A DNA stretch of 64,000 nt from Eubacteriales bacterium. Its GTDB lineage: Bacteria > Bacillota > Clostridia > Oscillospirales > QAKW01. A program made the translations under genes and the position numbers. The DNA is taken from contig JAZNXL010000015.1 of NCBI GenBank assembly GCA_045593905.1, positions 4,572 through 68,571 on the forward strand, in the 5' to 3' direction. Shown here piece after piece: positions 1 through 64,000 of the stretch (the stretch's first letter is position 1; every line of letters begins with the position of its first letter). The notes beneath the pieces are model-generated. The model worked only from the letters and a program-made list of their open reading frames with translations, was not told where the DNA came from and did not search any database.

Positions 1-66
1 CGTTTGTTTATATTTATAGAAGAGTCGTTAGTACGTCTTAAATAAACAAAGAAAGGGGGGCATAAT

Positions 67-666
67 ATGAAAAAAACAATTACATTATTAATGATTTTAA
101 CTGTTGTAATAACTTCTTCTTGCAGTACATCCATTAAACAAAAAAATGATAAAGTAGAGTTGAATACAACATATGTGAGTAGCGAGGCATTAAACTACTA
201 TGCAGCTAATAATTATGAGCAATTATTTGAGGTTGCTGATTACGTTGTTGTAGCAACACCGCAACAAAACATTGAAGAGAGTGAACAATTTTGGTATGTG
301 AACGGAACGCAGTCTGTTGAAAACTTTGACCAAGCTGATTTGATTTACAGTTTTAGTAAACGTGACTTTAAAGTACAAAAAGTTTTTAAAGGAGAAAATA
401 AAGACTTAAAAGAAATTTCAGTTTGTGAATATGCAATAACAGATGGTGCTCAGATTAAAATTTTTGATGGCGAGTATATTGCTGAAAAAAACCATAAATA
501 TTTATTGTTTTTGATTGAGTCAAAAGTAACTAAAGGCTTGTATTTCACAACATTTTATCAAGGAAAATATGATTTAAAAGAAAAAAATAACGAGGAAAAC
601 AAAAATATTAATAAAGAACTATACAAAGAAATAAAAGAATATTACAAATCTAATTTTACTAATTAA
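67..666 (+). CDS. putative lipoprotein, function unknown
   Basis: ORF preceded by an AAGGGGGG RBS. N-terminal signal peptide ends in the lipobox-like ITSSC. No catalytic motif recognised. Confidence 0.6.
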   Translation: MKKTITLLMILTVVITSSCSTSIKQKNDKVELNTTYVSSEALNYYAANNYEQLFEVADYVVVATPQQNIEESEQFWYVNGTQSVENFDQADLIYSFSKRDFKVQKVFKGENKDLKEISVCEYAITDGAQIKIFDGEYIAEKNHKYLLFLIESKVTKGLYFTTFYQGKYDLKEKNNEENKNINKELYKEIKEYYKSNFTN

Positions 667-730
667 CCCTCGTACTGAATAAAGTGCCTCTCCTTAAAAA
701 CATCGCACTTTATTCGTTTTATAAAAAATA

Positions 731-758
731 TCCCACTCGCAAGAGTGGGATGTTTTTT
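731..758. terminator. bidirectional intrinsic terminator between the lipoprotein gene and mfd
   Basis: Stem tcccactc / gagtggga with gcaa loop, flanked by an A-run upstream and tgtttttt downstream. Confidence 0.75.
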
Positions 759-3700
759 ATTGTAAGTTTTGTAAAAACTCTTCCATGCGCTCTATTACCG
801 TCTTGCCGTTTGGGCGTATGGTAACGTACGGCTTTTCACCGGGGGTAAACATCATACCCGAGCCGTAAATTGCCTGCAAGCGAATAAGCAGGTTTTCGTC
901 AACACTGTTAAAGAAAAATACAATGTTATCGGCGCGTTGCTTAATGTCAAAAATATTAAGGCTGCGCGCCATATTGCGTATAAGTGAAATACGCATAAGG
1001 TTTATAACGCTCTCGGGCGGAGCTTTAAACCTGTCGGTAAGCTCGTCGAGAGTATCTAAAAAACCATCGTGGTTTTTAATAGCGGCAATTTTTTTATAAA
1101 CGTCAATTCGGGTGCGCTCGCTCGTAATATACGTTTTTGGAATAAACGCGCTTACCGAAATATCAATGGTACAGTCCGACTTTGTTTCGGGCTCAAGACC
1201 TTGCTCGGTCAAAATTACGTTTTTGAGTATCTCCATATAGGTATCGTACCCGACAACGCTCATATTACCGTGCTGACGCTCGCCCAGAAGCGAGCCTGCG
1301 CCACGAATTTCGAGGTCGCGCATTGCAATTTTAAGACCTGCGCCAAACTCGGTAAACTCTTTAATGGTAACAAGGCGCTTTGTTGCAATTTCGCTGGGGT
1401 TTTTGTCCTTTTTATAGGTAAGGTACGCATACGCCCTGCGGCTGCTTCTGCCAACACGGCCGCGAATTTGATGCAGCTGCGCAAGTCCCATTCTATCGGC
1501 ATCTTCAATAATAAGTGTGTTTGCAAACGAAACGTCAATACCCGTTTCAATAATGGTGGTGCAAAGTAAAATATCCACCTCGTGACTCAGCACGGCTTCC
1601 CAGGCTTTTTCAATCTCGGCAGCGCTCATTTTACCGTGCGCCGTCATAATACGCGCCTCTGGGATAGCAATACTTAAGCGTGTTGCAATACTGTCGAGCG
1701 CCTCAATATCGTTTTTAAGATAAAAAACGCATCCATTACGACGCATTTCGCGTGTAATTGCCTGGGTTACAATATCAAAATTATACTCAAGCACATAAGT
1801 CATAACAGGCAACCTGTCAAGCGGTGCTTCTTCAATAATTGAAATATCGCGTATGCCCGACATTGCCATATTAAGAGTACGCGGAATAGGTGTTGCGCTC
1901 ATTGAAAGCACGTCGACACCGAGAGCTAGCTCTTTTATTTTTTCTTTGTGCTTAACGCCAAAGCGTTGCTCCTCGTCAACAATGAGCAGTCCGAGGTCTA
2001 AAAACTTAACGTCTTTTTGCAAAAGCCTGTGAGTGCCAATAACAATGTCAATCTCGCCGCTCTCAAGCTCTTTACAAATTTGCGATTGCTGTTTTTTTGT
2101 CTTAAACCGAGAGAGCGATGCAACCTTAACAGGAAAGCCTTTAAAACGCTTTGCAACGGTGTTAAAGTGTTGCTCGGCAAGTATTGTGGTCGGCACTAAA
2201 ATTGCAACCTGCTTTGAGTCCATAACCGCCTTAAACGCGGCACGCAGTGCCACCTCGGTTTTACCAACACCAACGTCACCGCAAAGCAACCTATCCATAG
2301 GATACGGCTTTTCCATATCCGCCTTTATCTCGCGTGCGCAAGCAATCTGGTCTTCGGTTTCTTCGTATTCAAAGCGTTGCTCAAACTCGTTTTGCCAATC
2401 GGTATCGGCAGAAAATGCAAAGCCTTTTGCACTAAGGCGCTTTGCGTAAAGCTCAATAAGCTCGCGCGCCAAAACCTCAGATTCTTTTTTTACCTTGCTC
2501 TTTGCCTTTTCCCAGGCCGATGTACCAAGGCGGGTAAGCTTTACCTTTGAGGTATCTGCACCAATGTATTTTGAAATAAGGTCAAGCTGAGGGCAGGGGA
2601 CATAAAGCGTGTCGCCCTTATCGTAGCCAATAACAATATAGTCTTTTGTAACACCGCCCACCGTCATTTGCTTAATGCCGTTATATATGCCGATGCCGTG
2701 GGCGTTGTGAACAACAAGGTCGCCTATTTCAATATCGTCAAAGCTCTTTATTTTTTCGCCCGCCTGCTTTTTAGCGCGTTTAACCGACGGCTTTTTCTTT
2801 GCCGCAACATCGCTTAAAAGTACAAGCTTTGCGTTTTCAAACACAAGGTTTAGCGCAATATCGCTAACAGTTACAGTAACGTTTTTAGTACTGACACCCG
2901 CTTCGTCAAGCGCCTCTTTTACAACCTTTGCGCGCTCGGTTGTTGATGCGGTAATAACACAGCTGTAGCCGCCCTTAACATAGTCTGCAACTGTGAGCGC
3001 ACTTTCTTTTCCTATAAATTCACTTACCGATTGCGATAAAATGTTGGCATCGGTCAGTGCCGAAAGCTTTTGTGATGCAGTTGGCTTTAGCGCCGAAAAC
3101 AAATAGGTATCTTTTACAAAATGAGTCAGCAACTCGTCATAGCTTAAATAGTAACTGCCGTTTGCAATAAAGGTGCCGTGCAGGGCGCACTGCTCTACGT
3201 TTTGGTTAAACTGCCACTCTAAAAATTCGCATCTTGACTTAATTTGCGACTGCTCTAACACAAACACGAGCGGGTTGTCGACGTAGTCAAAAATCGTGAA
3301 AATTTTGGGGTAAATAAGCGGTATATATTTATCAATCGCAACACGCATACCGCTGTTTAATGCCTCAATATCTTTTTCAATATCGTGGTGCGGTTTTTGT
3401 GCTTTTAATATATCTAAAAGCTCGGTATCGCTCACATACGGGCTTTTATTAAGCGGTGTAATTTTTACCTGTTCGCATTGTTCGGTGCGGCGTTGTGATA
3501 TAACGTCAAAATAGCTTATGCGTTCTATATCGGTATCAAAAAACTCAATTCGAACAGGCGCATCGCTACCGCCGACAAACACGTCAACAATATCGCCCCT
3601 GCGTGAAAACGAGCCTGCGCCTTCGACCATATCAAACATAGAATATCCCATTTTGATAAGGCTGTCGCAAAGCGCATCAAGCGAGGTACTGTCGCCCGCT

Positions 3701-4101
3701 TTAATTGTAATGGCTTTTTGTGCGTTTTGGGGTGCAGGGCGGGGGAAGGTGAGCGCATCAACTGTTGCAATTACCATATCAAACTCGCCCGAGTGAATTT
3801 GCTCAAGCGCCGCCATACTCTCGCCGTCACCGCTAACGGCAACGCCTACGTCAAAGTTAAACTCGCCGCCGTAAATTACAGGCTGTTTTCGTTTAAAGAG
3901 CGCAGCAAAAAGCGAGGATATTTGACCAAGGTCGCAGGTATTATCTGCAACAAATATCCCCTTTTTATTATGTTTTTGGGTTAAACAGTAGGCGGCAACC
4001 GCCGATGCGTACGAGTCAAGCCCGTACACCGCCGAGGGTAACTCGGCAGGCGGCGGCAAACCAATGTCGCCAAGCAGTTTATAAAGGTTAAAATCAGCCA
4101 T
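757..4101 (-). CDS. mfd: transcription-repair coupling factor Mfd
   Basis: About 1110 aa with helicase Walker A GDVGVGKTEVALRAAF and DEEQRFGV, plus the CarD-like segment IEIGDLVVHNAHGIGIY. Start set at MADFNLYK (ATG 4101), because the longer ORF would run through the end of pth. Confidence 0.93.
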   Translation of the reverse strand: MADFNLYKLLGDIGLPPPAELPSAVYGLDSYASAVAAYCLTQKHNKKGIFVADNTCDLGQISSLFAALFKRKQPVIYGGEFNFDVGVAVSGDGESMAALEQIHSGEFDMVIATVDALTFPRPAPQNAQKAITIKAGDSTSLDALCDSLIKMGYSMFDMVEGAGSFSRRGDIVDVFVGGSDAPVRIEFFDTDIERISYFDVISQRRTEQCEQVKITPLNKSPYVSDTELLDILKAQKPHHDIEKDIEALNSGMRVAIDKYIPLIYPKIFTIFDYVDNPLVFVLEQSQIKSRCEFLEWQFNQNVEQCALHGTFIANGSYYLSYDELLTHFVKDTYLFSALKPTASQKLSALTDANILSQSVSEFIGKESALTVADYVKGGYSCVITASTTERAKVVKEALDEAGVSTKNVTVTVSDIALNLVFENAKLVLLSDVAAKKKPSVKRAKKQAGEKIKSFDDIEIGDLVVHNAHGIGIYNGIKQMTVGGVTKDYIVIGYDKGDTLYVPCPQLDLISKYIGADTSKVKLTRLGTSAWEKAKSKVKKESEVLARELIELYAKRLSAKGFAFSADTDWQNEFEQRFEYEETEDQIACAREIKADMEKPYPMDRLLCGDVGVGKTEVALRAAFKAVMDSKQVAILVPTTILAEQHFNTVAKRFKGFPVKVASLSRFKTKKQQSQICKELESGEIDIVIGTHRLLQKDVKFLDLGLLIVDEEQRFGVKHKEKIKELALGVDVLSMSATPIPRTLNMAMSGIRDISIIEEAPLDRLPVMTYVLEYNFDIVTQAITREMRRNGCVFYLKNDIEALDSIATRLSIAIPEARIMTAHGKMSAAEIEKAWEAVLSHEVDILLCTTIIETGIDVSFANTLIIEDADRMGLAQLHQIRGRVGRSSRRAYAYLTYKKDKNPSEIATKRLVTIKEFTEFGAGLKIAMRDLEIRGAGSLLGERQHGNMSVVGYDTYMEILKNVILTEQGLEPETKSDCTIDISVSAFIPKTYITSERTRIDVYKKIAAIKNHDGFLDTLDELTDRFKAPPESVINLMRISLIRNMARSLNIFDIKQRADNIVFFFNSVDENLLIRLQAIYGSGMMFTPGEKPYVTIRPNGKTVIERMEEFLQNLQ

Positions 4102-4678
4102 TATACATATTTCTCGCTTTGTCGAGCTGACCTGCAAAGAGAAGGTTACAAATGTCGCCTGTTTTTTTAGCGGCATCTTCAACGCTCTTTAGCTCGTCAG
4201 CGCTGAATTTTGACAGCACCCAGTCTTTTAAATCGTACTCGGGGTGCGGCTTTTTGCCAACACCAATTTTAATACGCAAAAACTGTTCGCTGTTTAAATG
4301 CTTTATAATATCGTACACGCCGTTGTGACCGCCGTCAGAGCCTTTGGGGCGAATGCGTATTTTACCCGCATCGAGCGATACATCGTCGTATATAACAATA
4401 AAATTAGTAACAGGAATTTTAAAAAAGCGCATAACCTCGGCAATGGCGCCGCCGCTTAAGTTCATATAGGTTTGCGGTTTTATAATATAAATTTCTTTAT
4501 CACCGCTTACCGCCTTAAAAAGCTGGGCGTTTGCTCTTGTTCTTGTAGCCGATGCTGAGTAAAATTTTACAAGCTCGTCGGCGCAAATAAACCCTGCGTT
4601 ATGGCGCGTGTTTTCGTACTTCGAGCCGGGGTTGCCAAGCCCTGCAATAAGATAACGCTGTTTAGTCTTGAATAGCAT
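4094..4678 (-). CDS. pth: peptidyl-tRNA hydrolase
   Basis: GLGNPGSKYENTRHNAGF signature, about 194 aa, in the canonical pth-mfd order. Confidence 0.93.
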   Translation of the reverse strand: MLFKTKQRYLIAGLGNPGSKYENTRHNAGFICADELVKFYSASATRTRANAQLFKAVSGDKEIYIIKPQTYMNLSGGAIAEVMRFFKIPVTNFIVIYDDVSLDAGKIRIRPKGSDGGHNGVYDIIKHLNSEQFLRIKIGVGKKPHPEYDLKDWVLSKFSADELKSVEDAAKKTGDICNLLFAGQLDKARNMYNG

Positions 4679-4808
4679 TTTCTTCTCCGTCGTCTTTATA
4701 AATTATTTCAATTGTTTCTTTGTCAAAGGGTGTGTTGCAGTATACACAAAAATCAACCTCAAACGGCTGAACTGTGTTGCATATAGGGCATTTTAAATAT
4801 TTTTCCAT
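4662..4808 (-). CDS. candidate 48-aa zinc-ribbon small protein (below the ORF-track cutoff)
   Basis: Hand translation gives MEKYLKCPICNTVQPFEVDFCVYCNTPFDKETIEIIYKDDGEENAIQD, with a CxxC...CxxC pair. Its ATG shares one nt with the TGA of the upstream ABC gene (ATGA). It ends 17 nt inside pth. Confidence 0.4.
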   Translation of the reverse strand: MEKYLKCPICNTVQPFEVDFCVYCNTPFDKETIEIIYKDDGEENAIQD

Positions 4809-6526
4809 CATCTGAACTGATAACTGTAATAGTTTTTGTAAATTCCGTTTTCGTTTTGTAAGAGTGTGTCGTGTGTGCCGCGCTCAACAATACCTGTTTT
4901 GTCAACAACTACAATCTCGTCGGCATTTTTAACAGTCGAAAGCCTGTGTGCAACTACCACAACGGTGCGCCCCTTTGCAAGCTCGTCGAGTGATTTTTGA
5001 ATAAGCATTTCGGTTGCGTTGTCAAGAGCGCTTGTAGCCTCGTCAAGAATAAGAATTGACGGGTTTTTAAGGAATATACGCGCAATCGAAATACGTTGCT
5101 TTTGACCGCCCGAAAGCTTTATTCCGCGCTCGCCAACGTTGGTGTTATAGCCGTTTTCAAGGGTCATAATGTAGTCATGAATGTTGGCTTTTTTAGCTGC
5201 TTCAATTATTGCCTCGTCACTTGCATCAAGGTCGCCGTAGGCTATGTTTTCACGGATAGTTCCGTTAAACAAAAACACGTCTTGCGACACAATGCCAATG
5301 TTAGACCTGAGTGATGAGAGTGCTATGTCTTTTACGTTATTGCCGTCAAGCAAAATTTCGCCCTCGTCAATCTCGTAAAACCTTGGTATAAGGTTGCAAA
5401 TGGTGGTTTTGCCGCCGCCCGAGGGACCTACAAGCGCGAGTGTTTTACCCGACTCGATGTTTAAGCTTAATTTATCAATAATGTTTTTGCCCTCGTCGGT
5501 TGACTCGTAGGCAAACGAAACGTTTTTAAACTCGATGTTACCTTCGATTTTTTCTAATTTGATTTTACCGATGTCGGTTTCGGGGGCTTTGTCAATGATT
5601 TCGCAAAAACGCTTAAAGCCTGTCATACCCTCTTGAAGCTGCTCAAAGAGCGATACAAACCTGCGGATAGGGTTTAAAAACATACTTATGTATAAAAGAT
5701 ATGCGGTAAATTCGCCAATATTGATTTTACCGTAGTAAAAGAACAGCGCACCTGCAACAAGCACTACAAGGTATAAAAAGTCAATAAAAAACGACATTGA
5801 CGAGTGGAACTTTGCCATTTCTAAAAGCGCCTTGCCTCTGTATTTTTTTAGTAGTTCGTTTTCTTTATCAAACTTTTTGTTTTCGTGTGTGGCGGCGGTG
5901 TAGGCACGCGATACGCGAATACCCGAAATTGCCGTTTCAATGTTTGCGTTAACCTCGGCAACCTGTTCTCTGCTTTTTCTAAAAGCGGTCATCATATTAC
6001 CGCGCATAAGCACCGAAAACAAAATAATAAACGGCACCGATGCAAATACAATAAGTGTCAGCGTTAGGTTAATTGACGAAAGCATAATAAACGAGCCAAT
6101 AAACATAAGCACCGATAAAAACAGGTCTTCGGGACCGTGGTGCGCAAGCTCAGATACCTCGTTTAAGTCGTTAATAAGCCGCGACATAATACTGCCGGTC
6201 TTGTTTTCGTCATAGTATGAAAAGGGTAGCTTTTGTAAATGCCTGAAAAGCTCTTTTCGCATATCTGCCTGCATACGAATACCAACAACGTGACCGTAGT
6301 AGCAAACAACAAAGTTAAATAAATACTTTAAAAGATAAATTACAAGCAGTGCGACTGCCCACAAAATTATCATTTGTAAATTTTTTGACGGCACGTACTT
6401 GTTAATAATATCTTTTGCAATTACAGGGTAAAACAGGTCGCAGCCGGCAATTAAAACAGCGCAAACCATATCAATTATGAATAACCGCAGATGCGATTTG
6501 TAGTATTTAATAAAGCGTAAAATCAT
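4808..6526 (-). CDS. ABC transporter, fused permease/ATPase (MsbA/exporter type)
   Basis: N-terminal six-TM-like region. Walker A GPSGGGKTT, signature LSGGQKQR, Walker B ILILDEATSALD. ATG at 6526 lies 8 nt after a GGAGGG RBS; the track start at 6529 is TTG. Confidence 0.9.
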   Translation of the reverse strand: MILRFIKYYKSHLRLFIIDMVCAVLIAGCDLFYPVIAKDIINKYVPSKNLQMIILWAVALLVIYLLKYLFNFVVCYYGHVVGIRMQADMRKELFRHLQKLPFSYYDENKTGSIMSRLINDLNEVSELAHHGPEDLFLSVLMFIGSFIMLSSINLTLTLIVFASVPFIILFSVLMRGNMMTAFRKSREQVAEVNANIETAISGIRVSRAYTAATHENKKFDKENELLKKYRGKALLEMAKFHSSMSFFIDFLYLVVLVAGALFFYYGKINIGEFTAYLLYISMFLNPIRRFVSLFEQLQEGMTGFKRFCEIIDKAPETDIGKIKLEKIEGNIEFKNVSFAYESTDEGKNIIDKLSLNIESGKTLALVGPSGGGKTTICNLIPRFYEIDEGEILLDGNNVKDIALSSLRSNIGIVSQDVFLFNGTIRENIAYGDLDASDEAIIEAAKKANIHDYIMTLENGYNTNVGERGIKLSGGQKQRISIARIFLKNPSILILDEATSALDNATEMLIQKSLDELAKGRTVVVVAHRLSTVKNADEIVVVDKTGIVERGTHDTLLQNENGIYKNYYSYQFR

Positions 6527-6547
6527 CAAATAAGCCCTCCGCTTAAA

Positions 6548-6576
6548 ATTATATAACCTTTAGAGCCCATTGACAA
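6548..6576 (-). promoter_or_regulatory. sigma-A type promoter for the ABC exporter operon
   Basis: On the minus strand: TTGTCA, 17 nt, TATAAT. Confidence 0.55.
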
Positions 6577-6598
6577 GCATATTTTAATTTAATATAAT
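6570..6598 (+). promoter_or_regulatory. consensus sigma-A promoter for the dnaD-like/dnaI operon
   Basis: TTGACA (6570-6575), 17-nt spacer, TATAAT (6593-6598). RBS AAGGAG and the GTG start lie downstream. Confidence 0.65.
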
Positions 6599-6628
6599 AT
6601 ATTTTACTAATTTTAAGGAGTAATTTTT

Positions 6629-7540
6629 GTGGCAGGCTACATTTTTTCTTCAAACCAAATACCTATGATGAGCGTTCCGCGTTCTATTGCCGACAGGTTT
6701 TTGCCTATAGCAACAGGTGCGCAAATTAAGGTGCTCTTATGCCTTATCCGCTTTGAAGATATGCCGCTTACAAAAGCTGATATTGCAAAGCAGTGCAACC
6801 TAAACGAAGATGATGTAAACGATGCCATTAAATTCTGGATTAAAGAGCAGGTGCTAATTCGCCGCGCAAACTCACTCGTTTTATCGGGCGCAGTAAGCGC
6901 ACAACCGCAAACGCTTCCGCGCTATAATGCCGATAATATTCTTGATAAAAAAACAAACGACAGCGCGTTTTCTTTTCTTATTGCCGAAATTGAGCGCATA
7001 CTCGGAAAAACACTAAACCAAAACGATGCTTCGGTTATTCTTGCGATGTATGACCATATGGGCTTTGGCGACGACCTTATTATCCACCTTATTAATTACT
7101 GCGTGTCAATCGGTAAGTCAAACTTCAGATATATCGAAAAAGTAGCGCTCGATTGGTTCGACAGGGGAGTAGATACCTTTGAAAAAGCCGAAGCACTAAT
7201 TCGCGCACTCGAGAAAAAGGCGCGTCTTGAAACTGCAGTTATGGGCTATTTTGGTATTGAAAGAGCACTTTCTAAAAAAGAAAAGGAATATATCGAAAGC
7301 TGGGAGCAAACTCTTGGTATGTCGCTTGAAATGATTAAAGAGGCGTACGAGGTGTGTATCGACAAAAAAGGTGCGCTCAAGTTTGCATATATAAACGGTA
7401 TACTTGTCGACTGGCACAAAAAAGGCTTTAAATCGGTATCTGATATTAAAACCGATGTAAAACCTGTGTCAAACGAAAAGAGCTATAACAGTTTAGATAT
7501 TGAAAACGCAATCTTAAACAGTATGGTAGGTGAAAATTAG
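6629..7540 (+). CDS. DnaD/DnaB(Bsu)-family replication initiation protein
   Basis: GTG start 9 nt after AAGGAG. C-terminal DnaD-like repeat regions (YIEKVALDWFDRGVDTFEKAE; YINGILVDWHKKG). Sits immediately upstream of a DnaI-like loader, as in Firmicute dnaB-dnaI operons. Confidence 0.7.
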   Translation: MAGYIFSSNQIPMMSVPRSIADRFLPIATGAQIKVLLCLIRFEDMPLTKADIAKQCNLNEDDVNDAIKFWIKEQVLIRRANSLVLSGAVSAQPQTLPRYNADNILDKKTNDSAFSFLIAEIERILGKTLNQNDASVILAMYDHMGFGDDLIIHLINYCVSIGKSNFRYIEKVALDWFDRGVDTFEKAEALIRALEKKARLETAVMGYFGIERALSKKEKEYIESWEQTLGMSLEMIKEAYEVCIDKKGALKFAYINGILVDWHKKGFKSVSDIKTDVKPVSNEKSYNSLDIENAILNSMVGEN

Positions 7541-8505
7541 TGGCAAGTTCAACAAAACAAAAAATAATATCAGAGTTTGAGCAAAAACGAAGGACTGCTA
7601 CGCTTAAGGCTGCAAGCAATAAGGCGTCGGCATACCAAAGCCACCCTGAGCTTGCCGATTACGATAAACAAATCAGCAACGTTGCAACTGCTTACACCAA
7701 GCGTATGATTGCAGGCGAGGACGTAAGCGCCGATATGCAAAAAGACGTTGCAAAAATAATTGCGCAAAAAAACAATTACCTAAAATCACTCGGTATTAAC
7801 CCAAATTCGTTTGAGCCGGAGTATTCGTGTAAGCTATGTAACGATACAGGAACTACAAAAAACGGCGTATGCGATTGCTTTAAAGCAAGACTTATCGAAG
7901 AAAACTTTAAAAACTCAAATCTTTCTAAAATTTTAACAAATCAGTCGTTCGAAAACTTTAGTCTTGACTATTATCCCGACGAAATACCGCAAGGTTACCC
8001 GCTTTCACCACGCGCAAATATCGAAAAAATCGTTAAATATTGCAAAGAATTTGCGTATAATTTTGACTTTTCTCCAAAAAGTATACTTATGACAGGCGGA
8101 ACAGGTCTTGGTAAGACTTATCTTTCAACCTGCATTGCAAAAGTGCTGCTCGAAAACTCAAAAAGTGTAATTTATATAAGCGCAGTTGACTTTTTTAAGC
8201 GTATTGAGTCGGCAAGATTCGATGCAACCAATACCGATGTTGAGATGTTTGAAAACTGCGACCTTTTAATTGTTGACGATCTTGGCACCGAGGCACCAAG
8301 CGTTTATGCAACCGCCGTTTTTTCAGATATTTTAGACAAACGCGTGTCACAAGGCAAAAAAATGATACTTAATACAAATAATAAAATTAGCGATATTGAA
8401 AAGTTCTACGGTCAGCGCGTTTACTCGCGTATTGCAGGCTTTTTTAAATGCCTTGTGTTTTTTGGTAAAGATATTCGTATTCAAAACTTTTTACAAGGAA
8501 AATAA
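7540..8505 (+). CDS. dnaI: primosomal helicase loader, DnaI/DnaC-type AAA+ ATPase
   Basis: N-terminal Cys cluster CKLCNDTGTTKNGVCDC. Walker A GGTGLGKTYL and Walker B LLIVDDLGTE. The GTG start overlaps the upstream stop by 1 nt. Confidence 0.8.
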   Translation: MASSTKQKIISEFEQKRRTATLKAASNKASAYQSHPELADYDKQISNVATAYTKRMIAGEDVSADMQKDVAKIIAQKNNYLKSLGINPNSFEPEYSCKLCNDTGTTKNGVCDCFKARLIEENFKNSNLSKILTNQSFENFSLDYYPDEIPQGYPLSPRANIEKIVKYCKEFAYNFDFSPKSILMTGGTGLGKTYLSTCIAKVLLENSKSVIYISAVDFFKRIESARFDATNTDVEMFENCDLLIVDDLGTEAPSVYATAVFSDILDKRVSQGKKMILNTNNKISDIEKFYGQRVYSRIAGFFKCLVFFGKDIRIQNFLQGK

Positions 8506-8507
8506 AT

Positions 8508-8963
8508 ATGAAAAAAATTATTTCAGCTTTACTTTGCGTATTGCTTTTGTTTTGCATTGGCTCTTGCGCAAAAAAAGAGCAAAATATACAAACGCTTTCG
8601 TCAGCTGCCGAGGTTGCAGAGCTTTTAAATATTGATTTTTCAGTTCCTGCAACTGCAAAGTACACAACCTTTACAATAACCGATAATGAGTTGGCGCAGG
8701 CGCATTTTACCTTTAACGGCTTTGTTTTTGATATGTACGCATCAAAAATACTGTTGGCAAAAGATATGCTGAGTATAAAAGCGCAAAATATTGGCGCTGT
8801 TTCGCTTGAGTTTGATGAAAGGGCAGACCTTTCGGTAATTTCTTATAGCGATGGCAGCAGGGGGTGTGAGTGGACAAAAGACGGTACACATTATGTACTG
8901 TATTGTCACAAGTCGGCATCCGACGACGTTTTTTTAGAAATATGTGATGTTATTATTAAATAA
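8508..8963 (+). CDS. putative lipoprotein, function unknown
   Basis: Signal peptide with lipobox CIGSC. No other motif recognised. Confidence 0.55.
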   Translation: MKKIISALLCVLLLFCIGSCAKKEQNIQTLSSAAEVAELLNIDFSVPATAKYTTFTITDNELAQAHFTFNGFVFDMYASKILLAKDMLSIKAQNIGAVSLEFDERADLSVISYSDGSRGCEWTKDGTHYVLYCHKSASDDVFLEICDVIIK

Positions 8964-8990
8964 TACCGATTTTATCGGTATTATTTTTTT
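8962..8990 (+). terminator. intrinsic terminator
   Basis: Stem aataccgat / atcggtatt followed by attttttt. Confidence 0.75.
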
Positions 8991-9025
8991 ATGCTCGCAT
9001 AGAGTTATATCGGGAGGTACAACCT

Positions 9026-10027
9026 ATGCGAAGTTTAAAATGGTATGGTCTTATAATATTTTTATCAACCCTCTTAATACCGCTTGTGCTTAATGCTTTT
9101 TTTGGCGGCGACATTCAACCCCCGCTGCAAAACGACGTAAATGACGATATTGCAAATATGCAAATTAAGGTTTATAAAAGCAGCAGCAAAAACGTTGAAA
9201 TGATTAACTGCTACGACTATATTGTCGGTGTTGTTATGGCTGAAATGCCATATACCTATAATGCCGAAGCACTAAAGGCACAGGCGGTAGCGGCGTTTAC
9301 CTATACTGTAAATAAAATGGAAAATGCAATAAAAAACCCCGATAGCGCCGCCGACCATAGCGGCGGATACGTTTGTGATGACTACAACCACTGCAAAGCA
9401 TATATATCAAAAGACGATGCAAAAGAAAAATTCGGCGCATCGTTTGATAGCGCATACTCAAAAATCGCTGATGCGGTAAGCGAAACTCTCGGCAAAGTAA
9501 TAACCTATGATGGCCAGCCTATAAATGCCGTTTTTCACAGTATTTCGGGCGGTATCACCTCGAGCGCAAAAGAAATCTGGGGCAGCGATATTGCCTATTT
9601 ACAGTCGGTTGACTGTGCTTTTGATAAGTCGGCAAACGGCTTTGAGTCAACTGTTAAGCTGTCACACGACGATTTTTCGGCTATTTTTTATGAACAGCTT
9701 GGTGTGGTGCTTCCAAAAGACTACAGCGAGTGGCTTGGCGGTATTACCCGCTTTGATTCAGGAACTGTAAATAAAATTACCATTGCCGGCACCGAATACG
9801 AGGGCACCTACATACGTAAGCTGTTTTCACTGCGAAGCGCCAATTTTGAGCTTGAAATAGGCGACAAAAACGTAGTGTTTACAGTATACGGCTACGGTCA
9901 CGGAGTCGGTATGTCGCAAAACGGTGCAAACTGTCTTGCAAACGACGGTAAAAGCTATTTAGAAATTTTAAAATATTTTTATAAAGACGTCGAAATTACC
10001 GATTACAAAATTTCAAAAAATGTATAA
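9026..10027 (+). CDS. spoIID: stage II sporulation protein D (SpoIID/LytB-domain lytic transglycosylase)
   Basis: N-terminal TM segment. Conserved segments AVFHSISGGITSSAKEIWG and YGYGHGVGMSQNGAN. Confidence 0.88.
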   Translation: MRSLKWYGLIIFLSTLLIPLVLNAFFGGDIQPPLQNDVNDDIANMQIKVYKSSSKNVEMINCYDYIVGVVMAEMPYTYNAEALKAQAVAAFTYTVNKMENAIKNPDSAADHSGGYVCDDYNHCKAYISKDDAKEKFGASFDSAYSKIADAVSETLGKVITYDGQPINAVFHSISGGITSSAKEIWGSDIAYLQSVDCAFDKSANGFESTVKLSHDDFSAIFYEQLGVVLPKDYSEWLGGITRFDSGTVNKITIAGTEYEGTYIRKLFSLRSANFELEIGDKNVVFTVYGYGHGVGMSQNGANCLANDGKSYLEILKYFYKDVEITDYKISKNV

Positions 10028-10032
10028 TGCCA

Positions 10033-10070
10033 CCTCCGTCTGTCAACAATACTGACAACGGAGGTTTTTT
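10033..10070 (+). terminator. intrinsic terminator
   Basis: Stem cctccgt...acggagg with inner tgtca/tgaca pairing, followed by tttttt. Confidence 0.7.
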
Positions 10071-10073
10071 ACT

Positions 10074-10760
10074 ATGGATAACAAACATATATTTGATAAA
10101 CAAAAATCAAGGTCAAAAAAATTTACCTATATTGTGGTTGCGCTTTTGTGTATTGGCGCAATCGGTACGCTTTCTTATCTTTCATACAGGGCAGTAAAGC
10201 CTACAAATGAGCCACAGCCTCAAATTGACAACACCGATACTGTAAATAACACAAAAGACGATGTTGTAGATAGTTTGCCCGAGGTCGAAACAAATACCCA
10301 GCCCGAAACCGAGGTCAAAGAGCCTGAGCCCGAGGCCGAGGTAGGCGGAAAAGACTATATAATGCCTGTAAAAAGTGACGAGGTATCTGTAAAGTTTTCG
10401 CTTGAAACACCGGTCTATTCAAAAACGCTGGGTGACTGGCGCGTGCACGACGGTGTTGATTTTTCAGCAGGCACTGGCGCCGAGGTTGTGGCTGTAAATG
10501 ACGGTGTTGTCGAAGATATAATACACCACGATTTAATGGGTGTTACAGTTATTATTAAGCACGGCGACGGCAAAAAATCGACCTATAGCAATTTAGAAGA
10601 CAGCGTAACACTTGAAAATGGACAAATTATAAATCAGGGCGATGTTGTAGGCAGGGTAGGTGCAACCGCTGTTTACGAGATTGCTGACGGTCCGCATCTT
10701 CACTTTGAAATGAGTGACAACGGCAAAAAAATCGACCCGCTTTCAGTTATTAAAAAATAA
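10074..10760 (+). CDS. membrane-anchored M23/LytM peptidase, possibly the SpoIIQ equivalent
   Basis: N-terminal TM and an acidic/Pro-rich linker. M23 motifs HDGVDF and GPHLHFEM are intact. Lies directly downstream of spoIID. Confidence 0.75.
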   Translation: MDNKHIFDKQKSRSKKFTYIVVALLCIGAIGTLSYLSYRAVKPTNEPQPQIDNTDTVNNTKDDVVDSLPEVETNTQPETEVKEPEPEAEVGGKDYIMPVKSDEVSVKFSLETPVYSKTLGDWRVHDGVDFSAGTGAEVVAVNDGVVEDIIHHDLMGVTVIIKHGDGKKSTYSNLEDSVTLENGQIINQGDVVGRVGATAVYEIADGPHLHFEMSDNGKKIDPLSVIKK

Positions 10761-10797
10761 CACTTTATTTTTAAAATAATTTTGCTATAATGGGGTT

Positions 10798-11199
10798 ATG
10801 AAAAAGTATTTTATAACCCCAATTTTAATATTTGCTTTGCTTTTAACTTCCTGCTCTTCAAATGTTGTTAGCCATCTTGCGTTTGAAACACCGCTTTTAA
10901 AAACCGAGCCGCTAAATTGCGACGGAACCGATACTGTTTATTTTTATGTAGACAGGCAGGTTTATGACCTAAGCGTTGATGTTAACGAGTACAGTGAGCA
11001 AAAAGGTGAGTATACAAAACTAAAAACGGTACATACTCAAAAAACGCTTTTACCCGATACCGCGCTTGCAATCAACCTTAATTTAAAGAGCGAGATACCG
11101 TATGTGTCGGTAACCTACAGCTTAGAGAGTGGCAAAACGCGTCAGCAGTTTATATACTGCGACCAAAACCAAAAGCTTTGGCTTTTAGAACAAAAATAA
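10798..11199 (+). CDS. putative lipoprotein, function unknown
   Basis: Signal peptide with lipobox LLTSC. Confidence 0.55.
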   Translation: MKKYFITPILIFALLLTSCSSNVVSHLAFETPLLKTEPLNCDGTDTVYFYVDRQVYDLSVDVNEYSEQKGEYTKLKTVHTQKTLLPDTALAINLNLKSEIPYVSVTYSLESGKTRQQFIYCDQNQKLWLLEQK

Positions 11200-11204
11200 A
11201 AAAA

Positions 11205-11230
11205 CTCGGTAATTTTTTACCGGGTTTTTT
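11205..11230 (+). terminator. intrinsic terminator
   Basis: Stem ctcggtaa / ttaccggg followed by a T-run. Confidence 0.65.
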
Positions 11231-11278
11231 AATATTTATCGCTTTTTTATGCAAACTTAAAATAAAGGAGTGATAATT

Positions 11279-12610
11279 ATGAAAAAAATAGCAGCGCTAA
11301 TTTTATGCGTGGTACTTTTACTATCACTTGTGTCTTGTAACAATAATCAAAACGACACTGTGACAGTACGCTTTTTAAACTTTAAACCCGAAATTGCCGA
11401 TGTTTATAACGATATAGCAAAGGCATACAAAGACGAAACAGGTGTAAACCTTGTGGTTGATACCGCGGCGAACAATACCTACGAATCAACTCTTGCGGCG
11501 CGTATGGGCACAAGCGAAGCGCCTACAATCTTTCAAATTAACGGTCCTCGCGGTTATGCAAACTGGAGTGACTACTGCAAAGACTTATCAGAGACTGAGC
11601 TTTACAAGCATTTAAACGACAAGTCTATTGCAATTGAAAAAGACGGCAAGGTTTACGGTGTTCCGTATTTGATTGAGGGCTACGGCATTATTTATAATAC
11701 CGCTATTACCGACAAGTACTTTGCCCTTACAGATAGACAAACTGACGTAAACTCAATGGACGAGGTAAACAGCTTTGAAAAGCTTTCAAAGGTTGTAACC
11801 GATATGCAAAAGCACGCAAAAGATATTGGTATTGACGGTGTTTTTGCGGCCACATCTTTAAAATCGGGCGAGGACTGGCGTTGGCAAACACACCTTGCAA
11901 ACGTGCCTGTTTTTTACGAGTTCAAAAAAGGTAACGTTGACCTCACAGGTGATAAAACAAAAGAGATTGCTTTTGAGTATGCAAGCAATTATAAAAATTT
12001 GTTTGACCTTTATATAAACAACTCGACTACCGATAAAAAACTGCTCGGCTCAAAAATTGTTGACGAGTCAATGGCAGAGTTTGCGCTCGGCAAGTGTGCA
12101 ATGGTGCAAAACGGAAACTGGGCATGGTCGCAAATAAAGGGCATTAGCGGTAATACTGTAAAAGAAGAAAATATTAAGTTTTTACCGCTCTATATGGGTA
12201 TTGAGGGCGAGAACGAGCAAGGCCTTTGCATAGGTACCGAAAACTTTATTTGCATTAACTCAAAGGCAAGTGAGGCCGAGCAAAAAGCAGCAGAGGACTT
12301 TTTATACTGGCTGTTTTCGAGTGAAACAGGTAAAAAGTATGTAACCGAAAGACTTGATTTTATAGCGCCATTCGATACCTTTACCGAACAAGAAATTCCC
12401 AGCGACCCGCTTGCGCGCGAGATTATTGCGTGGTCAAAGCGCACCGATGTTGACTCTGTTCCGTGGAACTTTACACTGTTTCCAAGCCAAGAGTTTAAAA
12501 ACACCTTTGGCGCATCACTTTTGCAGTATGCACAGGGCACACGTGAATGGAAAGAGGTTGTAAACGATGTTAAAAACAGTTGGAAGAGCGAAAGCGCAAA
12601 GCTGAAATAA
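11279..12610 (+). CDS. carbohydrate ABC transporter substrate-binding lipoprotein
   Basis: ATG at 11279 lies 8 nt after AAGGAG. Lipobox LVSC. About 440 aa, the usual size for family-1 sugar-binding proteins. Followed by two MalFG-type permeases. Confidence 0.85.
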   Translation: MKKIAALILCVVLLLSLVSCNNNQNDTVTVRFLNFKPEIADVYNDIAKAYKDETGVNLVVDTAANNTYESTLAARMGTSEAPTIFQINGPRGYANWSDYCKDLSETELYKHLNDKSIAIEKDGKVYGVPYLIEGYGIIYNTAITDKYFALTDRQTDVNSMDEVNSFEKLSKVVTDMQKHAKDIGIDGVFAATSLKSGEDWRWQTHLANVPVFYEFKKGNVDLTGDKTKEIAFEYASNYKNLFDLYINNSTTDKKLLGSKIVDESMAEFALGKCAMVQNGNWAWSQIKGISGNTVKEENIKFLPLYMGIEGENEQGLCIGTENFICINSKASEAEQKAAEDFLYWLFSSETGKKYVTERLDFIAPFDTFTEQEIPSDPLAREIIAWSKRTDVDSVPWNFTLFPSQEFKNTFGASLLQYAQGTREWKEVVNDVKNSWKSESAKLK

Positions 12611-12611
12611 T

Positions 12612-13454
12612 ATGGAAAAGCGACTTAAAAAATATTTTTTTGTATTTATGCTGCCAATTCTTACGGCGTTTATAACTGTATTTATAATTCCGTTTTTAAT
12701 GGGAGTATACCTTTCGTTTTGTAAGTTTACAACAGTTGATAACGCAACCTTTACAGGCGTTTCAAACTACCTTGCAATTTTTAAAGACGAGGGGTTTTTA
12801 AACTCGCTGTGGTTTACTGTTAAGTTTACTTTCGTATCGGTTATAAGTGTAAATGTAATAGCCTTTACACTTGCTCTTGCGCTAACTCGTGGGCTAAAAG
12901 GCTCAAACTTTTTCAGAACTGTGTTTTTTATGCCAAATCTTATTGGCGGAATAGTGCTTGGCTATATCTGGAACCTTATAATCAACGGTATTTTAGGTGT
13001 TTTTGGCGTTGATATAACCTATAGCGCAACCTATGGCTTTTGGGGGCTTGTTGCGGTTATGAACTGGCAGCTTGTAGGTTATATGATGGTGGTGTATATT
13101 GCAGGTATTCAAAGCATACCCACGTCACTTACCGAGGCATCGCAAATTGACGGTGCATCGCCTTTTCAGTCTCTTACTAAAATTATAATACCAATGATAA
13201 TGCCCTCGGTTACAATTTGCACCTTTTTAACACTCGCAAACTCGTTTAAACTGTTTGACCAAAATCTTGCGCTTACTAACGGCGCGCCTGCAAAGGCAAC
13301 TACAATGATGGCGCTTGATATTTACAATACTTTTTACAACTCGGTAGGTCAGCAGGGAATAGGTCAGGCAAAAGCGGTTGTGTTTGCACTTATTGTTGCG
13401 GTGATTGCGTTTTTACAGTTAAAAATAACAGGCAGCAGGGAGGAGCAGTTATGA
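12612..13454 (+). CDS. sugar ABC transporter permease (MalF/UgpA-like)
   Basis: Multi-TM protein with the EAA-type loop EASQIDGASPFQSLTKIIIP. Confidence 0.9.
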   Translation: MEKRLKKYFFVFMLPILTAFITVFIIPFLMGVYLSFCKFTTVDNATFTGVSNYLAIFKDEGFLNSLWFTVKFTFVSVISVNVIAFTLALALTRGLKGSNFFRTVFFMPNLIGGIVLGYIWNLIINGILGVFGVDITYSATYGFWGLVAVMNWQLVGYMMVVYIAGIQSIPTSLTEASQIDGASPFQSLTKIIIPMIMPSVTICTFLTLANSFKLFDQNLALTNGAPAKATTMMALDIYNTFYNSVGQQGIGQAKAVVFALIVAVIAFLQLKITGSREEQL

Positions 13455-14332
13455 AAAAACACTCGTACAAGTTTGCGCTTTACCCAATGCTTGTTATTGC
13501 GGCGGCGGTGTTTGTTGCGCCAATAATAATTGTTTTATACAACTCGTTTAAAAACAAGCTGTATATTATGAGCTCGCCGTTTAGCTTTCCGAACGCAAAC
13601 ACCTTTGATTTAACAAACTATACACGCGGTATTGTAAACTCAGGCTTTTTCGGCAAGTGGTTTTCGTCGCTTGTTGGCGTTTATACATCAAGCAGTGTGG
13701 TGGGCGCGTTCGGGCGCTCGGTGTTTATAACCGTGTCGTCGGTAGCGGTGTTGGTGCTTTTTTCGTCAATGGCGGCGTGGTATATAAACCGTTCAGGCTC
13801 GAAACTGTGCAGGGCTATATATTACCTGCTCGTGTTTAGTATGGTAGTGCCGTTTCAAATGGTAATGTATACAATGACCTCGGTTGTAATGAGCGCATCG
13901 CTTAATAACCCCGTAGGTATTGTGTTTGTTTACCTTGGCTTTGGTGCAGGGCTTTCGGTGTTTATGTACTCGGGGTTTGTAAAAAGCGTACCGCTCGAGA
14001 TTGAAGAGGCGGCAATGATAGACGGCTGCAACCCTATTCAAACGTTTTTTAAAATAGTGTTTCCTGTTTTAAAGCCGATAACGGTAACTGTTGCAATTTT
14101 GCAAACAATGTGGGTGTGGAACGACTATTTACTGCCTTACCTTGTGCTTGGCTCAAAGTATAAAACAATACCCGTTGCCGTTCAGCTTGCAATGCAGGGC
14201 GCATACGGCTCGGTCGACTGGGGCTCGTTTATGGCAATGCTTGTTGTTGCAATAATACCTATTGTGGTATTTTACCTGTTCGGGCAAAAGTATATTATAA
14301 ACGGCGTTGTGGCAGGCGCAGTAAAAGGATAA
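13451..14332 (+). CDS. sugar ABC transporter permease (MalG/UgpE-like)
   Basis: Multi-TM protein with the EAA loop EEAAMIDGCNPIQTFFKIVFP. 4-nt overlap with the upstream permease. Confidence 0.9.
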   Translation: MKKHSYKFALYPMLVIAAAVFVAPIIIVLYNSFKNKLYIMSSPFSFPNANTFDLTNYTRGIVNSGFFGKWFSSLVGVYTSSSVVGAFGRSVFITVSSVAVLVLFSSMAAWYINRSGSKLCRAIYYLLVFSMVVPFQMVMYTMTSVVMSASLNNPVGIVFVYLGFGAGLSVFMYSGFVKSVPLEIEEAAMIDGCNPIQTFFKIVFPVLKPITVTVAILQTMWVWNDYLLPYLVLGSKYKTIPVAVQLAMQGAYGSVDWGSFMAMLVVAIIPIVVFYLFGQKYIINGVVAGAVKG

Positions 14333-14342
14333 ATAAAAATAA

Positions 14343-14370
14343 AAAGAGAGTCTATTTTAGACTCTCTTTT
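14343..14370. terminator. bidirectional terminator between the ABC operon and trmD
   Basis: Stem aaagagagtct / agactctcttt with flanking A and T runs. Confidence 0.75.
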
Positions 14371-15041
14371 AACATATCAGGTCTGCATTTTTTAGTAATT
14401 TCAACGCTTTGCTCGTGTTGCCATTTTTGTATGTTTGCGTGGTGTCCCGAAAGCAGTATTTCGGGTACGCGTTTGCCGTTCCATACCTCAGGGCGAGTGT
14501 ATTGCGGGTGCTCGAGCAGTCCGTCAAAGTGACTTTCTTTTTCAAAAGCCTCGCTGTCGGCAAGTACACCGTCAATCATACGGCTGACACTGTCTATTAC
14601 AACGCAGGCTGCAAGCTCGCCGCCTGTTAGCACATAATCGCCTATAGAAATTTCTTCGTCGACAATTTCGTCAAGCACACGCTGGTCAATGCCTTCGTAG
14701 TGACCGCAAAGAATAACAATGTTATCAAGCTTTGAAAGCTCCACTGCTTTTTTTTGCGTTAAGACTTTGCCTTTTGGCGACATATAAATGGTGTGCGGCT
14801 TGGTCTTTGCGTTTTTAGTAACGTCTAAAAAGCAGTCGTAAATAGGCTGGCACTGCATAACCATACCGTAGCCTCCGCCGTAAGGGTAGTCGTCAACGCG
14901 CCTGTGCTTGTCAGTTGAATAGTCGCGTATGTCAACTGCGTTAACGGTTATAATGTTTTGCTCTATTGCACGTCCGATAACACTCTGGCTCATTGCGTGA
15001 GTTATCATTTCGGGGAAAAGTGTTAAAACATCAAATCTCAT
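14352..15041 (-). CDS. trmD: tRNA (guanine37-N1)-methyltransferase
   Basis: MRFDVLTLFPEM start, YPYGGGYGMV, GHYEGIDQRV. Follows rimM. Confidence 0.95.
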   Translation of the reverse strand: MRFDVLTLFPEMITHAMSQSVIGRAIEQNIITVNAVDIRDYSTDKHRRVDDYPYGGGYGMVMQCQPIYDCFLDVTKNAKTKPHTIYMSPKGKVLTQKKAVELSKLDNIVILCGHYEGIDQRVLDEIVDEEISIGDYVLTGGELAACVVIDSVSRMIDGVLADSEAFEKESHFDGLLEHPQYTRPEVWNGKRVPEILLSGHHANIQKWQHEQSVEITKKCRPDMLKESLK

Positions 15042-15535
15042 TAAAACAGTCCCTTCATAACTTTTATAACAATGCGTTTTTGCTCAATATCAATCTCTTT
15101 TACAATATCGTCAATTTTGGGTATGAGCACGCTTTTTTGACCGTCGCTTACCTCAAACACATCGTTTGCGCCGGTTTGGATAACGTTTGTTACCTTGCCG
15201 TAGCACTCGCCTGATTCAATATCAAAAACCGAGCAGCCTTTTATATCTTCAATAAAAAACCTGCCCTCTTCGAGCTCTACGTCGTTTTTGTCAATATAAA
15301 TCATACTGCCAACAAGCTTTTCGGCATCGTTAATATCGTTAATGCCCTCAAACTTAACAAGCGCCTGACCTTTGTGCACACGCGCCGATTTTACTGCGGT
15401 TTTTTGCGACTCGATATATAAATAGTCAAACTCGCATAAAAACTCGGCATCGTCACAATAGGGGTAAATACGCACTTCGCCCCTGAGCGAGTGGGTGTTT
15501 ACAATTTTTCCTGCTTTTAAAAGATTATCGTTCAT
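15041..15535 (-). CDS. rimM: 16S rRNA processing protein RimM
   Basis: GKIVNTHSLRGEVRI N-terminal motif plus a PRC-barrel C-terminus, in the conserved operon position. Confidence 0.9.
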   Translation of the reverse strand: MNDNLLKAGKIVNTHSLRGEVRIYPYCDDAEFLCEFDYLYIESQKTAVKSARVHKGQALVKFEGINDINDAEKLVGSMIYIDKNDVELEEGRFFIEDIKGCSVFDIESGECYGKVTNVIQTGANDVFEVSDGQKSVLIPKIDDIVKEIDIEQKRIVIKVMKGLF

Positions 15536-15545
15536 TTTTTTATCT

Positions 15546-15576
15546 CCAAAAAATAAAAGGAGGTTATACCTCCTTT
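15546..15576 (-). terminator. intra-operon stem-loop with U-tract between khpA-like gene and rimM
   Basis: On the minus strand: aaaggaggt-ata-acctccttt followed by tattttttgg. Confidence 0.5.
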
Positions 15577-15588
15577 AACAAAAATTGC

Positions 15589-15816
15589 TTACTTTATTTC
15601 AAGTACAACTTTTTTTGACAGCTTAAACGAAGCTGATTTAACGATAGAACGGATTGCTTTTGCAATTTTTCCGTGCTTACCGATAACTCTGCCCATGTCG
15701 TCTGCGGCAACACTTAAGGTATATACAATAGTATCCTCGGTTTCTTGCTCTGTAACAACAACTTCATCGGGCATATCCACAAGTGACTTTGCAAGATAGG
15801 TAATAAGTTCTTTCAT
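15589..15816 (-). CDS. KH-domain RNA-binding protein (KhpA/YlqC, UPF0109)
   Basis: 75 aa with the GRVIGKHGKIAKAIR KH GxxG motif. Sits between rpsP and rimM. Confidence 0.85.
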   Translation of the reverse strand: MKELITYLAKSLVDMPDEVVVTEQETEDTIVYTLSVAADDMGRVIGKHGKIAKAIRSIVKSASFKLSKKVVLEIK

Positions 15817-15856
15817 ATTTAACGTCCAATCTGAGAATTAGTAATAGGGTTATAGA

Positions 15857-16099
15857 TTAAAGAACGCCCTCTTTTTTTAACAAAGCCTTAACTGTATCTG
15901 TGGGTTGAGCGCCGTTTTTAATCCAATTTTTAGCTTTGTCAGCATCAATTGTAACGGTTGTAGGCTCAGTGCAGGGGTTGTATGTTCCGATTTCCTCGAT
16001 AAATCTACCATCGCGGGGGAATCTTGAATCAGCAACAACAATTCTATATGTGGGTGCATGTGTTGCGCCGAGTCTTCTAAGTCTAATTTTAACAGCCAT
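15857..16099 (-). CDS. rpsP: 30S ribosomal protein S16
   Basis: [26 protein letters not shown]. Confidence 0.95.
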
Positions 16100-16126
16100 T
16101 GTTTTTGTTCTCCTTTCGTAGTGTTT

Positions 16127-17455
16127 TTATATACCAAATCCTCTAAGAAATTTTTTGTTGTTCTTGTTGGAATTTAGTTGCTTAAATAATTTGTTCATTT
16201 GCTCAAACTGCTTTAAAAGCCTGTTAACCTGTTCAACAGATGTACCGCTTCCTGCAGCAATTCGTCTGCGCCTTGACGCGTTCATAACCGACGGGTCTTC
16301 GCGCTCTTTGGGTGTCATTGACAAAATAATTGCCTCAACCCTTGCCATTTGCTTTTCGTCAACGCTTACGTTTTTCATCTGCGCGCCCATACCCGGCATC
16401 ATACCGAGTAGGTTTTCGAGCGGGCCCATCTTTTTGAGCTGTTTCATTTGCTCTAAAAAGTCAGAAAGCGTAAACTTGTTTTTGAGCATTTTTTGCGAAA
16501 GCTCTTCGGCTTGCTTTTGGTCAAAAGCCTCTTGAGCCTTGTCAATAAGTGTGAGTACGTCGCCCATACCGAGTATTCGCGAAGCCATTCTGTCGGGGTA
16601 AAACGGCTCTATGTCTTCCATTTTTTCGCCAATACCTGCAAACTTAATCGGCTTGCCTGTAATGTGCTTAACTGAAAGCGCCGCACCGCCTCTTGTATCG
16701 CCGTCGAGCTTTGTGAGCACAACGCCGTCAATATCTAAAAGCTCGTTAAAGCTCTGGGCTACGTTTACTGCGTCCTGACCTGTCATTGCATCAACAACAA
16801 GCAAGATTTCGCTCGGCTTAACCTGTGCCTTAATTTGCGAAAGCTCACCCATAAGCTGCTCGTCAATGTGAAGCCTACCTGCAGTATCTATAAATACAAT
16901 GTCGTTGCCGTGTTTTTTTGCGTGTTCAATACCTGCTTTTGCAATTTTAACGGCATTTTTTTCGCCGTCGATTTTAAAAACAGGCACGCCAACTGATTCG
17001 CCGACAATACAAAGCTGACTTACAGCGGCGGGTCTGTATACGTCGCACGCAATCATAAGCGGACGTTTGTGTTGCTTTTTAAAATAGTTTGCAAGTTTTG
17101 CACAGTGAGTAGTTTTACCTGTACCCTGAAGACCTACCATCATAACGATTGTAGGCGGTGCCGACGAGATTTTAATTTTTGAAACCTCGGCACCCATGAG
17201 GGCGGTAAGCTCCTCGTTTACAATTTTTATAACCTGTTGCGACGGTGTTAAGCTTTCGAGCACCTCGCTGCCAACACAACGCGCCGAAACGTTTGCAATA
17301 AACTCTTTTACAACCTTAAAGCTAACGTCAGCCTCAAGTAGCGCAAGTTTGATTTCGCGCATTGCGGTTTTAACGTCAGCCTCTGACAAACTGCCTTTGC
17401 GCTTTAAGTTTTTAAAAGCCTGTGCTAACTTGTCTTGAAGACCTTCAAATGCCAT
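16127..17455 (-). CDS. ffh: signal recognition particle protein Ffh
   Basis: NG domain GLQGTGKTT, DTAGR, TKLDGD. Met-rich M domain LLGMMPGMG. Confidence 0.96.
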   Translation of the reverse strand: MAFEGLQDKLAQAFKNLKRKGSLSEADVKTAMREIKLALLEADVSFKVVKEFIANVSARCVGSEVLESLTPSQQVIKIVNEELTALMGAEVSKIKISSAPPTIVMMVGLQGTGKTTHCAKLANYFKKQHKRPLMIACDVYRPAAVSQLCIVGESVGVPVFKIDGEKNAVKIAKAGIEHAKKHGNDIVFIDTAGRLHIDEQLMGELSQIKAQVKPSEILLVVDAMTGQDAVNVAQSFNELLDIDGVVLTKLDGDTRGGAALSVKHITGKPIKFAGIGEKMEDIEPFYPDRMASRILGMGDVLTLIDKAQEAFDQKQAEELSQKMLKNKFTLSDFLEQMKQLKKMGPLENLLGMMPGMGAQMKNVSVDEKQMARVEAIILSMTPKEREDPSVMNASRRRRIAAGSGTSVEQVNRLLKQFEQMNKLFKQLNSNKNNKKFLRGFGI

Positions 17456-17464
17456 AGCTTACCT

Positions 17465-17839
17465 CTAAAAATTGTTTTCGCTTTGGCGATATTCTGCCAA
17501 TTCGTTAAGTATATCGTCACAAAACTCTGCAATTTCTTTAGAGTAGCTGTGTCTTGAATTTATGTCTTTAATATTTTCGGTAAGGTTAATAACAGCAGCC
17601 GCCTTGTCGTCGACCTGAGCATACTTTTTATAAAAGCCAAGCTTTTCTTCCATTTCTAAAAGTATTGCCTCACCGCGCTTTATCGAATCGCGTACACCCT
17701 GACGTGTTATTTTGGTGTGTTGTGCAATCTCAGCGAGTGATAAGTCTTCGTTGTAATATAATTCTAATGCATCTAACTGCTTGTCTGTGAGTATTCCGCC
17801 GTAAAAGTCCATTAACAGCGATATTTTCAGGTCTTTCAT
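17465..17839 (-). CDS. ylxM: YlxM/UPF0122 putative DNA-binding protein
   Basis: Sigma-70 region-4-like HTH (LSLAEIAQHTKITRQGVRDSI), directly upstream of ffh. Confidence 0.85.
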   Translation of the reverse strand: MKDLKISLLMDFYGGILTDKQLDALELYYNEDLSLAEIAQHTKITRQGVRDSIKRGEAILLEMEEKLGFYKKYAQVDDKAAAVINLTENIKDINSRHSYSKEIAEFCDDILNELAEYRQSENNF

Positions 17840-17910
17840 ATTAAACCTCCTAACGTGTGTAAAGCCAACTGCTTTACACCGATTAAGTATACTACATTTA
17901 ATTCAATTTG

Positions 17911-18819
17911 TCAATACCCAAAACTAGTTGAAATTACCTTTTTACACCCTTCGGGCGAGTAGTTCCAAAAATCGATATGGTCGCCATCAAAAAAGTAGTT
18001 AAAGCTATCGCGGATATGCTCGCCTTTAATCGTGTCGACAACGGCAAGCTTAACCTTCATTTTTTCGGGAATAATGCTTTTAATGTATACGCTTACTCTG
18101 TCGCCTGCCTCAACACCGTCGGTAATTTCGGCAAGCCCTGCAAGGTTTGGCAAAAGCTCAATAAAAATACCGTAGCTTTCAACACTGCGCACAATTCCGG
18201 GTACTGTCTGACCTGCCAAAAAGCAGGCGGCATTTTGCTCCCATGTTCCCAAAAGTTCTTTGTGTGATACGTTTATTCTTTGGTTTTCATAATCAACATC
18301 GGTAACTACCACCTTAATATCCATACCTGTTTCAAGGCGTGCCGAGGGGTGCTCAATTCGTGAGACCGAAATACTGTCTATAGGTATTAGTGATACAATA
18401 CCGCAACCTATATCGCAAAACGCACCAAACTGCTCAAGATGGGTGACTCTGGCATTAAGCACGTCACCGCTTTTTATGTTTTTGAGTATGTAGTCAAGGC
18501 ACTCTTTTTGCGCCGCCGCACGCGATAAAATTGCAACGCCGTTTTCAAAGCCTGTAACCTTAAAGCAAACGGTTTTGTTAACCCTTGTTATTATGGCAAC
18601 CTCTTTTACGCTGCCCTCTTTAATTCCAAGCGCCGCCTCGTTTTTTGGAATGATGGCGTCAATATTGCCAAGCTTTAAATGCAGGTTGTGGTCGCTATCG
18701 CACATAATGCACCTTGCCTCGCAAATTTTGCCCTCGTCCATTGCCCTTTGTAAACTGCCCATACTAAAGTTTGTTGTCTGATTTAAAAAGCCCTCGGGGC
18801 AGTATTCCTTGTTTTTCAT
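17911..18819 (-). CDS. S1 RNA-binding domain protein
   Basis: Two or three S1/OB-like repeats (GDVLNARVTHLEQFGAFCDIG; GQTVPGIVRSVESYGIFIEL). Start set at MKNKEY (ATG 18819), preceded by a GGAGGG RBS. Confidence 0.75.
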   Translation of the reverse strand: MKNKEYCPEGFLNQTTNFSMGSLQRAMDEGKICEARCIMCDSDHNLHLKLGNIDAIIPKNEAALGIKEGSVKEVAIITRVNKTVCFKVTGFENGVAILSRAAAQKECLDYILKNIKSGDVLNARVTHLEQFGAFCDIGCGIVSLIPIDSISVSRIEHPSARLETGMDIKVVVTDVDYENQRINVSHKELLGTWEQNAACFLAGQTVPGIVRSVESYGIFIELLPNLAGLAEITDGVEAGDRVSVYIKSIIPEKMKVKLAVVDTIKGEHIRDSFNYFFDGDHIDFWNYSPEGCKKVISTSFGY

Positions 18820-18959
18820 TTTAAACCCTCCGTAAAATGTAATGTAGTACATTTTATTGCCAGAATTTAAAATTAATTACTCAAAAAATTTATGATTGCC
18901 CTTTTAATTTGTATATTAGTATGTTATAATAATTTAGTTAAATTTTAAGGAGAGGTACT

Positions 18960-19154
18960 ATGGACGTAAAAGTAGGCGACAAACTCGTTATGAAAAAGCA
19001 ACACCCGTGCGGTGCCAAGCAGTTTACCGTTTTGCGTGTTGGTATGGACTTTAAAATAAAATGTGACGGCTGCGGCAGAGAGGTAATGGTGCCTCGTGTT
19101 AAGGTCGAAAAAAATATAAAAAGCATAATTTCATCAGGAGTTCAAAATGATTAA
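18960..19154 (+). CDS. DUF951-family small protein
   Basis: 64 aa, [41 protein letters not shown]. An extended -10 (TGTTATAAT, 18922-18930) lies upstream. Confidence 0.7.
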
Positions 19155-20220
19155 TAAAATCAAACAAATTTATGACCACTATAACGAGGTAGGGCAAAAG
19201 CTTGCCGACCCGCAAATAATAAGCGACCAGGCGGCGTATACCAAGCTTATGCGCGAGCATAAACACCTAACACCAATTATCGACAAATACAACGAGTACG
19301 TATCTTTCAAAACCGCACTCGACGACAGCGCCGAGCTTTTAGAAGACCCGTCACTCGACGAAGAAATGCGCCTTTTAGCCGAAGAAGAACAAAAAGAGGC
19401 AAAAGATGCCATTGCGCGTATTACCGAGGAGCTTAAAATTCTTTTATTACCGCGCGACGAAAACGACGACAAAAACGTTATTATCGAAATCCGCGGCGGT
19501 GCAGGCGGTGAAGAGGCGGCACTTTTTGCGGCTAATCTTTACAGAATGTATACAATGTATGCCGAAACAAAAGGCTTTAAGTATGAGGTATTAAACCTTT
19601 ACGATACCGAGCTTGGCGGCATTAAAGAAATATCCTTTTCAATCAGCGGTGACGGCGCATACTCGCGCTATAAGTTTGAAAGCGGTGTTCACCGCGTTCA
19701 GCGTGTGCCTGAAACCGAAAGCGGCGGACGTATTCACACATCAACCGTAACCGTTGCGGTTCTTCCCGAAGCCGAGGATGTTGAGTTTGAAATAAGCCCC
19801 ACCGACCTTCAGATTGATACCTTTCGCGCATCAGGTGCGGGCGGTCAGCACGTAAACAAAACCGAGAGTGCTATCCGTATAACCCACCTTCCTACAGGTC
19901 TTGTGGTTGAGTGCCAAGACGAGCGCTCACAGCACAAAAACAAAGACCGCGCGCTTAAAATATTGCGTTCGCGACTTGTTGAAGCCGAGCGCGAAAAACA
20001 AAACGCCGAAATTGCGAGTGAACGTAAGCTGCAGGTAGGTACAGGTGACCGCAGTGAGCGTATCCGTACCTATAACTACCCACAGGGCAGAGTAACCGAC
20101 CACAGAATCGGTCTTACCCTTTACAAACTCGAGCAAATTTTAAACGGCGCTCTTGACGAGGTTATTGACGCACTCATAACCGAGGACCAAGCCGAAAAAC
20201 TCAAAAGCTCACAGGAGTAA
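19147..20220 (+). CDS. prfA: peptide chain release factor 1
   Basis: PET tripeptide context VQRVPETES and GGQ motif [14 protein letters not shown]. Confidence 0.96.
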
Positions 20221-20221
20221 A

Positions 20222-21829
20222 ATGACAACCTTAACCGATAAAATACAACAGGATAATATCAACCTTGGTACATTGCAAAAATATGCCGATATTATAAATG
20301 CCGGTCAGCTTGTTGCGTTTCCTACCGAAACAGTTTACGGACTCGGCGCAAACGCGCTTGACAGCGAGGCGGTTAAAAAAATCTTTGCGGTTAAAAACCG
20401 CCCTGCCAACAACCCGCTTATTGTGCATATAAGCGACGTGTCAATGCTTAAGGACATTGTTTCAAATGTCCCTGATTTTGTGCTACCACTTTTAAAGGCG
20501 TTTTGGCCGGGTGCACTCACTGTTATATTTAAAAAATCGGATATAATTCCTGACGTTGTTACAGCAGGCGGCGATACCGTTGCAGTCCGCTGCCCGTCCC
20601 ACCCCATCGCAAACGCACTTATAAAGCTTTCGGGTGTGCCTATTGTTGCGCCCAGCGCCAACCTTTCAACCAAGCCGTCACCCACCGAGTACCAGCACGT
20701 TAAAACCGACCTGTTTGGTAAAGTCAGCGGTATTATCGACGGCGGAAGCTGTGATATTGGTATTGAAAGCACAGTCGTTATGCCAAACACCGACGGCAGC
20801 CTTACAGTTTTACGCCCCGGCGCAATAACACCCAAAATGCTTGAGCAAAAAGGCTACAAGGTAACAGTTGATAAAAATGTTCTTGAGCCTGTAAAAAACA
20901 ATACTAAAGTCGCATCCCCCGGTATGCTCTACCGCCACTACGCGCCAAAAGCACCAATGGAGCTTGTGCGCGGAAACGACGCGGTAAATTATATTAATTC
21001 AAAATTAAAACAGTACAAAAACCCCGCAGTTTTGTGCTTTTATAACGAAAAATCGCTGTTTGATGCGCTTTGTATCGAGTACGGCGACCCGAAAAATCCG
21101 CTCACTCTTTCGCATAATCTTTTTGCAGCTTTAAGAGAGTTTGATGAAAAAGAAGTAGACTACATATTCGCACGCGTAATTGAACCCGAAGGCGTTGGAC
21201 TTGGCATATACAACCGTATGCTTCGCGCCGCATCGTTTAACGTAACCTTTGCAAACAAAAAAACAGTTGTAGGCGTTACAGGCTATAGCGGCAGCGGTAA
21301 AACCACCGTTTGCGGCTATCTTTCAAATAACGGTTTTTGCCATATAAATACTGACAAGCTTGTGCACGAGCGCGTGTATACCGACCCCGAGGTTTTAAAA
21401 AACCTTGTGTCGCTTTTTGGCGGCGACGTTGTAAAAGACGGCGAGGTTGACCGCAAGGCGCTCGGTAATATTGTTTTTTCTGATAAAACCGCCTATAATT
21501 CGCTTGTTACAATGCTCACTTCGTATATTGTAACCGCTGTTAAAAAGGCAGTTGATTTGAGCGATGGCGAATTTGTGTGCGTTGATGCACCGCAGCTATT
21601 CCAATATCGGCTCGAGTCAATTTGTGATTATACGCTCGGTGTTATAAGCGATAACGCGCTCAAAAACATTATAGAGCGGGACGGCATTGACATTGACAGC
21701 GCAAAAAAACGGCTTAACAACCAAAACGGCAATCAGTTTTTTATTGAAAACTGCGATTTTGTAATAAACAATAACGGTAGTTTACAACAGCTCTTTGAGG
21801 CTGTAGACAACATTATTAAGAGGATATAA
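20222..21829 (+). CDS. fusion: L-threonylcarbamoyladenylate synthase (Sua5/TsaC/YwlC) + dephospho-CoA kinase (CoaE)-like domain
   Basis: N-terminal YrdC fold (FPTETVYGLGANA, NRPANNPLIVHI, APSANLS) and Sua5 domain. The C-terminal ~190 aa carry P-loop GVTGYSGSGKTT, DRKALGNIVFSD, DAPQLF and ERDGID, which matches the CoaE layout. Confidence 0.8.
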   Translation: MTTLTDKIQQDNINLGTLQKYADIINAGQLVAFPTETVYGLGANALDSEAVKKIFAVKNRPANNPLIVHISDVSMLKDIVSNVPDFVLPLLKAFWPGALTVIFKKSDIIPDVVTAGGDTVAVRCPSHPIANALIKLSGVPIVAPSANLSTKPSPTEYQHVKTDLFGKVSGIIDGGSCDIGIESTVVMPNTDGSLTVLRPGAITPKMLEQKGYKVTVDKNVLEPVKNNTKVASPGMLYRHYAPKAPMELVRGNDAVNYINSKLKQYKNPAVLCFYNEKSLFDALCIEYGDPKNPLTLSHNLFAALREFDEKEVDYIFARVIEPEGVGLGIYNRMLRAASFNVTFANKKTVVGVTGYSGSGKTTVCGYLSNNGFCHINTDKLVHERVYTDPEVLKNLVSLFGGDVVKDGEVDRKALGNIVFSDKTAYNSLVTMLTSYIVTAVKKAVDLSDGEFVCVDAPQLFQYRLESICDYTLGVISDNALKNIIERDGIDIDSAKKRLNNQNGNQFFIENCDFVINNNGSLQQLFEAVDNIIKRI

Positions 21830-21832
21830 TAT

Positions 21833-22366
21833 TTGAAAAAACGACTGATAATAACAATATTTGCCGCCTTGGTATTGATTGCTTTGGTGCTCTGGTCGCT
21901 TTACTATTTGTTTCCGCAAAAGTATAGTGAACAGGTAACCGAGTACTCAAATCAGTACGGCATTGATAAAACCCTTGTTTACGCAATAATCAAGTGCGAG
22001 AGCAACTTTAATGCCAACGCAATGTCAAGCGCAAACGCACAGGGACTTATGCAGCTGACGCCCGATACGTTTTCGTGGGCGTATTCAAAACAACATAACA
22101 AACAACCCGAGAGCATAATGCTGTTTGATGCAAAAACAAATATCTGCTACGGTTGTGCAACCTATTCAATGCTCAAAGCAGAGTTTAAAGACGATACAGT
22201 AGCGCTTGCCGCCTATAACGCAGGCAGGTCGCGTGTTAAATCGTGGCTTTCAAACCCTCAATACTCAAAAGACGGAAAAACCCTTTGCGATATTCCGTAT
22301 CCCGAAACCAAAACTTATGTTAAAAAAGTTTTGAACACACAAAAAATTTATAAATTTTTATATTAA
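21833..22366 (+). CDS. membrane-anchored lytic transglycosylase (SLT domain)
   Basis: TTG start. TM segment, then AIIKCESNFNANAMSSANAQGLMQL and AAYNAG. Confidence 0.8.
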   Translation: MKKRLIITIFAALVLIALVLWSLYYLFPQKYSEQVTEYSNQYGIDKTLVYAIIKCESNFNANAMSSANAQGLMQLTPDTFSWAYSKQHNKQPESIMLFDAKTNICYGCATYSMLKAEFKDDTVALAAYNAGRSRVKSWLSNPQYSKDGKTLCDIPYPETKTYVKKVLNTQKIYKFLY

Positions 22367-22382
22367 AGGTGGGTAAAAAGTT

Positions 22383-23729
22383 ATGTCAAACGAACTTATT
22401 TACAAAAAACAAAACATCTTTGAAAAGGTGGAAAACACTACCGCTATTTTTGAAAAGTGCGAAGGTTATATCGACTTTTTAAATAGCTGTAAAACCGAGC
22501 GCGCATGCGTTAAGTATTTTGAAAAACGCGCTATCGAAAACGGCTTTAAAAAGCTTGATTTTTCTAAGCCTTTAAAAGCGGGCGACAAGTTTTATGCAAT
22601 AAACCGCAACAAGTCTATCTTTGTTGGTATTATGGGCGAAGATATTGAAAACCGCGGTATACATATTTCGGCGGCACACATCGACGCACCGCGCCTCGAT
22701 TTAAAACCGCAACCTGTTTACGAAGACGAGGGCATTGCGCTTTTAAAAACACACTACTACGGCGGTATTAAAAAATATCAATGGACTGCAATTCCGCTTG
22801 CAATGGAGGGTGTTGCAATAACGACCAAGGGTGAAACTGTTGATTTTTGTGATAACGACTATACATTTTGCATAACCGACCTTTTACCCCACCTTGCAAA
22901 AGACCAAAGCACAAAAACTCTTGGCGAGGCTATCGAGGGTGAGGGCCTTCGTATCGTTTGCGGCTCAATTCCGTCTAAGGACGATACCGACAACAAAGTA
23001 AAAATGACTGTTCTTAAAATACTCAACGAAAAATACGGCATTACCGAGCGCGACTTAATTTCGGCCGAGATTTCGTTTGTGCCAAAGTTCGAGGCTCAGA
23101 GCATCGGCTTTGACAAGAGTATGGTTGGCGCTTACGGTCACGACGATAGAATTTGCGCGTGGACTGCGTTTGAAGCGCTTGTTGATGCACAAAAAACAAA
23201 CCGCAGCGTACTTGTTGCACTTGTTGATAAAGAAGAAATCGGCTCTGACGGTGTAACAGGTATTAAGAGCGAGTTTTTTGAAATGGTACTCGAAAAAATG
23301 TGCGAGGGCGTAAACGTTCGCTTTGCACTTTACAATAGTAAATGCCTGTCGGCTGACGTAAACGCGGCGTTTGACCCGCTTTATCCTTCGGTACTTGATA
23401 AGCAAAACGCATCAATCATGGGCTGCGGACCTACCGTTACCAAGTACACGGGTGCACGCGGTAAGTCATCAACATCAGATGCCAACGCCGAAACAATGGC
23501 ATACTTTACCAACCTTTTTGATAAAAACGGCGTTATCTGGCAATCGGGTCTTTTGGGCAAGGTTGACCAGGGCGGTGGCGGAACTGTTGCAAAATACGTT
23601 GCAAACCGCAATATTGACACACTCGATATAGGTGTTGGTCTTTTGTCTATGCACGCACCCTACGAGCTTGCATCAAAGGCTGATATTTACGAAACATACC
23701 GCGCATTCAAAGCATTTATGGAGGACTAA
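22383..23729 (+). CDS. M18-family aminopeptidase
   Basis: About 448 aa with AAHIDAPRLDLKP, VDKEEIGSDG and GVGLLSMHAP-type metal-ligand segments. Confidence 0.72.
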   Translation: MSNELIYKKQNIFEKVENTTAIFEKCEGYIDFLNSCKTERACVKYFEKRAIENGFKKLDFSKPLKAGDKFYAINRNKSIFVGIMGEDIENRGIHISAAHIDAPRLDLKPQPVYEDEGIALLKTHYYGGIKKYQWTAIPLAMEGVAITTKGETVDFCDNDYTFCITDLLPHLAKDQSTKTLGEAIEGEGLRIVCGSIPSKDDTDNKVKMTVLKILNEKYGITERDLISAEISFVPKFEAQSIGFDKSMVGAYGHDDRICAWTAFEALVDAQKTNRSVLVALVDKEEIGSDGVTGIKSEFFEMVLEKMCEGVNVRFALYNSKCLSADVNAAFDPLYPSVLDKQNASIMGCGPTVTKYTGARGKSSTSDANAETMAYFTNLFDKNGVIWQSGLLGKVDQGGGGTVAKYVANRNIDTLDIGVGLLSMHAPYELASKADIYETYRAFKAFMED

Positions 23730-23732
23730 GCA

Positions 23733-26114
23733 ATGGCTAATAAATGCGGATTTACCTATACCGACCTTATGCTTCCGTCTTTTAGCAAAGACGCCGAAGC
23801 TATGAAAAAATGGGCTTGCGTTGCCTGTGACCAGTACACAAGCGAGCCTGAGTATTGGAACGAGGTTGAAGCGCTTGTGGGTGATGCGCCCTCAACTCTA
23901 AAGCTTATGCTTCCCGAAATTTATCTTGATAAAACCGAAAAGCGTTCGCCTGAAATCACAAAAACAATGAGCGACTATATAAGCTCAGGTGTATTAAAAA
24001 CTCAGCGTCAGCGTCTTATATATGTAAAAAGAACGCTTGCAAACGGTAAGGTGCGCCGCGGACTTGTAGGTGCAATCGACCTTGAGGTATACGACTATTC
24101 CAACGGTACAACCGCACTTTGCAGACCTACCGAAATGACTGTTACCTCGCGTCTTCCCGCGCGTGTTGAAATACGCAAAAACGCGACTGTTGAGTTACCG
24201 CATATTATGATGCTTATCGATGATAAAGAAAAAACAGTAATTGAGGGACTTGATTCGTACACGGCGCTTTGCGAAAAGGTTTACGATTTTGACCTTATGC
24301 AAGGCGGCGGACATATCGAAGGCTACTCAATAATTACCGAGTATTCGCGCACTATCCTTGACCTTATTGACCAGCTTTGTGAGAAGCCAAGAGCTGAGCA
24401 TCCTTTGATTTATGCAGTGGGCGACGGCAACCACTCGCTTGCCGCCGCAAAGCTTTATTACGAGCAATTAAAGGCAGAGCTTGGCGACAAAGCCAAAAAT
24501 CACCCCGCACGCTATGCTCTTGTTGAGCTTGTTAATCTTTATGACGAGGCGCTTGAGTTTGAGCCTATCCACCGCGTTTTCTTTGGCGCAGATGTAAACA
24601 AGATTATGCAAAAAATGAGCGACTACTGCGGTCTTGTAAAAGGCAAGGCGCAAGGTCAAACGTTTGACGTTTGTATAGGTGACACGATACAAACCTATAC
24701 CTTTACCAAGCCAAATTGCGCGCTCACAGTTGGCACAATTCAAAATTTTCTCGACCAATACGAAAAGACTTATGGCGGTCATACCGATTATATCCACGGC
24801 GATGACGTGGTTAAAAAACTCTGCGCCGAGGGCGCTGACCGTGTAGGTTTTATCGTTGACGGTATCGAAAAAGACAACTTTTTCGAGGTTATAAAAAAAG
24901 ACGGAGTATTGCCGCGCAAAACCTTTTCTATGGGTCACGCCTGCGATAAGCGCTTTTATATTGAATGCCGCAGCATTGTGGCTCCCAAAGAAAAATTAAA
25001 AAAAGTGGGTAAACAGGTGGCTTTTCTTGAAACCTCACCTCAAAACGCACGTAACGGAGAAGGTACTTTTGTACGTCTTAAAGACGGCAGAATTATGTAC
25101 GCTTACACCTACTATATCGGCAGTAATTTTGCCGATGACGGTCATGCCGATATCTATGCAATTTATTCGAAAGACGAGGGCGAAAGCTGGACTGAGCCCG
25201 AACTTTTACTTGCTCACGATGAGACGGCGCAAAACTATATGTCGCCTTCGATTATTCGTATGCCCGACGGCAATCTCGGTATGATATTTGACCGAAAAGA
25301 GCGAATTGCAACATCTACCGACTGTATCGTGTATTTTACATCGTCTTGCGACGAGGGTAAAACCTGGAGCAAGCCGATATCCTGCTGCGGTGACAGACAC
25401 GATTACACCGGCGCAGTTAACGATACTATTGTTTGTCTCAAAAGCGGCAGACTTATGGTAGCACTTGCAGGAAATCATCCCGATTATAAACCCGATGACG
25501 TAAACGGTAACGTTATATATTTTAAATATTCAGATGACTGCGGTAAAACGTGGAAGCGTATGCAAAACGTAGTGAGTTCGCCATATACAGACCGCTCAGG
25601 TTTGGTAGAACCCGGTATTTACGAGTACCAAGACGGCAAACTATGGATGTATTGCCGTACAACCTACGGCTTTCAGTATGAATCGTTTTCTGAAGACGGA
25701 GGTGTTAGTTGGTCACCTGCCGTGCCCAGCTTTAACTTTACATCGCCCGACTCGCCCATGCGTGTAAAAAGGATAGGGGAGCTTACTGTGGCGGTATATA
25801 ATCCGCAGCCTTATTATCCTACGCGTCTTGACCTGTCGTCTAGCGGAACACCCCGACGTACACCGCTTGTAATGGCAGTAAGCCGCAACGACGGCAAATC
25901 GTTTGATGCAACCGGTAAATCATACAATAGCTTTGGTCTTGCAGATTTTCAAGATAGTCTTTACACTCTCGAAAATGACCCTGAAAACGCGTTTTGCTAT
26001 CCTGCAATAATCGGCGTTAAAGACGGCATATTGATTGCATACTACCACTCAAACAATTCAGGTCACACACTCGACTCGGCAAAAATAATCAAAGTTTCAT
26101 ATGACGAAATATAG
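23733..26114 (+). CDS. fusion: DUF1015 domain + BNR/Asp-box (sialidase-fold) beta-propeller
   Basis: The N-terminal ~415 aa resemble DUF1015 (ACDQYTSEPEYW, GDGNHSLAAAK). The C-terminal ~370 aa carry Asp-boxes SKDEGESW, SCDEGKTW, SDDCGKTW, SEDGGVSW and SRNDGKSF. No signal peptide. Confidence 0.7.
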   Translation: MANKCGFTYTDLMLPSFSKDAEAMKKWACVACDQYTSEPEYWNEVEALVGDAPSTLKLMLPEIYLDKTEKRSPEITKTMSDYISSGVLKTQRQRLIYVKRTLANGKVRRGLVGAIDLEVYDYSNGTTALCRPTEMTVTSRLPARVEIRKNATVELPHIMMLIDDKEKTVIEGLDSYTALCEKVYDFDLMQGGGHIEGYSIITEYSRTILDLIDQLCEKPRAEHPLIYAVGDGNHSLAAAKLYYEQLKAELGDKAKNHPARYALVELVNLYDEALEFEPIHRVFFGADVNKIMQKMSDYCGLVKGKAQGQTFDVCIGDTIQTYTFTKPNCALTVGTIQNFLDQYEKTYGGHTDYIHGDDVVKKLCAEGADRVGFIVDGIEKDNFFEVIKKDGVLPRKTFSMGHACDKRFYIECRSIVAPKEKLKKVGKQVAFLETSPQNARNGEGTFVRLKDGRIMYAYTYYIGSNFADDGHADIYAIYSKDEGESWTEPELLLAHDETAQNYMSPSIIRMPDGNLGMIFDRKERIATSTDCIVYFTSSCDEGKTWSKPISCCGDRHDYTGAVNDTIVCLKSGRLMVALAGNHPDYKPDDVNGNVIYFKYSDDCGKTWKRMQNVVSSPYTDRSGLVEPGIYEYQDGKLWMYCRTTYGFQYESFSEDGGVSWSPAVPSFNFTSPDSPMRVKRIGELTVAVYNPQPYYPTRLDLSSSGTPRRTPLVMAVSRNDGKSFDATGKSYNSFGLADFQDSLYTLENDPENAFCYPAIIGVKDGILIAYYHSNNSGHTLDSAKIIKVSYDEI

Positions 26115-26137
26115 AATTTTTAAAGGGGGAAATTATT

Positions 26138-26923
26138 ATGCTTCATATGAGAGAAAGCCGTGTATTACGCAAAATGCGTAGCGGCAAGGTTGCAACCTGT
26201 ACCAAGCTTAATTTATCCGACCCGAGAGCTGCCGAAATTGCATCACTTTGCGGTTTTGACTGCATTTGGGTTGACCTTGAGCATGTGCCGAATAGTATGG
26301 CATCAGTTGAGGATGCTGTTCGCGCGGCAAAGGCTTATGATGTTGACGTCCTTACCCGTGTTTCAAAGGGCTGCTACAGTGATATTTGCCGTCCGCTTGA
26401 GGCAGACTCGGCAGGTGTTATGGTACCGCATCTTATGAGCCTTGAAGAAGCAAAACAAATTGTTTACTACACAAAATTCCACCCCATTGGCCGCCGCCCT
26501 ATAGATGGCGGTAATGCCGATGGTAAATACTGCCTTGTTAATACACCTGAATACATAACCGAGGCAAACAGTGAGCGCTTTACAGTTGTTCAGATTGAAG
26601 ACCCCGAGCCACTTGCCGAGCTTGAAGAAATTTGTGCACTGCCGGGCATTGATATGATTTTCTTTGGTCCTGCCGACTTTTCACAAGGTATTGGCAGCCC
26701 GCTTGGTGGCAACCCCGAGGTCGATAGAGTTCGCGCGCTTGTTGCAAAAACAGCGAGAAAACACGGTAAATTTGCAGGTACTGTTGGCAGCGCTGATAAC
26801 TTTGACCAACTTGTAAAACTTGGCTACACCTTTATCTCAACAGGCGCCGACGTGGTTGCGCTGTGGCAATATTTTGGGGATATTGCCAAAAAGGTAGAGG
26901 GTAGAGATATAGCTGATTTATAG
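26138..26923 (+). CDS. HpcH/HpaI-family 2-keto-3-deoxy-acid aldolase
   Basis: GFDCIWVDLEH, QIEDPE and FFGPADFS match class II aldolase/citrate-lyase-beta-type segments. Confidence 0.78.
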   Translation: MLHMRESRVLRKMRSGKVATCTKLNLSDPRAAEIASLCGFDCIWVDLEHVPNSMASVEDAVRAAKAYDVDVLTRVSKGCYSDICRPLEADSAGVMVPHLMSLEEAKQIVYYTKFHPIGRRPIDGGNADGKYCLVNTPEYITEANSERFTVVQIEDPEPLAELEEICALPGIDMIFFGPADFSQGIGSPLGGNPEVDRVRALVAKTARKHGKFAGTVGSADNFDQLVKLGYTFISTGADVVALWQYFGDIAKKVEGRDIADL

Positions 26924-26935
26924 GGGGAGTATATT

Positions 26936-27898
26936 ATGAATTTTCCACTTGGTGATAAGCCTTTAAAAATAGGCATACTCGGTTTTACCGAGGGCAACGG
27001 ACACCCGTATTCGTGGAGTGCGATGTTCAATAACTACAACAAAGACGAAATGGAAAGCTGCGGCTTTCCGGTAATTCCGCGCTATCTTGAAAAGCAACCT
27101 GAACATACCTTTGGTATTGAAGGCGCAAAAATAACCTGTGTTTGCTGCACAGGCTTTAAGGGCAGGGAAGAGGCCGAGCATATTGCACGCGCGGCTAATA
27201 TTCCTACAGTATATGATGACCCTACACAAATGATTGGCAATGTTGATGCCGTTATTGTTGCTACCGATGACGGTAACGAGCACGTAGAGCGTTGCCGCCC
27301 GTTTGTTGAAGCGGGAATTCCTATGTTTATTGACAAACCGCTTGTCAACACCGAACAAGATTTGCAAACCTTTGTTAAATGGCGCAAAGAGGGCGCAAAG
27401 TTTATTTCGTCGTCTTGTATGCGCTATGCAAAAGAGTATGAAATCTTTTATGATAACCACTATGAACTCGGCGAGCTTATGTATATATTGTCGCCAATGG
27501 CAAAAAAATACGAGCACTATGGTATCCACGCGCTCGAGGCAATGTATCCGCTTTTAAAAGAGGGCTTTGTGTCGGTGCGCAACACAGGTACTGTTGAGCG
27601 TTCAATTGTTCATATCAAGCACAAAAGCGGCTGTAATGTAAACGTTGTTTTGGGTGTTGGTATGGCAGGTGCCGGTATGACTGTTATCGGCTCGCTCGAC
27701 TCACGCTATCTTCGGGTAGGCGACTCGTATTACGCATTTAAAAAGCAACTCGATGTGTTTGTAAAATGGCTTAGAACAGGCATAGAGCCGTTCCCGTTCA
27801 GTCAAACGGTTGAGCTTATGAAGCTTGTTATAGGCGGTCTTCGTTCTCGTGAAGAGGGCGGCCGCGAGGTATTCCTCGACGAAATTAAAGCAGAATAA
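26936..27898 (+). CDS. Gfo/Idh/MocA-family oxidoreductase
   Basis: N-terminal Rossmann-like KIGILGFTEGNGHPYSW, about 320 aa. 12-nt gap after the aldolase gene. Confidence 0.7.
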   Translation: MNFPLGDKPLKIGILGFTEGNGHPYSWSAMFNNYNKDEMESCGFPVIPRYLEKQPEHTFGIEGAKITCVCCTGFKGREEAEHIARAANIPTVYDDPTQMIGNVDAVIVATDDGNEHVERCRPFVEAGIPMFIDKPLVNTEQDLQTFVKWRKEGAKFISSSCMRYAKEYEIFYDNHYELGELMYILSPMAKKYEHYGIHALEAMYPLLKEGFVSVRNTGTVERSIVHIKHKSGCNVNVVLGVGMAGAGMTVIGSLDSRYLRVGDSYYAFKKQLDVFVKWLRTGIEPFPFSQTVELMKLVIGGLRSREEGGREVFLDEIKAE

Positions 27899-27902
27899 AA
27901 TA

Positions 27903-27936
27903 AAAAAAAGAGGCTCTCGGTCGAGAGCCTCTTTTA
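27903..27936. terminator. bidirectional terminator
   Basis: Stem aaagaggctctcg / cgagagcctcttt with flanking A and T runs. Confidence 0.8.
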
Positions 27937-27941
27937 ATTTG

Positions 27942-28343
27942 TTATATGTATTTTGTTACAGATTCGGGAGCGGTTTTTTCGTCAGCCGAAACAAGAACAA
28001 CAACTTTTGCTTCGCCTGCAATGTTGTCAATGTCAGCAAGTGCCTGACCGAATTTTTCAAGGTCGTTGCCGGTGATTTTAAGAGCACCGTCAACAAAAAT
28101 TGAAGAAATGTCGTAGTTGCTTGCAAACAAGCCTTTGATAAAGCCTGCAAATGCATCAAAACCGCTTATATTATAATCTTTAGTATTGATAAGACGAACC
28201 TGTGAGGAAATATCGTACTTTAAACCTTCGCCGTATTCGAGGCAAACAACGTTACCTTTTTCGGTTTTAGCAGCTTCGTTTACCATTTCGATAAGCTTTT
28301 TGGTTTTTCCTGTACCCTTTGTTCCGATAATCGCTTTAATCAT
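27942..28343 (-). CDS. small stand-alone P-loop protein, family not recognised
   Basis: 133 aa. Walker A-like GTKGTGKT at residues 7-14 and a hydrophobic strand + D (SSIFVDGA) as a possible Walker B. GAGAGGAG RBS. Confidence 0.55.
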   Translation of the reverse strand: MIKAIIGTKGTGKTKKLIEMVNEAAKTEKGNVVCLEYGEGLKYDISSQVRLINTKDYNISGFDAFAGFIKGLFASNYDISSIFVDGALKITGNDLEKFGQALADIDNIAGEAKVVVLVSADEKTAPESVTKYI

Positions 28344-28417
28344 ATTAAATCTCCTCTCGCTGCTTTTTGCAGCCTTTTATTTTTTACAGCAACCACAGTT
28401 GCCGCTTAGTTACTTTT

Positions 28418-29752
28418 TTATATTTCGGCAATCTTTTTGTTTATTGCCTCGGTTTCTTTTTCGTAACCGGGTTTGCCTAAAAGTGCAAACATATTCTTTT
28501 TGTATGCTTCAACACCGGGTTGGTCAAACGGGTTAACACCAAGAAGGTAACCCGAGATTGCGCAAGCCTTTTCGAAGAAGTATACAAGATAGCCAAAGCT
28601 ATATTCGTCGTAGCCGTCAAACTCGATAATAATGTTTGGAACGCCGCCGTCGTTATGTGCAAGAACAGTGCCTAAAAACGCGTTGTCGTTAACGTAGCTT
28701 ACAGTTTTGCCTGCAAGGAAGTTAAGCCCGTCAAGGTCGCCTTCAACTTCGCCGATTGTAATGTCGCGTTTAACGGTTTTTGCTTTTAATACTGTTTCGA
28801 ACATTGTGCGTGTGCCGTCTTGAACAAACTGACCAAGTGAGTGAAGGTCGGTTGAAAAGTTCGCTGAAGCAGGGAATATACCCTTGCCGTCTTTGCCTTC
28901 GCTCTCGCCGAAAAGCTGTTTATACCACTCGCCAAAGTATACTGCGCAGGGGTCGTAGGTTATGAACATTTCGGTTGCTCTGTTTTTTCTTAAGAGTATG
29001 TTTCTGTCGATTGCGTATTTGTAGCACTCGTTTTCGTCGGTTAAAAAGTCGCATCTTGCAACGTTTGCACCGCGCATCATTTCGTCAATATCAGCGCCTG
29101 AAACGGCAATTGGTAAAAGACCTACTGCGGTAAGCACCGAGAATCTGCCGCCAACGTCGTCGGGTACAACGAATGTTTCGTAGCCCTGTTCGGTTGCGAG
29201 TGCTTTGAGTGTACCGCGTGATTTGTCGGTTGTTACAAAAATGTGGTCTTTAGCGCCATCAACGCCGTATTTTTGTTCGGCAAGTTCTTTGAAAAGTCTA
29301 AACGCTATAGCAGGCTCTGTTGTTGTGCCTGATTTAGAGATAACGTTTATTGAAAAGTCTTTTGCTTTACAAATATCTAAAATCTCGCTTAAATATGTTG
29401 CGCTTATGTTGTTGCCTGCAAAATAAATTTCGGGTGTGTCTTTTGCAAGGTTGTTATAAAGTGTTGAGTGAACAAACTCAATGGCTGCTCTTGCGCCAAG
29501 GTATGAACCGCCAATGCCAATTACAACAAGCACTTGTGAGTTGCCCTGAATTTTTTTAGCAGCAGCTTTAATACGCGCAAACTCTTCTTTGTCATAGTTT
29601 AAAGGAAGGTCGAGCCAACCTAAAAAATCGTTACCTTGTGCTTTTTTTGAGTGGAGCATATTGTGCGCCACTTCAACGTAAGGCTTAAGGTAATCACGCT
29701 CGTGTTGACTTACAAAACCGTTCAAATATTTTTCGTTAACAAATATAGACAT
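28418..29752 (-). CDS. pgi: glucose-6-phosphate isomerase
   Basis: [29 protein letters not shown]. Start set at MSIFVNEKY (ATG 29752). Confidence 0.93.
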
Positions 29753-29810
29753 ATTGAAGCTCCTTTCCTTCTTAAATGTATGATACCATAAAAAAATAGT
29801 GTATTCAAGA

Positions 29811-30941
29811 CTAAACAATTAAAAAATGGTAAAGTATTTTTGAAAAAACGTCAAAAACCCCGGCTTTTTTTACTGATTTATTGCAAACAATGTCGGTTTT
29901 TGCAATTTCTTTGCCGTCAATTTTAATTTTCACCTCGCCAAGCTTTTGTCCTTTTTCTACCGGTGCCAGAACATCGCGGCACAGTTCAATCTCATACTCG
30001 GCGTTTGCTTTTTTGCCTTTTTCTACGAGTACACTTATATCGCCTTTTATAATAGGCGAGATTTTGCTTGTTTTACCCTTTATTACTTCAACCTTATCAA
30101 GCTTTGGTATGTCGGGTGTAAAAAGTTCGTATTTTGAAAACCCGTAGTTTAGCATTGCCTTTGCATCGGCATTTCGCGAGTCGCTTGTTTTTGCCGCCAT
30201 TACAACAGCAATAAGCTCCATACCGTTTTGTTCAGCAGTTGCCGATATACAATACCCCGAAGCTGATGTATAGCCTGTTTTTAAGCCTGTTGCACTGTCG
30301 TAAAACCTTATTAATTTATTGGTGTTTGTTAGACCGAACTGACCGTCTCGTATGCTATCCATCCATATCCCTGTATACTTTTTAATGTCACTATGCTTTA
30401 AAAGCTCCTGCGACATTATTGATATATCGCGGGCGGTTGTTAAATGCCCATCGGCATCAAGACCTGTGCAGTTCTTAAATTCGGTATTGTTCATACCAAG
30501 CTCTTTTGCCCGCTTGTTCATTTTATCAACAAACGCCTCGCAGCTGCCCTCACAAAACTCTGCCATGGCTACACAGCAGTCGTTTGCACTTACAACCGCA
30601 ATACACTTTATCATCTCGTCAACAGTGAATTTTTCGCCCTCTTTAAGATATACCTGAGAGCCGCCCATTGACGTTGCGTGCGCTGATACTGTTACAATAT
30701 CTTTATATCCGAATTTACCGTCTTCAATTGCTTCCATAATTAATAAAAGAGTCATAATTTTTGTAACTGATGCAGGCCGCATTTGTTGGTCGGCGTCTTT
30801 TTCAAAAATAACCTTACCGCTCGTCTTTTCTATTAATATGGCTGAAGGCGCTTGTATCTCAAACTCCGACTTGGCAGTTGCAAATACGCTTATGTTTAGC
30901 ATTACCAAAATCATGAACAAAAAACTTATTGTTTTTTTCAT
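29811..30941 (-). CDS. D-alanyl-D-alanine carboxypeptidase (S11, DacB/DacF-like)
   Basis: Signal peptide, SVTKIM (SxxK), SAND (SxN) and KTGYT (KTG). Confidence 0.88.
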
Positions 30942-31115
30942 ATTGTTACTCCTTTCTTGTACTATATATGTGACCTGATAATAGCAATGCTAAAAAACCG
31001 CATTTTGTGGTATATATACAACATAAAGTTGTGCCTTTTTGCAATGTATGATGTTATAATAATTTTGTATAATTATATATTATATAAATAGCTTATTCCA
31101 GAGAGGTAGAAAATT

Positions 31116-34100
31116 ATGAATCAAACAACAAAGCGTATTTTATCGTTAGTCCTTTCGCTTGTTGTAATGTTGTCAGTAGTTAGTGTTTATACATTTGCTG
31201 CCAACAATTACACCCCGGACGAAGAATATTACAACAACGTTATCAGCGACTCATTTGTTGTAAATCCCGCGTGGGAAGGGTTAGAAAAGGGTGACCCTGT
31301 AACATTTGAATTTGCAGGTAAAACCTATACCGAAAACTTTGACCCTACAACACGTTTTAGTACAATTCAGGCTGCGGTTGATGCTGCTAAATTGATTGGC
31401 GAAAATTACAGTCCTGTAATTGCTCTTTTGCCGGGCTTTTACAACGACCCTGCCGAAATCAGCGCAGACGTTACATTCGTAGGCCCCAACGGCGGTGTTA
31501 ACCCTGTTGTTAAATCAAACCAACCGAATCAGGCTTGGAGCAAAAGCGAAAGATATGACGAAGCAAAGCTTAACGCTGCAATTGTTATTAATACCGACTA
31601 CAGAAAAAACGTTGAGGTTGTTTTTGACGGCGTTACAATGTATCACAAATTTGCTTATATCGACGCTCGTACAATGGTAGCTGAGTCAAACGTTATAGTT
31701 AAAAACACCGTTATTGACGGTGCGGGTAGTGCTAACTACCTTGACTATTCAGCATCATCGGTGTTCTTTTTTGGTAACTCAAGAAACATTACCGCATCGG
31801 TTGAGGTTTGCGATACATATATCGAAAACATGGCTTCATCAAGTGTTTTTAGCGGCCGTGTTACAAACATTAACGTTCACGATATTTGCTTTACCACCAG
31901 CAAGGCAGGTTTGTTAAGCTCTACCGACGGTCAAACCGATATTAACCCGAACTATGTTGTTAAAGATTCTATGTTCTGCAATAACAACGCAACAGGCGGT
32001 GTTATTTCGGTTAACTATTCAACTACCGATACAAACTTAAGAACTTCAACCTCGCTCGAAATTTATAATTGCTCTTTCCTCGATGGCACATATACTGATT
32101 TTAACGAATTAGCCGAAGCTTCACCAATCAACATTACATTGGTTGGACCTAAAAACAACGTAAACATTCACGACAACTTTTTTAAAGGCAAAAGTAATTA
32201 CGAGGCATCGGCAGTAGCTTTCCAATACGCATCAAAAGCTCTTTCTGACGAGATGAAAGACAACATAAAGGTTAACAACAATAAGTTCTGCGGCTTTGTT
32301 AACCTGCCCGATACAGAGGGTGTTAACATTCTTACCTCGCTTGATTTCACAGGCAACTATTTTGCTAACTCGTACGAAAACCAAAAAGACCCTGTATTCA
32401 AGTATCCCAAGAGTGCTGTAAACCTTAAACTCGACTACTTTTATGTAGACAGTGAATTAAAGCACAAAAGCTCTGACTTTTATATGACTGATTTTGGCGT
32501 AAGCGGCGCTCGCATTGACAACTTAAAAAGAGAAGTTTATGCAGTTGTTGATTTTACTCAAAAAATTAATGTAAATATAAAAACAAACAACAATAAAACA
32601 ACATTTAAGTTATATTCAGACCCCGATTGCACACAAGAGGTTACAGTAGTTGACCCAACAACCTTTGGCGTTACCGGTCAAAAAGTGTACTACGCACAGT
32701 CTTCTTCAATTCTCTACCCCTCATACAAATATAAATACACAGTTTACCTTTCTACAAGTGACCCCGCGCAAGCAATTAAGTTTGATAAACCTTCAACATA
32801 TTTTGTATCAGAACAAGTTGCTTCGTACTCAAACGGTTCAGTTTACTACGCTGAGTGGGACGGCATTTCATATTCGTTTATTGTAGGTGAAAATGCTTTT
32901 GCCGACACAGCAGATATTTTTGCCCGTAACGATGCTTGTCCTACAATCTTGTTTTCTCCAGGCGAGTATACAAAAAACATTTATGTTACAAAATCAGCGA
33001 TTATCCTTGGTCAAAAACATGGCATAAACCCCAATGTAACAGACTTTGTTAACTACGATAAGCCGTGGTCAATTAATCCCGAAAGAAGTCAGGCAGACCA
33101 AGAAACAATTCTTAAAAACGCAACAATCGTATTTATGCCCCAAACCACAGGCGCAATATTAGAGGTTGACGGTATTACACTTGGCACATTCTCGGCAATT
33201 GACGACAGAAACTCGCTCGAGAACTTTTCAACAACACTTATCGTAAGCAACGTTATTATAGACGAGGCAGGTAATGCTTCTTATCAGGTACCCGGCAGTA
33301 CATCAGTTACTGCTCCTGCAACAATTATTAACTGCGCACCTTCTGCAGGCAAAGACGCATCTACAAACCACAAAACAGGCCGTTTCACAAACATTCGCAT
33401 GGTTGGTCAAAAAGGACAGCCGCTCTTTGATATGATTGCTGAAAACGCAATTTTCGATGGTATTTATGCAGAAGCAAACAATTCGAAATTGTTCAGAATG
33501 GAGATTACATCTCCTATGAAGCAGAATATGCACTTTGAAATAAGAAACTCGTTCTTTATCAATAACACGATTAGTTCCAGTGACTATTACTTTATCGTAA
33601 ATCACAACATTGCTCGAAGCGCTGAACGAGAGTACAGTGCGTTTGTTCTTAAAAACAATGTGTTCTTTGGCAATACCACATCAAAATGGGGTATTTTTGG
33701 TGTAAGATATGGCTCTGCGCAAGATATTTGCGATTTTTCAAACAATATTTTTGCTTCGAGCGTTGCTGTATCGCTCTCTCCCGGTTCTGTAGGCTGGTTT
33801 ATAGGTGCTGTTGGTAACGGCCCTGTTCTTAACAATCAGGATATTGTTGACCAGGATAACATCATTATTAAGTACAACAGATTTTTAGGTACACTCGGTC
33901 CGTCAGCCTTTACCTTCCCCAGTATGCTTGCTACCAACGAAAAATCAAGATATGATGTTTCGTACAACTACTTTAGTAATTCGCTCGCAAGAGGCGATGA
34001 TGGCGGTGCACCCAAAACTGCAGACGCTATTCGTCACAAATGCGACGTTTACTTTAGTGACTGGGATATGAAACAGCCTTCTGTTGTAACAGAAGAATAC

Positions 34101-36146
34101 AACAAGGCTCTTGGTTATGCTATTAACGCCCCCGGTATCTTAAATGGTAAAACTTATACCGACAATGTGTCGGCACTAACCGAAACTTACGACTTTGATA
34201 TTGAGTTAACAACACCCCAGGCTTCGTATGGTGTATACAGTGACGCTGCTTGCACAAACAAGCTTGCATACCCTGTACAGTTAGCGGGCGGACAAAATGT
34301 GTTCTATATCAGGTTTGAGTCTTTCGACAAGAGCGTTACTGATACAATCACAGCAACAATCACAAAACCCCAATCAACACAGACTGCAGGACTTACAGCT
34401 TTTGGCACTGCTAAAATAGATGGAAACAACATTTTTGCCGTTGTTCCTGTTGGCACAACAACCTATGCTATCCCAAGTGCAAATGTTCCTGTTCAGGTTT
34501 ATAACGACTCGGGTTGTACATTGCCGTTTACAAGCTCGGTTATTACAGGTATTACAACAACACCTATCGTTAAGTATGTTAAAGCAAACGGTGTAAAATA
34601 CACACTCACAGTTTTGCAGGCAGTAAACGACCAGGCTGAACTTATTTCGGTTGGCGGCGGTCAAAGAGTATCTGATACCGAGTTTAAGGTTGATATACTT
34701 TCGTCTTGGTTTATGATTGAGCCTGTTTACTCAAGCGCTGCATCAATAAAAGTAACTGTTAATTCACAAGAGATTGCTCCAAATGAAGACGGTTATTACT
34801 ATATTCAAAATATAGCGACCTCAAAAACTGCAGTTATTACAGTTACTGCCGAGAACGGCAACAAAAAAACATACACTGTTAATATTATAAGAGGTGCATC
34901 AACAAGCAAGGTTGTCAGCATATTCAATATGACTCCTAACGGCTCTGATAACGTGCGTTTTGACACAATCATAAGTGATGCTATATTTAAGGTTGAACCC
35001 ACCTTAGAGGGTATAGGCGCTACCTATCAGGTATATAGCGATAAAGCATGTACTCAACCTGTAATTGACAACATTGCTATTCTTTCAGCTCGTGAAACAA
35101 CCCTGTACTTAAAAGTTGTTTCGGCTGATAAAACCTCAACAAATTTGGTTACACTCAACATTACTTGTACACGTTTTCCAAAGTTTGATAAGGTTGAAGA
35201 ACAAAAATACAATTGGTCAATAGAAGGCGCTACTCTTGTTCCCGGTACAACTGACTGTTATACAGTAGTTGCTAACGAAACAAACTCTAATGCCAAAAAC
35301 TTTAAGCTTGTTGTAAATTTGGAAGGCAAAAAATACAAAAAGAGCTATTTTGAAATACTTGCCGTAGAGGGTGGCGAGCGTGTTGGTGAAACAACAACTG
35401 TAAACAACAAAGCTGCTGTGCCGCTCAATGGCAGAAATACACGTTATTTTGTCAGATTATATATTTGCGAGGGCGAGGAGTCTGTTGCTTCTATAAAAAG
35501 TTATCTTACCATCGTTAGACCTCAGGCTGCTGTTACATACGCCGATGCTGCAGCTACTGCTGATTGGGCAAAACCGTATGTAGATTACCTTAACAATAAC
35601 GGCTTTGCATATTTTGTAGGCGATAGCAACAAAAACTTTAACGCAAACACAGGCATCTCAAGATTTGAGGTTGCAGTTGTTGTTTGTAAAATGCTTGGTA
35701 TTAATGTTAACTACACAAAAACAGGTACCGTTCCGTTTACCGACGAAATTCCTGAGTGGGCATCACCTTACGTAAAGGCTTGCTTTAAGCTTGGAATTAT
35801 GTCAGGTAAATCTGAAACAAGCTTTGATGGTTACGCTAAAACAACAAGACAAGAATTTGCCCGTGTAATTACACAAACAATCGCTGTTTCGCAAGGTGAC
35901 CTTACACCTATTAACGATATTTACTCAACAAACAAAGCGCTTATTGACCTTCTTTATGAAAGAATGGGCTTTGCTGATGAGTCTACGGTTGCCGAGTGGG
36001 CTAAACCCGGTATCCGTCTTGCCGTTGCACACTACAATGTAATGAGTGGCTCGGCTCAAAACGGTAAGCTTTATGTTAACCCCACAAACGATATTACTCG
36101 TCAAGAGGTTGCAGTACTTATTGCAAAACACGAAGGCGCACAATAA
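31116..36146 (+). CDS. 1676-aa cell-surface protein with beta-helix-like repeats and three C-terminal SLH domains
   Basis: Signal peptide. Two long segments rich in N/G-turn repeats, compatible with a right-handed beta-helix. Ig-like spacer segments. C-terminus carries 3 SLH modules (ADWAKPYVDYL..., IPEWASPYVKAC..., VAEWAKPGIRLA...). Confidence 0.8.
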   Translation: MNQTTKRILSLVLSLVVMLSVVSVYTFAANNYTPDEEYYNNVISDSFVVNPAWEGLEKGDPVTFEFAGKTYTENFDPTTRFSTIQAAVDAAKLIGENYSPVIALLPGFYNDPAEISADVTFVGPNGGVNPVVKSNQPNQAWSKSERYDEAKLNAAIVINTDYRKNVEVVFDGVTMYHKFAYIDARTMVAESNVIVKNTVIDGAGSANYLDYSASSVFFFGNSRNITASVEVCDTYIENMASSSVFSGRVTNINVHDICFTTSKAGLLSSTDGQTDINPNYVVKDSMFCNNNATGGVISVNYSTTDTNLRTSTSLEIYNCSFLDGTYTDFNELAEASPINITLVGPKNNVNIHDNFFKGKSNYEASAVAFQYASKALSDEMKDNIKVNNNKFCGFVNLPDTEGVNILTSLDFTGNYFANSYENQKDPVFKYPKSAVNLKLDYFYVDSELKHKSSDFYMTDFGVSGARIDNLKREVYAVVDFTQKINVNIKTNNNKTTFKLYSDPDCTQEVTVVDPTTFGVTGQKVYYAQSSSILYPSYKYKYTVYLSTSDPAQAIKFDKPSTYFVSEQVASYSNGSVYYAEWDGISYSFIVGENAFADTADIFARNDACPTILFSPGEYTKNIYVTKSAIILGQKHGINPNVTDFVNYDKPWSINPERSQADQETILKNATIVFMPQTTGAILEVDGITLGTFSAIDDRNSLENFSTTLIVSNVIIDEAGNASYQVPGSTSVTAPATIINCAPSAGKDASTNHKTGRFTNIRMVGQKGQPLFDMIAENAIFDGIYAEANNSKLFRMEITSPMKQNMHFEIRNSFFINNTISSSDYYFIVNHNIARSAEREYSAFVLKNNVFFGNTTSKWGIFGVRYGSAQDICDFSNNIFASSVAVSLSPGSVGWFIGAVGNGPVLNNQDIVDQDNIIIKYNRFLGTLGPSAFTFPSMLATNEKSRYDVSYNYFSNSLARGDDGGAPKTADAIRHKCDVYFSDWDMKQPSVVTEEYNKALGYAINAPGILNGKTYTDNVSALTETYDFDIELTTPQASYGVYSDAACTNKLAYPVQLAGGQNVFYIRFESFDKSVTDTITATITKPQSTQTAGLTAFGTAKIDGNNIFAVVPVGTTTYAIPSANVPVQVYNDSGCTLPFTSSVITGITTTPIVKYVKANGVKYTLTVLQAVNDQAELISVGGGQRVSDTEFKVDILSSWFMIEPVYSSAASIKVTVNSQEIAPNEDGYYYIQNIATSKTAVITVTAENGNKKTYTVNIIRGASTSKVVSIFNMTPNGSDNVRFDTIISDAIFKVEPTLEGIGATYQVYSDKACTQPVIDNIAILSARETTLYLKVVSADKTSTNLVTLNITCTRFPKFDKVEEQKYNWSIEGATLVPGTTDCYTVVANETNSNAKNFKLVVNLEGKKYKKSYFEILAVEGGERVGETTTVNNKAAVPLNGRNTRYFVRLYICEGEESVASIKSYLTIVRPQAAVTYADAAATADWAKPYVDYLNNNGFAYFVGDSNKNFNANTGISRFEVAVVVCKMLGINVNYTKTGTVPFTDEIPEWASPYVKACFKLGIMSGKSETSFDGYAKTTRQEFARVITQTIAVSQGDLTPINDIYSTNKALIDLLYERMGFADESTVAEWAKPGIRLAVAHYNVMSGSAQNGKLYVNPTNDITRQEVAVLIAKHEGAQ

Positions 36147-36149
36147 AAC

Positions 36150-36182
36150 AAAAGACAGGAACGAAAGTTCCTGTCTTTTTTA
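36150..36182. terminator. bidirectional terminator
   Basis: Stem aaagacaggaac / gttcctgtcttt with gaaa loop and T-run. Confidence 0.8.
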
Positions 36183-38207
36183 TTTTATTTCCTTATAATA
36201 TAAACCGCGTGTAAATTTATCGTAAAACGGCCTTTTTGCCAAAAAGCAGTCAATTACTTTTTTACACTCGCTTTTGCCCTCGTCGGTAAAATACAGCGTT
36301 ATAAAGTCGGCTTTTTTTAGCTGCGAAAGCTTGTCGCCCATATAAATAGGTATTGGGTTAATGAGCTGACAAAATTGCTTTTGTCGGCAAATTACTGTCA
36401 TATCACAACCCAGCCTGTCGGTAAGTGTGCCTTTACCACCGCATTTTTCGCAACCGCCATCAGATTTTATAGGACAGTTTCTGAATGTCATAAGCGGCAT
36501 CTTGCCGTAAGCCACAACACCGCAGGGGATATTATTCTTAAGGCGGTCAAACCGCTCAAGTGAACACTCAAACGAAATTTCGGTGCTAATCGCACCCATC
36601 TTTGCGTATTGCTCAATCGCAAGCGAGTTGTTTATGTTAAGCGCAAACCCGCCCCAAATTTTAAACCCGTGCTGCTTTGCAATGTTTATGGCATAAATGT
36701 TTTGCGCGTATATCGTGTCAATGCCAATAGCTTTTAAATCATCAAGCTTATGGTGTATTGCACCCTCGTAAAACTTAACGGTGGGCAACTCTATTATAAG
36801 CTTTGATGAGTTTGCTTTGCAAAACGCTTTATCCTCGTACAAAACATTATAATCGGCTATTATTTTATCGGCCCTGTCATCAACCTGTGACAGATTTTCA
36901 ACCCTTATAATAAGCTGCTGAGCGGTTGATTTTGGTTGGCAATTTGGTAAACTGTAGCTTGTGTTTTGTTTATACGGTTTAAATTGTGCGCGTTTTTTAA
37001 GCAGATTTTCGGTTGCGTTTTTTCTTAAATCGTTAAGCTGCGACATTGTTAAAAACAGTCCGTCGTCGAGCTCAATGTTAATATCTTTAACATAAAACGG
37101 TGTTGAGCCAAACTTTGTAAGCGAGCGTTTAACAGCCTCAATATCGGTGGCCTTTGTAAGCGCCATTTCGGCAGGCGGTGCTGTAACACACACCTCGTTT
37201 GTGCCGTCGTTTAGTGTTAGTACAATATCTTTATCGCATTTAATTTTTGCATCAACATCAACCGCTACAAGCGGTAGCTCGTTTCGGTATTCGTTTGCTA
37301 TTTTTTTAATGATAGGCGCCGCCGAAACAACGTCTTGTTTTGTGCGGTAGCCAAACATATCGCCATCGCGCTTTGCGGTAATGTATCCGTTTGTAAACCC
37401 GCTTCGCGAAAACACCGCTTTTAAACCTTCGCGGTCGTAGTCGTTGCCAAGCAGAGCATTTTTACAGGCGGTTGTTGCCGCCGCAACATACTCGGGGCGT
37501 TTCATACGCCCTTCTATTTTTGCCGAGTCTATGCCTATATTTTCAAGCTCTTTTAGCATATCAATAGCTGACAGGTCTTTTAGCGATAGCGCGTGGTCAC
37601 GGCTTTTGCTTTTAAAATCAAGTCGGCAGGGCTGTGCACAAAGTCCGCGGTTTGCACTCCGTTGACCTAAAACACTTGAAAGGTAGCACTGACCCGACAC
37701 GCACATACAAAGTGCGCCGTGAACAAATACCTCAAGTTCAAGGCTGGTGTTTGCCCTTATAATTTTTAGTTCTTCAAGTGAAAGTTCCCTTGCGGGTACA
37801 ACCCTTGAAAAGCCTAATTTTTCAAGCTCTTTAACGCCCGATAGATTATGAACGCTCATTTGAGTTGACGCGTGCAGCGGCATATCGGGAACAAGCTGTT
37901 TTATAAGCGAAACTACGCCAAGGTCTTGTACAATAACCGCATCAACACCCGCCTTTGCAATATCGAGTATATACTCTGCAGCCTCATCTATTTCGTTGTC
38001 GGTAATAACCGTGTTAAAGGCAACGTAAACTTTAACTCCGCGCTGGTGACAGTAGGTGACTGCGTCATTGAGTTCGGCAATATCAAAATTGTCGGCATTT
38101 TTTCGCGCATTAAAGTTTTTTGTTCCAAGATACACAGCGTTCGCGCCGCTTCTTACTGCGGCAATAAGCTGTTCTTTAGCGCCAACCGGCGCAAGAATTT
38201 CCATCAT
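36180..38207 (-). CDS. long U32-family peptidase-like protein
   Basis: ELEVFVHGALCMCVSGQCYLS U32 signature. C-terminal Cys cluster CPIKSDGGCEKCGGKG. Confidence 0.85.
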   Translation of the reverse strand: MMEILAPVGAKEQLIAAVRSGANAVYLGTKNFNARKNADNFDIAELNDAVTYCHQRGVKVYVAFNTVITDNEIDEAAEYILDIAKAGVDAVIVQDLGVVSLIKQLVPDMPLHASTQMSVHNLSGVKELEKLGFSRVVPARELSLEELKIIRANTSLELEVFVHGALCMCVSGQCYLSSVLGQRSANRGLCAQPCRLDFKSKSRDHALSLKDLSAIDMLKELENIGIDSAKIEGRMKRPEYVAAATTACKNALLGNDYDREGLKAVFSRSGFTNGYITAKRDGDMFGYRTKQDVVSAAPIIKKIANEYRNELPLVAVDVDAKIKCDKDIVLTLNDGTNEVCVTAPPAEMALTKATDIEAVKRSLTKFGSTPFYVKDINIELDDGLFLTMSQLNDLRKNATENLLKKRAQFKPYKQNTSYSLPNCQPKSTAQQLIIRVENLSQVDDRADKIIADYNVLYEDKAFCKANSSKLIIELPTVKFYEGAIHHKLDDLKAIGIDTIYAQNIYAINIAKQHGFKIWGGFALNINNSLAIEQYAKMGAISTEISFECSLERFDRLKNNIPCGVVAYGKMPLMTFRNCPIKSDGGCEKCGGKGTLTDRLGCDMTVICRQKQFCQLINPIPIYMGDKLSQLKKADFITLYFTDEGKSECKKVIDCFLAKRPFYDKFTRGLYYKEIK

Positions 38208-38268
38208 ATTAATACCTTTAAAATATCCCGAAAACCATCGGCTTTCGGGATATTATTTATAATTTTAA

Positions 38269-39279
38269 TTAAAAACCGTTGGGGTTGTTCTTTTGCCATC
38301 TCCAAATGTCTTCGCACATTTCGTCAATGCCGCGCTCTGCTACAAAGCCAAGCTCTTTTTGTGCTTTTTCGGGGTTAGCATAAATTGAAGCAAGGTCACC
38401 GGGGCGTCTTTCAACAAACTCGTAGGGGATAGTAACGCCGCTTGCCTTTTCAAACGCTTTTACAAGGTCTAAAACGCTGTAGCCGTTACCTGTACCAAGA
38501 TTGTAAACAAACACTCCTGTTTTACCTTCTGCGTGCTCAAGAGCCTTAATGTGACCAATAGCCAGGTCAATAACGTGAATAAAGTCACGAACACCTGTGC
38601 CGTCGGGTGTATCATAATCGTTACCAAACACGCGGAGTTTTTCGAGCTTGCCAACTGCAACCTGTGAAATGTAAGGTGCAATGTTGTTAGGAATACCCTG
38701 CGGGTTTTCACCTATAAGACCGCTCTTGTGAGCGCCAACGGGGTTAAAGTATCTTAAAAGTGTAATAGTCCAGTCGCTGTTTGCTTTTTGAAGGTCGGTA
38801 AGCATAATCTCTTGAAAAAGCTTTGATGTACCGTAGGGGTTGGTTGTGTTGCCAATAGGGAAGTCCTCTCTAACAGGCACTTCTTTAGGCTCGCCGTAAA
38901 CGGTTGCCGATGACGAGAACACAATGTTTTTAACGTTGTGCTTTTCCATAACGTCAATAAGATTAAGTGTGCCTACAAGGTTGTTTGTATAATAAAACAT
39001 TGGCATTTGTGTGCTTTCGCCAACAGCTTTTAAGCCTGCAAAGTGAATTACTGCATCAATCTCGTTTTCGTCAAAGATTTTGTTAAGTGCGTCTTTGTCG
39101 AGCATATCTGCCTCGTAAAACTTAAAGTCTTTGCCTGTAATTTTTTTAACTCTGTTTAAGCTTTCGGGCTTTGAGTTATAAAAGTTATCAAACGCAATTA
39201 CCTCGTGGCCTCTTGTTAAAAGCTCCACCATTGTGTGTGAACCAATATAACCTGCACCGCCTGTTACTAATACTTTCAT
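38269..39279 (-). CDS. galE: UDP-glucose 4-epimerase
   Basis: [16 protein letters not shown] catalytic YxxxK, 336 aa. Confidence 0.93.
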
Positions 39280-39292
39280 ATTATATATCCTT

Positions 39293-40378
39293 TCAAATTA
39301 AAAATTCATCAATGTCTGACAGCATAACCTTAACAATAGAGAACTGTTCGTTTAAGTCGTAGCAATGGTTTGGTGCAAACAGTACCCTGTCACGAACGGG
39401 AGATTCGGGCAGCGTTATTACAAACGCAAAGCCGCCTTCGTTATGCCGTGTGAATTTAACGCTTCCGCCGCAGTCGGCAGTCAGCTTTTTAACAACCTCA
39501 ATCGACATATCGGTCGAGTTGCTAAGCATATTACTTTTACTGCCCGAGGCGTAAACATCTTTAAAGCTACGCACACCGCCTTGTGCCGACGAAACTATAA
39601 TAATGTTTGAACCGTTTGAGTTAAATGCGTTAATTGTTATTTTGGCTTTTCCAAGACCTAAACACAGTAACGCCGAAACAACATTACAAACAATTAAATC
39701 GAGTGCCTGATACGAAACTCGCGATACAAGCACACCCGCAACATTAATTGCAAACTGTATTTTGTTTTCACCAATATGTCGTGTGATAACACTGGTAATT
39801 CGCTCAAGGTAAGAACCAAGCTCTACAACATACTTTGACGGCTCTTGTAATTTGCTTGTTGCCATAGCCTCAATGTTATAAAACTGCTTTCTTATTGTAA
39901 AAATGTTATTAATTATTTGCTTTGATAAGTCACTATGCTCATTTTCGAGCTTGCTCACAATATTTGCAATATCGGTAGTGCTTTTAACAATTGCACTTGA
40001 TGCTGCATCAACGCATACCTCTATTCCGTATTTTTGCACCCGGTCAAGCTCACTTTTGTAGGTGGGCAAAAGTGTTATAACGTAATAATATATTTTTTCA
40101 AGAAAAACCGGCGTTACGGTTGCTTTTATCGGCAGTTTGTTAAGCTCGCTTATGTACTCAAATGTAAAATACTTTTTAGCGCCTACCGTCTCTTTAATTT
40201 TATTAAGCTCTGACAGTGAAAACAAGCAAGAAAGATGCGTGTTTGCATCGCTCACGCCAAGTAGCTTTTGCGCGCCGTCGGTTGCGTACACCAAATTCAG
40301 CTTGTCGTCAAAGCAAACTACAGCGTCGCTGCAGTCAGCATATATGTTTTTAAAATAGGTATAAATGCTTTCTCTCAT
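39293..40378 (-). CDS. PAS-like + degenerate histidine-kinase-like ATPase protein
   Basis: N-terminal PAS-like segment ([22 protein letters not shown]). C-terminal G2-like box [22 protein letters not shown] could not find a clear H-box or DxGxG box. Confidence 0.4.
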
Positions 40379-40419
40379 AAAAACATTATATTATATATGT
40401 ATATTTTTGTAAAGTTAAT

Positions 40420-41046
40420 TTATTGCAAATATTTAACAATATCGGTAATACCGTCAACAACGTCAAAGCCTGTTTTTTCAAGCCTTTGTCGGCTCATATG
40501 CCCGCAGCCTACAAGCACACAGTTTGCACCGATTGCTTTTGCAAGCTCGGCATCGCTTTTAAGGTCGCCAACGCATAATACATTGCAAGGCTCAACGCCT
40601 TCTTCTTTTAATATTTCGAGCGCGTTTGCAGTTTTAGAGCCAACATACCTGTCGGGCATACCCTGTATAATGTAAAACAGGTCTTTTATTCCGTAGTCGG
40701 TTACCTCTTCAATAAGATACTCGTGATAAAGCGACGAAAGCAAAATGCTTTTAATGCCTTTTTTGTTAGCCGCTTCAATAACGTCACGCACGCCTTCAAA
40801 AATTGAAATAAGGTGCGAATTGTTTAAAAGCCCCTCTCTATACTCAATCGAAAGCTTTGAAACGTCGTCACAAATACCTACCGTTTTGTAGTAGTTGAGT
40901 ATAGGCATATCAATATCGTTTTTGTATGCGTTAATGTCGGTATGCGAAAGCCCGCGGTTATCAAGCATAAAATTAACCGCCTCAACCGATGCCAAAACAT
41001 CGTTTACAACAGTTCCGTTATAGTCCCAAATAATGTGTGTTATCAT
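40420..41046 (-). CDS. HAD-superfamily hydrolase (phosphoglycolate-phosphatase-like)
   Basis: Motif I is WDYNGT (second Asp replaced by Asn), with GDLKSD as motif IV. Start at MITHIIW (ATG 41046), because the rpmE terminator occupies the longer ORF's extension. Confidence 0.75.
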   Translation of the reverse strand: MITHIIWDYNGTVVNDVLASVEAVNFMLDNRGLSHTDINAYKNDIDMPILNYYKTVGICDDVSKLSIEYREGLLNNSHLISIFEGVRDVIEAANKKGIKSILLSSLYHEYLIEEVTDYGIKDLFYIIQGMPDRYVGSKTANALEILKEEGVEPCNVLCVGDLKSDAELAKAIGANCVLVGCGHMSRQRLEKTGFDVVDGITDIVKYLQ

Positions 41047-41062
41047 TTTTACCGCCTTGTAA

Positions 41063-41095
41063 GAAAAAAAGCCATCGAACAAAAGTTCGGTGGCT
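41063..41095 (-). terminator. rpmE terminator
   Basis: 11-bp stem (one mismatch on the minus strand) followed by a 7-U tract. Confidence 0.6.
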
Positions 41096-41105
41096 AAATT
41101 TTTGA

Positions 41106-41306
41106 TTAGTCAAGATTGTATCTTTTCTTAAATTTGTCGACACGGCCGCCGGAATCTACCAGCTTTTGTCTACCAGTAAAGAAGGGGTGGCATTTTGAAC
41201 AGATTTCAACTTTAATCTCTTTTTTTGTGCTTCTTGTTTCAAATGTTTCGCCGCATGCACATTTAACTACTGCTGTATCGTAATTGGGATGGAGACCCTC
41301 TTTCAT
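41106..41306 (-). CDS. rpmE: 50S ribosomal protein L31 (Zn-ribbon type)
   Basis: MKEGLHPNY...CACGETF...[10 protein letters not shown]. Confidence 0.95.
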
Positions 41307-41346
41307 TTTATTTCACCTCTTTTATATTGTTTCATTAGACCGATTT

Positions 41347-41375
41347 ATTGTAGCACAATCATTTAATAATTGCAA
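41347..41375 (-). promoter_or_regulatory. sigma-A promoter for rpmE
   Basis: On the minus strand: TTGCAA, 17 nt (ending TGTGC), TACAAT. Confidence 0.55.
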
Positions 41376-41408
41376 GTATTTTTTTAATATTTATAAAATT
41401 TTTTGCTT

Positions 41409-42578
41409 TTATACCGCATCGGTTGACATCTCGGGCTCAATATCGGTTATCTTTGCATCAAATTTAATTAATGTTTGTTCGTCTAATAATATATTGCGGT
41501 TGTTATCAATAACCGCTATACCGCCGTCAAAAAGCTCAAAGTCATAAACGTTTTCATAAGCCTTTTTCGGTGTGGTTATTACTTGCTTACCATCGCCCCA
41601 TACATAAAGCTCACCGCTATTGGTAAGCGCGGCACAGGTGTTGTTGTAAACATCTATTTTTTTAACGCCTTTTAAAATTGAAATAAGCCCTGCCTTGTTG
41701 CTGCCGCCGTTGCCAAGCTGACCCAGCTCGTTGTCACCTGCGGTATAAAGCTCGCCGTTTACGGCAAGCACCAGTGAAAAATAGTTTCCAAGGCGTATAT
41801 CTTTAACGCCCTGCATTATTTTTGTAAACTCGGTTGATGCTATTGTTGTTTTTGTTCCGTACTGTGAGCAGGAGTTGTCACCAACTGCAAACAAGGTGTT
41901 GTACTTGTCAATAACCATTGAGTGTGTATCTGAAATGTCACAGCCCAAAATATCGGTTGCTACCAAAACAGGCTCGTACTTGTTTTTTGTGGTGGTATCG
42001 CCAAGCTGACCGTATTCGTTAAAGCCGAGTGCATAAAGCTCTCCCGCGTTTGTTATATACATAAGCGAGTTGTCGGTAAGCGAAAAGCTTGTAACGTTTT
42101 TTGCAACAACCGTATTATTATACTCGTGCCTTTCACTCTCAAACTCAGAGTATTTAAAGTGCCCGTTTAATACAAGCTCGCCTTTTGTATTAAGCTCGGC
42201 AGTTATTGTTTTTTTGCCGTCAAAGTGTAAAATGCTGTTTTTTTGCGTGGTAGCAACACCGTCTTTAACTAAAAACAGGTCGCCTTTGCCGTTTTTAAAA
42301 TAAATTTCGTCTACGTTTGTAAATAGTGTGTCAGGGGCATACCCGCTGTCATTCGATTGAGTGTATTTTGCAACAGGGTCATAAGCGTTTAGCTTGTTAA
42401 AAAGCTTTATGTTGTTTTGCTTTAAAAATATAACCACCAAAACAACCGCCACCGCTGTAAACAGTACAGACATTGCCGCTATAAGCTTAGCCGGTTTTTT
42501 GGCTTTGTTTTTTAAAGTGTATGCTATTAAAAACAAAAGCGCTAATATAAACGATGTTATTGCAAGTGCTATTAACAT
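41409..42578 (-). CDS. membrane-anchored RCC1-repeat (beta-propeller) protein, paralogue 1
   Basis: Two N-terminal TM helices, then repeats with YALGFNEYGQLGD, FAVGDNSCSQYG, YTAGDNELGQLGNG and YVWGDG. Confidence 0.75.
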   Translation of the reverse strand: MLIALAITSFILALLFLIAYTLKNKAKKPAKLIAAMSVLFTAVAVVLVVIFLKQNNIKLFNKLNAYDPVAKYTQSNDSGYAPDTLFTNVDEIYFKNGKGDLFLVKDGVATTQKNSILHFDGKKTITAELNTKGELVLNGHFKYSEFESERHEYNNTVVAKNVTSFSLTDNSLMYITNAGELYALGFNEYGQLGDTTTKNKYEPVLVATDILGCDISDTHSMVIDKYNTLFAVGDNSCSQYGTKTTIASTEFTKIMQGVKDIRLGNYFSLVLAVNGELYTAGDNELGQLGNGGSNKAGLISILKGVKKIDVYNNTCAALTNSGELYVWGDGKQVITTPKKAYENVYDFELFDGGIAVIDNNRNILLDEQTLIKFDAKITDIEPEMSTDAV

Positions 42579-42593
42579 TTTGCTCTCCTTGTT

Positions 42594-42874
42594 TTAGGTT
42601 AAAAGGACGAATCCTAACCTGTTTTAAAAAGGCGGATTTTCACTTTTACTTTGTTAAAATACTCGCCAATACACAAAGTATTGGCTGTGTTTTGTGCCTT
42701 GTAAAATCAAAAATTCGCTCTTTTTAAAATCTACGACCTCATAATCTGGCAGATTTCGAGGGATTTTTGATTTATTCAGGCGCAGGCAGGCTGTCGCCTT
42801 CCAAGAATGAATAGGTTAAAAAGCACCGAAATATGCCGATTAGAGGCAGGTTTCGATTCGTCCTTTTAACCTAA
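42594..42874. other. 281-nt highly structured spacer closed by a perfect 20-bp stem (candidate ncRNA, processing site or MITE-like element)
   Basis: ttaggttaaaaggacgaatc (42594-42613) is the exact reverse complement of 42855-42874. Further pairings: aacctg/caggtt; hairpin 42665-42685 (8 bp); 11-bp stem 42704-42714/42763-42773 capping hairpin 42737-42761; hairpin 42778-42799. Confidence 0.4.
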
Positions 42875-44131
42875 TGCAACAAACTTTGAAAACTTGCTTG
42901 TTGAACCCGAAAGTCCCAACTGCCCGCAGTTGTTGTAACCGCTTGCTAAAATGTCACCGTCGGTTGTTTTAATAACAGTGTGCAGTCCGCTTGTGCTTGC
43001 CCACTCTACCTGATTTTTAACAAGCTTAGGCTCGTTTAAAAACGTACCTTTTGTGCCAAGCTGACCGACCCTGTTGTTAAACAGTCCGTAAAGCTCGCCC
43101 GCTTCGGTAATATAAAGCGCGCTGCTTTTTGCAGCGGTAATACTTGTTACCCCTTCGGCAACCTTTGTAAACTCTTCGCCACCTTTTCTTATAATGTTAA
43201 CGGTGTTATCGTTTGTAAGCACCATAATAAATCTGTCGCCTGCGGCAATTTGCTTTACATTGGTCGCAATTTTTTCAGGCTCGGTAATTATCGGCTCGCC
43301 TGCAAAAATGTTTTCGCCAAAGGCATAAACCTCGCCCGATTTGTTAAGCGCTACCGTAAAGGTGGTTTCGCATACAACCTGTTTTATATTGCTTAAAACA
43401 TGCACGGGCTGGTCAAATGTAAGATTATCGCTTGTTTCAATTTGATAGTGAGCATTGTTGCCGTACATATAAAGCTTGTTGTTGGTCTTAATAAACGCAA
43501 CAGTATCTTCCGATACGCTAAAGTCAACAACACTGTCGCTTATTTCAACAAGCTCGTTGTCAGTCGATTGGTATAATACTCCGTCAGTATCAAGCACAAA
43601 CACCGCGCTGTCGTTTGAAAGCACCTTTTTTGCCTTTTGCTCAATTTTTTCTACAAACTGATGCCCAAAGCTGTAAACAGTTCCGTCTTTGCCAATTGCA
43701 TAACTGCTTTCGGCACCGGTGTACACCATCTCAACCTCGCCGTCAATTTCTTTTGGCTGACTTGTGTTGAGGTTTTGCTTTGAAATTTCGGTTTCGTATT
43801 TGTGGTTTTTAATTAAAACAGGTATGTTTTCGTATAAAACCAAGGCAACAATTACCACAGCGCCCATAACACCAATTGTTATTGAGGTCTTTTTAGAAAG
43901 CGGCGGTAGTTTTGCAAAAAAATACTTAACAGGGTTTGTGTCAACCTCATCGTCTCGCTTTGAGGGTAGGTAGCTTACAAAAACCAGTCCTAACACACCA
44001 AACAAAAGCCCTGCAATTCCCCAAAACTTTGAGCGCATTTTAAGTTGTGCAAGTCTTGCGGTAAAAAATGTGCAAAACGCAATGATTAAAAATAATATTA
44101 AAACTAACGCTATAATTAAACCTGCGTACAT
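42866..44131 (-). CDS. membrane-anchored RCC1-repeat protein, paralogue 2
   Basis: Three N-terminal TM helices, then RCC1-like blades (YAFGENIFAG, LFNNRVGQLGTKG, ASGYNNCGQLGLSG). Confidence 0.72.
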   Translation of the reverse strand: MYAGLIIALVLILFLIIAFCTFFTARLAQLKMRSKFWGIAGLLFGVLGLVFVSYLPSKRDDEVDTNPVKYFFAKLPPLSKKTSITIGVMGAVVIVALVLYENIPVLIKNHKYETEISKQNLNTSQPKEIDGEVEMVYTGAESSYAIGKDGTVYSFGHQFVEKIEQKAKKVLSNDSAVFVLDTDGVLYQSTDNELVEISDSVVDFSVSEDTVAFIKTNNKLYMYGNNAHYQIETSDNLTFDQPVHVLSNIKQVVCETTFTVALNKSGEVYAFGENIFAGEPIITEPEKIATNVKQIAAGDRFIMVLTNDNTVNIIRKGGEEFTKVAEGVTSITAAKSSALYITEAGELYGLFNNRVGQLGTKGTFLNEPKLVKNQVEWASTSGLHTVIKTTDGDILASGYNNCGQLGLSGSTSKFSKFVALG

Positions 44132-44166
44132 ATAAAAAGCAATACTCTCCTTATTTTAATACACCT

Positions 44167-44195
44167 ATAATAATAGAAAAAGGATATTTTTACAA
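44167..44195 (-). promoter_or_regulatory. possible sigma-A promoter for the RCC1 gene pair
   Basis: On the minus strand: TTGTAA, 17 nt, TATTAT, upstream of an AAGGAGAG RBS. Confidence 0.4.
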
Positions 44196-44265
44196 GTCTT
44201 TTTTAGTCCTTTGCGTGATTATTTAACCCAAAATGCGTAAAAACTATCTAAAAAGGACTGATAAA

Positions 44266-45435
44266 ATGAAAAAAATCGTTGCAATTTTACTTGCGCTTTC
44301 GTTTTGCTTTGGAATTATTATTGGCTTTGCACCGAGCGAATACTCTTTTTTTAGCACCGATGCAATAACAAGTAATAACTTTTTATACAAACTCGATATA
44401 GGCTCAACGCAAACTCTTTCGACCGGTAAAACACTGCCGCAGGGTAAGTATAGCGCAAAGGTTAAGCTTTTTGGACTTTTGCCAATAAAAACCGCGCGCA
44501 TAACTGTGCTTGAGCAAACAAAACTGTCGCCGCTCGGTGTACCGTTTGGACTAAAACTGTATACCGACGGTGTTATAGTTGTTGATATTACCGACTTTGT
44601 TGCAAACGGGAAGGTGTGCAACCCCGCCCATGATGCAGGCATACGAGAGGGCGATATAATAGTGACCTATAACGGAGTAAAAATAAAGTCAAACGAACAA
44701 CTTATTGCCGAGGTTAAAAAGTTTGACGGCACACCCCAGCAGGCACTTGTCCGCCGTAACAATCTTGAGTTTACCGCCTTTGTAACACCTGTTGCCGATG
44801 ATAGCGACGGCGTTTACAGAATAGGACTTTGGGTGCGCGACAGCACCGCAGGCATTGGTATGCTCACTTTTTATAACGAGCGTAATAACACACTTGTTGG
44901 CCTTGGGCACTCGGTGTCAGATAGCGATACAGGTCAGCTTATGCCTGTGTCAACAGGCGAGCTTGTTCTTGCCGATATTAAAGGCGTTGTAAAAGGAAAA
45001 GTCGGCGCGGCAGGTGAGCTTGCAGGCGCGTTTATAGAAGGTCAGACAATTGGTATTTTAACAAATAACAAGGAATCAGGACTGTCGGCTATTTGTACCA
45101 CCGAAATATTTAAAAACAAAAACAAATTCAATATCGCGCTTAAAAAAGATATTAAAACAGGTGTGGCGCAAATAATATGCTGTGTTGACGGCACAACCCC
45201 AAAAACCTACGATATAAAAATTACAAAAATTAATAATAACCTAAGCGAAACCAAAAATATGATAATCGAGATTACCGACAAAGACCTGCTTAAAAAAACA
45301 GGCGGAATTGTAAGAGGAATGAGCGGGTCGCCTATTATTCAAAACGGCAAACTAATCGGTGCCGTAACCCACGTCCTCGTCGACGACCCCACAAAAGGCT
45401 ACGGCATCTTTATTGAAAATATGATAACAGAATAA
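44266..45435 (+). CDS. spoIVB: stage IV sporulation protein B (S55 signalling peptidase with PDZ domain)
   Basis: TM/signal segment and a PDZ-like segment (AGIREGDIIVTYNG). S55 core GIGMLTF, LGHSV, GMSGSPIIQNGKLIGAVTHV. Start set at MKKIVAIL; ATG 44233 is an alternative. Confidence 0.9.
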   Translation: MKKIVAILLALSFCFGIIIGFAPSEYSFFSTDAITSNNFLYKLDIGSTQTLSTGKTLPQGKYSAKVKLFGLLPIKTARITVLEQTKLSPLGVPFGLKLYTDGVIVVDITDFVANGKVCNPAHDAGIREGDIIVTYNGVKIKSNEQLIAEVKKFDGTPQQALVRRNNLEFTAFVTPVADDSDGVYRIGLWVRDSTAGIGMLTFYNERNNTLVGLGHSVSDSDTGQLMPVSTGELVLADIKGVVKGKVGAAGELAGAFIEGQTIGILTNNKESGLSAICTTEIFKNKNKFNIALKKDIKTGVAQIICCVDGTTPKTYDIKITKINNNLSETKNMIIEITDKDLLKKTGGIVRGMSGSPIIQNGKLIGAVTHVLVDDPTKGYGIFIENMITE

Positions 45436-45459
45436 AAGCAGCCTAAAGGCTGCTTTTTC
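45434..45459. terminator. bidirectional terminator shared by spoIVB and the convergent AraC gene
   Basis: Stem aaagcagcc / ggctgcttt with taaa loop. Confidence 0.75.
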
Positions 45460-46333
45460 TTATAGGTTTGCTGTGATAAAGAGTAAGCCCGTTTTTTATT
45501 TGCCTGTATTCTTTGACGTTTAAGCCAAAGAACTGTTTGAATTTCTTTCTGAAATAGCTTTCATCGCAAAAACCGCATAGCTCTGCAACCTTTGCGGTGG
45601 GGATATTTTGGTCAAGCAATAGCTTTTCGGCTTGCTTCATTCGTATATTAAGTACTTGCTCTGAAAAATTGATACCTACCGTTTCCTTATATATGGTTGA
45701 TAAATAAATCGGCGATATATTTAATTCTGCAGCGACGGATGAAAGTGTTATTTTTTCGTTATATTTCGAAGAAATAATGTAATCAATTTTTTTGATGTAA
45801 TAATTGGTATTGTTGTTTTTGACATCGAATTGATTTCTTGTGATTTCATCGACCTTGTGTAACAATTCAAAAAATGCAGCCGTCAAAGCAATCTTTTGAT
45901 TTTCTAAATTCCCCGAAGATAATTTAATAATTTTATGCAGTGATTTTGTCAGTTCGAGTTCATAATAAATAGGTAAATCTTGTAAAAAAGCAGGCAAAAT
46001 GAGGTTTTTTTCATCGTAAAGGTCCCCATCGGTAATTTCACAGGTCTCATATTTAAAATCACTCAACCTGACAGCAACCGATACGATTGTTATTGATTTT
46101 CCCGATTCACAGAAGCCTTCGCGCTTTTCATTTGCCATAATGCAGGATAACGAACTGTTTTTAAGTGTATAACTATTGTTATTAATCGTTATGGTTTTTT
46201 CACCGAATTTTGAAAATGAAATTTCAAGCATATCATGGGTGTTGCGGTTTTTCCACTCATAGTTATCAACCGTCGTTTCACACGCCCACACTATCTTTGG
46301 CAAACAGTTTATTTTAATTTTGTAACCATACAT
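45443..46333 (-). CDS. AraC-family transcriptional regulator
   Basis: C-terminal double HTH (LSSVAAELNISPIYLSTIYK; VAELCGFCDESYFRKKFKQFFG). Confidence 0.85.
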   Translation of the reverse strand: MYGYKIKINCLPKIVWACETTVDNYEWKNRNTHDMLEISFSKFGEKTITINNNSYTLKNSSLSCIMANEKREGFCESGKSITIVSVAVRLSDFKYETCEITDGDLYDEKNLILPAFLQDLPIYYELELTKSLHKIIKLSSGNLENQKIALTAAFFELLHKVDEITRNQFDVKNNNTNYYIKKIDYIISSKYNEKITLSSVAAELNISPIYLSTIYKETVGINFSEQVLNIRMKQAEKLLLDQNIPTAKVAELCGFCDESYFRKKFKQFFGLNVKEYRQIKNGLTLYHSKPIRKSSL

Positions 46334-46485
46334 ATTATTTTTCCTTATCGTTTTTATATATTTATTCTAAAGATAAAACACAAAAAAGTCAATAAGAATA
46401 TACCTATAATATTAAGATAATACATATTATACCTTTTGCTTTAAGATTACAATGGTAATAGTAATCTAAAACGAGAGGAAAATGT

Positions 46486-48678
46486 ATGTCAATAAATGTT
46501 TATCCTGTAATACACTCTAAAGACCACTGTGAAGATTATAAAGTTAAGATAAACGGCAGGGAGGTAGCGCTTAATACCGCAAGAGTTTCAGCAGTGCCTC
46601 ATAACCGTCGTTGGCCGGGACATCAGCGCGATATTAATCAAACCGAGCTTGTAAACTTTTTATCGTTACAACTTAACCAAGAGGCGGTTTTTGAAATAAC
46701 ACCTCAAAAGCCGTTTGAAAAGGTGGTAATACGTCCGCTTTCATTAGGCATTCAGCCGATAATACAAAACGGCACAATTAAGTTTACGCTCAAAAAAGCA
46801 CAGTATTTTACAGTTGAAGCATACGGACGCCATCACGCGCTTCACGTGTTTGCCGACCCTGTTAGCAATTACGATATTGATATAACCGACAAAAGCGTTA
46901 TATACTACGGCAAAGGCGAGCACGATGCAGGATTTATTAACCTTGAGAGCAACCAGACGCTGTTTATCGACGAGGGCGCAGTAGTATACGGCTGCGTAAG
47001 GGCAACCGATGCCAAAAACATAAAAATCATAGGCCGTGGCATACTCGATAACAGTAAAAATAAAGAGCAGATTCTTTTTGAGCAAAACGCTTCAAACAAC
47101 CATGAGGCAATAAAAAACGCGGTAAGAGAGCACACAATTCAGATTAAGTATTGCACCGATATTACTATCGAGGGTATTACCATACGTGATTCGCTTTGCT
47201 ATAACATAAGACCTACTGCATGCAAAAACTTACACATTTCAAACGTAAAAATTATCGGTTGCTGGCGTTATAACTCCGACGGTATCGATATGCACAACTG
47301 TGAAAACGTTTTAATCGAAAACTGTTTTATCCGCACCTTTGACGACTGTATTTGTGTTAAGGGCTTTGACTGTTATTTTGAAGGCGACGTTGATGCGGCG
47401 GTTAAGGCTGCAATGTACCGTGGCGGTAAAGCCTACGACGTATTTAAAAACGTACGCGTGCGTAATTGTGTGTTGTGGAACGATTGGAACAAGTGCCTTG
47501 AAATAGGCGCCGAAACCCGCGCTGAAGAGATGTGCGACATTATTTTTGAAGATTGCGATATTATACACGTTACAGGCACCGTGCTCGATTGCTATAACGT
47601 TGACTATGCCGACGTTCACGACGTTGTATACCGCAATATAAGAATAGAGTACGACGACGTTATCCCCGCACCGCTTTATCAAGAAACCGACGAGCAGGTT
47701 TACTACAATAAAAACGTTGACTACGCACCTGCGCTTATTAAGGTTGTGTCAGATTTTCAGCACGAGTACTCGGCAAAAGGTGAGCGCAGAGGTATTAACC
47801 GCGACATCACTTTTGAAAACATTTATCTTTACTCACGCCAAAAGCCAAAGTGCGTGTTTAAAGGCTATAGCGAACAATACTGCACTAAAAACATTACGGT
47901 AAAAAATCTTTATTGGAACAACACTCCTGTTGAGAGCTTTGACGATGGGAACTGGGACGTCAGAGATTTTGCATACGATATCAAGTTTGAAAGCGCCTTT
48001 GCTCAGCTTGATAAAAATACCGTTGACGCCTCTAATCAGTTAAAGCAAAGCGGACCTGTAAGGGTTATTAACCCCGAGGGCAAAGGCAAAAGAGTGCTTT
48101 TGGTAGGCAACTCAATCACCCTTCACGGTATCGCGCCCAAAATTGGGTGGTACGGTGAGTGGGGTATGGCGGCATCGAGCGAGCAAAACGACTACGTGCA
48201 TCAGCTTATCAAAAACGTTAAAAACGATAACAACGACGCGGTATTTTGCATTTGTCAGGTTTCCGCGTGGGAGCAAAAATACAAAAACGGAAGCGAACAG
48301 TTATCACGCTATCAGTCGGCGCGTGATTTTAATGCCGATATAATTGTTGCGCGCTTTTCAGAAAACTGCCCAAAAACCGAGTTCGATAACGACTGCTTTA
48401 AAAACGCAACAACCGAGCTTTTAAACTATTTAGACCCCGAACAAAAAGCAAAGGTTATTATAACGACAAGCTTTTGGCATCACCCTGCTGATACTGCAAT
48501 AGTTGAACTTGCAAACGATAATGCGTGGCCGCTTGTTACTCTTGGTGACCTTGGCGAACAAGACAAGATGAAAGCAATAGGACTTTTTGAGCACTCGGGC
48601 GTTGCAAACCACCCCGGCGACCTTGGTATGAAGGCAATTGCCGACAGAATTTTAACAGAACTTAAAAAATTATTGTAA
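46486..48678 (+). CDS. fusion: GH28-like pectin-lyase-fold glycosidase + SGNH/GDSL-type esterase domain
   Basis: Beta-helix core with NSDGIDMHNC and FDDCICVKG, matching the GH28 NTDG / DD(C) motifs. The C-terminal ~200 aa carry LLVGNSITLHG (block I) and NHPGDLGM (block V). No signal peptide. Confidence 0.7.
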   Translation: MSINVYPVIHSKDHCEDYKVKINGREVALNTARVSAVPHNRRWPGHQRDINQTELVNFLSLQLNQEAVFEITPQKPFEKVVIRPLSLGIQPIIQNGTIKFTLKKAQYFTVEAYGRHHALHVFADPVSNYDIDITDKSVIYYGKGEHDAGFINLESNQTLFIDEGAVVYGCVRATDAKNIKIIGRGILDNSKNKEQILFEQNASNNHEAIKNAVREHTIQIKYCTDITIEGITIRDSLCYNIRPTACKNLHISNVKIIGCWRYNSDGIDMHNCENVLIENCFIRTFDDCICVKGFDCYFEGDVDAAVKAAMYRGGKAYDVFKNVRVRNCVLWNDWNKCLEIGAETRAEEMCDIIFEDCDIIHVTGTVLDCYNVDYADVHDVVYRNIRIEYDDVIPAPLYQETDEQVYYNKNVDYAPALIKVVSDFQHEYSAKGERRGINRDITFENIYLYSRQKPKCVFKGYSEQYCTKNITVKNLYWNNTPVESFDDGNWDVRDFAYDIKFESAFAQLDKNTVDASNQLKQSGPVRVINPEGKGKRVLLVGNSITLHGIAPKIGWYGEWGMAASSEQNDYVHQLIKNVKNDNNDAVFCICQVSAWEQKYKNGSEQLSRYQSARDFNADIIVARFSENCPKTEFDNDCFKNATTELLNYLDPEQKAKVIITTSFWHHPADTAIVELANDNAWPLVTLGDLGEQDKMKAIGLFEHSGVANHPGDLGMKAIADRILTELKKLL

Positions 48679-48687
48679 TTTATATGT

Positions 48688-48714
48688 AAAAAGCACCCTT
48701 CGGGGTGCTTTTTA
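48688..48714. terminator. bidirectional terminator (right end of the GH28 gene, end of the kinase operon)
   Basis: Stem gcaccc-ttcg-gggtgc with flanking A and T runs. Confidence 0.8.
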
Positions 48715-49416
48715 TATACTTTTTTTGAGTTGTAATGCAGTTTGATACCTGTTGTCCGGGTTTATGCTTGTACACTTGGAAACAATTCTTCCAAGATGAC
48801 CGTCGGCAATTTTTTCGGTAGGGTGCTTTCCTGTTAATAACACATTCAGTAATACGCCTGCGGCATAAATATCAGTTCGTTCGTCGCTCTCTTTAAGTCC
48901 TAACTGTTCAGGGGGAGCGTAGCCAACGGTACCCATTACCTCGGTGTCGTGACTTTTTTGTGAAATTCTGCGTGCGGCACTAAAATCAATTAACACTATA
49001 CGTCCGTTTTTATCTACCATAACGTTTTCAGGCTTAATGTCGCGATGTACTATACCGTTTTGATGTAATACCTGCATTGCATTACAAAGCTGACGTAAAA
49101 TTTTTTTAACGCCGTTTTTGCGGTATTTACCTGTTTGCGCAACCTCGGCAACTGTTAAGCCGTTAATGTATTCTTCTAAAACAATAACTCCGTCACTACA
49201 GTTGTAAATATCATAAACTGCAGGAAGGTTTACGCACCTTCCGTTACAAAGAGTTTGATATACATCGTTTTGCTTTTTTAGTATGCGCAAAACGTAGTCC
49301 TGCTCGTTTTTGCGGTGCCTTACACGAAATACTCTATTCTCGTTTCTGTCTGAAAGAAGAGATACTTTTATAAAAAAATCCCAAAGCAGTTGTAGTTGTT
49401 GCTCGCAAGTGTTCAT
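48712..49416 (-). CDS. stand-alone Ser/Thr protein kinase domain (atypical)
   Basis: HRDIKPENVMV catalytic loop, DFS (instead of DFG), GTVGYAPPE. No GxGxxG loop recognisable, and no TM or sensor domain. ATG 49416 follows a GAGGAG RBS and forms ATGA with the upstream stop. Confidence 0.8.
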   Translation of the reverse strand: MNTCEQQLQLLWDFFIKVSLLSDRNENRVFRVRHRKNEQDYVLRILKKQNDVYQTLCNGRCVNLPAVYDIYNCSDGVIVLEEYINGLTVAEVAQTGKYRKNGVKKILRQLCNAMQVLHQNGIVHRDIKPENVMVDKNGRIVLIDFSAARRISQKSHDTEVMGTVGYAPPEQLGLKESDERTDIYAAGVLLNVLLTGKHPTEKIADGHLGRIVSKCTSINPDNRYQTALQLKKSI

Positions 49417-50471
49417 CCGTTCCACTCCTCATACACCGCATCATAGTAGCTACTTGCAATATTGCGATAATAACGAAAATCACGGTTGTTACAGTTATAT
49501 GAACAATGAATAGTAAGTGCTGCGTTTCTTTTTTCTTTGGACGCAAACGCCTGTATATCAACGTGTATTGAATTTGCGCCTAAATATATATCGGTTAAGT
49601 TAACGCAGCCTGAAAAAGCAAATTCCCAAACCGTTCTTACCGTTTCGGGAAGATAAACCTGTTTTACGGTTGTTTTAACATTTTCACCATTAAAAGCTGA
49701 ACGCTGAATAGCAATTACTTTTTTTCCGTCTATTGTTGACGGTACACGGTATATGCCGTCAGCGGCGGGGGTTGAAACGCCTGTAATTACAACGCAATTA
49801 TCCACATTCGAGGTTACAAGGTAATCGTCAATAGCGTACTCGGCATCTCTATAGGTGTAAACTGCAGTAGTTGTAACAGGGGTGTCTTGCTGCTCTTGTT
49901 TAGGGGTGTCTTGTTGTTCTTGATTGGGGGTATCTTGCTGTTCCTGATTAGGAGTATCTTGTTGTTGCTGATTAGGAGTATCTTGTTGTTCTTGATTGGG
50001 AGTATCTTGTTGGTCAGGAGAGACTTTGACAGGTTTTTCAGGGTCGGTTTGCGGTGTGGTAACTGTGGTATCCGGCACAGTTGTATTTGGACCGCCTACA
50101 TAAATTTCTGAACCACCGTCAGATTTATTTTGCTTATTATTCGAGTTTGGTGTTTTATTATTTTGGTTGGCATTATTGCCGTTTGATTGTTGTGACTCTG
50201 AATTTGAATCAGTATTTTTTGTTGTATCTTCAACGTTTGTTTGTTGTTGGTCAGGTTGTTTTGGCGGCTTTACAGTTTGTTTAGGCAAAAAAATAAGCGC
50301 TGTAATGCCTATAACACAAGCAAAAACGGCACAACAAATAATCAGTACCAATCGCCGTGGGCGATTAAGCGCTGCAATTAATTGTGCCTTAGGCTCAAGC
50401 TCTTTCATGCAATATAAGCATACTCGCGCATTTTCTTCAATTGTAGCATTACAATAGGGGCAGTTTTTCAT
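49413..50471 (-). CDS. zinc-ribbon / TM / Q-P-T-rich linker / BspA-type leucine-rich-repeat protein
   Basis: N-terminal CPYC...CLYC, one TM segment, a low-complexity linker with QQDTPNQE repeats, and a C-terminal LRR-like segment (IQRSAFNG...LPETVRTVWEFAFSGCVNLTDIYLGANSIHVDIQAFA). Confidence 0.65.
   Translation of the reverse strand: MKNCPYCNATIEENARVCLYCMKELEPKAQLIAALNRPRRLVLIICCAVFACVIGITALIFLPKQTVKPPKQPDQQQTNVEDTTKNTDSNSESQQSNGNNANQNNKTPNSNNKQNKSDGGSEIYVGGPNTTVPDTTVTTPQTDPEKPVKVSPDQQDTPNQEQQDTPNQQQQDTPNQEQQDTPNQEQQDTPKQEQQDTPVTTTAVYTYRDAEYAIDDYLVTSNVDNCVVITGVSTPAADGIYRVPSTIDGKKVIAIQRSAFNGENVKTTVKQVYLPETVRTVWEFAFSGCVNLTDIYLGANSIHVDIQAFASKEKRNAALTIHCSYNCNNRDFRYYRNIASSYYDAVYEEWNG
49881..50018. 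repeat. 24-nt tandem repeat, about 5.75 copies, in-frame (QQDTPNQE)n
   Basis: Units ggtgtcttgytgytcttgwttrgg read directly from the sequence. They lie inside the linker of the ZnR-LRR gene. Confidence 0.9.
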
Positions 50472-50890
50472 CCTAACGTTTCCAAATCGTAATCAAATAA
50501 TAATTCGTTTATTTCTATTACAGATAGCTTTTTACAAATACCAAACAACACTATGCTGTCAAACGGGAGCTTAACATAAAGGGTAGGGTAGCCTGCGCAT
50601 TTTAAAAGTGTTTGCACCTCATCTAAAGAGAGTTCCATTCCAATTGCAAGGCATAATAGCTTATTTCGTTCAGGCACACGGATACCCGAAAAAATCTGAT
50701 AAGCATAAACCTCTGAAAGCTCGGCTTTTTTAATAACCTCAGACTTTTTTAAGCCCTTTTGCTCAAGTAATGATGCAAGCATCTGCGAAAGCGTGCTGGT
50801 TACCATATAATCTTTGTTTTCGTTGTAAAAAGTTTGAAAACTCGGGCATAACCCCAATTCTTCAACTATTTTAGAAGTGTCTTTTTTCAT
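50468..50890 (-). CDS. XRE-like HTH-domain protein (140 aa)
   Basis: HTH-like core KKSEVIKKAELSEVYAYQIFSGIRVPERNKLL. Start set at MKKDTSK (ATG 50890). Its stop overlaps the downstream start (ATGA). Confidence 0.6.
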   Translation of the reverse strand: MKKDTSKIVEELGLCPSFQTFYNENKDYMVTSTLSQMLASLLEQKGLKKSEVIKKAELSEVYAYQIFSGIRVPERNKLLCLAIGMELSLDEVQTLLKCAGYPTLYVKLPFDSIVLFGICKKLSVIEINELLFDYDLETLG

Positions 50891-50914
50891 AAACCCACAC
50901 ATCCTTAAACATCT

Positions 50915-50968
50915 TATGCTTTTAGCATAACATAATCGACAAATTTTTTCAACTATGCTGTCAGCATA
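50915..50968. promoter_or_regulatory. two 15-bp palindromic operator candidates, TATGCT-N3-AGCATA
   Basis: Palindromes at 50915-50929 and 50954-50968 have identical half-sites, with centres 39 bp apart. They bracket or overlap the promoter below. Confidence 0.6.
50924..50952 (-). promoter_or_regulatory. candidate promoter of the HTH-LRR-kinase operon
   Basis: On the minus strand: TTGAAA, 17 nt, TATGCT. The -10 hexamer is itself a half-site of the proximal palindrome. Confidence 0.45.
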
Positions 50969-51015
50969 GGACATTATTAAACTGCCGATTTATAATATTT
51001 AAAGGATGAGGGGTT

Positions 51016-51276
51016 TTATATACGTTCTACATCCTGTGCAGAAAGTATTTGGGAAATTGGAACTTCCAAGCTTTTTGAAAAGATTATTAAATCAATGTCG
51101 GTTACAAACCTTTCACCGTTTTCAACCCGACGAATAAAGTAATGGTCTACGTCAAATCCCAATAATTGCATTTTTTCTGCCAGCTTCCGCTGGGATAGCT
51201 TTTTGCTTTTGCGTATTTGCATTATACGCTTTCCGCAAAGGTTGTTGGTGCCGTCTGCGGCTTTAATCTTAAACAT
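51016..51276 (-). CDS. XRE-family HTH transcriptional regulator (86 aa)
   Basis: LSQRKLAEKMQLLGFDVDHYFIRRVENGER HTH_3-type motif. GAGGGA RBS 6 nt upstream of the ATG. Confidence 0.85.
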   Translation of the reverse strand: MFKIKAADGTNNLCGKRIMQIRKSKKLSQRKLAEKMQLLGFDVDHYFIRRVENGERFVTDIDLIIFSKSLEVPISQILSAQDVERI

Positions 51277-51291
51277 AACAAATCCCTCATT

Positions 51292-51366
51292 TTTGTTGAA
51301 TACTATTTACTTTTTTATTATTGTATGATAAAATACAATATATTTTGGTGAATAGTATTCAACAAA
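51292..51366. promoter_or_regulatory. perfect 16-bp inverted repeat pair flanking the divergent promoter region
   Basis: tttgttgaatactatt (51292-51307) and aatagtattcaacaaa (51351-51366), 43 nt apart. The interval contains a TGaTAAAAT extended -10 (51326-51334). Confidence 0.55.
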
Positions 51367-51431
51367 ATAAGGGGTTTTATTTATACCCAAAAAATATTTG
51401 CAGCCGAAAAATCGGCAGAAAGAGGTTTATT

Positions 51432-51935
51432 ATGGGATTTATGGAGAAATTGGGTGCAACACTCGCAACAAAATACGGTGAGGTTACCGAAGGCAGACAC
51501 GAGGGCTGTGTTGTTGCTTTGGGCAATCCGCCAGATAAAAAGGTTAGTGCTACCAACAAGTTTACTCAAATTATATTCCTTGAAGACAAAGAAACAAAGG
51601 GTAGATACGATATTGGTTCACAGGCTAAAGCATTACACTTTGTTGAAAGCGACCACGACAGCGTGACAGTAGTTATTGATTTTGCTGACGGCGATAGCTC
51701 TACAATAGTTCTTAGCACACCAAAAGAAGACAGTGGCGTTGTATCGCTTATTAAGGGTCAGCTCGGTTTAAAATCGGCAACCAAGGTGAATAAAGACGGT
51801 ACTACTCAAACTGATAACGATGTTAAGTATCATAATATAAAAACCTTCTTGTTAACATTTGTTCATAACTATGCAGGAGATGATGCTATAAAGGTTCGTG
51901 ATTATTTAGATAGCATCGGTTTGTTAAAAAAATAA
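51432..51935 (+). CDS. hypothetical protein (167 aa), no family recognised
   Basis: ATG 51432 lies 6 nt after the AGAAAGAGG RBS; the track ORF from 51321 has no RBS. Predicted soluble. Confidence 0.6.
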   Translation: MGFMEKLGATLATKYGEVTEGRHEGCVVALGNPPDKKVSATNKFTQIIFLEDKETKGRYDIGSQAKALHFVESDHDSVTVVIDFADGDSSTIVLSTPKEDSGVVSLIKGQLGLKSATKVNKDGTTQTDNDVKYHNIKTFLLTFVHNYAGDDAIKVRDYLDSIGLLKK

Positions 51936-51956
51936 TTAACGAAAGGACATAAAGCA

Positions 51957-52502
51957 ATGGAGCTTATTAACAACGAAGCAAAATGGTTTTTGTCAGAACA
52001 AGGCAAAAAAGCATTTGACAACTGTAAAAATCTCGAGGAACGTTCGGTATTTATTTATTCGTATTTAAAAAAGATTTCGGTAAACTCTTTAAATAAAGAT
52101 TCTTTTTTGTTCAGAATTGCGTTTTTGTTAGCAAACTCTGTTCACTCATCAAAGGCTGAATATGCTAACTATCCCGAACTTCTTGACGAAAGTAAAAACC
52201 CTTTTGTTGCTTATGTTAAAAATGCAAAAAAGGTTTATTCAATTCAAATTAATTACTGTATTCTTTTATCAATCTTACATAAAATAGCTAATCCTTTTAA
52301 TACAGATGACTGGGTATATAATCAAGCGTTTGTTGAATCAAAGGCGTATATTGACAAAGCAAAGGAACTTGAAAAATGTTTTATTGAAGATACCAAAGCT
52401 CGTGTGATTGACAATAGTGTTTATGATATTGATGAGGCTTTGCGTGATATTCAAATTGAAATCGCCTGGCTTTTTATTCTTCAAGATAAGGAGGATAAAT
52501 AA
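51957..52502 (+). CDS. hypothetical protein (181 aa), probably all-alpha, no family recognised
   Basis: AAAGGAC RBS. AT-rich coding sequence. The stop directly abuts the next start. Confidence 0.6.
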   Translation: MELINNEAKWFLSEQGKKAFDNCKNLEERSVFIYSYLKKISVNSLNKDSFLFRIAFLLANSVHSSKAEYANYPELLDESKNPFVAYVKNAKKVYSIQINYCILLSILHKIANPFNTDDWVYNQAFVESKAYIDKAKELEKCFIEDTKARVIDNSVYDIDEALRDIQIEIAWLFILQDKEDK

Positions 52503-53591
52503 ATGAACGATAACAAAGAGTTAATTGGTCAGTTAGAGCAACTTGACCAGCTTATCGACGAGAATGAAAATTTAAACTTTTATATTGAGCACGGTGCAGC
52601 AAGAGAAGCTCTTGAACAAATTGCAGTTATTCGCGAAAAACGCGGACAGGCTCCAAAAGCGCCCTCTGTTTACACCACAATGCCGGTTTATCCGTTAAAC
52701 GAAAGCGTGTATTTACCGCTCGAAAAATCATATAATCTTGCTAAAAAAATATTTTTTGGTGCTTTGGGCGTAACAGTTCTTATGGCTATTATATATATGA
52801 TTAGTAAAGCTGATTTTTTCAATACACTTTCCACAATTGGAATTATGGGCTCAATTGTTTCGGGTATCTATCACTCTAAAATAAAAGGTCAATATAAAGA
52901 CAAAAAGAAAACATATGACGAGTCTGTTAAAACCTTTGAAAGAACTATGGGTGCTTTTCGTAAAGGACTTGCAAACCTTGACCAAGAAAAGCAAACTGCT
53001 TTAGACGAACTAAATGCATATAAACAATTAAACGCTGTTTGTTATGAAGAATATACAGTTGCTTTTAACCAGTATTCTGACAACATTGATAACGCAAAAG
53101 CTATATATGCTGTTAATTCGGACCAAATTAACAGCAGTGAGGTTTTACCAGTTGATTACCATCATCTTGTTAAACCCATAATTTCAATTTTAAAAAGTGG
53201 TAGAGCGGACACATATAAAGAAGCTCTTAACTTAGCAATTGACGAGGAACGTCAAGAAAGAGAAGCTGCAGCTCGCCGTGAGGCAGAGGCTCGCCGCCAA
53301 GCCGAAGAAGAGCGCCGTACCGAAATTATGAGACGTCAGGCAGAAGAAGAACGCCGTCATAACGAGCAAATGGAGCGTCAACAGGCTGAACAGGCAAGAG
53401 AAGCTGCCCGTCAACAACAAGCAGCACAACGCCAACAGGCAGAGCAGGCAAGAGAGGCTGCGCGTCAACAAAGTCGTCAAGAAAGTATAGGCAGAAGTAA
53501 GTGTCATAGTTGTGCCAATTACAGCCATTGCCCATCTCATGTAAAAAAGAGTGGTGCAGGACTTACTTGCGGTGGCTATAGACCAAGATAA
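52503..53591 (+). CDS. hypothetical membrane protein with coiled-coil, E/R/Q-rich repeat and Cys/His-rich tail (362 aa)
   Basis: Two TM helices (about residues 82-125). Duplicated RQQAEQAREAARQQ. C-terminal CHSCANYSHCPSH...CGGY. Confidence 0.65.
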   Translation: MNDNKELIGQLEQLDQLIDENENLNFYIEHGAAREALEQIAVIREKRGQAPKAPSVYTTMPVYPLNESVYLPLEKSYNLAKKIFFGALGVTVLMAIIYMISKADFFNTLSTIGIMGSIVSGIYHSKIKGQYKDKKKTYDESVKTFERTMGAFRKGLANLDQEKQTALDELNAYKQLNAVCYEEYTVAFNQYSDNIDNAKAIYAVNSDQINSSEVLPVDYHHLVKPIISILKSGRADTYKEALNLAIDEERQEREAAARREAEARRQAEEERRTEIMRRQAEEERRHNEQMERQQAEQAREAARQQQAAQRQQAEQAREAARQQSRQESIGRSKCHSCANYSHCPSHVKKSGAGLTCGGYRPR

Positions 53592-53602
53592 CCGTATAAC
53601 AA

Positions 53603-53633
53603 AAAGAACGCAATTTTATTGCGTTCTTTTTTT
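53603..53633 (+). terminator. intrinsic terminator ending the orphan operon
   Basis: Stem gaacgcaat / attgcgttc followed by ttttttt. Confidence 0.8.
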
Positions 53634-53667
53634 GATTGTGCTATCATAAAATCAAGAGGTGATTAAA

Positions 53668-54390
53668 ATGATTAAATACCAAATAGAAGGCGGAAATTTA
53701 CCTGTTGTAATTTGTAATTTGCAACAAGGTCAAACGCTTGCTTGCGAAAGCGGTGCTATGAGTTGGATGTCGCCTAATATGAAAATGGATACCAATGCGG
53801 GCGGCGGTATAAAAAAAGCACTCGGCAGGCTTTTTAGCGGCGAGTCGATATTTTTAAACGAGTACACAGCCGAGGGCGGCGAGGGTATGATTGCGTTTGC
53901 ATCAAGCTTTCCCGGCAGCATTATTCCGTATCAGGTTACCGAGGGTAATGGCATTATTGTTCAAAAACGTGGCTTTTTAGCAATGGAAAAAGGCTTGGAA
54001 CTTTCGGTATATTTTCAAAAAAAATTAAGCAGAGGCTTTTTTGGCGGCGAAGGCTTTATTATGCAACAAATACAGGGTAACGGCCTTGTGTTTTTAGAAA
54101 TTGACGGTCACTGTAAAGAATATGACCTTGCAGCAGGTGAGAGCATTATTGTTGACACAGGTTACCTTGCCGCAATGACCGATAGTTGTACAATGGATGT
54201 TGAAATGGTAAAAGGTGCAAAAAACATATTCCTTGGCGGCGAGGGACTTTTTCACACCAAAATAACAGGCCCCGGTAAAGTATATATCCAGTCAATGCCA
54301 ATTATTAACATTGCCCAGCGCCTAACACCTTATCTTAACTTAAACTCTGACAACGACGGCGGCGGAATTAACATTAAATTCGGCGACTAA
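53668..54390 (+). CDS. AIM24/DUF124 (TIGR00266-like) family protein
   Basis: MIKYQIEGGNLPVV..., SGAMSWM, GEGFIMQQIQGNG and GPGKVYIQSMP match AIM24-family blocks. ATG 53668 follows an AGAGGTG RBS. Confidence 0.78.
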   Translation: MIKYQIEGGNLPVVICNLQQGQTLACESGAMSWMSPNMKMDTNAGGGIKKALGRLFSGESIFLNEYTAEGGEGMIAFASSFPGSIIPYQVTEGNGIIVQKRGFLAMEKGLELSVYFQKKLSRGFFGGEGFIMQQIQGNGLVFLEIDGHCKEYDLAAGESIIVDTGYLAAMTDSCTMDVEMVKGAKNIFLGGEGLFHTKITGPGKVYIQSMPIINIAQRLTPYLNLNSDNDGGGINIKFGD

Positions 54391-54395
54391 TATTA

Positions 54396-54428
54396 AAACC
54401 CCAAGACTTAAGTCTTGGGGTTTGTTTT
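54396..54428. terminator. bidirectional terminator
   Basis: Stem aaaccccaagact / agtcttggggttt. Confidence 0.8.
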
Positions 54429-56262
54429 ATAGCCACAATGCTGCGGCGCCGATCAGTCCTGCGTCGTTGCCGAGTGTTGCTGTAATAATTTTTGTGTTTG
54501 TTTTATCATTACCGCCAAACACCTCGCGGTCTAATATGTTTTGAAGCGGTAGCGTGAGCGCGTCGCCCTCGTTACAAATTCCTCCGCCCAAAATTATTAC
54601 TTCGGGTCTGAAAATGTTAGCAACATTGGTAATACCCAACCCTAACATTTTAATATATTTGTCTACTACCTCTTTCGCAGTTTTATCTATATTGTAATAC
54701 TCAAAGGCGGTTCTTCCCGAAACGGCATCAATCGAATACGTTTCAAACATTTTGCTTTTTGGGTTTTGTTGCATTGCGCGTTTGGTATCTCGAACAAGCG
54801 CACTTGCCGATGCATACGCTTCGAGGCAGCCTTGTCTTCCGCAGCTGCATTTTTCGCCGTCTTTAACAACAACCATATGCCCGATTTCAGCGCCTGCGCC
54901 TTGGTGACCTTCAAATAGCTTGCCGTCTAAAACAATTCCGCTTCCCACACCTGTTCCAAGCGTTAGCATAACGCTGTTTTGGTAGTCTTTCGCCGAACCG
55001 AATTTAGCTTCGCCGAGAGCTGCAACGTTGGCATCGTTTGCAATTTTTACATCAAGGTTAAGTGCCTGTGACACCTCGGTTGCTATTGAAAAATCACTCC
55101 AACCAAGATTGTTAGAATAAGTTACTTTACCTGTTTTGCTATCTATAGTACCCGGAACACCAATGCCTACACCTGTAATATCAAGGGTGGTAAGGTTGGT
55201 GGCATCAAGCATACTGTTGCAAAGCGCTACAATGTTATTTACAACCTGCTTGGCGCCATGCTTTCTTTGAGTGGGGACTTTGTTTTGATAAATAATATTA
55301 CCCGTATCGTCAACAATTCCGCCTTTAATATATGTACCGCCAAGGTCAATACCCAGGTAGTATTTGCGAATATCAACAACTATTGCGGTTAATCTGCCCG
55401 CAATTACATACTCACCATAGTCTGCAGGTACAAAAAAGCTGTCGCCTTGATTTATTACGTTGCCGTCAATTTTGCCTTCGCCCTCAAGGCAGGTTATTGA
55501 GTGAAAGCTTTTGTTGTTTGTTTTTTGATGTAAAACTCCGTCAACGGTAACTTTTTGCACGTTAAAATACTTGCTTACGCCAAGGGTACTACCCGATAAC
55601 TGATTTAAAACGTGTTTATTCAGGTTTGTAACACCAAGCGCCTTGTCAATGTGCAATTCACGTGATTTGCCGTTTTTATCAACGCGACCATAGTCGTATA
55701 CGCGGTATGTAGTGTTGCTGTTTTGCTGAATTTCGCATATCAAACAGCCCGCGCCGATTGCGTGAATAGTTCCTGCGGGGATAAAAAAGCAATCACCTTT
55801 TTTAACAGGATAAAAATTCAAAAGGTCGGTAAGAGTGTTATTTAATATTGCGCTTTTATATTCCTCGGGCGTTATATCTCGGTTAAACCCTAAATAAATT
55901 CCTGCACCCTCTTCAGCTTCAACAATATACCACATCTCTGTTTTTCCGTAAGAGTTTTCGTAGCTCAGCGCGTACTCGTCAGCGGGGTGCACCTGAATAG
56001 AAAGATTTTGTTTAGCATCAATCAGCTTTGTCATAACAGGAAAAAACGAAAAGTCGCAAACATTACTGCCTTTTTGCTTGTCGGTAATCGTTTCTTCTAA
56101 TGTTTGTCCGTTTGCAACGCGAGTCTTTCCGTCAGTGTGAAAAGATAACTCCCAGCTTTCAGCACAGGGGTTACAAGCACCGCTTTTGCCGTATTTTTCA
56201 TTAAGCTTGTTTCCGCCCCAAAGGTAATCTTTACAAACAGGGTATAATTTTTGTATTTCCAT
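54427..56262 (-). CDS. fusion: type I phosphomannose-isomerase-like cupin + ROK-family sugar kinase
   Basis: N-terminal YLWGG, SIQVHPAD, VYDYGR and ELHID (PMI class I). C-terminal ROK domain LGIDLGGTYIKGG, GAGAEIGHM, CSCGRQGCLEAYAS. Confidence 0.8.
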   Translation of the reverse strand: MEIQKLYPVCKDYLWGGNKLNEKYGKSGACNPCAESWELSFHTDGKTRVANGQTLEETITDKQKGSNVCDFSFFPVMTKLIDAKQNLSIQVHPADEYALSYENSYGKTEMWYIVEAEEGAGIYLGFNRDITPEEYKSAILNNTLTDLLNFYPVKKGDCFFIPAGTIHAIGAGCLICEIQQNSNTTYRVYDYGRVDKNGKSRELHIDKALGVTNLNKHVLNQLSGSTLGVSKYFNVQKVTVDGVLHQKTNNKSFHSITCLEGEGKIDGNVINQGDSFFVPADYGEYVIAGRLTAIVVDIRKYYLGIDLGGTYIKGGIVDDTGNIIYQNKVPTQRKHGAKQVVNNIVALCNSMLDATNLTTLDITGVGIGVPGTIDSKTGKVTYSNNLGWSDFSIATEVSQALNLDVKIANDANVAALGEAKFGSAKDYQNSVMLTLGTGVGSGIVLDGKLFEGHQGAGAEIGHMVVVKDGEKCSCGRQGCLEAYASASALVRDTKRAMQQNPKSKMFETYSIDAVSGRTAFEYYNIDKTAKEVVDKYIKMLGLGITNVANIFRPEVIILGGGICNEGDALTLPLQNILDREVFGGNDKTNTKIITATLGNDAGLIGAAALWL

Positions 56263-56275
56263 TAAAATTCCTATC

Positions 56276-57151
56276 TTAAACAGTTAATTTTGTAATGAAC
56301 GGTATAATTTCTTTGTTGATAAGTTGTTTTTGTTCTTGGGTAACATTTGAGAAGGGGGGTAAGCAACCGCCAAAATCAAGACCTAACTGGTTCATAATCT
56401 CTTTTTCAGCCTGCATAACACCAATTTCGCACAAAATTGAGATAATGCGGTTAGCTTCGTTTTGAACTTTTCTTGCCTCGTCTGCCTTGCCCTCTAAAAA
56501 TAGCTTTCTAATTAATACAAACTTGTCTGCCATAAAGTTATATGTGCTGCCAATACCGCCGTCAGCGCCCATACTAAGACCCGAAAGCAGCATTTCGTCG
56601 TAGCCGTTATATATTAATTTGTCAGGATAAAGTGCTTTGCATCTTTCCATTGTGAAAAAGTCGTTTGAGGTATACTTAATACCTGCAAACCTGTCGTCGT
56701 CAAGAAATGTTGATATTTCTTTAATTCCCATACCAACGCCCGAAAAAGCAGGAATGTGGTATACAAGCATTTTCATTTTTGATGACTCTGCTAAACGAAC
56801 ATAATAATCTCTTATCTCGCTAAAGCTGAACTTGTAATAAAACGGTGCAACCGATGAAATTAAATCGTAGTTTAATTCTGCAGCGTATTTTGCAAGCTCG
56901 TGTGCCTCTTTTTCGCTTATGCTGCCAACGTGGGCAATAAGCTTTTTATCGCCTGCACTGTCTTTTACAATTTTCATAATTTGCTTGCGCTCCGCAACAC
57001 TTAACATAAGTGCTTCGGCGGTGCTTCCGCAAACGTAAAAACCGTCAACACCCAAATTAATGTTGTGCTTAACTAAACGTATAAGCTCTTTTTCGTTGAT
57101 TTTACCGTTTTTATCAAACGGTGTAAGTAAAGCGGTGTAAATTCCTTGCAT
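56276..57151 (-). CDS. nanA: N-acetylneuraminate lyase
   Basis: Close colinear resemblance to E. coli NanA: ALLTPF, GSTAEA, GIKYTSNDF (Schiff-base Lys), YNGYDEM, GADGGIGSTYN. ATG 57151 lies 7 nt after GGAGGA. Confidence 0.9.
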   Translation of the reverse strand: MQGIYTALLTPFDKNGKINEKELIRLVKHNINLGVDGFYVCGSTAEALMLSVAERKQIMKIVKDSAGDKKLIAHVGSISEKEAHELAKYAAELNYDLISSVAPFYYKFSFSEIRDYYVRLAESSKMKMLVYHIPAFSGVGMGIKEISTFLDDDRFAGIKYTSNDFFTMERCKALYPDKLIYNGYDEMLLSGLSMGADGGIGSTYNFMADKFVLIRKLFLEGKADEARKVQNEANRIISILCEIGVMQAEKEIMNQLGLDFGGCLPPFSNVTQEQKQLINKEIIPFITKLTV

Positions 57152-57171
57152 TTTTGTTTCCTCCAAAATTT

Positions 57172-57957
57172 TTATATATTTTTATTCTTTGCTCGGTATT
57201 GGTTAGGGGATAGCCCCGTTCGCTTTTTAAAGATTTGGCAAAAATACGAAACGCTCGAAAACCCGCACTTTTCTGCTACCATATTAATTGGACTATCGGT
57301 TGTAACAAGCATTGTTTTTGCCGCTGCAATACGCGTTTGCAGCAAATATTCCATAAGTGTTAGTCCGAATGTGTTTTTAAACTTGCGGCAAAAATGGTAT
57401 TTGCTTATATGTGCCTTTTTACAAATATCATCAAGCGTTAACGGTAATTGGTAACTGTTGTTTATGTACTCTAAAACTTTAGTCAGGTTATCGCCAAGAT
57501 ATGTGTTTTTTTGTACAACATACTGTTTTAAATAAAGCATAAGTTCGAAAAAGCAGTTAATAAAAACGGCTTTGTTGCCTTTGTTTTCAAAAGCCTTTTT
57601 ATAAATGCTCTCAACGGTAGAGTGTAACTCGTTGGGTATTTTTGCATACACAACTGAGCTGTTTAAAAAAGTATCGGTAAACTCACTGTCGTCGCTCGTA
57701 AGCTCGAGTATGCCGTTTACAATTTTTTGGTTGGCAAAAATTTTACTTCTATCGTAAACATCGGGGTCTGACGGCATTGTATAATGGCGTTTAGAGCTGT
57801 TAATAAAGCACAAAACACCTTTTTTGATAGGATAAATATTGTCTTGAAATACAATTTTTCCGCCGTCAGAATAAAAGTAAATTATCATATTAAGCTTTGG
57901 ATAGTTCCAAATTTTATAAAGCGGGTCGCGCCCAATTTCGTGGTGAATAATATCCAT
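57172..57957 (-). CDS. AraC-family transcriptional regulator
   Basis: Cupin-like N-terminus. C-terminal HTH pair (LDDICKKAHISKYHFCRKFK; VAEKCGFSSVSYFCQIFKK). Confidence 0.85.
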   Translation of the reverse strand: MDIIHHEIGRDPLYKIWNYPKLNMIIYFYSDGGKIVFQDNIYPIKKGVLCFINSSKRHYTMPSDPDVYDRSKIFANQKIVNGILELTSDDSEFTDTFLNSSVVYAKIPNELHSTVESIYKKAFENKGNKAVFINCFFELMLYLKQYVVQKNTYLGDNLTKVLEYINNSYQLPLTLDDICKKAHISKYHFCRKFKNTFGLTLMEYLLQTRIAAAKTMLVTTDSPINMVAEKCGFSSVSYFCQIFKKRTGLSPNQYRAKNKNI

Positions 57958-57976
57958 ACTATTCTCCTTACGTTCT

Positions 57977-58011
57977 AATTAAAACATATTATAGTAAAAT
58001 TAAAACACATT
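57977..58011. promoter_or_regulatory. direct repeat AATTAAAACA(T/C)ATT x2 with 21-bp phasing (candidate AraC-type operator)
   Basis: Copies at 57977-57990 and 57998-58011, 13/14 identical. They lie in the divergent region between the AraC gene and the epimerase gene. A TGTTAAAAT extended -10 sits at 58077-58085. Confidence 0.45.
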
Positions 58012-58132
58012 TTATCAAAAATAGCAATCACAATAAATTAATAAGCAAAATTTTTATATTTGTATCACATTTTTTATGTTAAAATGAGTAAAAAGCAGTT
58101 AATAACATAAACGAACTTGCGGGAGATAGACT

Positions 58133-59284
58133 ATGAATTTTAAAAAGATTTTAACCGACGACATTTTACCTTTTTGGCTTAATAATGCAATTGACCATCA
58201 ACAAGGCGGTATAATGACCTATCTTGATAAAGACGGGCAGGTGTATTCAACCGATAAAAGCGTTTGGTTTCAAGGCCGCGCGCTCTGGACGCTGTCAAAG
58301 GCATATAACTTTGTAGATAAAAACCCCAAGTATCTTGAAGCGGCTAAAAAAATATACGACTTTTTACCGCGTTGTACCGATACTGACGGCAGAATGTTCT
58401 TTATTGTTTCAAAAGACGGCGAACCTATACAAAAACGCCGTTATTATTTTAGTGAAACATTTGCCGCAATCGGATGTGCCGAATACTACAGGGCAACAGG
58501 GGATATTGAGGTTTTTAAAACTGCTGAAAAGTATTTTAATATGGCTAAAATGTGCTATGACCATCCCGAACTAAACCCGCCCAAGCTGACTGTTAAAATG
58601 AAATCGTTATCACCCGTTATGATAATGCTTGCAACAGCAAGGGCAATGGCTGCCTGTGCACCGCAACCCGAAAAATATAATGAACTTGCAAGGCAGTATT
58701 TAGACGCTGTTTTAAATGGCGGGTTTGTTTGCGACAAGGTTGGTGCGGTGCTTGAACACGTATCGCCCGACGGCGAGTTTGTAAACACACCAATGGGTAG
58801 AACTGTAAACCCCGGTCACTCGCTCGAAACTGCCTGGTTTTTAATGGTTGAGGGTATGGTTGACGGTAATGAACAAGCACTCACAGTCGGTAAAAAAATA
58901 ATTGATATTACAATGCCGTTCGGTCTTGATAAAAAGCACGGCGGAATTATTTCGTTTTGCGATTGCCTTGGCAAACCCGCAACGGCGCTCGAGTGGAATA
59001 TGAAGCTGTGGTGGCCGCAAAACGAGGCAATTATTGCTAACAAAATGGCGTACGAAATATTTAAAGAAGAAAAATATAACGAGGCGTACCAAAGCATTTT
59101 AGAGTATGCTCTTGATAAGTTTGCCGATAAAGAGCATGGCGAGTGGTATGGTTATTTAAACTACGACTCAACAGTTTCAAGCTCGCTTAAAGGTAACCTG
59201 TTTAAAGGTCCGTTCCATATTCCAAGAATGTTTATGGTTTTAAACGAGTATCAAAACGGAAACATTTCAAATTTTTTTAAATAA
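58133..59284 (+). CDS. N-acylglucosamine 2-epimerase (AGE/RenBP family)
   Basis: 383 aa alpha/alpha-toroid-type sequence (FWLNNAIDHQQGG, NPGHSLETAWF, WWPQNEA), in a nan-gene context. Confidence 0.82.
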   Translation: MNFKKILTDDILPFWLNNAIDHQQGGIMTYLDKDGQVYSTDKSVWFQGRALWTLSKAYNFVDKNPKYLEAAKKIYDFLPRCTDTDGRMFFIVSKDGEPIQKRRYYFSETFAAIGCAEYYRATGDIEVFKTAEKYFNMAKMCYDHPELNPPKLTVKMKSLSPVMIMLATARAMAACAPQPEKYNELARQYLDAVLNGGFVCDKVGAVLEHVSPDGEFVNTPMGRTVNPGHSLETAWFLMVEGMVDGNEQALTVGKKIIDITMPFGLDKKHGGIISFCDCLGKPATALEWNMKLWWPQNEAIIANKMAYEIFKEEKYNEAYQSILEYALDKFADKEHGEWYGYLNYDSTVSSSLKGNLFKGPFHIPRMFMVLNEYQNGNISNFFK

Positions 59285-59297
59285 TAGGGATTAAAAT

Positions 59298-60278
59298 ATG
59301 TTGCTAACACAAAAACAGATTGAACAAATTACTTTTGGCGCACTTGAAATTTATCGCGACCAAAACGATATATACCGTTTTAAACGGCTTACCGATTATC
59401 AGGCAAAAGAATTTGACAGCGAACACGTTGAGTTTGGTGTTGAGGTGGCTGCAACCGCGGGCGTAAGGTTTGATTTTTATACCGACTCAGAGTTTATAAG
59501 AATAAAGTTTGCAGGCGTAATGCCGGGCTCGGCGACTCGCTTTTGGTACTCGTTTGACTTGTATATAAACGGCAAGCTTTCGCAAACTGTTTTAAAAGAC
59601 GGCTACGATGTGGTAGACGGCGAAATATATGCAAAGCTCTATGGCAAAAACAACCGTATACAGCTATTTTTCCCTTGCCTTGCAAACGGCGGTATACAGT
59701 CGGTTGAGCTAAGCGATGGCGCGGTAGTAACGCCTTTTGCACCAAAATATAAATGGCTTGCTCTTGGCGACAGCATAACACAAGGCTTTGATGCAAAAAT
59801 GTCGTCTTGCACTTATGCAAACATTGTTGCACGCGAGCTTGATGCGGAGATTATTAATCAGGCAATCGGCGGTGCAAAGTTCCAAAAAGAACAGCTTGAA
59901 TATACCGGTGAGTACGATTTTATAACAGTTGCTTACGGCACAAACGATTGGTACAGCCTTAGTAGCTTTGAACAACTTATCGAGCATTGCGACGATTATT
60001 TTAAAAGGCTTTCGCAGATTTATCCCAATACTAAAAAGCTTGCCATACTGCCTATTTGGCGTAAGCATTGGTATAATAAAAAGCCTACAGGCGACTTTTT
60101 TGTTTGCAGAACCGCAATTGCCGATATTGCAAAAAAATACGGTATAATACCGCTTGAGTCTATTGACTATGTTACTCATGACTCGTTGTTTTTTAAAGAT
60201 TTAACACTTCACCCTAACGACCTTGGTTTTGTAGTATACGCGAAAAATCTGCTAAAAGATTTAAAAGAACTAATATAA
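59298..60278 (+). CDS. SGNH/GDSL hydrolase, probable sialate O-acetylesterase
   Basis: N-terminal beta-sandwich-like domain, then LALGDSITQG (block I), AYGTNDW (block III) and HPNDLG (block V). The nan context supports the esterase role. Confidence 0.72.
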   Translation: MLLTQKQIEQITFGALEIYRDQNDIYRFKRLTDYQAKEFDSEHVEFGVEVAATAGVRFDFYTDSEFIRIKFAGVMPGSATRFWYSFDLYINGKLSQTVLKDGYDVVDGEIYAKLYGKNNRIQLFFPCLANGGIQSVELSDGAVVTPFAPKYKWLALGDSITQGFDAKMSSCTYANIVARELDAEIINQAIGGAKFQKEQLEYTGEYDFITVAYGTNDWYSLSSFEQLIEHCDDYFKRLSQIYPNTKKLAILPIWRKHWYNKKPTGDFFVCRTAIADIAKKYGIIPLESIDYVTHDSLFFKDLTLHPNDLGFVVYAKNLLKDLKELI

Positions 60279-60280
60279 TA

Positions 60281-60309
60281 AAAAAACACCTGCAAAGCAG
60301 GTGTTTTTT
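60281..60309. terminator. bidirectional terminator
   Basis: Stem aaacacctgc / gcaggtgttt. Confidence 0.8.
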
Positions 60310-60318
60310 ATTGCTAAA

Positions 60319-62682
60319 TTAGCTGTTGTTATCAGGAGTGTCCGGCGTATTAGGCGCATCGGGGTCCGGCTCATCTGGGTTGTCCGGGTCATCAGGGTTA
60401 TCCGGGTCGTCGGGGTTATCCGGGTCATCGGGGTTATCCGGCTCATCTGGGTTGTCCGGATCATCAGGGTTATCCGGGTCGTCGGGGTTGTCCGGGTCGT
60501 CGGGGTTATCCGGGTCATCGGGGTTATCCGGGTCGTCAGGGTTATCCGGGTCATCAGGGTTATCCGGGTCGTCGGGGTTGTCCGGGTCGTCGGGGTTATC
60601 CGGGTCATCGGGGTTATCCGGGTCGTCAGGGTTATCCGGGTTATCGGGGTTATCCGGCTCTTCGGGATCGGGTGTGCCTATATATTCTTTAAATATGTCT
60701 AAAACGCTGTCGATGGTGAAATCACGGGATATTTCGCCTGTAGTCGAGTCGAAGTCGCTATGGTCAAACCATACTGCAAGTTTTATTCTGCTATAGTTTT
60801 TAAAGCTTTCAAACATATCTGTTGTCCACGCGCGTTTATCACCGCCCATTTCGGCACATCCAAATTCGGGTATCATAAACGGTTGTGAAAACGTTTTGTC
60901 GTAGTAGTCGTAGAGCGTGTCATAAAGTGTTTCAAAGCTTTGCCATCTTTCACCAAGCGAAGCGTAATAAGTACCCATGTTGTATGCGGTAAGACCAATA
61001 ACGTCAACATACTCGTCACCGGGGTAGTACATAAGTATATCATTCCACTTGAAGTTTGGAGAAGAATTATTGTTAGGGTTAAATACCCAAATTGTGTTGT
61101 CGTATGCGCCCGCTTTCATAAACTTATTATAAATATAGCGGTAAACCTGACGGTATATTTCGGTATCTCTTGATGTGTGAACTGCTGAATAAGAACACCA
61201 TTCACCGTTCATTTCGTTAGCAAGGCGTACAATTACGGGGTGCTCAAAGTCGGCAACAGCTTTTGCAAAAGCCTCAATTAAGTTATCCTTTTTACCCTCG
61301 AGTATTTCATACATCATATTACCGCCGCTTTGAGCGGGTGTTTGGAGCGTAAACACCATAACCTTGCCATGCTCCCACGTATCGTTAAGGCGTTGATTTG
61401 CATAAGAAAGCGAAAGCTCGGTCAAGTGGAAATAATGAAGTGCTACAGGAAAATCATAACCGAGATAGTCTTCGTAGCCATCAAGCACGGTGTAGTCGGC
61501 ATACGCTGACTCGGGCTCAAAAATACCCCATTCGAGTGTTGAACCCTCACCAAAGAACTTGTTATAAAATTCCTGAGTTTCGCTGTTCCAGTTCTTTTTA
61601 ACGGTGTTTGTTTTAAACTTAGGTATTTTTGATGTAGGCTCAATAAATGTTATACTGCTTATAATATGCTCGTAGTCTTCGAATTTTCTGTTTTTGTTAC
61701 TTGTTTTAAAAAAGAAAGAATAAATGTGTCCGTTTGCAACAATATCAAAAGCGGTATAGTAGTTTTTATCGTTTTCAATCAACGAAAGCTCGCGCCTGTG
61801 CCATGCGGTAATATACACCTTGTTGTTGCCCAAGTATTTTGTTTGCCTATAATCAAAAGTGTGGTCAACAGAATTATTTAAAAAAGCGTAAGTTTGGCTA
61901 ATATACTTCTCTTCACTAAATTGAGTAAGCGGTTGTTTTGAAATTTCAAGTACCGTATCGGCGTAGGTTAAGGTTGTTATCGCTTCGCCGAGTTTTATGT
62001 CAACAGTATAGTTTGGTTCAACCAAAACACTGTAGCCATCGTAGGTGTTTCTAAATTCAACACACTTTAAAACTCGCAAAAGTTTTTCGCCCCTGTGTAA
62101 AAACGAAACCATTTGAGCTCGTGTGCAATCGTAAAAAGGACTAAAAAGTCCGTCGCCTGTTCCTGCGGTTATGTTGTTTTGAGACGCCCATAATACAGGC
62201 TTATAAAAATAATCGGCTTGCGTTATATCTAAAAAAGATGTTGCTGTGTAATCAGGCTCGGGGTTGTTAAGTGAGCGCCATAAAAAGCTTACTATTTGTG
62301 CGCGTGTACAGTTTTGGTGTGGGCTAAAAATACCAATCTCGGTACCTGCGGTAATAGATTTTTCATAAGCCCACAAAACCGCTTTATAAAAATAGTCGCT
62401 CGGTGCAACATCGGCAAACGGGTTTTGGCTTGTGGTGGGCTCGGGAAAGCCTGCCATACGCCATATAAAGCTTACTGCTTGTGCACGGCTGCAAGTATTG
62501 TCGGGGCCAAACTCTGTGGGAGTAATGCCTGCTGTAATCGAGTTTTTTTGCGCCCATAACACCGATGAGTAGTAATATGCGTTTACATCAATATCGGTAA
62601 AGCTTGCTGCACTTGCGCTTGTATAAATCGGTATGCTAAAAAGCATTATTGCTATAACACACCATGTTAAACATTTTTTCAT
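60319..62682 (-). CDS. secreted SLH-anchored GH26-like glycoside hydrolase with PDNPDD-repeat tail
   Basis: Signal peptide and three N-terminal SLH-like modules (FTDIDVNAYYY..., FADVAPSDYFY..., FLDITQADYFY...). Catalytic segments RLANEMNGEW and MIPEFGC. About 100-aa acidic Pro repeat at the C-terminus. Confidence 0.72.
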   Translation of the reverse strand: MKKCLTWCVIAIMLFSIPIYTSASAASFTDIDVNAYYYSSVLWAQKNSITAGITPTEFGPDNTCSRAQAVSFIWRMAGFPEPTTSQNPFADVAPSDYFYKAVLWAYEKSITAGTEIGIFSPHQNCTRAQIVSFLWRSLNNPEPDYTATSFLDITQADYFYKPVLWASQNNITAGTGDGLFSPFYDCTRAQMVSFLHRGEKLLRVLKCVEFRNTYDGYSVLVEPNYTVDIKLGEAITTLTYADTVLEISKQPLTQFSEEKYISQTYAFLNNSVDHTFDYRQTKYLGNNKVYITAWHRRELSLIENDKNYYTAFDIVANGHIYSFFFKTSNKNRKFEDYEHIISSITFIEPTSKIPKFKTNTVKKNWNSETQEFYNKFFGEGSTLEWGIFEPESAYADYTVLDGYEDYLGYDFPVALHYFHLTELSLSYANQRLNDTWEHGKVMVFTLQTPAQSGGNMMYEILEGKKDNLIEAFAKAVADFEHPVIVRLANEMNGEWCSYSAVHTSRDTEIYRQVYRYIYNKFMKAGAYDNTIWVFNPNNNSSPNFKWNDILMYYPGDEYVDVIGLTAYNMGTYYASLGERWQSFETLYDTLYDYYDKTFSQPFMIPEFGCAEMGGDKRAWTTDMFESFKNYSRIKLAVWFDHSDFDSTTGEISRDFTIDSVLDIFKEYIGTPDPEEPDNPDNPDNPDDPDNPDDPDNPDDPDNPDDPDNPDDPDNPDDPDNPDDPDNPDDPDNPDDPDNPDDPDNPDEPDNPDDPDNPDDPDNPDDPDNPDEPDPDAPNTPDTPDNNS
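60355..60672. repeat. 18-nt coding tandem repeat (PDNPDD)n with an exact 70-nt higher-order duplication
   Basis: About 17 units of ggrtcrtcrgggttrtcc. Segment 60481-60550 is repeated exactly at 60571-60640. Confidence 0.9.
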
Positions 62683-62828
62683 TTATAATCTCCTAAAGCG
62701 TAATGTAAGAATAATATCATATTTTGATATATATTTCAATCAAAAGTTAATACCAATTCTATATATATAACAATTTAACAAGCGGTTTTGTGACAAAATT
62801 TTTAAAAAAACTTTATTTTTTATAAAAT

Positions 62829-62856
62829 AAAAAGAGGCTTTACGCCTCTTTTTTTA
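62829..62856. terminator. stem-loop terminator downstream of the HAD-IIB gene
   Basis: Stem agaggc / gcctct with T-runs on both strands. Confidence 0.6.
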
Positions 62857-63570
62857 CAGTAAATCTTTTACTACTTTGCCAAAATCAAGGTAGTTGTCAA
62901 TTGTTAAAAAGTTAAACTCAGATTTATAAACCGACTCGTCGTTGCCGCCCATACCGTAGTCGTCGCCGATAAAAACAACCTCGTCGTATTTAATGCCACG
63001 CTCGTCACAGTATTTTTTAAGCGCATACGCTTTGTTAAACGGCATCGGTGCCATATCAAATGATGACGAGCCACCTACAAATACGTTGTAATCGCTAAAG
63101 GTGTTTACAACATCGTCGTAAATTGCGCGTCTTTTTGTACGGTCGGGGTCAAATGCTAGCTTATCCTCTTGCTTTGCGGCAGTGCCCAAAATCGCAAAGG
63201 TGATACAGCCTGAGCTGTGGTATTCAACGCTGTTTCCTGCAAACTCGGTAAATCCGTATTTTTCGCGTAGCATTGTAACGCGCTTTTCAACGCTCTCTTT
63301 GTCGCAGGGCAAAACTTCGTCAGAAACTATATCGAGCTCGCCTGTATTTTGGTTATACTCGGCATACTGCATACCGTAGTTACCCAAAACATCAATCGGG
63401 AACTTGTTCATCTGGTTAAAAATTCTATTACACATACCTGCGCCTACCATCAAAAGCTTATATTTTTTTGCAAGCGCTTTAAGAATTTCGGTGTGTTCCT
63501 TTGAGAGCGGTGTTTTGTGTTGTGTTAGTGTGCCGTCAAGGTCCATTGCAATAAGTTTAATGTTTTTCAT
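62854..63570 (-). CDS. HAD-IIB (Cof-type) sugar phosphatase
   Basis: IAMDLDGTL motif I and GDDYGMGGNDES motif IV. ATG 63570 lies 7 nt after GAGGAA. Confidence 0.8.
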   Translation of the reverse strand: MKNIKLIAMDLDGTLTQHKTPLSKEHTEILKALAKKYKLLMVGAGMCNRIFNQMNKFPIDVLGNYGMQYAEYNQNTGELDIVSDEVLPCDKESVEKRVTMLREKYGFTEFAGNSVEYHSSGCITFAILGTAAKQEDKLAFDPDRTKRRAIYDDVVNTFSDYNVFVGGSSSFDMAPMPFNKAYALKKYCDERGIKYDEVVFIGDDYGMGGNDESVYKSEFNFLTIDNYLDFGKVVKDLL

Positions 63571-63571
63571 A

Positions 63572-64000
63572 TTATAATTCCTCAATTCCGCAAATATCGT
63601 AATACATCCAAAGCACAGTGTATCTGTCTTTTAAGTCTTTAGCGTAGCGTACAGCGTCGCGCAGTTTTTGCGGTGAATATACTTTATAAAAATCGTTTAT
63701 GTCAAGCTCAATGTCTTTAAGTATCTTTTCAATCTGCTCGGCGGTTGGCACCTCGCTTAAAATCTTTTTGATTTCAGCTTGATTCTTAGCATATATCGGT
63801 GCGCGGACTGCCTCGTATGTACCAAGCTTTGATTGTAGAGCTATGCACTCGTCAGCAACAGTTTTATAAACCCTGTTAATCTCGCCCTTATACTCATTAT
63901 CGTCCATTTTAAACTGAACACCGCTAAACTCGGTATTTATAAGCTTTTGTCTTATTTTTGATGTTATAACAGTCGAGAACACAACGTCAATGCCGTGCGG
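63572..64000 (-). CDS. C-terminal part of an iron-ADH / glycerol-1-phosphate-dehydrogenase (AraM)-like protein; gene continues beyond the window
   Basis: The reading frame stays open to the window edge. The C-terminal helical domain ends KDLKDRYTVLWMYYD. The call rests on family resemblance only. Confidence 0.35.
   Translation of the reverse strand, partial: PHGIDVVFSTVITSKIRQKLINTEFSGVQFKMDDNEYKGEINRVYKTVADECIALQSKLGTYEAVRAPIYAKNQAEIKKILSEVPTAEQIEKILKDIELDINDFYKVYSPQKLRDAVRYAKDLKDRYTVLWMYYDICGIEEL

Follow-up and report, generated by a model that had tools for sequence, protein, structure and literature searches.

We found that seven genes in the 64-kb stretch of DNA analysed here (the window) constitute one conserved, horizontally acquired and self-contained cassette rather than a loose island. 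The cassette sets a surface sensor, a kinase and two repressor-type regulators opposite three membrane-associated proteins of unknown families, and is organised as two divergent operons with a terminator at each end:

48683 to 48718, both strands: bidirectional intrinsic terminator, 16-bp stem followed by a T-run; left cassette boundary
48712 to 49416, minus strand: stand-alone Hanks-type Ser/Thr kinase, 234 aa from ATG (Pkinase, E=4e-35)
49413 to 50471, minus strand: ZnR-TM-LRR membrane sensor, 352 aa (Pfam LRR_5 at E=1e-5, just under Pfam's cutoff; weak zinc-ribbon matches)
50468 to 50890, minus strand: HTH140, second helix-turn-helix regulator, 140 aa (weak HTH_31 match)
50924 to 50969, minus strand: internal promoter of the HTH140-sensor-kinase operon (consensus scan)
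51016 to 51276, minus strand: XRE/Cro-type repressor, 86 aa (HTH_3, E=4.5e-5; PADLOC 'Control_protein', E=3e-7)
51277 to 51431, no strand assigned: divergent control region, with two inverted operators bracketing face-to-face promoters
51432 to 51935, plus strand: orf167, soluble, PH-like; without a family in Pfam, PADLOC, PHROGs and NCBIfam
51957 to 52502, plus strand: orf181, soluble, all-helical, of an undescribed family; likewise without a family in those four collections
52503 to 53591, plus strand: orf362, membrane-anchored; likewise without a family there
53601 to 53631, plus strand: intrinsic terminator of the orf167-orf181-orf362 operon, 14-bp stem followed by a T-run; right cassette boundary

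The sizes, strands and divergent layout of the seven reading frames, as set out in an earlier note on this DNA, were all verified on the window, and 4-nt start/stop overlaps occur at gene junctions of the cassette. The hairpin terminators reported for both ends are real. On the left, folding energy was -22.5 kcal/mol on the plus strand (z=-6.8) and -19.1 kcal/mol on the minus strand (z=-7.2), and this hairpin serves both adjoining units, ending plus-strand GH28 as well as the minus-strand kinase operon; the right hairpin reached -19.2 kcal/mol (z=-6.4). A hairpin lies directly after the kinase gene in every homologous cassette, and equivalents of the right terminator follow the last plus-arm gene in all others. 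Two G+C counts made by hand in the earlier note, 18/60 at 52021-52080 and 37/60 at 1261-1320, were exact on recount, and computing windowed GC and GC3 showed the AT-richness to be modest yet systematic. The island has 37.7% GC compared to 41.2% for the remaining window and is the lowest-GC 4.9-kb stretch of the entire window, with GC3 under the window mean in 7/7 genes (z from -0.5 to -3.3). Its composition departs from that of the host.

Comparison with related genomes revealed that synteny at this site is not shared: none of the 80 AIM24-bearing loci carries any of the island genes. In locus L027 a gap of 77 bp, occupied by a single terminator, is all that separates the end of GH28 (72% identity) from AIM24; this is an empty site. 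Elsewhere, in gut Clostridia MAGs, the same seven-gene set occurs in at least nine unrelated chromosomal contexts, and the seven genes lie together in L082, L084-86, L088, L091, L096-100, L104, L108 and L109, where their neighbours differ from one site to the next. These comparisons show that the cassette is missing from the GH28-AIM24 site in relatives and is found as the same set at unrelated sites. About half of the contexts, for example the window, L082 and L088, are plain housekeeping or metabolic neighbourhoods and not defence islands. Some contexts have SoFic (E=3e-36), a DrmA-like protein (E=8e-23) or a TIR protein with PemK close by, and further neighbours are Fic/VbhA-like genes, a Tn7-like element and IS200. 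As the earlier note had stated, no integrase or transposase lies within or adjoining the island, and we found no integrase, terminal repeats or target duplications that would account for the mobility of the cassette. The kinase arm is absent in L083, L101 and L106, which still keep the orf181 and orf362 pair, and in L085 the kinase is broken into two ORFs, the cassette nevertheless being present.

The control region between the two arms contains two inverted copies of the operator GTTGAATAcTATTyAC (51295-51310 and 51348-51363), which is confined to this region within the 64-kb window. The two copies overlap the -35 elements of face-to-face promoters, a plus-strand promoter with -35 TTTACT and extended -10 TAAAAT (51306-51334) and a minus-strand promoter, TTCACC/TATCAT (51352-51325), and this operator/promoter core is invariant in 10 cassettes. 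The HTH140-sensor-kinase promoter has its -35, TTGAAA, at 50947-50952, followed by a 17-nt spacer and an extended -10, TGtTATGCT (hexamer 50924-50929). Abutting this -35 is the palindrome CTATGCTGACAGCATAG (50953-50969), found exactly once in each of the 15 cassette-bearing loci and absent elsewhere in the 109 loci and in the window. For HTH140 itself, the 140-aa start matches the gene calls in all loci; a 168-aa reading was rejected because the extra upstream part is conserved promoter/operator DNA, not coding sequence.

Among cassettes, XRE is 82-86% identical, compared to 34-76% for the other proteins: 68-76% for HTH140, 49-57% for the kinase and 34-72%, down to about 30-45%, for the plus-arm proteins. 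Evolution is faster in the effector arm than in the regulators, and the promoter/operator DNA, which hardly varies, and the two HTH proteins are far more conserved than the remaining cassette proteins. Which HTH protein binds which operator is guesswork, as is the substrate of the kinase. The arrangement resembles C-protein and Cro-CI switches (restriction-modification controllers) in its small XRE protein and its inverted operators, with predicted binding, over the -35s of face-to-face promoters. Unlike these switches, the cassette lacks restriction enzyme and methyltransferase genes as well as phage genes, and it carries a second HTH protein with a separate palindrome.

The sensor is predicted to consist of a cytoplasmic zinc ribbon, one TM segment (about residues 37-67), a P/T/Q/N-rich repeat linker of ~140 aa and a BspA-type LRR-like ectodomain of ~150 aa. 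Zinc ribbon and ectodomain are conserved in 7 cassettes, with variation confined to the linker. The start of the kinase gene overlaps the stop of the upstream sensor gene by 4 nt (ATGA). Among solved structures the kinase comes closest to the kinase domains of PknB (E about 1e-23 to 6e-27), and the motifs HRDxKPxN, DF[S/N] and GT.GYA.PE are invariant in 6 cassette kinases, leaving the catalytic loop intact. Its N-lobe is atypical, with no Gly-rich loop in the six aligned cassettes and, in the inferred register, R or H at the position expected for the beta3 lysine and an invariant K four residues later. With no Gly-rich loop and, it seems, no canonical beta3 lysine, the kinase may be a pseudokinase or scaffold.

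Like the receptor kinases PknB, PrkC, StkP and Stk1, the cassette couples a cytoplasmic kinase, its domain closest to PknB structures, through one TM to an extracellular sensing domain. In contrast to those proteins, receptor and kinase are made as two polypeptides linked by translational coupling; the sensor combines zinc ribbon, TM, linker and an LRR_5-like domain where theirs has PASTA repeats; the kinase N-lobe differs in the features just described; and the kinase gene is accessory, not core. The NCBIfam model PknB_PASTA_kin scored the cassette kinase at 132 bits against a cutoff of 450.

For the three plus-strand proteins, Pfam, NCBIfam, PHROGs, PADLOC and PDB sequences gave no match, and profile, sequence and structure searches agreed with the earlier impression that no family could be recognised, with no orphan matching a characterised one. 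For orf167 we found 61 homologue clusters, none named, with 24 invariant columns in 36 aligned sequences and a highly conserved N-terminus, MGFMEKxGAxxATKYG. Its AF2 model (pLDDT 81.6, pTM 0.78) looks like a PH-like beta-sandwich with C-terminal helices, the best Foldseek matches being PH/PTB folds at E about 1e-2, none of which reaches 1e-3. A search of 1.84 billion proteins at E<=1e-3 gave 180 representatives of orf181. Its confident AF2 model (pLDDT 88.9, pTM 0.87) found no structural neighbour, the best match having E=2 in PDB and E=1.1 in BFVD. orf362 has 85 homologue clusters among 5.8 billion proteins, none named. Its N-terminal coil is followed by a probable TM hairpin at about residues 82-128 (hydropathy), the helical region carries the invariant LKSGRADxYKEALNLAI in the alignment, and an E/R/Q/A-rich helix of ~80 residues and a Cys4 motif make up the C-terminal portion, a layout that predicts a membrane-anchored coiled coil with a terminal Cys4 motif. 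In L106, orf362 is divided into a TM half and a soluble half. Domains like orf181 and orf362 are fused in both orders in other organisms (P0281, P0299). Because the two are kept without the kinase arm and are fused in both orders, orf181 and orf362 in all probability form a functional pair.

We propose, at about an even chance of being right, that an inducible operon of membrane effectors, with a role in conflict or defence at the membrane, is governed jointly by a split receptor-kinase arm, to which HTH140 belongs, and an XRE switch. The minus-strand arm would encode a receptor kinase split over two polypeptides, in which the long disordered linker of the sensor carries its small LRR-like domain past the cell wall while its zinc ribbon stays cytoplasmic. 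The translationally coupled Hanks-type kinase would dock at this zinc ribbon, and a surface event would switch it. XRE, bound at the two inverted operators overlapping the face-to-face promoters, would repress the plus-strand operon and itself, with HTH140 working at the separate palindrome beside the -35 of the sensor-kinase promoter. Kinase output could lift repression or target the products themselves, and a candidate substrate is the N-terminus of orf167, which is conserved and bears Thr and Tyr. As the output, orf362, with its TM hairpin, long charged helix and Cys4 knuckle, would assemble with orf181 and the PH-like orf167 into a complex at the membrane. The role is most likely an inducible membrane conflict or defence response, such as phage exclusion, abortive infection or competitor sensing, and probably not housekeeping.

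A defence or conflict role is plausible, if unproven, because some contexts have SoFic, DrmA-like, TIR and Tn7-like genes close to the cassette; the faster evolution of the effector arm is a further hint. The earlier description of an accessory signalling or defence-type island without a described system stands as regards accessory and unnamed; the defence part is what we infer, from a partial association with defence genes. PADLOC recognised no system in the cassette and matched only the generic kinase domain and XRE fold, in keeping with the failure of the earlier note to assign one, and Pfam, PADLOC, PHROGs and NCBIfam revealed no recognisable toxic enzyme domain in the cassette proteins. 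With the anti-phage kinase systems (Stk2; PD-T4-6; MADS Mad6; BREX PglW) the cassette shares a Hanks-type kinase in a mobile accessory locus, and the PADLOC models PD-T4-6, mad6 and Stk2 match the kinase at E=4e-35 to 3e-23, through the generic kinase domain only. PD-T4-6 and Stk2, however, are single-gene systems with larger proteins, and the six partner genes of the cassette belong to none of Stk2, PD-T4-6, MADS and BREX. NCBIfam MAD6 and PglW scores of the kinase were far under their cutoffs.

Psp- and Lia-type envelope responses offer an analogy for a different role, non-defence environmental or envelope signalling, in which the surface LRR domain would sense a host, dietary or cell-wall cue and the kinase and HTH proteins would induce a membrane-remodelling or stress-protection complex. 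The receptor-kinase architecture of PknB/PrkC/StkP type, the lack of a toxin-like enzyme domain, the coiled-coil membrane protein orf362 and the location of several cassettes among carbohydrate or housekeeping genes would all suit such a role. We nevertheless consider it unlikely, given the patchy occurrence, variable sites and foreign composition, the rarity of the family (85 orf362 clusters and 180 orf181 representatives in the searches above), the presence of Fic, TIR, DrmA-like and transposon genes near the cassette in several contexts, and searches that turned up neither PspA nor LiaH nor any other envelope-stress family as a relative.

Small size and occurrence at many sites without a recombinase of its own would also fit a mobile addiction or toxin-antitoxin-like selfish module, with orf362, orf181 and orf167 as a membrane-damaging toxin restrained by XRE, so that loss is harmful and the cassette persists. 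Fic-type TA genes are often neighbours, and XRE, which would be a tight, autoregulated repressor, is weakly similar to HipB/MqsA-type antitoxins and C-proteins. A toxin-antitoxin pair, however, would not need seven conserved genes with a surface sensor and a kinase among them, the kinase is Hanks-type and not HipA, the L085 cassette persists despite its split kinase, and structure matches of orf167 and orf181 include no known toxin fold, making this explanation improbable. A still more doubtful candidate, which we regard as very improbable, is a prophage, ICE or satellite relic, an immunity switch and superinfection-exclusion membrane protein left after the element decayed. Low GC, PHROGs kinase and repressor families that match cassette proteins and divergent XRE-controlled promoters like a CI/Cro-type switch are consistent with a relic, but no orf362 relatives were found in IMG/VR, orf362 and orf167 were both unmatched in 50,697 phage records, orf362 was unmatched in 72,556 plasmid records, and orf181 has no BFVD neighbour. 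Moreover, in at least nine contexts these seven genes, and no others, recur between cleanly placed terminators, and neither phage structural or replication genes nor an integrase gene accompany them.

The proposed receptor-controlled membrane effector operon has a partial parallel in Myxococcus, where the ECF sigma/anti-sigma pair DdvS/DdvA regulates CBASS and CRISPR-Cas (PMC11506125). There, too, a membrane-spanning regulator gates transcription of an accessory effector locus. Unlike that pair, the window cassette uses a kinase and two HTH proteins and no sigma factor, and its effectors are of unknown families, not CBASS or CRISPR. In L092-95 the same LRR ectodomain is fused directly to an ECF sigma factor, a further point in common with DdvS/DdvA, and the fusion lies upstream of an orf167 homologue, which links the sensor to orf167.

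The seven genes between the GH28 and AIM24 genes constitute an accessory unit that moves between chromosomal sites, with its own conserved switch and a paired membrane effector. All seven ORFs of the earlier note are there as it described them, and the gene junctions fit a two-operon layout, with 4-nt overlaps between the kinase start and the sensor stop and between the sensor start and the HTH140 stop, and with the orf362 start at the base next to the orf181 stop. The strong hairpin terminators that had been noted at both ends were confirmed by folding energies.

Genes and control elements of the cassette (window coordinates)
48683-48718, terminator hairpin; -22.5 kcal/mol on the plus strand (z=-6.8), the minus strand also folding (z=-7.2)
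48712-49416, minus strand, kinase (234 aa)
49413-50471, minus strand, zinc ribbon-TM-LRR sensor (352 aa)
50468-50890, minus strand, HTH140, a 140-aa HTH protein
50953-50969, palindrome CTATGCTGnCAGCATAG between XRE and HTH140; it abuts a -35 (TTGAAA), followed by a 17-nt spacer and an extended -10 (TGtTATGCT)
51016-51276, minus strand, XRE regulator (86 aa)
51295-51310 and 51348-51363, two inverted copies of GTTGAAyAsTrTTyAC in the XRE-orf167 divergent region
51432-51935, plus strand, orf167
51957-52502, plus strand, orf181
52503-53591, plus strand, orf362
53601-53631, terminator hairpin; -19.2 kcal/mol, z=-6.4

The four minus-strand assignments made in that note (kinase, ZnR-TM-LRR, HTH and XRE) were backed by Pfam, with matches to Pkinase for the kinase (E=4e-35), weakly to HTH_31 for the 140-aa protein and to HTH_3 for the XRE protein (E=4.5e-5). 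The sensor gave weak zinc-ribbon matches at residues 1-27 and an LRR_5 match at residues 251-313 (E=1e-5; 25.9 bits, cutoff 27.7), and a hydropathy scan placed a single TM segment at about residues 37-67. No family had been recognised for orf167, orf181 and orf362, and none was found in Pfam, PADLOC, PHROGs or NCBIfam. A Pfam scan of every member of the three plus-arm family alignments was equally empty, and profile searches of PDB sequences with these alignments returned nothing significant. The two G+C counts previously made by hand are exact, and AT-richness holds as a statistic: the island has 37.7% GC versus 41.2% in the remainder of the window and is the lowest-GC 4.9-kb stretch of the 64 kb. 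In GC3, all seven island genes fall short of the average for the window's 43 other genes (z from -0.5 to -3.3). An Rfam scan of 48000-54500 produced chance-level matches only.

Using the AIM24 protein as bait, we collected 80 loci in the genomes of relatives, which are animal-gut MAGs of Faecousia, Acutalibacteraceae and Oscillospiraceae (best 83% identical). Synteny at GH28/AIM24 bears out the earlier description of an island and shows it to be inserted here, with tblastn finding island-gene homologues at none of the 80 loci. In one of them, L027, the GH28 orthologue (72% identity) stops 77 bp before AIM24 with one terminator in between, and this junction is an empty site. In the closest relative found, locus L081 (protein identity 94-95%), the island directly adjoins a PMI-ROK gene, without AIM24 (L081:3344-3381 versus window 53592-54426), so that AIM24 is variably present at the site and the neighbourhood is fluid.

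For orf181, orf167 and orf362, homologues are scarce and none has a name; they form 13, 61 and 85 clusters, respectively, among 5.8 billion proteins. A full search of 1.84 billion proteins with an HMM of orf181 gave 180 representatives, a scan of metagenome contigs gave five loci only, and an exact-sequence look-up for orf362 returned no record. The same set recurs nevertheless as a unit, in which a kinase (233-240 aa), a ZnR-TM-LRR protein (294-393 aa), a 140-aa HTH protein and an XRE protein (85-86 aa) are set against orf167-like, orf181-like and orf362-like genes. Every cassette component is homologous by tblastn, each cassette has hairpin terminators at both ends, and at least nine genomic contexts are independent.

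Cassettes in other genomes and their surroundings
L082, HAD hydrolases and phosphoglucomutase
L084, L085 and L086, a Tn7-like TnsB/TniB/TniQ element and a resolvase
L088, sortase and AhpF
L091, short contig with the flanks outside it
L096-100, a GMP-synthase-like gene and a Fic gene
L104, plus-arm genes in permuted order
L108, a VbhA-like gene downstream
L109, an IS200 transposase

Altered forms also occur. In the Tn7-like-adjacent cassette L085 (L085:6296-7008), gene calling breaks the kinase into ORFs of 129 and 116 aa beside six intact genes, and the kinase gene is probably a pseudogene through frameshift. In L083:1991-5139 (GCA_045586045.1, JAZMZQ010000088.1), a reduced cassette has a diverged 91-aa XRE facing an orf181-like gene (197 aa) and an orf362-like gene (336 aa), and adjoins a 57-aa gene and a Fic gene. 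This block has a SpoIVB-like 377-aa Peptidase_S55 gene on one side and a Peptidase_S55 fragment of 53 aa on the other, and looks as if it had inserted into the sporulation protease gene or duplicated its end.

Conservation across cassettes is very uneven. Identity to the window protein is 82-86% for XRE, 68-76% for HTH140, 49-57% for the kinase in full-length matches (64% in a 96-residue fragment at the L091 end), 38-72% for orf167, 35-62% for orf181 and 34-55% for orf362. The non-coding control DNA is as conserved as the regulator proteins. In the divergent region, whose core is invariant in ten cassettes, each copy of GTTGAAyAsTrTTyAC overlaps a -35, one the TTTACT of the plus-strand promoter, whose -10 is extended, and the other the TTCACC of the minus-strand promoter; in this divergent layout each operator copy therefore lies just downstream of the opposite promoter. 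The window has no further copy of this motif. Exactly one copy of the palindrome was found in each of 15 cassette-bearing loci, and none in the other 94 loci or the remainder of the window. The placement of this palindrome and its promoter settles the HTH140 start at 140 aa: a 168-aa ORF had seemed conserved upstream because it crosses operator DNA, and that longer start was rejected. From two HTH proteins and two operator types we infer a two-layer switch.

The XRE protein matches Control_protein in PADLOC (E=3e-7), and profile searches of PDB sequences with HTH140 and XRE gave nothing significant. At window 51403-51416 (plus strand), immediately ahead of the ribosome-binding site of orf167, is a small hairpin, GCCGA-AAAA-TCGGC, and orf167-leader stems of differing sequence occur in L082, L084, L088, L091 and L096. 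With compensatory changes in some cassettes, a conserved leader hairpin was considered and dropped, given z=-1.4 and its absence from L104, L108 and L109.

Among solved structures, those nearest to the kinase were PknB kinase domains. The motifs HRDxKPxN, DF[S/N] and GT.GYA.PE are invariant in the kinases of six cassettes, with APE in the form A(P/S)PE. The kinase lacks a Gly-rich loop, and Arg or His, R44 in the 234-aa protein, takes the expected position of the beta3 (VAIK) Lys, with an invariant Lys, K48, four residues on; this putative register comes from ungapped Pfam coordinates, as the PDB alignments stop short of the N-lobe. On these features, either an atypical kinase or a pseudokinase is conceivable.

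The zinc ribbon of the sensor spans 30 residues, is conserved across cassettes and should be cytoplasmic, because the N-side flank of the TM segment is positively charged. A low-complexity linker, rich in P/T/Q/N/E and variable in length, connects to a C-terminal domain of ~150 residues with three conserved cysteines, which is conserved in all cassettes. An ectodomain swapped between cassettes was rejected, since MAFFT shows the ectodomain conserved and the variation restricted to the linker. The linker in the window (49860-50010, minus strand) carries about five tandem copies of the 8-residue unit DTPNQEQQ, and the L081 contig ends within the sensor gene after residue 72, ahead of this repeat; repeats of this type may break assemblies and vary in length.

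A homologous TM-linker-LRR ectodomain was also found fused to an ECF sigma factor (L092:3724-10160, and L093-L095). The fusion gene is followed in order by a Mor-like HTH gene, an orf167 homologue, and genes for a 69-aa Cys-rich protein, a 63-aa protein, a 280-aa protein without family, a ZnR-TIR-TM-Big_2 protein and a PemK toxin. The 69-aa protein has a CGTCANWGG motif that recalls the orf362 C-terminus, and the TIR protein weakly matches ThsB/PDC-S66. The locus may be a sister system; by joining the ectodomain to an ECF sigma factor near an orf167 homologue, it ties the surface domain independently to transcription control and orf167.

Among the plus-arm proteins, orf167 has a highly conserved N-terminal half (MGFMEKxGAxxATKYG ... 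ALGNxP ... QIIF ... GRY), with 24 invariant columns in 36 aligned sequences. In its AF2 model (pLDDT 81.6), seven strands form a sandwich that is followed by C-terminal helices, and the top Foldseek matches in the PDB were mostly PH/PTB folds, with probabilities up to 0.99, TM-scores of 0.3-0.4 and E about 1e-2, none reaching 1e-3 or below. The orf181 model is confident and all-helical (pLDDT 88.9, pTM 0.87), and searches of the PDB and BFVD gave it no structural neighbours (best E=2 and 1.1, respectively). In orf362, an N-terminal coil precedes a PSV..P.FP motif and two hydrophobic segments, at about residues 82-103 and, more weakly, 108-128; because positive charge flanks both segments, a TM hairpin with both ends cytoplasmic is probable. 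A helical region then closes with the invariant motif LKSGRADxYKEALNLAIxEE, the next stretch, of ~80 residues, is 88% E/R/K/Q/A, and the C-terminal motif is CxxCxN...C...CGGY.P.

The orf181 and orf362 genes are kept together where the kinase arm is missing (L083, L101/102 and L106/107), and one protein, P0281, is an orf181-orf362 fusion, with another, P0299, in the reverse order. Judged from these sequences, gene fusions link two components of the cassette. The L106 version of orf362 consists of separate TM and soluble halves, and other orf181-like domains are joined to unrelated membrane proteins. A Pfam scan of the long orf181-containing fusion proteins added one sub-threshold SH3_3 match and no informative domain. 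The two-gene variant in L101 has a block beside it (L101:8338-16298) that encodes a MoxR-type AAA ATPase, a DUF2201_N protein, two proteins lacking annotation and an SNF2-like helicase of 1340 aa; PADLOC gave this block only weak P-loop matches, and it may represent an accessory or defence system of its own.

In agreement with the earlier note, which could name no system, PADLOC recognises none at the island, and a literature search turned up no account of this gene set. The cassette can be likened to a split receptor Hanks kinase combined with a Cro/C-protein-style switch controlling an effector operon. The single-gene kinase systems PD-T4-6 and Stk2 were rejected as full-length matches, as similarity is limited to the catalytic domain (in PADLOC, kinase residues 48-217 against 84-260 of 350 or similar in the model, and model range 207-349 of 500 for Stk2), and the kinase is not a member of the MADS or BREX kinases. 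A PknB-PASTA receptor kinase was set aside because NCBIfam NF033483 (PknB/Stk1 PASTA) scores 132 bits against a cutoff of 450 and the 234-aa protein has neither a hydrophobic TM segment nor a PASTA match in Pfam. Restriction-modification of the C-protein type was rejected as well: despite the Control_protein-like XRE, none of the seven proteins has a nuclease or methyltransferase domain. The same applies to an ECF sigma/anti-sigma pair, as the island has no sigma factor and sigma70_r2/r4 occur only in the L092-95 fusions. The signalling logic is familiar and the composition undescribed, with three new protein families, one of which lacks a detectable structural relative.

We propose that a surface event at the LRR domain would be relayed through the zinc ribbon to the kinase, which would alter the XRE/HTH140 switch or modify the products directly, and that an orf167-orf181-orf362 membrane complex would then be deployed. 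For this reading as a whole, a sensor-kinase-switch cassette deploying a membrane effector, we regard the case as evenly balanced; a role in defence specifically we consider rather doubtful. A conflict or defence role is argued for by the patchy distribution, by an effector arm that evolves faster than the regulators, and by the neighbouring genes, among them SoFic (E=3e-36 over nearly the full length), one for a DrmA-like protein (E=8e-23), TIR with PemK, Fic/VbhA-like genes, a Tn7-like element and IS200. Against it, roughly half of the contexts consist of ordinary metabolic genes, the cassette holds no toxic enzyme domain and no system is recognised by PADLOC. A module for envelope or environment signalling outside defence is one rival reading.

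The cassette might also be an addiction module. HipBA toxin-antitoxin was considered: the XRE protein does resemble couple_hipB, but weakly (NCBIfam E=2.4e-4; 21 bits, cutoff 71.65), and HipBA was rejected because the kinase is PF00069 Pkinase and not HipA. A prophage relic is a further rival. A Tn7-like element (L084/85) and IS200 (L109) adjoin cassettes, outside them. The island itself, for which the earlier note had reported no integrase or transposase, indeed has neither and no relaxase; terminal repeats or common end sequences, compared in eight cassettes, amount to the terminators themselves, and no match was found for orf362 in IMG/VR (profile scan) or PLSDB plasmids (tblastn), or for orf362 and orf167 in GenBank phages (tblastn). 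An identity as prophage, ICE or transposon was rejected on these results. Returning to the sensor-kinase-switch reading, its strongest form, an inducible immune or conflict system of a bacterial class not described before, in which an atypical kinase, coupled to a wall-spanning LRR sensor, flips a conserved two-repressor switch to deploy a three-family membrane complex, seems unlikely. Bacterial LRR-receptor/kinase signalling would there feed an immune output and parallel the LRR receptor kinases of plants and animals in its logic, though not by descent.

Function aside, at least nine contexts, an empty site and fusions of two components make the cassette a clean case of guilt by association. 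If the proposal is true, uncultured gut Clostridia possess a compact, portable signalling-plus-effector unit, in which an LRR sensor at the surface acts with a Hanks-type kinase and is coupled by it to both a transcription switch and a membrane effector. Such a unit would comprise a defined circuit of two operator types and two promoters, together with three new protein families, one with a confident model and no known structural relative, and could be a bacterial counterpart, in logic, of LRR receptor-kinase immunity.

Two further genes of the window were recorded. A 199-aa ORF at the window edge (67-666, plus strand; 27% GC, z=-4.0 versus other window genes; no Pfam family) may be another foreign gene, and a protein of 1676 aa (31116-36146, plus strand), probably a large one of the cell surface, carries an SLH domain and a cadherin-like beta-sandwich.

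Follow-up and report, generated by a model that had tools for sequence, protein, structure and literature searches.

A conserved repressor/zinc-ribbon-LRR/kinase operon of gut Clostridia that may encode a receptor kinase divided between two polypeptides

Introduction

To our knowledge, the Hanks-type kinases of Firmicutes are known almost solely through the PASTA kinases. The window analyzed here, a 64,000-nucleotide stretch of contig JAZNXL010000015.1 from an Eubacteriales bacterium of the Oscillospirales, carries a kinase gene that encodes only a catalytic domain and that lies at the end of a row of three, behind the genes for a helix-turn-helix (HTH) protein and a membrane protein. Does such a kinase draw its sensor from the neighboring gene, and does it act on the HTH protein? 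A sequence-only reading of the locus had proposed that sensor and kinase are separate polypeptides that assemble, a possible split receptor kinase, with the HTH protein as its output or autoregulator. We followed this proposal with profile searches, structure models, and comparisons of related loci.

Results

The three genes form one conserved operon

The three open reading frames were found on the minus strand where the sequence-only reading had placed them, and they encode an HTH protein of 140 aa (here HTH140), a zinc-ribbon/transmembrane (TM)/LRR_5 protein, and a kinase (Table 1). The ATGA start/stop overlaps that it had described, at 50468-50471 and 49413-49416, are both legible in the sequence. 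Its HTH start at 50890 was also right, with more than 100 homologue clusters of 140 aa that start with MKKDT; a longer ORF of 168 aa, reaching 50974, overlies the promoter and operators. The three genes are a single tightly coupled operon with a sigma-70-like promoter and a terminator, the latter common to a convergent GH28-like gene. An 86-aa HTH_3 gene lies directly upstream of the cassette in 32 of 81 related loci.

Table 1. Features of the operon and its surroundings, in coordinates of the window
Feature	Position	Strand	Basis or remark
HTH140, 140-aa XRE-like repressor (predicted)	50468..50890	-	homologues 75-83% identical, 140 aa
Zn-ribbon/single-TM/repeat-linker/LRR_5 membrane protein, 352 aa	49413..50471	-	ORF, Pfam
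Bare atypical Hanks-type Ser/Thr kinase, 234 aa	48712..49416	-	Pfam Pkinase
Bidirectional intrinsic terminator, operon end	48683..48718		16-bp stem (GCACCC-TTCG-GGGTGC core), then T run
Upstream 86-aa HTH_3 (XRE) gene, optional, same island	51016..51276	-	Pfam HTH_3, 23.9 bits
Proximal operator-like palindrome TATGCT-N3-AGCATA	50915..50929		contains -10 hexamer TATGCT (50929-50924)
Distal operator-like palindrome TATGCT-N3-AGCATA	50954..50968		abuts -35 hexamer TTGAAA (50952-50947)
Predicted cytoplasmic CxxC-N10-CxxC zinc ribbon, residues 4-21	50409..50462	-	motif and codons
Predicted single TM helix, residues 41-62	50286..50351	-	hydropathy scan
24-nt tandem repeat, 5.6 copies, NQEQQDTP linker	49878..50012	-	TRF score 172
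Predicted extracytoplasmic BspA-type LRR (LRR_5) domain, ~residues 205-352	49416..49859	-	Pfam LRR_5, just under cut-off

HTH140, the most conserved member of the triad, is present in at least 186 species genomes. The gene order HTH, Zn-ribbon-TM protein, 233-aa kinase was kept in all 67 analyzable loci, with gaps of -4 to +9 nt between the HTH and middle genes and mostly -4 or +4 nt between the middle gene and the kinase. The sequence-only reading had called for a survey of co-occurrence and had counted confinement of the triad to this genome as evidence against itself; such confinement was not borne out, as the triad was seen in every analyzable locus, from at least 67 species. Its recurrence with equally tight spacing (67/67) is far from chance, and many gut Oscillospirales species keep the operon intact. 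The triad is a conserved but uncharacterized cassette of gut Clostridia with a predicted signaling role.

The kinase keeps its catalytic loop and has lost the ATP-anchoring lysine

Both profile and fold place the last gene product among the Hanks-type kinases: it matched Pfam Pkinase (PF00069) at 121.9 bits against a cut-off of 31.7 (4e-35), and its bilobal AF2 model (pLDDT 88.6, pTM 0.85) had PknB as the top Foldseek match (E 8.5e-16, TMq 0.78). PknB was also the best solved sequence relative, from kinase residue 58 onward. Assignment to the PASTA kinases (NCBIfam NF033483, Stk1/PknB) was rejected, since the match reached 132 bits against a cut-off of 450 and covered the kinase core only, in a protein of 234 aa with no TM segment. 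We note that the same genome encodes a true PrkC as well, of 680 aa and accompanied by a PP2C.

As had been read from the sequence, the catalytic signatures are present as HRDIKPEN (with Asp126, 49039-49041, and Asn131), DFS in place of DFG (Asp144, 48985-48987), and PPE (Glu170), to which we add the activation-loop Thr158 and the GT Thr163, and we found no GxGxxG motif, TM segment, or PASTA domain. The Gly-loop position reads SDRNEN. Three further departures had been overlooked: Arg44 (49285-49287), in the modeled strand beta-3 (residues 40-46), occupies the position of the VAIK Lys, Gln54 that of the alpha-C Glu, and helix G is deleted (~24 residues, by alignment and AF2 model), which leaves the kinase with neither a GxGxxG motif nor a VAIK Lys paired with an alpha-C Glu. 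The kinase retains all of the catalytic loop together with the metal-binding Asp, GT, xPE, and the RD arginine, and across 66 sequences no substitution was seen at D126, N131, D144, T158, G162, E170, D182, or R223. In a set of 120 kinase sequences, the beta-3 residue was R in 89, H in 31, and K in none; the alpha-C Glu was kept in 103 and a Lys within the degenerate Gly loop in 115, the window kinase belonging to a sub-lineage that has neither. Because the ATP-anchoring VAIK Lys is absent, the common sequence definition (loss of at least one of the VAIK Lys, HRD Asp, and DFG Asp) makes the kinase a predicted pseudokinase, with the HRD Asp and DFx Asp retained. Since the Gly loop is missing as well and the alpha-C Glu is lost in the sub-lineage, phosphate transfer may not occur.

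We compared the kinase motif by motif (beta-3 Arg, alpha-C Glu, DYD, membrane association) with the published description of the DYD and other beta-3-Arg bacterial pseudokinases in the Kannan-lab bSTK atlas (bioRxiv 10.1101/2025.01.12.632604; PMC12599244). The two share occurrence in Firmicutes, a beta-3 Arg, a retained catalytic loop, and an altered third DFG residue; the alpha-C Glu is missing from the window protein, and its sister kinases have DFD and a TM segment. The window family departs from the DYD family in reading DFS or DFN at this motif, in having no TM segment in cis, and in that most relatives (103/120) carry the alpha-C Glu. These bacterial kinase atlas papers (bioRxiv 10.1101/2025.01.12.632604; PMC12599244) mention no HTH or Zn-ribbon partners.

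The middle protein joins a predicted zinc ribbon to a predicted LRR ectodomain

The domain plan first proposed for the middle protein, a CxxC-CxxC zinc ribbon, one TM segment, a repetitive linker, and a BspA-type LRR domain, held up, in its LRR part through the orthologues. Cys 4, 7, 18, and 21, which form the two CxxC knuckles of a zinc ribbon (PF13240/PF12773), are invariant in the 67 orthologues together with P5, M22, and K28, and the motif CP[FK]CxAxIxExARFCLYC was found at residues 3-8 in 67/67. The Zn_Ribbon_1 profile matched 51 of these orthologues, the window protein itself scoring sub-threshold at 17 bits. The hydropathy scan gave a single hydrophobic span (residues 41-62), and because RPRR precedes it, the predicted topology is N-in, C-out. 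The linker follows from a 24-nt repeat in 5.6 copies that encodes NQEQQDTP. LRR_5 (PF13306) fell just under the Pfam cut-off in the window protein (residues 251-313, E 1e-05, 25.9 versus 27.7 bits) and matched 51/67 orthologues, the best of them with an E-value of 2.8e-62; the ectodomain is fast-evolving and sometimes exchanged for other domains. A zinc-binding anti-sigma factor (ZAS) was considered for this protein and rejected, as the motif is CxxC-N10-CxxC rather than HxxxCxxC and the operon has no sigma factor gene.

HTH140 is a predicted repressor of its own promoter

The AF2 model of HTH140 (pLDDT 88 overall) consists of a flexible N-terminal tail (residues 1-30, pLDDT 57-65), an HTH core (~31-97) with the five-helix HTH fold, and two more C-terminal helices, with pLDDT >93 at residues 31-140. 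Foldseek aligned the model with DdrO-NTD, C.Esp1396I, SinR, and 434 Cro over ~65 residues (TMt 0.7-0.8, rmsd 1.7-2.5 A), at an E-value of only ~0.02. Sequence scores were below the XRE profile cut-offs (HTH_31, 17.1 versus 27 bits; HTH_3, 13.6 versus 23; PF01381, PF13560), and the sole PDB profile match was 3op9 (E 0.025). Judged by its modeled structure, HTH140 is an XRE-fold protein. Thr5 (50876-50878) is among six invariant columns in 41 diverse sequences of 25-81% identity.

Of 81 loci, 79 carry the 15-bp palindrome (two mismatches or fewer) at the operon promoter, among them 47 of the 49 that have no extra 86-aa HTH gene. Its two promoter copies in the window are the only exact ones in the 1.68-Mb genome (0.17 expected by chance), and a similar palindrome, TTAGCT-N3-AGCTAA, occurs equally far upstream of a 40%-identical homologue. 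This conserved palindrome lends support to the HTH protein as a probable autoregulator, as first suggested. Because the exact operator is found only at its own promoter, no regulon, and hence no output, is visible.

Related kinases occur with the same HTH family in one-piece and two-piece forms

The HTH family comprises 623 clusters (50% identity) at E <=1e-30 and 2723 at E <=1e-10. Clostridia-wide, a related Hanks kinase adjoins an HTH140-family gene in 38 of 46 loci, with membrane-anchored kinases among them, some of which are kinase-TM-LRR fusions. These wider-family pairs are mostly transcribed divergently, a layout that also fits HTH140 as merely a local repressor of the kinase gene. Two natural fusions of a kinase-like domain with HTH140 (L133 and P0348) have degraded catalytic motifs (HMD, DYS/DFN-TAL), so that the kinase fold is clearly noncatalytic and regulatory in them.

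In the kinase tree, the bare kinases are one clade (support 94/91) nested among TM-anchored kinases, and their sisters have DFD and their own TM segment. The bare kinases are always found with a Zn-ribbon-TM gene, and the gene order takes three forms; the background frequency of genes of this type is low, at ~5 per 1.68 Mb. Widespread too is the combination of HTH140 with a ~535-aa kinase-TM-LRR_4 protein, which is present in the cultured species Acetanaerobacterium elongatum and Longilinea arvoryzae. It has in common with the window cassette an HTH140-family gene immediately upstream, which in the fused form meets or overlaps the start of the kinase gene, a kinase of the HTH140-linked family (there on a deeper, separate tree branch), and an LRR ectodomain beyond one TM segment. 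The fused form differs in being one polypeptide, in having repeats of the LRR_4/LRR_8 type rather than LRR_5, in lacking the Zn ribbon, and in a Pkinase match that reaches further into the N-lobe (profile positions 13-19 onward). Because its LRR_4-type repeats are C-terminal to the kinase, whereas the split form has LRR_5 and an N-terminal Zn ribbon, the latter is not a literally cleaved version of the former. The split receptor kinase of the sequence-only reading is partly supported, by the pairing of bare kinase with Zn-ribbon-TM protein and by the one-piece kinase-TM-LRR proteins next to the same HTH family. As far as sequence comparison can tell, the cassette has as two polypeptides what is widely found as an LRR receptor kinase in one piece, in both cases paired with the same repressor.

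Discussion

We favor, at a probability of roughly 0.5, a self-contained transmembrane signaling cassette in which receptor and kinase are separate polypeptides, that is, a noncovalent receptor kinase controlling a dedicated autorepressor. The LRR_5 ectodomain would bind an external ligand, and the invariant 35-residue Zn-ribbon tail would recruit or activate the soluble kinase at the membrane, thereby standing in for the C-terminal TM or TM-LRR segments built into the sister kinases. The ribbon motif follows the generic Zn_Ribbon_1/DZR consensus and shows no obvious specialization for docking. The kinase would then act on HTH140, most likely by phosphorylating Thr5, which is invariant and lies in the disordered tail at the N-terminus; an invariant Thr at a helix start may instead serve as a structural cap. 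HTH140, probably as one dimer per palindrome, would repress its own promoter, and signaling would alter that repression. A neighboring three-gene membrane operon is a candidate for a downstream output beyond autoregulation.

A broader proposal, possible but doubtful, is that the locus belongs to a widespread, undescribed bacterial LRR-receptor/Ser-Thr-kinase/repressor pathway that is built either as one polypeptide or as a noncovalent pair. In its split form, the 35-residue Zn-ribbon tail would activate a lysine-less minimal kinase toward Thr5 of the XRE repressor, and the mode of ATP binding would be noncanonical, with Arg or His at beta-3. The logic of such a split pathway would parallel that of plant receptor-like proteins with their cytoplasmic kinases and of animal TLR-IRAK.

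The same substitutions bear on a rather unlikely alternative, in which the protein binds nucleotide or nothing, transfers no phosphate, and is a scaffold that tethers HTH140 at the membrane or releases it via the Zn-ribbon protein, by anti-sigma-type sequestration or partner switching, so that a signal would alter the amount of free repressor at the operator. Arg or His at beta-3 in all 120 sequences, the absent Gly loop, the loss of the alpha-C Glu in the sub-lineage, the deleted helix G, and the kinase-like/HTH140 fusions with degraded motifs are all consistent with it, and beta-3 Lys-to-Arg is a hallmark of the described bacterial pseudokinase families (PMC12599244). The Lys-less kinases WNK and POMK are active, however (PMC12599244), a Lys stands in the degenerate Gly loop of 115/120 sequences, and the HRD-Asp, Lys128, Asn131, DFx-Asp, GT, xPE, RD arginine, and activation-loop Asp-Thr are strictly kept over deep divergence, which is unusual for a purely structural protein. 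We judge it quite improbable that the three proteins are co-regulated rather than assembled, with HTH140 only a local autorepressor, a kinase whose targets lie elsewhere in the cell, and an LRR protein that serves as an adhesin or surface protein instead of a sensor. BspA-type LRR proteins are commonly surface adhesins, the exact operator is solely at its own promoter, the divergent arrangement of most wider-family pairs is the classic layout of a local regulator, and at one locus (L141) the LRR_5 protein is a secreted one, whose gene shares its transcription unit with the HTH gene and not with that of the kinase. Such a loose association would leave out of account the translational coupling in 67/67 loci, the constant company of a Zn-ribbon-TM gene at the bare kinases, whose sisters have a TM segment in cis, the fused kinase-TM-LRR proteins that adjoin HTH140, and the kinase-HTH140 fusions.

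HipBA and HipBST have an XRE-type first gene, palindromic promoter operators, and a kinase as the last gene, with three genes in one variant, and the window cassette resembles them in each respect. A reading of the cassette as a toxin-antitoxin or anti-phage (abortive infection) system on HipBA/Stk2/PD-T4-6 lines, with an XRE antitoxin/repressor first, a growth-arresting kinase last, and the LRR protein as trigger sensor, would account for the repressor and palindromic operators that precede the kinase in this tightly coupled operon, for a patchy distribution (5/41 relatives), and for a congener that lacks the whole 4.95-kb island and has 77 nt between the two flanking genes. We nevertheless hold it to be very improbable. 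The PADLOC kinase models PD-T4-6, mad6, and Stk2 matched the kinase at 1e-23 to 1e-35 through its generic core only, the HTH and membrane proteins matched no PADLOC defense model, and the known anti-phage kinase systems (PD-T4-6, Stk2, MADS, BREX PglW) were rejected on the same ground, the NCBIfam scores of the kinase being 96 bits against 460 for MAD6 and 50 against 990 for PglW. A HipBA-type system was likewise rejected, with no HipA match in Pfam or NCBIfam and a Hanks-type kinase, and the cassette further departs from HipBA and HipBST in its membrane LRR middle protein and in its highly conserved HTH protein (75-83%, unlike typical antitoxins). There is one copy per genome, ORF, Pfam, and PADLOC searches showed no integrase or known defense genes nearby, and the family relatives are ordinary membrane receptor kinases.

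The noncovalent receptor kinase that we favor shares with the PASTA kinases PknB, PrkC, and StkP the kinase fold, PknB being the top match in sequence and structure, and an overall logic in which a cytoplasmic kinase and an extracytoplasmic sensor are joined via one TM helix. It differs from them in a kinase that has no PASTA domain, TM segment in cis, Gly loop, VAIK Lys, or helix G, in a sensor that is a separate Zn-ribbon/TM/LRR_5 protein, and in the dedicated XRE repressor of the operon. In the PknH-EmbR and PknK-VirS pairs of mycobacteria, a Hanks kinase gene is linked to a DNA-binding regulator that is thought to be controlled by the kinase; in contrast, the regulator in the window is a small protein of predicted XRE fold, not of the FHA/SARP or AraC type, there is no FHA domain, and the operator-like sites are on the cassette's own promoter.

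We found no published description of a pairing between the HTH140 family and non-PASTA membrane kinases, and an HTH family systematically wired to such kinases would be an uncharted signaling family. If the favored reading is right, the window is a natural experiment in which the sensor and the catalytic subunit of a receptor kinase have become separate, and it lets one ask whether a short Zn-ribbon tail can serve as an activating subunit. As the ATP lysine is lost and every catalytic-loop residue is kept, the kinase is also a clean case for Lys-less ATP binding. The system should be tractable, with small parts, a defined operator-like palindrome, and a fused version in cultured species. Being on an accessory island of abundant uncultured gut Oscillospirales, the cassette may report a host- or community-derived surface ligand. 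We also note that the neighboring three-gene membrane operon often travels with the cassette.

Organization and conservation of the cassette

We analyzed a minus-strand cassette that encodes an XRE-like HTH protein (HTH140), a zinc-ribbon-TM-LRR_5 membrane protein (the middle protein) and a Hanks kinase domain without a TM segment in cis (the bare kinase). The three ORFs are arranged head to tail, and the junctions, which read TTAGGATGAAAAAC and AACGGATGAACACT, are thus both ATGA stop/start overlaps; this direct reading places them exactly where the sequence-only reading had done. GAGGAG precedes the kinase start.

Features of the cassette, its promoter region and the adjoining divergent operon (window positions unless stated otherwise)
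Feature	Position	Strand	Details
HTH140 ORF	50468-50974	minus	true start ATG at 50890, giving 140 aa
Middle-protein ORF	49413-50471	minus	352 aa
Kinase ORF	48712-49416	minus	234 aa
Operon terminator	48683-48718		16-bp stem
Sigma-70-like promoter	50952-50924	minus	upstream of 50890; TTGAAA, 17 nt, TG-extended TATGCT
Palindrome copy containing the -10 hexamer	50915-50929		TATGCT-N3-AGCATA
Palindrome copy abutting the -35 hexamer	50954-50968		TATGCT-N3-AGCATA
Divergent three-gene operon	51321-53591	plus	proteins of 204, 181 and 362 aa
Zinc ribbon	middle-protein residues 4-21		CxxC-N10-CxxC
Single hydrophobic span	middle-protein residues 41-62		RPRR before the span
NQEQQDTP linker	middle protein		encoded by a 24-nt tandem repeat, 5.6 copies

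A pattern scan that counted one genome per species found HTH140 encoded in at least 186 genomes. The best 80 of these carriers are, without exception, gut MAGs of ruminants and other animals assigned to Acutalibacteraceae, Oscillospiraceae or 'Clostridia', and every carrier of the split form is an uncultured MAG. Gene order was scored in the 67 loci with enough sequence. The co-occurrence of the three genes, which the earlier reading had proposed as a module, held throughout: the order HTH, Zn-ribbon-TM, kinase was found in 67 of 67 loci, with a gap of -4 to +9 nt between the HTH stop and the next start. In all 67, the product of the gene after HTH has the motif CP[FK]CxAxIxExARFCLYC (residues 3-8) and a TM segment (about residues 37-60), and a 233-aa kinase gene comes third, mostly at a gap of -4 or +4 nt. 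The flanks vary by genome (dnaK operon, SpoIVB or HAD hydrolases). Within the window's genus the cassette is accessory, the short kinase being present in just 5 of 41 relatives.

In a congener that lacks the cassette (locus L190; genome G001, contig C156, 2090-2200), the counterparts of the GH28-like gene (72% identical) and the AIM24 gene (82% identical) that border the island in the window are separated by 77 nt, and only a terminator hairpin occupies the interval. Since the flanks of the island are this close in the congener, the whole 4.95-kb island (48688-53633), whose seven genes are the triad, an 86-aa HTH_3 gene and the divergent three-gene operon, behaves as one indel; comparison of the island with this empty site revealed no flanking repeats. 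The 86-aa HTH_3 gene is found with the triad in 32 of 81 loci, and parts of the divergent operon adjoin it in ∼19 of 80 related loci (26-66% identity). None of the three proteins of the divergent operon matched Pfam, NCBIfam or PADLOC or gave a useful PHROG hit, and we regard this operon as a candidate for the output of the cassette. We note that, a few kilobases from the triad, the window also encodes a SpoIVB-type peptidase S55 (44233-45435, plus strand), and that in an unrelated MAG (locus L031, 8517-9623) such a gene lies immediately downstream of the kinase; this proximity may be remnant synteny or chance.

HTH140 and its putative operator

HTH140 is the most conserved triad gene, with 75-83% identity across more than 100 clusters, compared to 50-62% for the kinase. 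Pfam HTH models remained below threshold, a search of PDB sequences with the HTH140 profile gave a single, weak XRE match, and HTH140 and three orphan genes of the island had nothing in PADLOC, PHROGs or NCBIfam. The AlphaFold2 model has a pLDDT of 88 overall and >93 for residues 31-140, with low confidence for residues 1-30. Its five-helix XRE core superposes on DdrO-NTD, C.Esp1396I, SinR and 434 Cro (TMt 0.7-0.8), and its two extra C-terminal helices have no structural match. Among 41 HTH140-family sequences with 25-81% identity, just six columns are invariant, Thr5 among them; this residue sits in the motif K-x-T-x-E-L-L and is also retained in kinase-HTH140 fusions.

Two copies of a 15-bp palindrome lie on the HTH140 promoter. 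In 79 of 81 loci, the 160 nt before the HTH gene contain a copy with at most two mismatches. Because it is also present at 47 of the 49 loci that lack the 86-aa HTH gene, the palindrome tracks HTH140 and not the smaller protein. The 1.68-Mb genome contains exactly two perfect copies, both at the triad promoter, where 0.17 would be expected by chance, and ten one-mismatch sites occur at about the chance level; the whole-genome search for a palindrome regulon therefore identified no output genes. Judged from the sequence, the twin palindromes on the promoter have the layout of a putative autorepressor. Distant HTH140 homologues do not share the palindrome upstream, and a similar 6-N3-6 site was seen in one 40%-identical relative.

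A kinase fold with a noncanonical ATP site

The kinase matches Pfam Pkinase at 4e-35, and its best solved relative is Mycobacterium tuberculosis PknB, but the two align only from residue 58 onward. When 120 homologues were aligned with the same genome's PrkC, little or no variation was seen in the HRDxKPEN motif, the DFx Asp, G-T, xPE, the helix-F Asp or the subdomain-XI Arg. L-S-[ED]-K-N-x-C-[KRQ]-V stands at the place of the Gly loop, the VAIK residue is Arg in 89 homologues and His in 31 but Lys in none, and ∼24 residues after helix F are absent. The window kinase and its nearest relatives have further lost the alpha-C Glu (Gln or Leu there) and carry Arg for the Gly-loop Lys. The AlphaFold2 model (pLDDT 88.6, pTM 0.85) forms strand beta-3 from residues 40-46, leaves the activation loop disordered and lacks helix G; Foldseek ranked PknB first (TMq 0.78). 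Taken together, the alignment, the model and the Foldseek result indicate that the protein has a genuine, RD-type kinase fold with an intact catalytic loop and a predicted noncanonical ATP site. The closest described class is that of the beta-3-Arg bacterial (pseudo)kinase families such as DYD, of which the window kinase has some but not all defining features. The beta-3 Lys may be kept in the TM-anchored sister kinases, a tentative assignment because the N-lobe HMM alignment of distant wide-family kinases is unreliable and misaligns PrkC.

Clostridioides difficile CD2148 was considered as a homologue of interest and ruled out: it is monocistronic and TM-anchored and lacks the catalytic Asp and Asn. 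The window's genome encodes just one further Hanks kinase, the canonical 680-aa PrkC with an intact GxGxxG/VAVK site (genome G000, contig C71, locus L002, 91-2870, minus strand), and a PP2C phosphatase gene lies directly upstream of it.

The middle protein and a proposed split receptor kinase

TM segments were called from hydropathy only. An LRR_5 match lies just below threshold in the C-terminal 150 residues of the middle protein; among 67 orthologues, LRR_5 is found in 51 (best E-value 2.8e-62) and Zn_Ribbon_1 likewise in 51. Residues C4, P5, C7, C18, C21, M22 and K28 are invariant across the 67. Otherwise, no part of the cassette evolves faster than the ectodomain, which spans 187 to 555 aa and in some members includes DUF6273 or other domains. 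We discarded an anti-sigma (ZAS) reading, as the Cys motif does not fit and a sigma gene is absent.

Full-length TM-less kinases are confined to the window's clade and two other arrangements, L141 (kinase followed by Zn-ribbon-TM and, divergently, HTH followed by a secreted LRR_5 protein) and L182 (Zn-ribbon-TM-LRR_5, then HTH, then kinase). Every such kinase has a Zn-ribbon-TM gene in its operon. Background Zn-ribbon-TM ORFs are rare (about five in the window's genome), yet about nine TM-anchored kinases of the family also have one within 5 kb. In a maximum-likelihood tree, the bare kinases form one group (support 94/91) nested among TM-anchored kinases. The simplest history would be that the cis membrane anchor was lost once and a Zn-ribbon-TM partner recruited, a pairing that then persisted while the operon was rearranged at least three times and the sequences diverged by 36-41%.

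A related Hanks kinase adjoins HTH140 in 38 of the 46 loci examined with flanks, of which ∼29 pairs are divergent, 8 co-directional (often overlapping) and one a fusion. In this 46-locus set, the neighboring kinases are 327-685 aa long with 1-5 predicted C-terminal TM segments, and two, of 537 and 543 aa, have a kinase-TM-LRR_4/LRR_8 architecture, which has thousands of ∼535-aa homologues in Clostridia, Chloroflexi and other phyla. The complementarity of bare kinase and Zn-ribbon-TM protein, together with this fused analogue, is the best available evidence, comparative in kind, that the split form would act as a noncovalent receptor kinase. Because LRR types and domain order differ, the split form is not a literal gene fission of the fused one. 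We found no specific description of an XRE/Hanks-kinase/Zn-ribbon system in the literature.

Proposed mechanism and alternatives

The pathway that we consider most likely runs from LRR_5 sensing to the twin operators. The LRR_5 ectodomain would sense a ligand, and the signal would pass via the TM helix to the invariant Zn-ribbon tail, which would recruit or activate the minimal kinase. The kinase would then modify HTH140, with Thr5 as the candidate site, or sequester it, and HTH140 would be released from, or tightened on, the operators. We infer the first four of these steps; the operon structure, conservation, folds and operator are observed.

The main rival keeps the same wiring without phosphotransfer, with the kinase as a pseudokinase adaptor. 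By the usual sequence rule the protein is a predicted pseudokinase; the strict conservation of its catalytic residues argues that some chemistry is retained. Mere co-regulation of the triad genes is a weaker explanation. A toxin-antitoxin or defence cassette is likewise a weaker reading of this accessory island, all seven genes of which gave only generic kinase-core and generic XRE matches in PADLOC, PHROGs and NCBIfam.

HTH140 in other architectures

HTH140 profile matches occur in 124 of 399 sampled Clostridia genomes, with full-length homologues of 140-170 aa in ∼45 genomes, and the whole representative library contains 623 clusters at E ≤1e-30 and 2723 at E ≤1e-10. The fused kinase-TM-LRR type was checked in two cultured species, and in both Acetanaerobacterium elongatum and Longilinea arvoryzae its gene is abutted by that of an HTH140 homologue (E ∼1e-46). 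Natural fusions of a degenerate kinase-like domain to HTH140 are encoded at locus L133 (genome G090, contig C175, 1300-2523, minus strand; 407 aa) and by P0348 (381 aa), in which HRD is replaced by HMD, and DFG by DFN or DYS. In three further loci (L146-L148, from genomes G320, G139 and G349), proteins of ∼340 aa fuse a macro domain, an ADP-ribose-binding or hydrolase fold, to a C-terminal HTH140 core (residues 28-140). Such fusions are common in Clostridia and form a weaker tier against the HTH140 profile (E-values 1e-12 to 1e-18). They suggest that different sensor domains share the core as a portable output domain. In a genome from a different taxonomic order (locus L143; genome G235, contig C23, 4025-7027), two tandem HTH140 paralogues precede a 233-aa kinase and a Zn-ribbon-TM protein whose ectodomain is DUF6273; single proteins of 287-324 aa with a tandem double HTH140 also exist.

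Follow-up and report, generated by a model that had tools for sequence, protein, structure and literature searches.

The genes g1, g2 and g3 make up the output side, under predicted repressor control, of a module of seven genes in uncultured gut Clostridia/Oscillospirales; the other four genes, encoding an XRE repressor, a second HTH protein (H140), a Zn-ribbon/TM/LRR_5 protein (ZnLRR) and a Hanks Ser/Thr kinase (STK), lie on the opposite strand (Table 1). The trio is best explained as the regulated output operon of a sensor-switch-effector module, a reading to which we assign a probability of about one half; the architecture and regulation described below we regard as highly probable. The original prediction had described a three-gene operon at 51432-53591. 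In the window, by which we mean the whole stretch of 64,000 nt that was analysed, the trio is not self-contained; the true unit reaches from about 48683 to 53631, and besides XRE takes in a Hanks kinase, a presumed membrane sensor of the LRR_5 type and H140 as a further regulator.

Table 1. Coordinates of genes and regulatory features of the module in the window, with the basis of each assignment
Feature	Position	Strand	Basis or details
Hairpin with T-runs on either side	48683..48718	.	inverted repeat I14, 16-nt arms, 94% complementary
STK, Hanks-type Ser/Thr kinase; soluble, a bare catalytic domain of ~234 aa	48712..49416	-	Pkinase E=4e-35
ZnLRR	49413..50471	-	Pfam LRR_5 + Zn_Ribbon_1, weak
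H140, 140-aa HTH protein, distantly XRE-like	50468..50890	-	weak HTH_31/HTH_3
H140-ZnLRR-STK promoter	50924..50969	-	promoter scan; -35 TTGAAA 50952..50947, -10 TATGCT 50929..50924 with TG
H140 palindrome CTATGCTG-T-CAGCATAG, perfect	50953..50969	-	abuts -35 of H140-ZnLRR-STK promoter
XRE, 86-aa HTH_3 repressor	51016..51276	-	HTH_3 PF01381 E=4.5e-5; PADLOC 'control protein' models E=3e-7
Putative operator O1, TGTTGAATA-C-TATTTACTT, imperfect 19-bp palindrome	51294..51312	.	alignment, locus comparison
Face-to-face promoters P_g1 / P_xre	51306..51352	.	promoter scan; hexamers conserved in 14-locus alignment
Putative operator O2, TGGTGAATA-G-TATTCAACA, 19-bp palindrome	51346..51364	.	alignment, locus comparison
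Small GC hairpin GCCGA-AAAA-TCGGC in g1 leader, just 5′ of RBS	51403..51416	+	single-sequence folds
g1, soluble 167-aa protein	51432..51935	+	ORF; 61 homologues
g2, soluble 181-aa all-helical protein	51957..52502	+	ORF; 13 homologues
g3, 362-aa membrane protein	52503..53591	+	ORF; 85 homologues
Intrinsic-terminator-like hairpin of g1-g2-g3 operon; right module boundary	53601..53631	+	14-bp stem + T-run

Extent of the module

The trio is linked to the divergent arm (XRE, H140, ZnLRR, STK) in at least 20 loci, STK adjoining it in at least 20, and the genes flanking the module vary from genome to genome. On the left, the T-run-flanked hairpin sits between the convergent ends of a 730-aa gene and the kinase gene, and is likely both the boundary and the terminator of the module. 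On the right, nucleotide identity between the window and its relative L042 falls from 94% to 81% exactly at the terminator of the operon. The AIM24 gene (53659..54390) was considered as a fourth member of the operon and rejected, since neither the closest relative nor any other locus has it there. No convincing flanking direct repeats were found as an insertion signature. Literature searches for an LRR/kinase/XRE or LRR/WYL system returned no description. The earlier suggestion of an undescribed system at this locus is supported.

Three tightly packed genes of unannotated families

The three genes form one operon as originally proposed: g1 and g2 are separated by 21 nt, the stop codon of g2 and the start codon of g3 (TAA-ATG) abut at 52500-52505, and we found a single sigma-70-like promoter (51306..51334) and a single terminator hairpin for the trio. 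We place the start of g1 at ATG 51432 rather than TTG 51321, because the N-terminus MGFME is nearly invariant among the 61 homologues and a GAGG ribosome-binding site (51422-51425) fits, 6 nt 5′ of this ATG. The homologues in Table 1, counted in a word-indexed search, and the 693 clusters at 50% identity in the g3 family, none of them annotated, make 'orphan' the wrong label, since g1-g3 represent sizeable unannotated families. All three genes are under purifying selection, with dN/dS values against a 94%-identical relative of 0.29 (g1), 0.25 (g2) and 0.18 (g3) rather than about 1.

The earlier statement that no family can be assigned to any of the three held in Pfam, NCBIfam, PHROGs, PADLOC and the PDB. 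Profile searches in the first four libraries returned nothing above noise; in PADLOC, g1 and g3 had no significant match, g2 reached only a noise-level E=0.028, and no system-specific model of a known anti-phage system was matched. Profile-to-PDB sequence searches likewise gave nothing, the best match (ATP synthase b subunit, E=0.037) being rejected as a coiled-coil artefact, and PHROG tape-measure matches to g3 were rejected as low-complexity E/R/Q similarity. No domain match was obtained for 24 g3 relatives scanned singly, and no extra domain in ten long members of the family. Profile scans recognised no catalytic or pore-forming domain in g1-g3, and the PspA/IM30 and LiaI/LiaF domains are absent from g1-g3 and from 24 family members (Pfam/NCBIfam).

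Predicted operators and promoters

XRE scores 23.9 bits on PF01381 (cut-off 23), weakly matches HipB-type and restriction-modification (R-M) controller-protein models, and is 77-88% identical across loci, with the N-terminus MFKIKAADGTNN and the stretch DHYFIRRVENGERFVTDIDL invariant. The g1 and XRE promoters face each other. P_g1, sigma-70-like and on the plus strand, consists of TTTACT (51306-51311), a 17-nt spacer and TAAAAT (51329-51334) with TG; P_xre, on the minus strand, consists of TTCACC (51352-51347), a 16-nt spacer and TATCAT (51330-51325), the two -10 boxes overlapping. O1 overlaps the -35 of P_g1, is 18 bp away from where XRE translation starts and forms part of inverted repeat I1. 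O2 overlaps the -35 of P_xre as well as the start of the g1 leader, and is centred 52 bp, or five helical turns, from O1. The operator pattern occurs three times in the window against 0.2 expected. The O1/O2 pair, with a spacing of 51-52 bp, is found in every locus with an XRE gene and is missing from the XRE-less module loci L005, L009, L017, L018 and L032. Across 14 loci the intergenic DNA is conserved although the g1-g3 proteins encoded there are only 25-72% identical. The HTH_3 domain of XRE and these conserved palindromes, which cover the promoters and strictly co-occur with the XRE gene, predict binding and repression by XRE, and argue for the XRE control of the trio that had been proposed.

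The perfect palindrome next to the H140-ZnLRR-STK promoter differs from O1 and O2 and is presumed to be the operator of H140. It is kept in 14 XRE-containing and four XRE-less loci and occurs once in the window; since 11 of 100 shuffles matched at ≤3 mismatches, it is this conservation, and not the window count, that supports it. In single-sequence folds, a hairpin appears in 12 leaders, with differing stem sequences. A riboswitch or known RNA in the g1 leader was rejected (best Rfam E=0.4).

The kinase arm

The nearest solved relative of STK is PknB (E=1e-23). Its HRDIKPEN (HRD), DFS and APPE motifs are kept in at least 90% of 18 sequences, as expected of a Hanks-type kinase; the glycine-rich GxGxxG ATP loop is absent from the window protein and its relatives. 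Translation probably starts at ATG 49416, which overlaps the ZnLRR stop codon as ATGA, although the ORF also has GTG 49425. Membership of the PASTA kinases (PrkC/PknB/Stk1) was ruled out, as STK is a catalytic domain only, with no TM helix or PASTA domain in the polypeptide, and reaches 132 bits on NF033483, a model with a cut-off of 450. Matches to the PD-T4-6, Stk2 and MAD6/MADS kinases fell below NCBIfam cut-offs and were rejected as generic kinase-domain similarity. HipBA-type toxin-antitoxin membership was also rejected, the kinase being of the Pkinase/Hanks type and two genes lying between it and XRE.

ZnLRR carries, in order, an N-terminal CxxC...CxxC zinc ribbon, one TM helix (residues 42-60), a long P/Q/T/N-rich repeat linker encoded by 24-nt tandem repeats (49854..50039) and a C-terminal BspA-type LRR_5 region, and is presumed to be an extracellular sensor. 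Its gene has ATGA overlaps at both ends, and these junctions with H140 and STK suggest translational coupling. The LRR part has the highest dN/dS of the arm (0.43, versus 0.03 for STK), so the sensor ectodomain appears to evolve fastest within its arm. H140 is 67-77% identical across loci, is called as a 140-aa protein in relatives and is present in every kinase-arm locus, the XRE-less ones included; it has no PDB or NCBIfam match.

Features of the g1, g2 and g3 proteins

The N-terminal 60 residues of g1 are strongly conserved, and the protein is predicted to consist of a beta-sandwich and C-terminal helices; the AF2 model (pLDDT 82) has seven strands, then helices. All top Foldseek matches are PH or PTB domains (E=8e-3 to 0.1, TM 0.26-0.48), so weakly that g1 can be called PH-like only with reserve. 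The gene is missing, or located after g3, in several loci, and appears to be facultative or mobile inside the cassette. The alignment of g2 shows a KNPF motif and numerous aromatic positions that do not vary, and the gene stays paired with g3 even at distant loci. Its AF2 model is all-helical (pLDDT 89, pTM 0.87), and Foldseek gave no match for it, with best E-values of 2 in the PDB and 1.1 in BFVD. We found no evidence for the earlier suggestion that g1 and g2 act as sensors; it is the opposite strand that encodes the putative sensing parts.

g3, as had been claimed, has the features of a membrane-anchored helical protein. An N-terminal cytoplasmic helix precedes a two-helix hairpin (residues ~82-125) and a helical arm; hydropathy averaged over the family is highest at residues 85-101 and 103-122. 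The hydrophobic helices have Lys-rich flanks on both sides, so both arms should be cytoplasmic and g3 is predicted to be a hairpin-anchored cytoplasmic scaffold. Residues 251-331 are E/R/Q/A-rich (19 K+R, 18 D+E, 17 Q). The most conserved parts are residues 216-291 and the Cys tail; the former include the invariant motif LKSGRADxYKEALNLAIxEER (residues 230-249, the GRAD motif) and QAEEERRHNxxME (279-291), carried on the E/R/Q-rich helix. A terminal Cys/His motif had been noted, of which the cysteines stood and the histidines did not: the four Cys of C334-x2-C337-x5-C343-x12-C356 are ≥90% conserved, and His is not conserved. The four-Cys tail is present in 178 of 207 full-length g3-family members and missing in 14%, with exact CxxCx5C spacing in 169 of the 207. 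C-x2-C-x5-C spacing resembles that of the Fe-S-binding cysteines in FNR, Wbl and EndoIII, and by this spacing the tail is a possible Fe-S or zinc Cys4 module.

Exchange of the g1-g3 cassette

Comparison of loci indicates that the regulatory arm and the g1-g3 arm have separate evolutionary histories and that g1-g3 are exchanged as a cassette. Loci L003 and L013 have nearly identical regulators (STK 93, ZnLRR 89, H140 97 and XRE 98%), whereas g1, g2 and g3 are only 36, 42 and 37% identical. Between L017 and L032 the flanks are 96% and the arm 91% identical in nucleotide sequence, yet g1-g2-g3 gives way to another pair, g1'+g3', that shows no similarity at the DNA level. Conversely, g3 of L015 and L021 is 97% identical but STK only 64%. 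Over 153 pairs, Spearman correlations were 0.20 for STK with g3, 0.61 for STK with H140 and 0.64 for g2 with g3. Between the window and L042, dS is 0.09-0.17 across XRE-g3 and 0.85-1.0 in the flanks. Cassette content also varies, g1 being absent in L015, L021 and L022 and g2 in L032, and in L057 the same XRE and operators precede an unrelated 244-aa membrane protein.

At other loci it is the regulator that differs, although g3 relatives nearly always adjoin an LRR-containing one. In L010 a single ECF sigma-TM-linker-LRR_5 protein with the same ectodomain replaces the kinase arm, and g1-g3 are kept downstream. In L025, L027 and L039, g2-g3 or a relative of g3 has WYL(-WCX)(-LRR_5) proteins alongside, and L035 has a TM-LRR_5 protein upstream of its g3 relative. 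Since the WYL-LRR proteins are without a TM helix, an LRR_5 domain need not be extracellular in every case. That ECF sigma-TM-LRR_5 or WYL-LRR proteins replace the kinase arm in distant relatives points to g1-g3 as the regulated output.

Genomic setting

The host organisms are strict anaerobes and uncultured. No g3 relatives were found in INPHARED, PLSDB or IMG/VR, and no g1 or g2 relatives in IMG/VR. A phage or plasmid origin of the module was rejected, as relatives are lacking on phage, plasmid and IMG/VR contigs. The Pfam content of the flanks is housekeeping, and the enrichment in defence islands that the original prediction had proposed checking was not seen: the 138 flanking proteins of 23 loci gave four PADLOC matches (a type I methyltransferase, an E1-E2-like protein and two generic HTH proteins).

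Proposed mechanism and role

We propose that XRE dimers on O1 and O2 would hold both promoters shut, and that the LRR_5 ectodomain would read a cell-surface signal. The TM helix and zinc ribbon would hand the signal on to H140 and the partner kinase, and this transfer would relieve repression; the identity of the kinase substrate and a ZnLRR-STK contact are purely conjectural. g3 would insert as a helical hairpin with both arms cytoplasmic, g2 (the unmatched all-alpha model) and the PH-like g1 might dock on its variable arms, and the GRAD motif, RRHN helix and Cys4 metal or Fe-S knuckle may contact a conserved partner or cofactor.

As to its role, we tentatively, and with somewhat less than even confidence, favour a conflict-related effector or protective device at the inner membrane face, acting against phage or competing bacteria, because tight repression and diversification by cassette exchange fit such a role; cassette swapping favours a conflict-type role over housekeeping. 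The position of the module outside defence islands and its lack of phage or plasmid relatives count against this role, and to our knowledge an extracellular sensor is unusual among known phage defence systems. Also to be weighed against the reading as a whole are the lack of a recognised catalytic or pore-forming domain in g1-g3, the missing canonical glycine loop of STK and the WYL-LRR proteins with their LRR_5 domain but no TM helix. We consider it unlikely, if attractive, that the module is a bacterial counterpart of LRR receptor-kinase immunity, in which a fast-evolving surface LRR and a Hanks kinase would detect phage or rivals and the two-repressor switch would induce an exchangeable three-protein membrane effector, one protein of which is structurally unmatched (g2) and one of which has a possible Fe-S or redox tail (g3); if so, gut Clostridia would have a defence or competition system of a new class, triggered at the surface and induced through transcription.

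The strongest alternative, itself with only a modest chance of being right, is a Psp/Lia-like envelope or redox stress response with no part in conflict. The LRR sensor and kinase would then detect surface damage or a host or dietary cue, and g1-g3 would protect the membrane as a scaffold, with the CxxCx5C tail as a sensor of oxygen or redox state via a metal or Fe-S centre. The predicted cytoplasmic-facing membrane scaffold, the FNR/Wbl/EndoIII-like spacing, the strictly anaerobic hosts, and the housekeeping neighbours without defence islands or mobile elements are all consistent with it. Stress effectors, however, are normally inherited with their regulators, and here the cassette is swapped while the regulators remain 89-98% identical; moreover, no PspA/IM30 or other stress-protein domain is present and 14% of the g3 family do without the Cys tail. 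Even in a stress role, the g3 family would add a novel kind of membrane scaffold, the tail of which may sense redox state.

Slightly less probable again is that g1-g3 belong to the signalling machinery rather than the output, g3 being an adaptor that recruits the kinase or regulators via its GRAD/RRHN/Cys4 end. In this form g3 might provide feedback or act as an anti-repressor, and g1 and g2 would be the modulators that had first been suggested. The invariance of g3 residues 216-291 and the Cys tail across otherwise diverging cassettes fits contact with a conserved partner, as does the near-constant LRR-containing neighbour. Yet the XRE/operator/kinase arm evidently works with the unrelated membrane protein of L057 and with cassettes that lack g2 (L032) or g1 (L015, L021, L022), and the L010 sigma-LRR fusion would need no adaptor but keeps g1-g3 downstream.

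A toxin-antitoxin or addiction system, with g3 as membrane toxin neutralised by g1 and g2 and XRE as an autoregulating antitoxin-like repressor (HipB/C-protein style), is very improbable: the weak XRE matches, the repression by two tight predicted operators and the mobility of the cassette would suit it, but the module is never on plasmids or phages in the databases searched, has seven genes that include a membrane sensor and a Hanks kinase without the HipA fold, can dispense with g1 and in some cassettes g2, and encodes no known toxin domain. That the ORFs are chance or decaying frames without function, for which one could cite the lack of annotated homologues and genes split at single loci (g3 in L024, XRE in L044), is already refuted by the conservation data, with hundreds of full-length homologues, dN/dS of 0.18-0.29, confident AF2 models and conserved gene order, RBS, promoter and terminator.

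The three families are unannotated in all libraries tested, that of g3 counts some 700 clusters at 50% identity, and the confident g2 model has no structural match in the PDB or BFVD; being wired to a recognisable signalling arm, g1-g3 offer a concrete entry for experiments. If the proposed model is right, it would represent a split LRR-receptor/Hanks-kinase pathway in bacteria, a portable two-repressor switch of known operator sequence usable as a genetic tool for gut Clostridia, and an effector locus that swaps cassettes in the abundant but uncultured Oscillospirales of the gut, perhaps a new mechanism of defence or competition.

Comparison with known systems

Similar to the receptor kinases PrkC/PknB/StkP of Gram-positive bacteria, the module would couple a Hanks domain to a protein that crosses the membrane once and carries a presumed ligand-binding domain outside the cell, with changed gene expression as its proposed output. 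Unlike in these kinases, receptor and kinase are two polypeptides, their only link being the ATGA overlap of their genes; the ectodomain is of the BspA-type LRR_5 kind instead of PASTA, a zinc ribbon forms the cytoplasmic part of the receptor, and the kinase is far below the PASTA-kinase cut-off and lacks the GxGxxG loop. In the plant LRR receptor-like kinases FLS2 and EFR, an extracellular LRR, a single TM helix and a cytoplasmic Hanks-superfamily Ser/Thr kinase lead to an induced response. The LRR ectodomain, single TM helix and Ser/Thr kinase of the module resemble these by analogy only; its LRR type (LRR_5) is unrelated, the polypeptides are split and bacterial, and the comparison implies homology in the kinase fold alone.

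As in phage CI/Cro and R-M C-protein switches, a small HTH_3 protein is probably autoregulated, and two palindromic putative operators on the same helix face overlap face-to-face promoters. XRE, unlike those proteins, controls neither lysogeny nor R-M and has no phage context, and the module adds a second HTH protein with its own putative operator, plus the kinase arm.

DdvS/DdvA, an instance of membrane-tethered ECF sigma/anti-sigma signalling, controls a CBASS-CRISPR island (PMC11506125). The L010 g1-g3 operon behind its sigma-TM-ectodomain protein is similar to such ECF sigma/anti-sigma systems, the shared principle being an extracytoplasmic cue that leads to transcription of a dedicated output locus; the module of the window differs in using HTH repressors and a kinase, and its outputs are uncharacterised proteins. 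With Psp/Lia it would share an induced operon and a small membrane anchor with soluble partners at the inner membrane face, but PspA/IM30, LiaI and LiaF domains are missing and cassette exchange is no feature of Psp/Lia.

BrxR and CapW are WYL-domain regulators of defence loci. Distant g2-g3 pairs are similarly flanked by wHTH-WYL-WCX proteins matching PADLOC WYL 'CRISPR-associated signalling' models, although these are LRR-fused and absent from the module of the window. Finally, the Streptococcus pneumoniae blp locus combines conserved regulatory genes with a variable region of bacteriocin/immunity cassettes. The module differs in having no secreted peptides, transporters or known immunity proteins, and in its sensor, which is an LRR/Hanks-kinase pair and not a histidine kinase; like blp, it has a conserved sensing and regulatory arm adjoining an effector region that is shuffled among close relatives.

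Layout and relatives of the trio

The original prediction described g1, g2 and g3 as an orphan operon of tightly packed genes under XRE control, sharing one promoter and one terminator and assignable to no family. The layout agrees in every detail: g1 and g2 are separated by 21 nt, g2 and g3 abut at a TAA-ATG junction, and the coordinates, the single promoter (P_g1) and the single terminator are as proposed. None of the three genes found a match in profile searches against Pfam, PADLOC, PHROGs and NCBIfam, so the lack of a family also stands, and searches with their sequence profiles returned nothing from the PDB. The word 'orphan', however, has to be dropped. For g3, a word-indexed search gave 85 full-length relatives that share 27–69% identity with it; g1 had 61 relatives and g2 had 13, and all of these are labelled 'hypothetical protein'. 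An exhaustive profile search extended the g3 family to 693 clusters at 50% identity (E ≤ 1e-3; 129 at E ≤ 1e-30). The relatives occur in uncultured gut Oscillospirales (Faecousia, Acutalibacteraceae, Ca. Fimenecus, 'Eubacteriales' and ruminant Clostridia MAGs). In a comparison with a relative at 94% identity, dN/dS came to 0.29 for g1, 0.25 for g2 and 0.18 for g3, and not the value of about 1 that would have spoken against conserved genes. The genes g1, g2 and g3 are real, unannotated but not orphans.

Coordinates of the module and its predicted regulatory elements in the window
Feature	Position	Strand	Description
Hairpin	48683..48718	.	T-runs on both sides; between convergent 730-aa gene and kinase gene
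STK	48712..49416	-	Hanks kinase
ZnLRR	49413..50471	-	zinc-ribbon/TM/LRR_5 protein
H140	50468..50890	-	140-aa HTH-like protein
Palindrome CTATGCTG-T-CAGCATAG	50953..50969	.	perfect; abuts -35 of H140-ZnLRR-STK promoter
XRE	51016..51276	-	86-aa XRE protein (HTH_3)
O1	51294..51312	.	palindromic operator; overlaps -35 of P_g1
P_g1	51306..51334	+	sigma-70-like, extended -10, TTTACT-17-TAAAAT; upstream of g1-g2-g3
O2	51346..51364	.	palindromic operator; overlaps -35 of minus-strand XRE promoter
g1	51432..51935	+	167-aa ORF
g2	51957..52502	+	181-aa ORF
g3	52503..53591	+	362-aa ORF
Terminator	53601..53631	+	14-bp stem; downstream of g1-g2-g3

The trio makes up one half of a larger module

In every long contig examined, a divergent arm consisting of XRE, H140, ZnLRR and STK lies upstream of the trio. 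Protein sizes hold across loci (XRE 85–86 aa, H140 140 aa, STK 233–240 aa), and ATGA overlaps occur at both the H140/ZnLRR and the ZnLRR/STK junctions. The system is twice the size first proposed: the genes and their regulator had been correctly recognised, but the full extent and the swappable nature of the output had been missed. The module is real, conserved and so far undescribed, no account of such a module having been found in the literature searched.

The module is flanked by housekeeping genes that vary from genome to genome. An AIM24-family gene (53659..54390), located between the g3 terminator and a PMI/ROK gene, was considered as a further member and rejected because the closest relative lacks it. 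In L042, a close relative of the window, PMI/ROK directly follows g3, and the indel between the two sequences coincides exactly with the cassette boundary. On the other side, the hairpin next to the kinase gene is probably a bidirectional terminator; the 730-aa gene beyond it appears by eye to be pectate-lyase-like in its N-terminal and GDSL-like in its C-terminal part. In L018 (1454..5565), a complete module is directly preceded by another H140 paralogue and by a ZnLRR-like gene of 1002 aa, which indicates that the sensor pair can be duplicated.

Predicted operators and promoters

The XRE|g1 intergenic DNA is conserved even though the g1–g3 proteins of the same loci are 25–72% identical. Within it lie two palindromes of 19 bp, O1 and O2, which follow the pattern TGkTGAATA-s-TATTCAmCA and have centres 52 bp apart, and the -10 boxes of the face-to-face promoters P_g1 and P_xre overlap. 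The window has three copies of the operator core pattern, where 0.2 were expected. Among all loci retrieved, each one with the XRE gene also has the O1/O2 pair, and the XRE-less module loci (L005, L009, L017, L018 and L032) do not; because of this co-occurrence, we assign the predicted operators to XRE. The CTATGCTG-T-CAGCATAG palindrome is kept in loci both with and without XRE, lying between H140 and g1 in the latter, and would most simply be an H140 operator. Taken together, these elements uphold the proposed XRE control and widen it to a two-regulator switch.

Several smaller features accompany this region. The third match to the operator core, TGAATAATATCCA (one mismatch, 57944..57956), reaches into the start of a minus-strand AraC-like gene (57172..57957) and could be due to chance or represent a second XRE target. 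Three copies of the motif (A)TGAGGG(G/A)TTT are present in the window: at the XRE ribosome-binding site (about 51281..51292, minus strand), just past O2 on the g1 side (51367..51383) and antisense directly past the XRE stop codon (51006..51022). A GC-rich hairpin of 4–7 bp (51403..51416) precedes the g1 ribosome-binding site and has counterparts in 11 other loci, its structure being kept while the stem sequence varies (GCCGA/TCGGC, ACCGG/CCGGT, CTGGC/GCCAG and others); an Rfam search of the leader found no known RNA element at the module.

The trio behaves as an exchangeable cassette

Comparison of related loci shows that the two arms evolve separately and that g1–g3 are an exchangeable cassette. 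L003 and L013 share 93% (STK), 89% (ZnLRR), 97% (H140) and 98% (XRE) identity, with g1, g2 and g3 at 36, 42 and 37%. L017 and L032 are 96% identical at the nucleotide level in the flanks and 91% in the kinase arm, with no DNA similarity between their cassettes: in place of the L017 trio, L032 has a different g1-like gene and a g3 relative (27% identical), without g2. The opposite pattern is seen between L015 and L021, where g3 is 97% and STK 64% identical. Across 153 locus pairs, the Spearman correlation of identities is close to none for STK with g3 (0.20), compared to 0.61 for STK with H140 and 0.64 for g2 with g3. When the window is compared with L042, synonymous divergence amounts to 0.09–0.17 from XRE to g3, 0.53 in H140 and 0.85–1.0 in the flanks; the drop in nucleotide identity from 94% to 81% lies precisely at the terminator of g3. 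Within the sensor arm, dN/dS is highest in the LRR ectodomain (0.43) and is 0.03 in the kinase.

The g1 gene is facultative and in some loci is located after g3. Such g1-like genes (L052 2040..2891, L016 3485..3949, L024 10488..10955 and L044 9180..9647) share an MGFF/MGFM N-terminus, and L052 has two g1-like paralogues. Both g3 in L024 (9379..10444) and XRE in L044 (7066..7330) are split into two overlapping ORFs, reflecting either decay or assembly error; in L044, a gene for a Y1 transposase also lies 700 bp beyond the cassette on its downstream side.

Alternative transducers and cargo

In L010, a single protein replaces the kinase arm, combining ECF sigma regions 2 and 4 with a TM helix, a linker rich in Ser and Thr, and an LRR_5 ectodomain closely like that of the window ZnLRR, and g1-g2-g3 lie directly downstream of its gene. 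In more distant loci, wHTH-WYL-WCX-LRR proteins or a small TM-LRR_5 protein flank g2-g3 pairs or g3 relatives. Conversely, a reverse search from H140 identified L057, in which the same XRE, operators, H140, ZnLRR and STK would drive an unrelated 244-aa membrane protein. Across these loci, the partner that stays constant is an LRR-bearing regulator, and the transducer can be exchanged, being a kinase plus HTH proteins, a sigma factor or WYL. By this arrangement, g1–g3 are the predicted output of the module.

Possible role

We regard the architecture and regulation of the module as described here as probably correct. In the proposed mechanism, XRE would repress both promoters, the LRR_5 ectodomain would read a surface signal, the kinase and H140 would relay it to lift repression, and g1, g2 and g3 may form a complex at the inner membrane face. 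Membership of PD-T4-6, Stk2 or MADS was rejected since similarity is confined to the kinase domain and falls under curated cut-offs, as were identities with Psp/Lia and HipBA. A stress or redox response is a live alternative, given that the surrounding genes have housekeeping functions, that no effector chemistry is recognisable and that the module is not associated with defence islands. The island enrichment suggested as a check was not seen: PADLOC on 138 flanking proteins from 23 loci gave four matches (one type I methyltransferase, one E1-E2-like and two generic HTH), placing the module outside islands. Nor is the module phage- or plasmid-borne: INPHARED, PLSDB and IMG/VR yielded no relative of g3, and IMG/VR none of g1 or g2. 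The predicted tight repression, the swapping of cassettes among close relatives and the fast-evolving ectodomain point to a role in conflict with phage or competitors, which we propose tentatively. For the overall reading, comprising architecture, regulation and conflict role, we estimate a probability of about 0.5.

Protein features

The AF2 model of g1 (pLDDT 82) shows a beta-sandwich followed by helices, and the conserved part is the first 60 residues. All top Foldseek matches are PH or PTB domains; since these are weak (E ≥ 8e-3, TM ≤ 0.48), 'PH-like' is a tentative description. The g2 model is all-alpha (pLDDT 89, pTM 0.87), neither the PDB (best E = 2) nor BFVD (best E = 1.1) gave a structural match to it, and the protein has a KNPF motif and invariant aromatic residues.

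For g3, the two proposed TM helices correspond to two neighbouring hydrophobic helices, where hydropathy averaged over the family peaks (residues 85–101 and 103–122), with Lys-rich sequence on both sides, and the E/R/Q-rich tract to an E/R/Q/A-rich stretch at residues 251–331. Of the terminal Cys/His motif, the cysteines are conserved as C-x2-C-x5-C-x6-12-C and the listed histidines are not. Of the 207 members that are full-length, the Cys tail is present in 86% and the exact CxxCx5C spacing in 82%; this spacing resembles that of the Fe-S ligands in FNR, Wbl and EndoIII and serves as a lead. Y219, LKSGRADxYKEALNLAIxEER, QAEEERRHNxxME and the four Cys are invariant; the N-terminal helix, the hairpin and the first helical arm are variable. 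A 42-nt direct repeat (88% identical, 53376..53417 and 53430..53471) in the E/R/Q region duplicates RQQAEQAREAARQQ, and the length of this region differs among relatives.

STK, whose closest solved relative is PknB, keeps HRD, DFS and APPE and has no GxGxxG loop. Two invariant residues, Thr10 in XRE and Thr13 in g1, are candidate phosphosites. Within the ZnLRR gene, six tandem 24-nt units (49854..50039) encode QQDTPNQE-type repeats of a presumed extracellular linker, the length and sequence of which vary greatly between loci.
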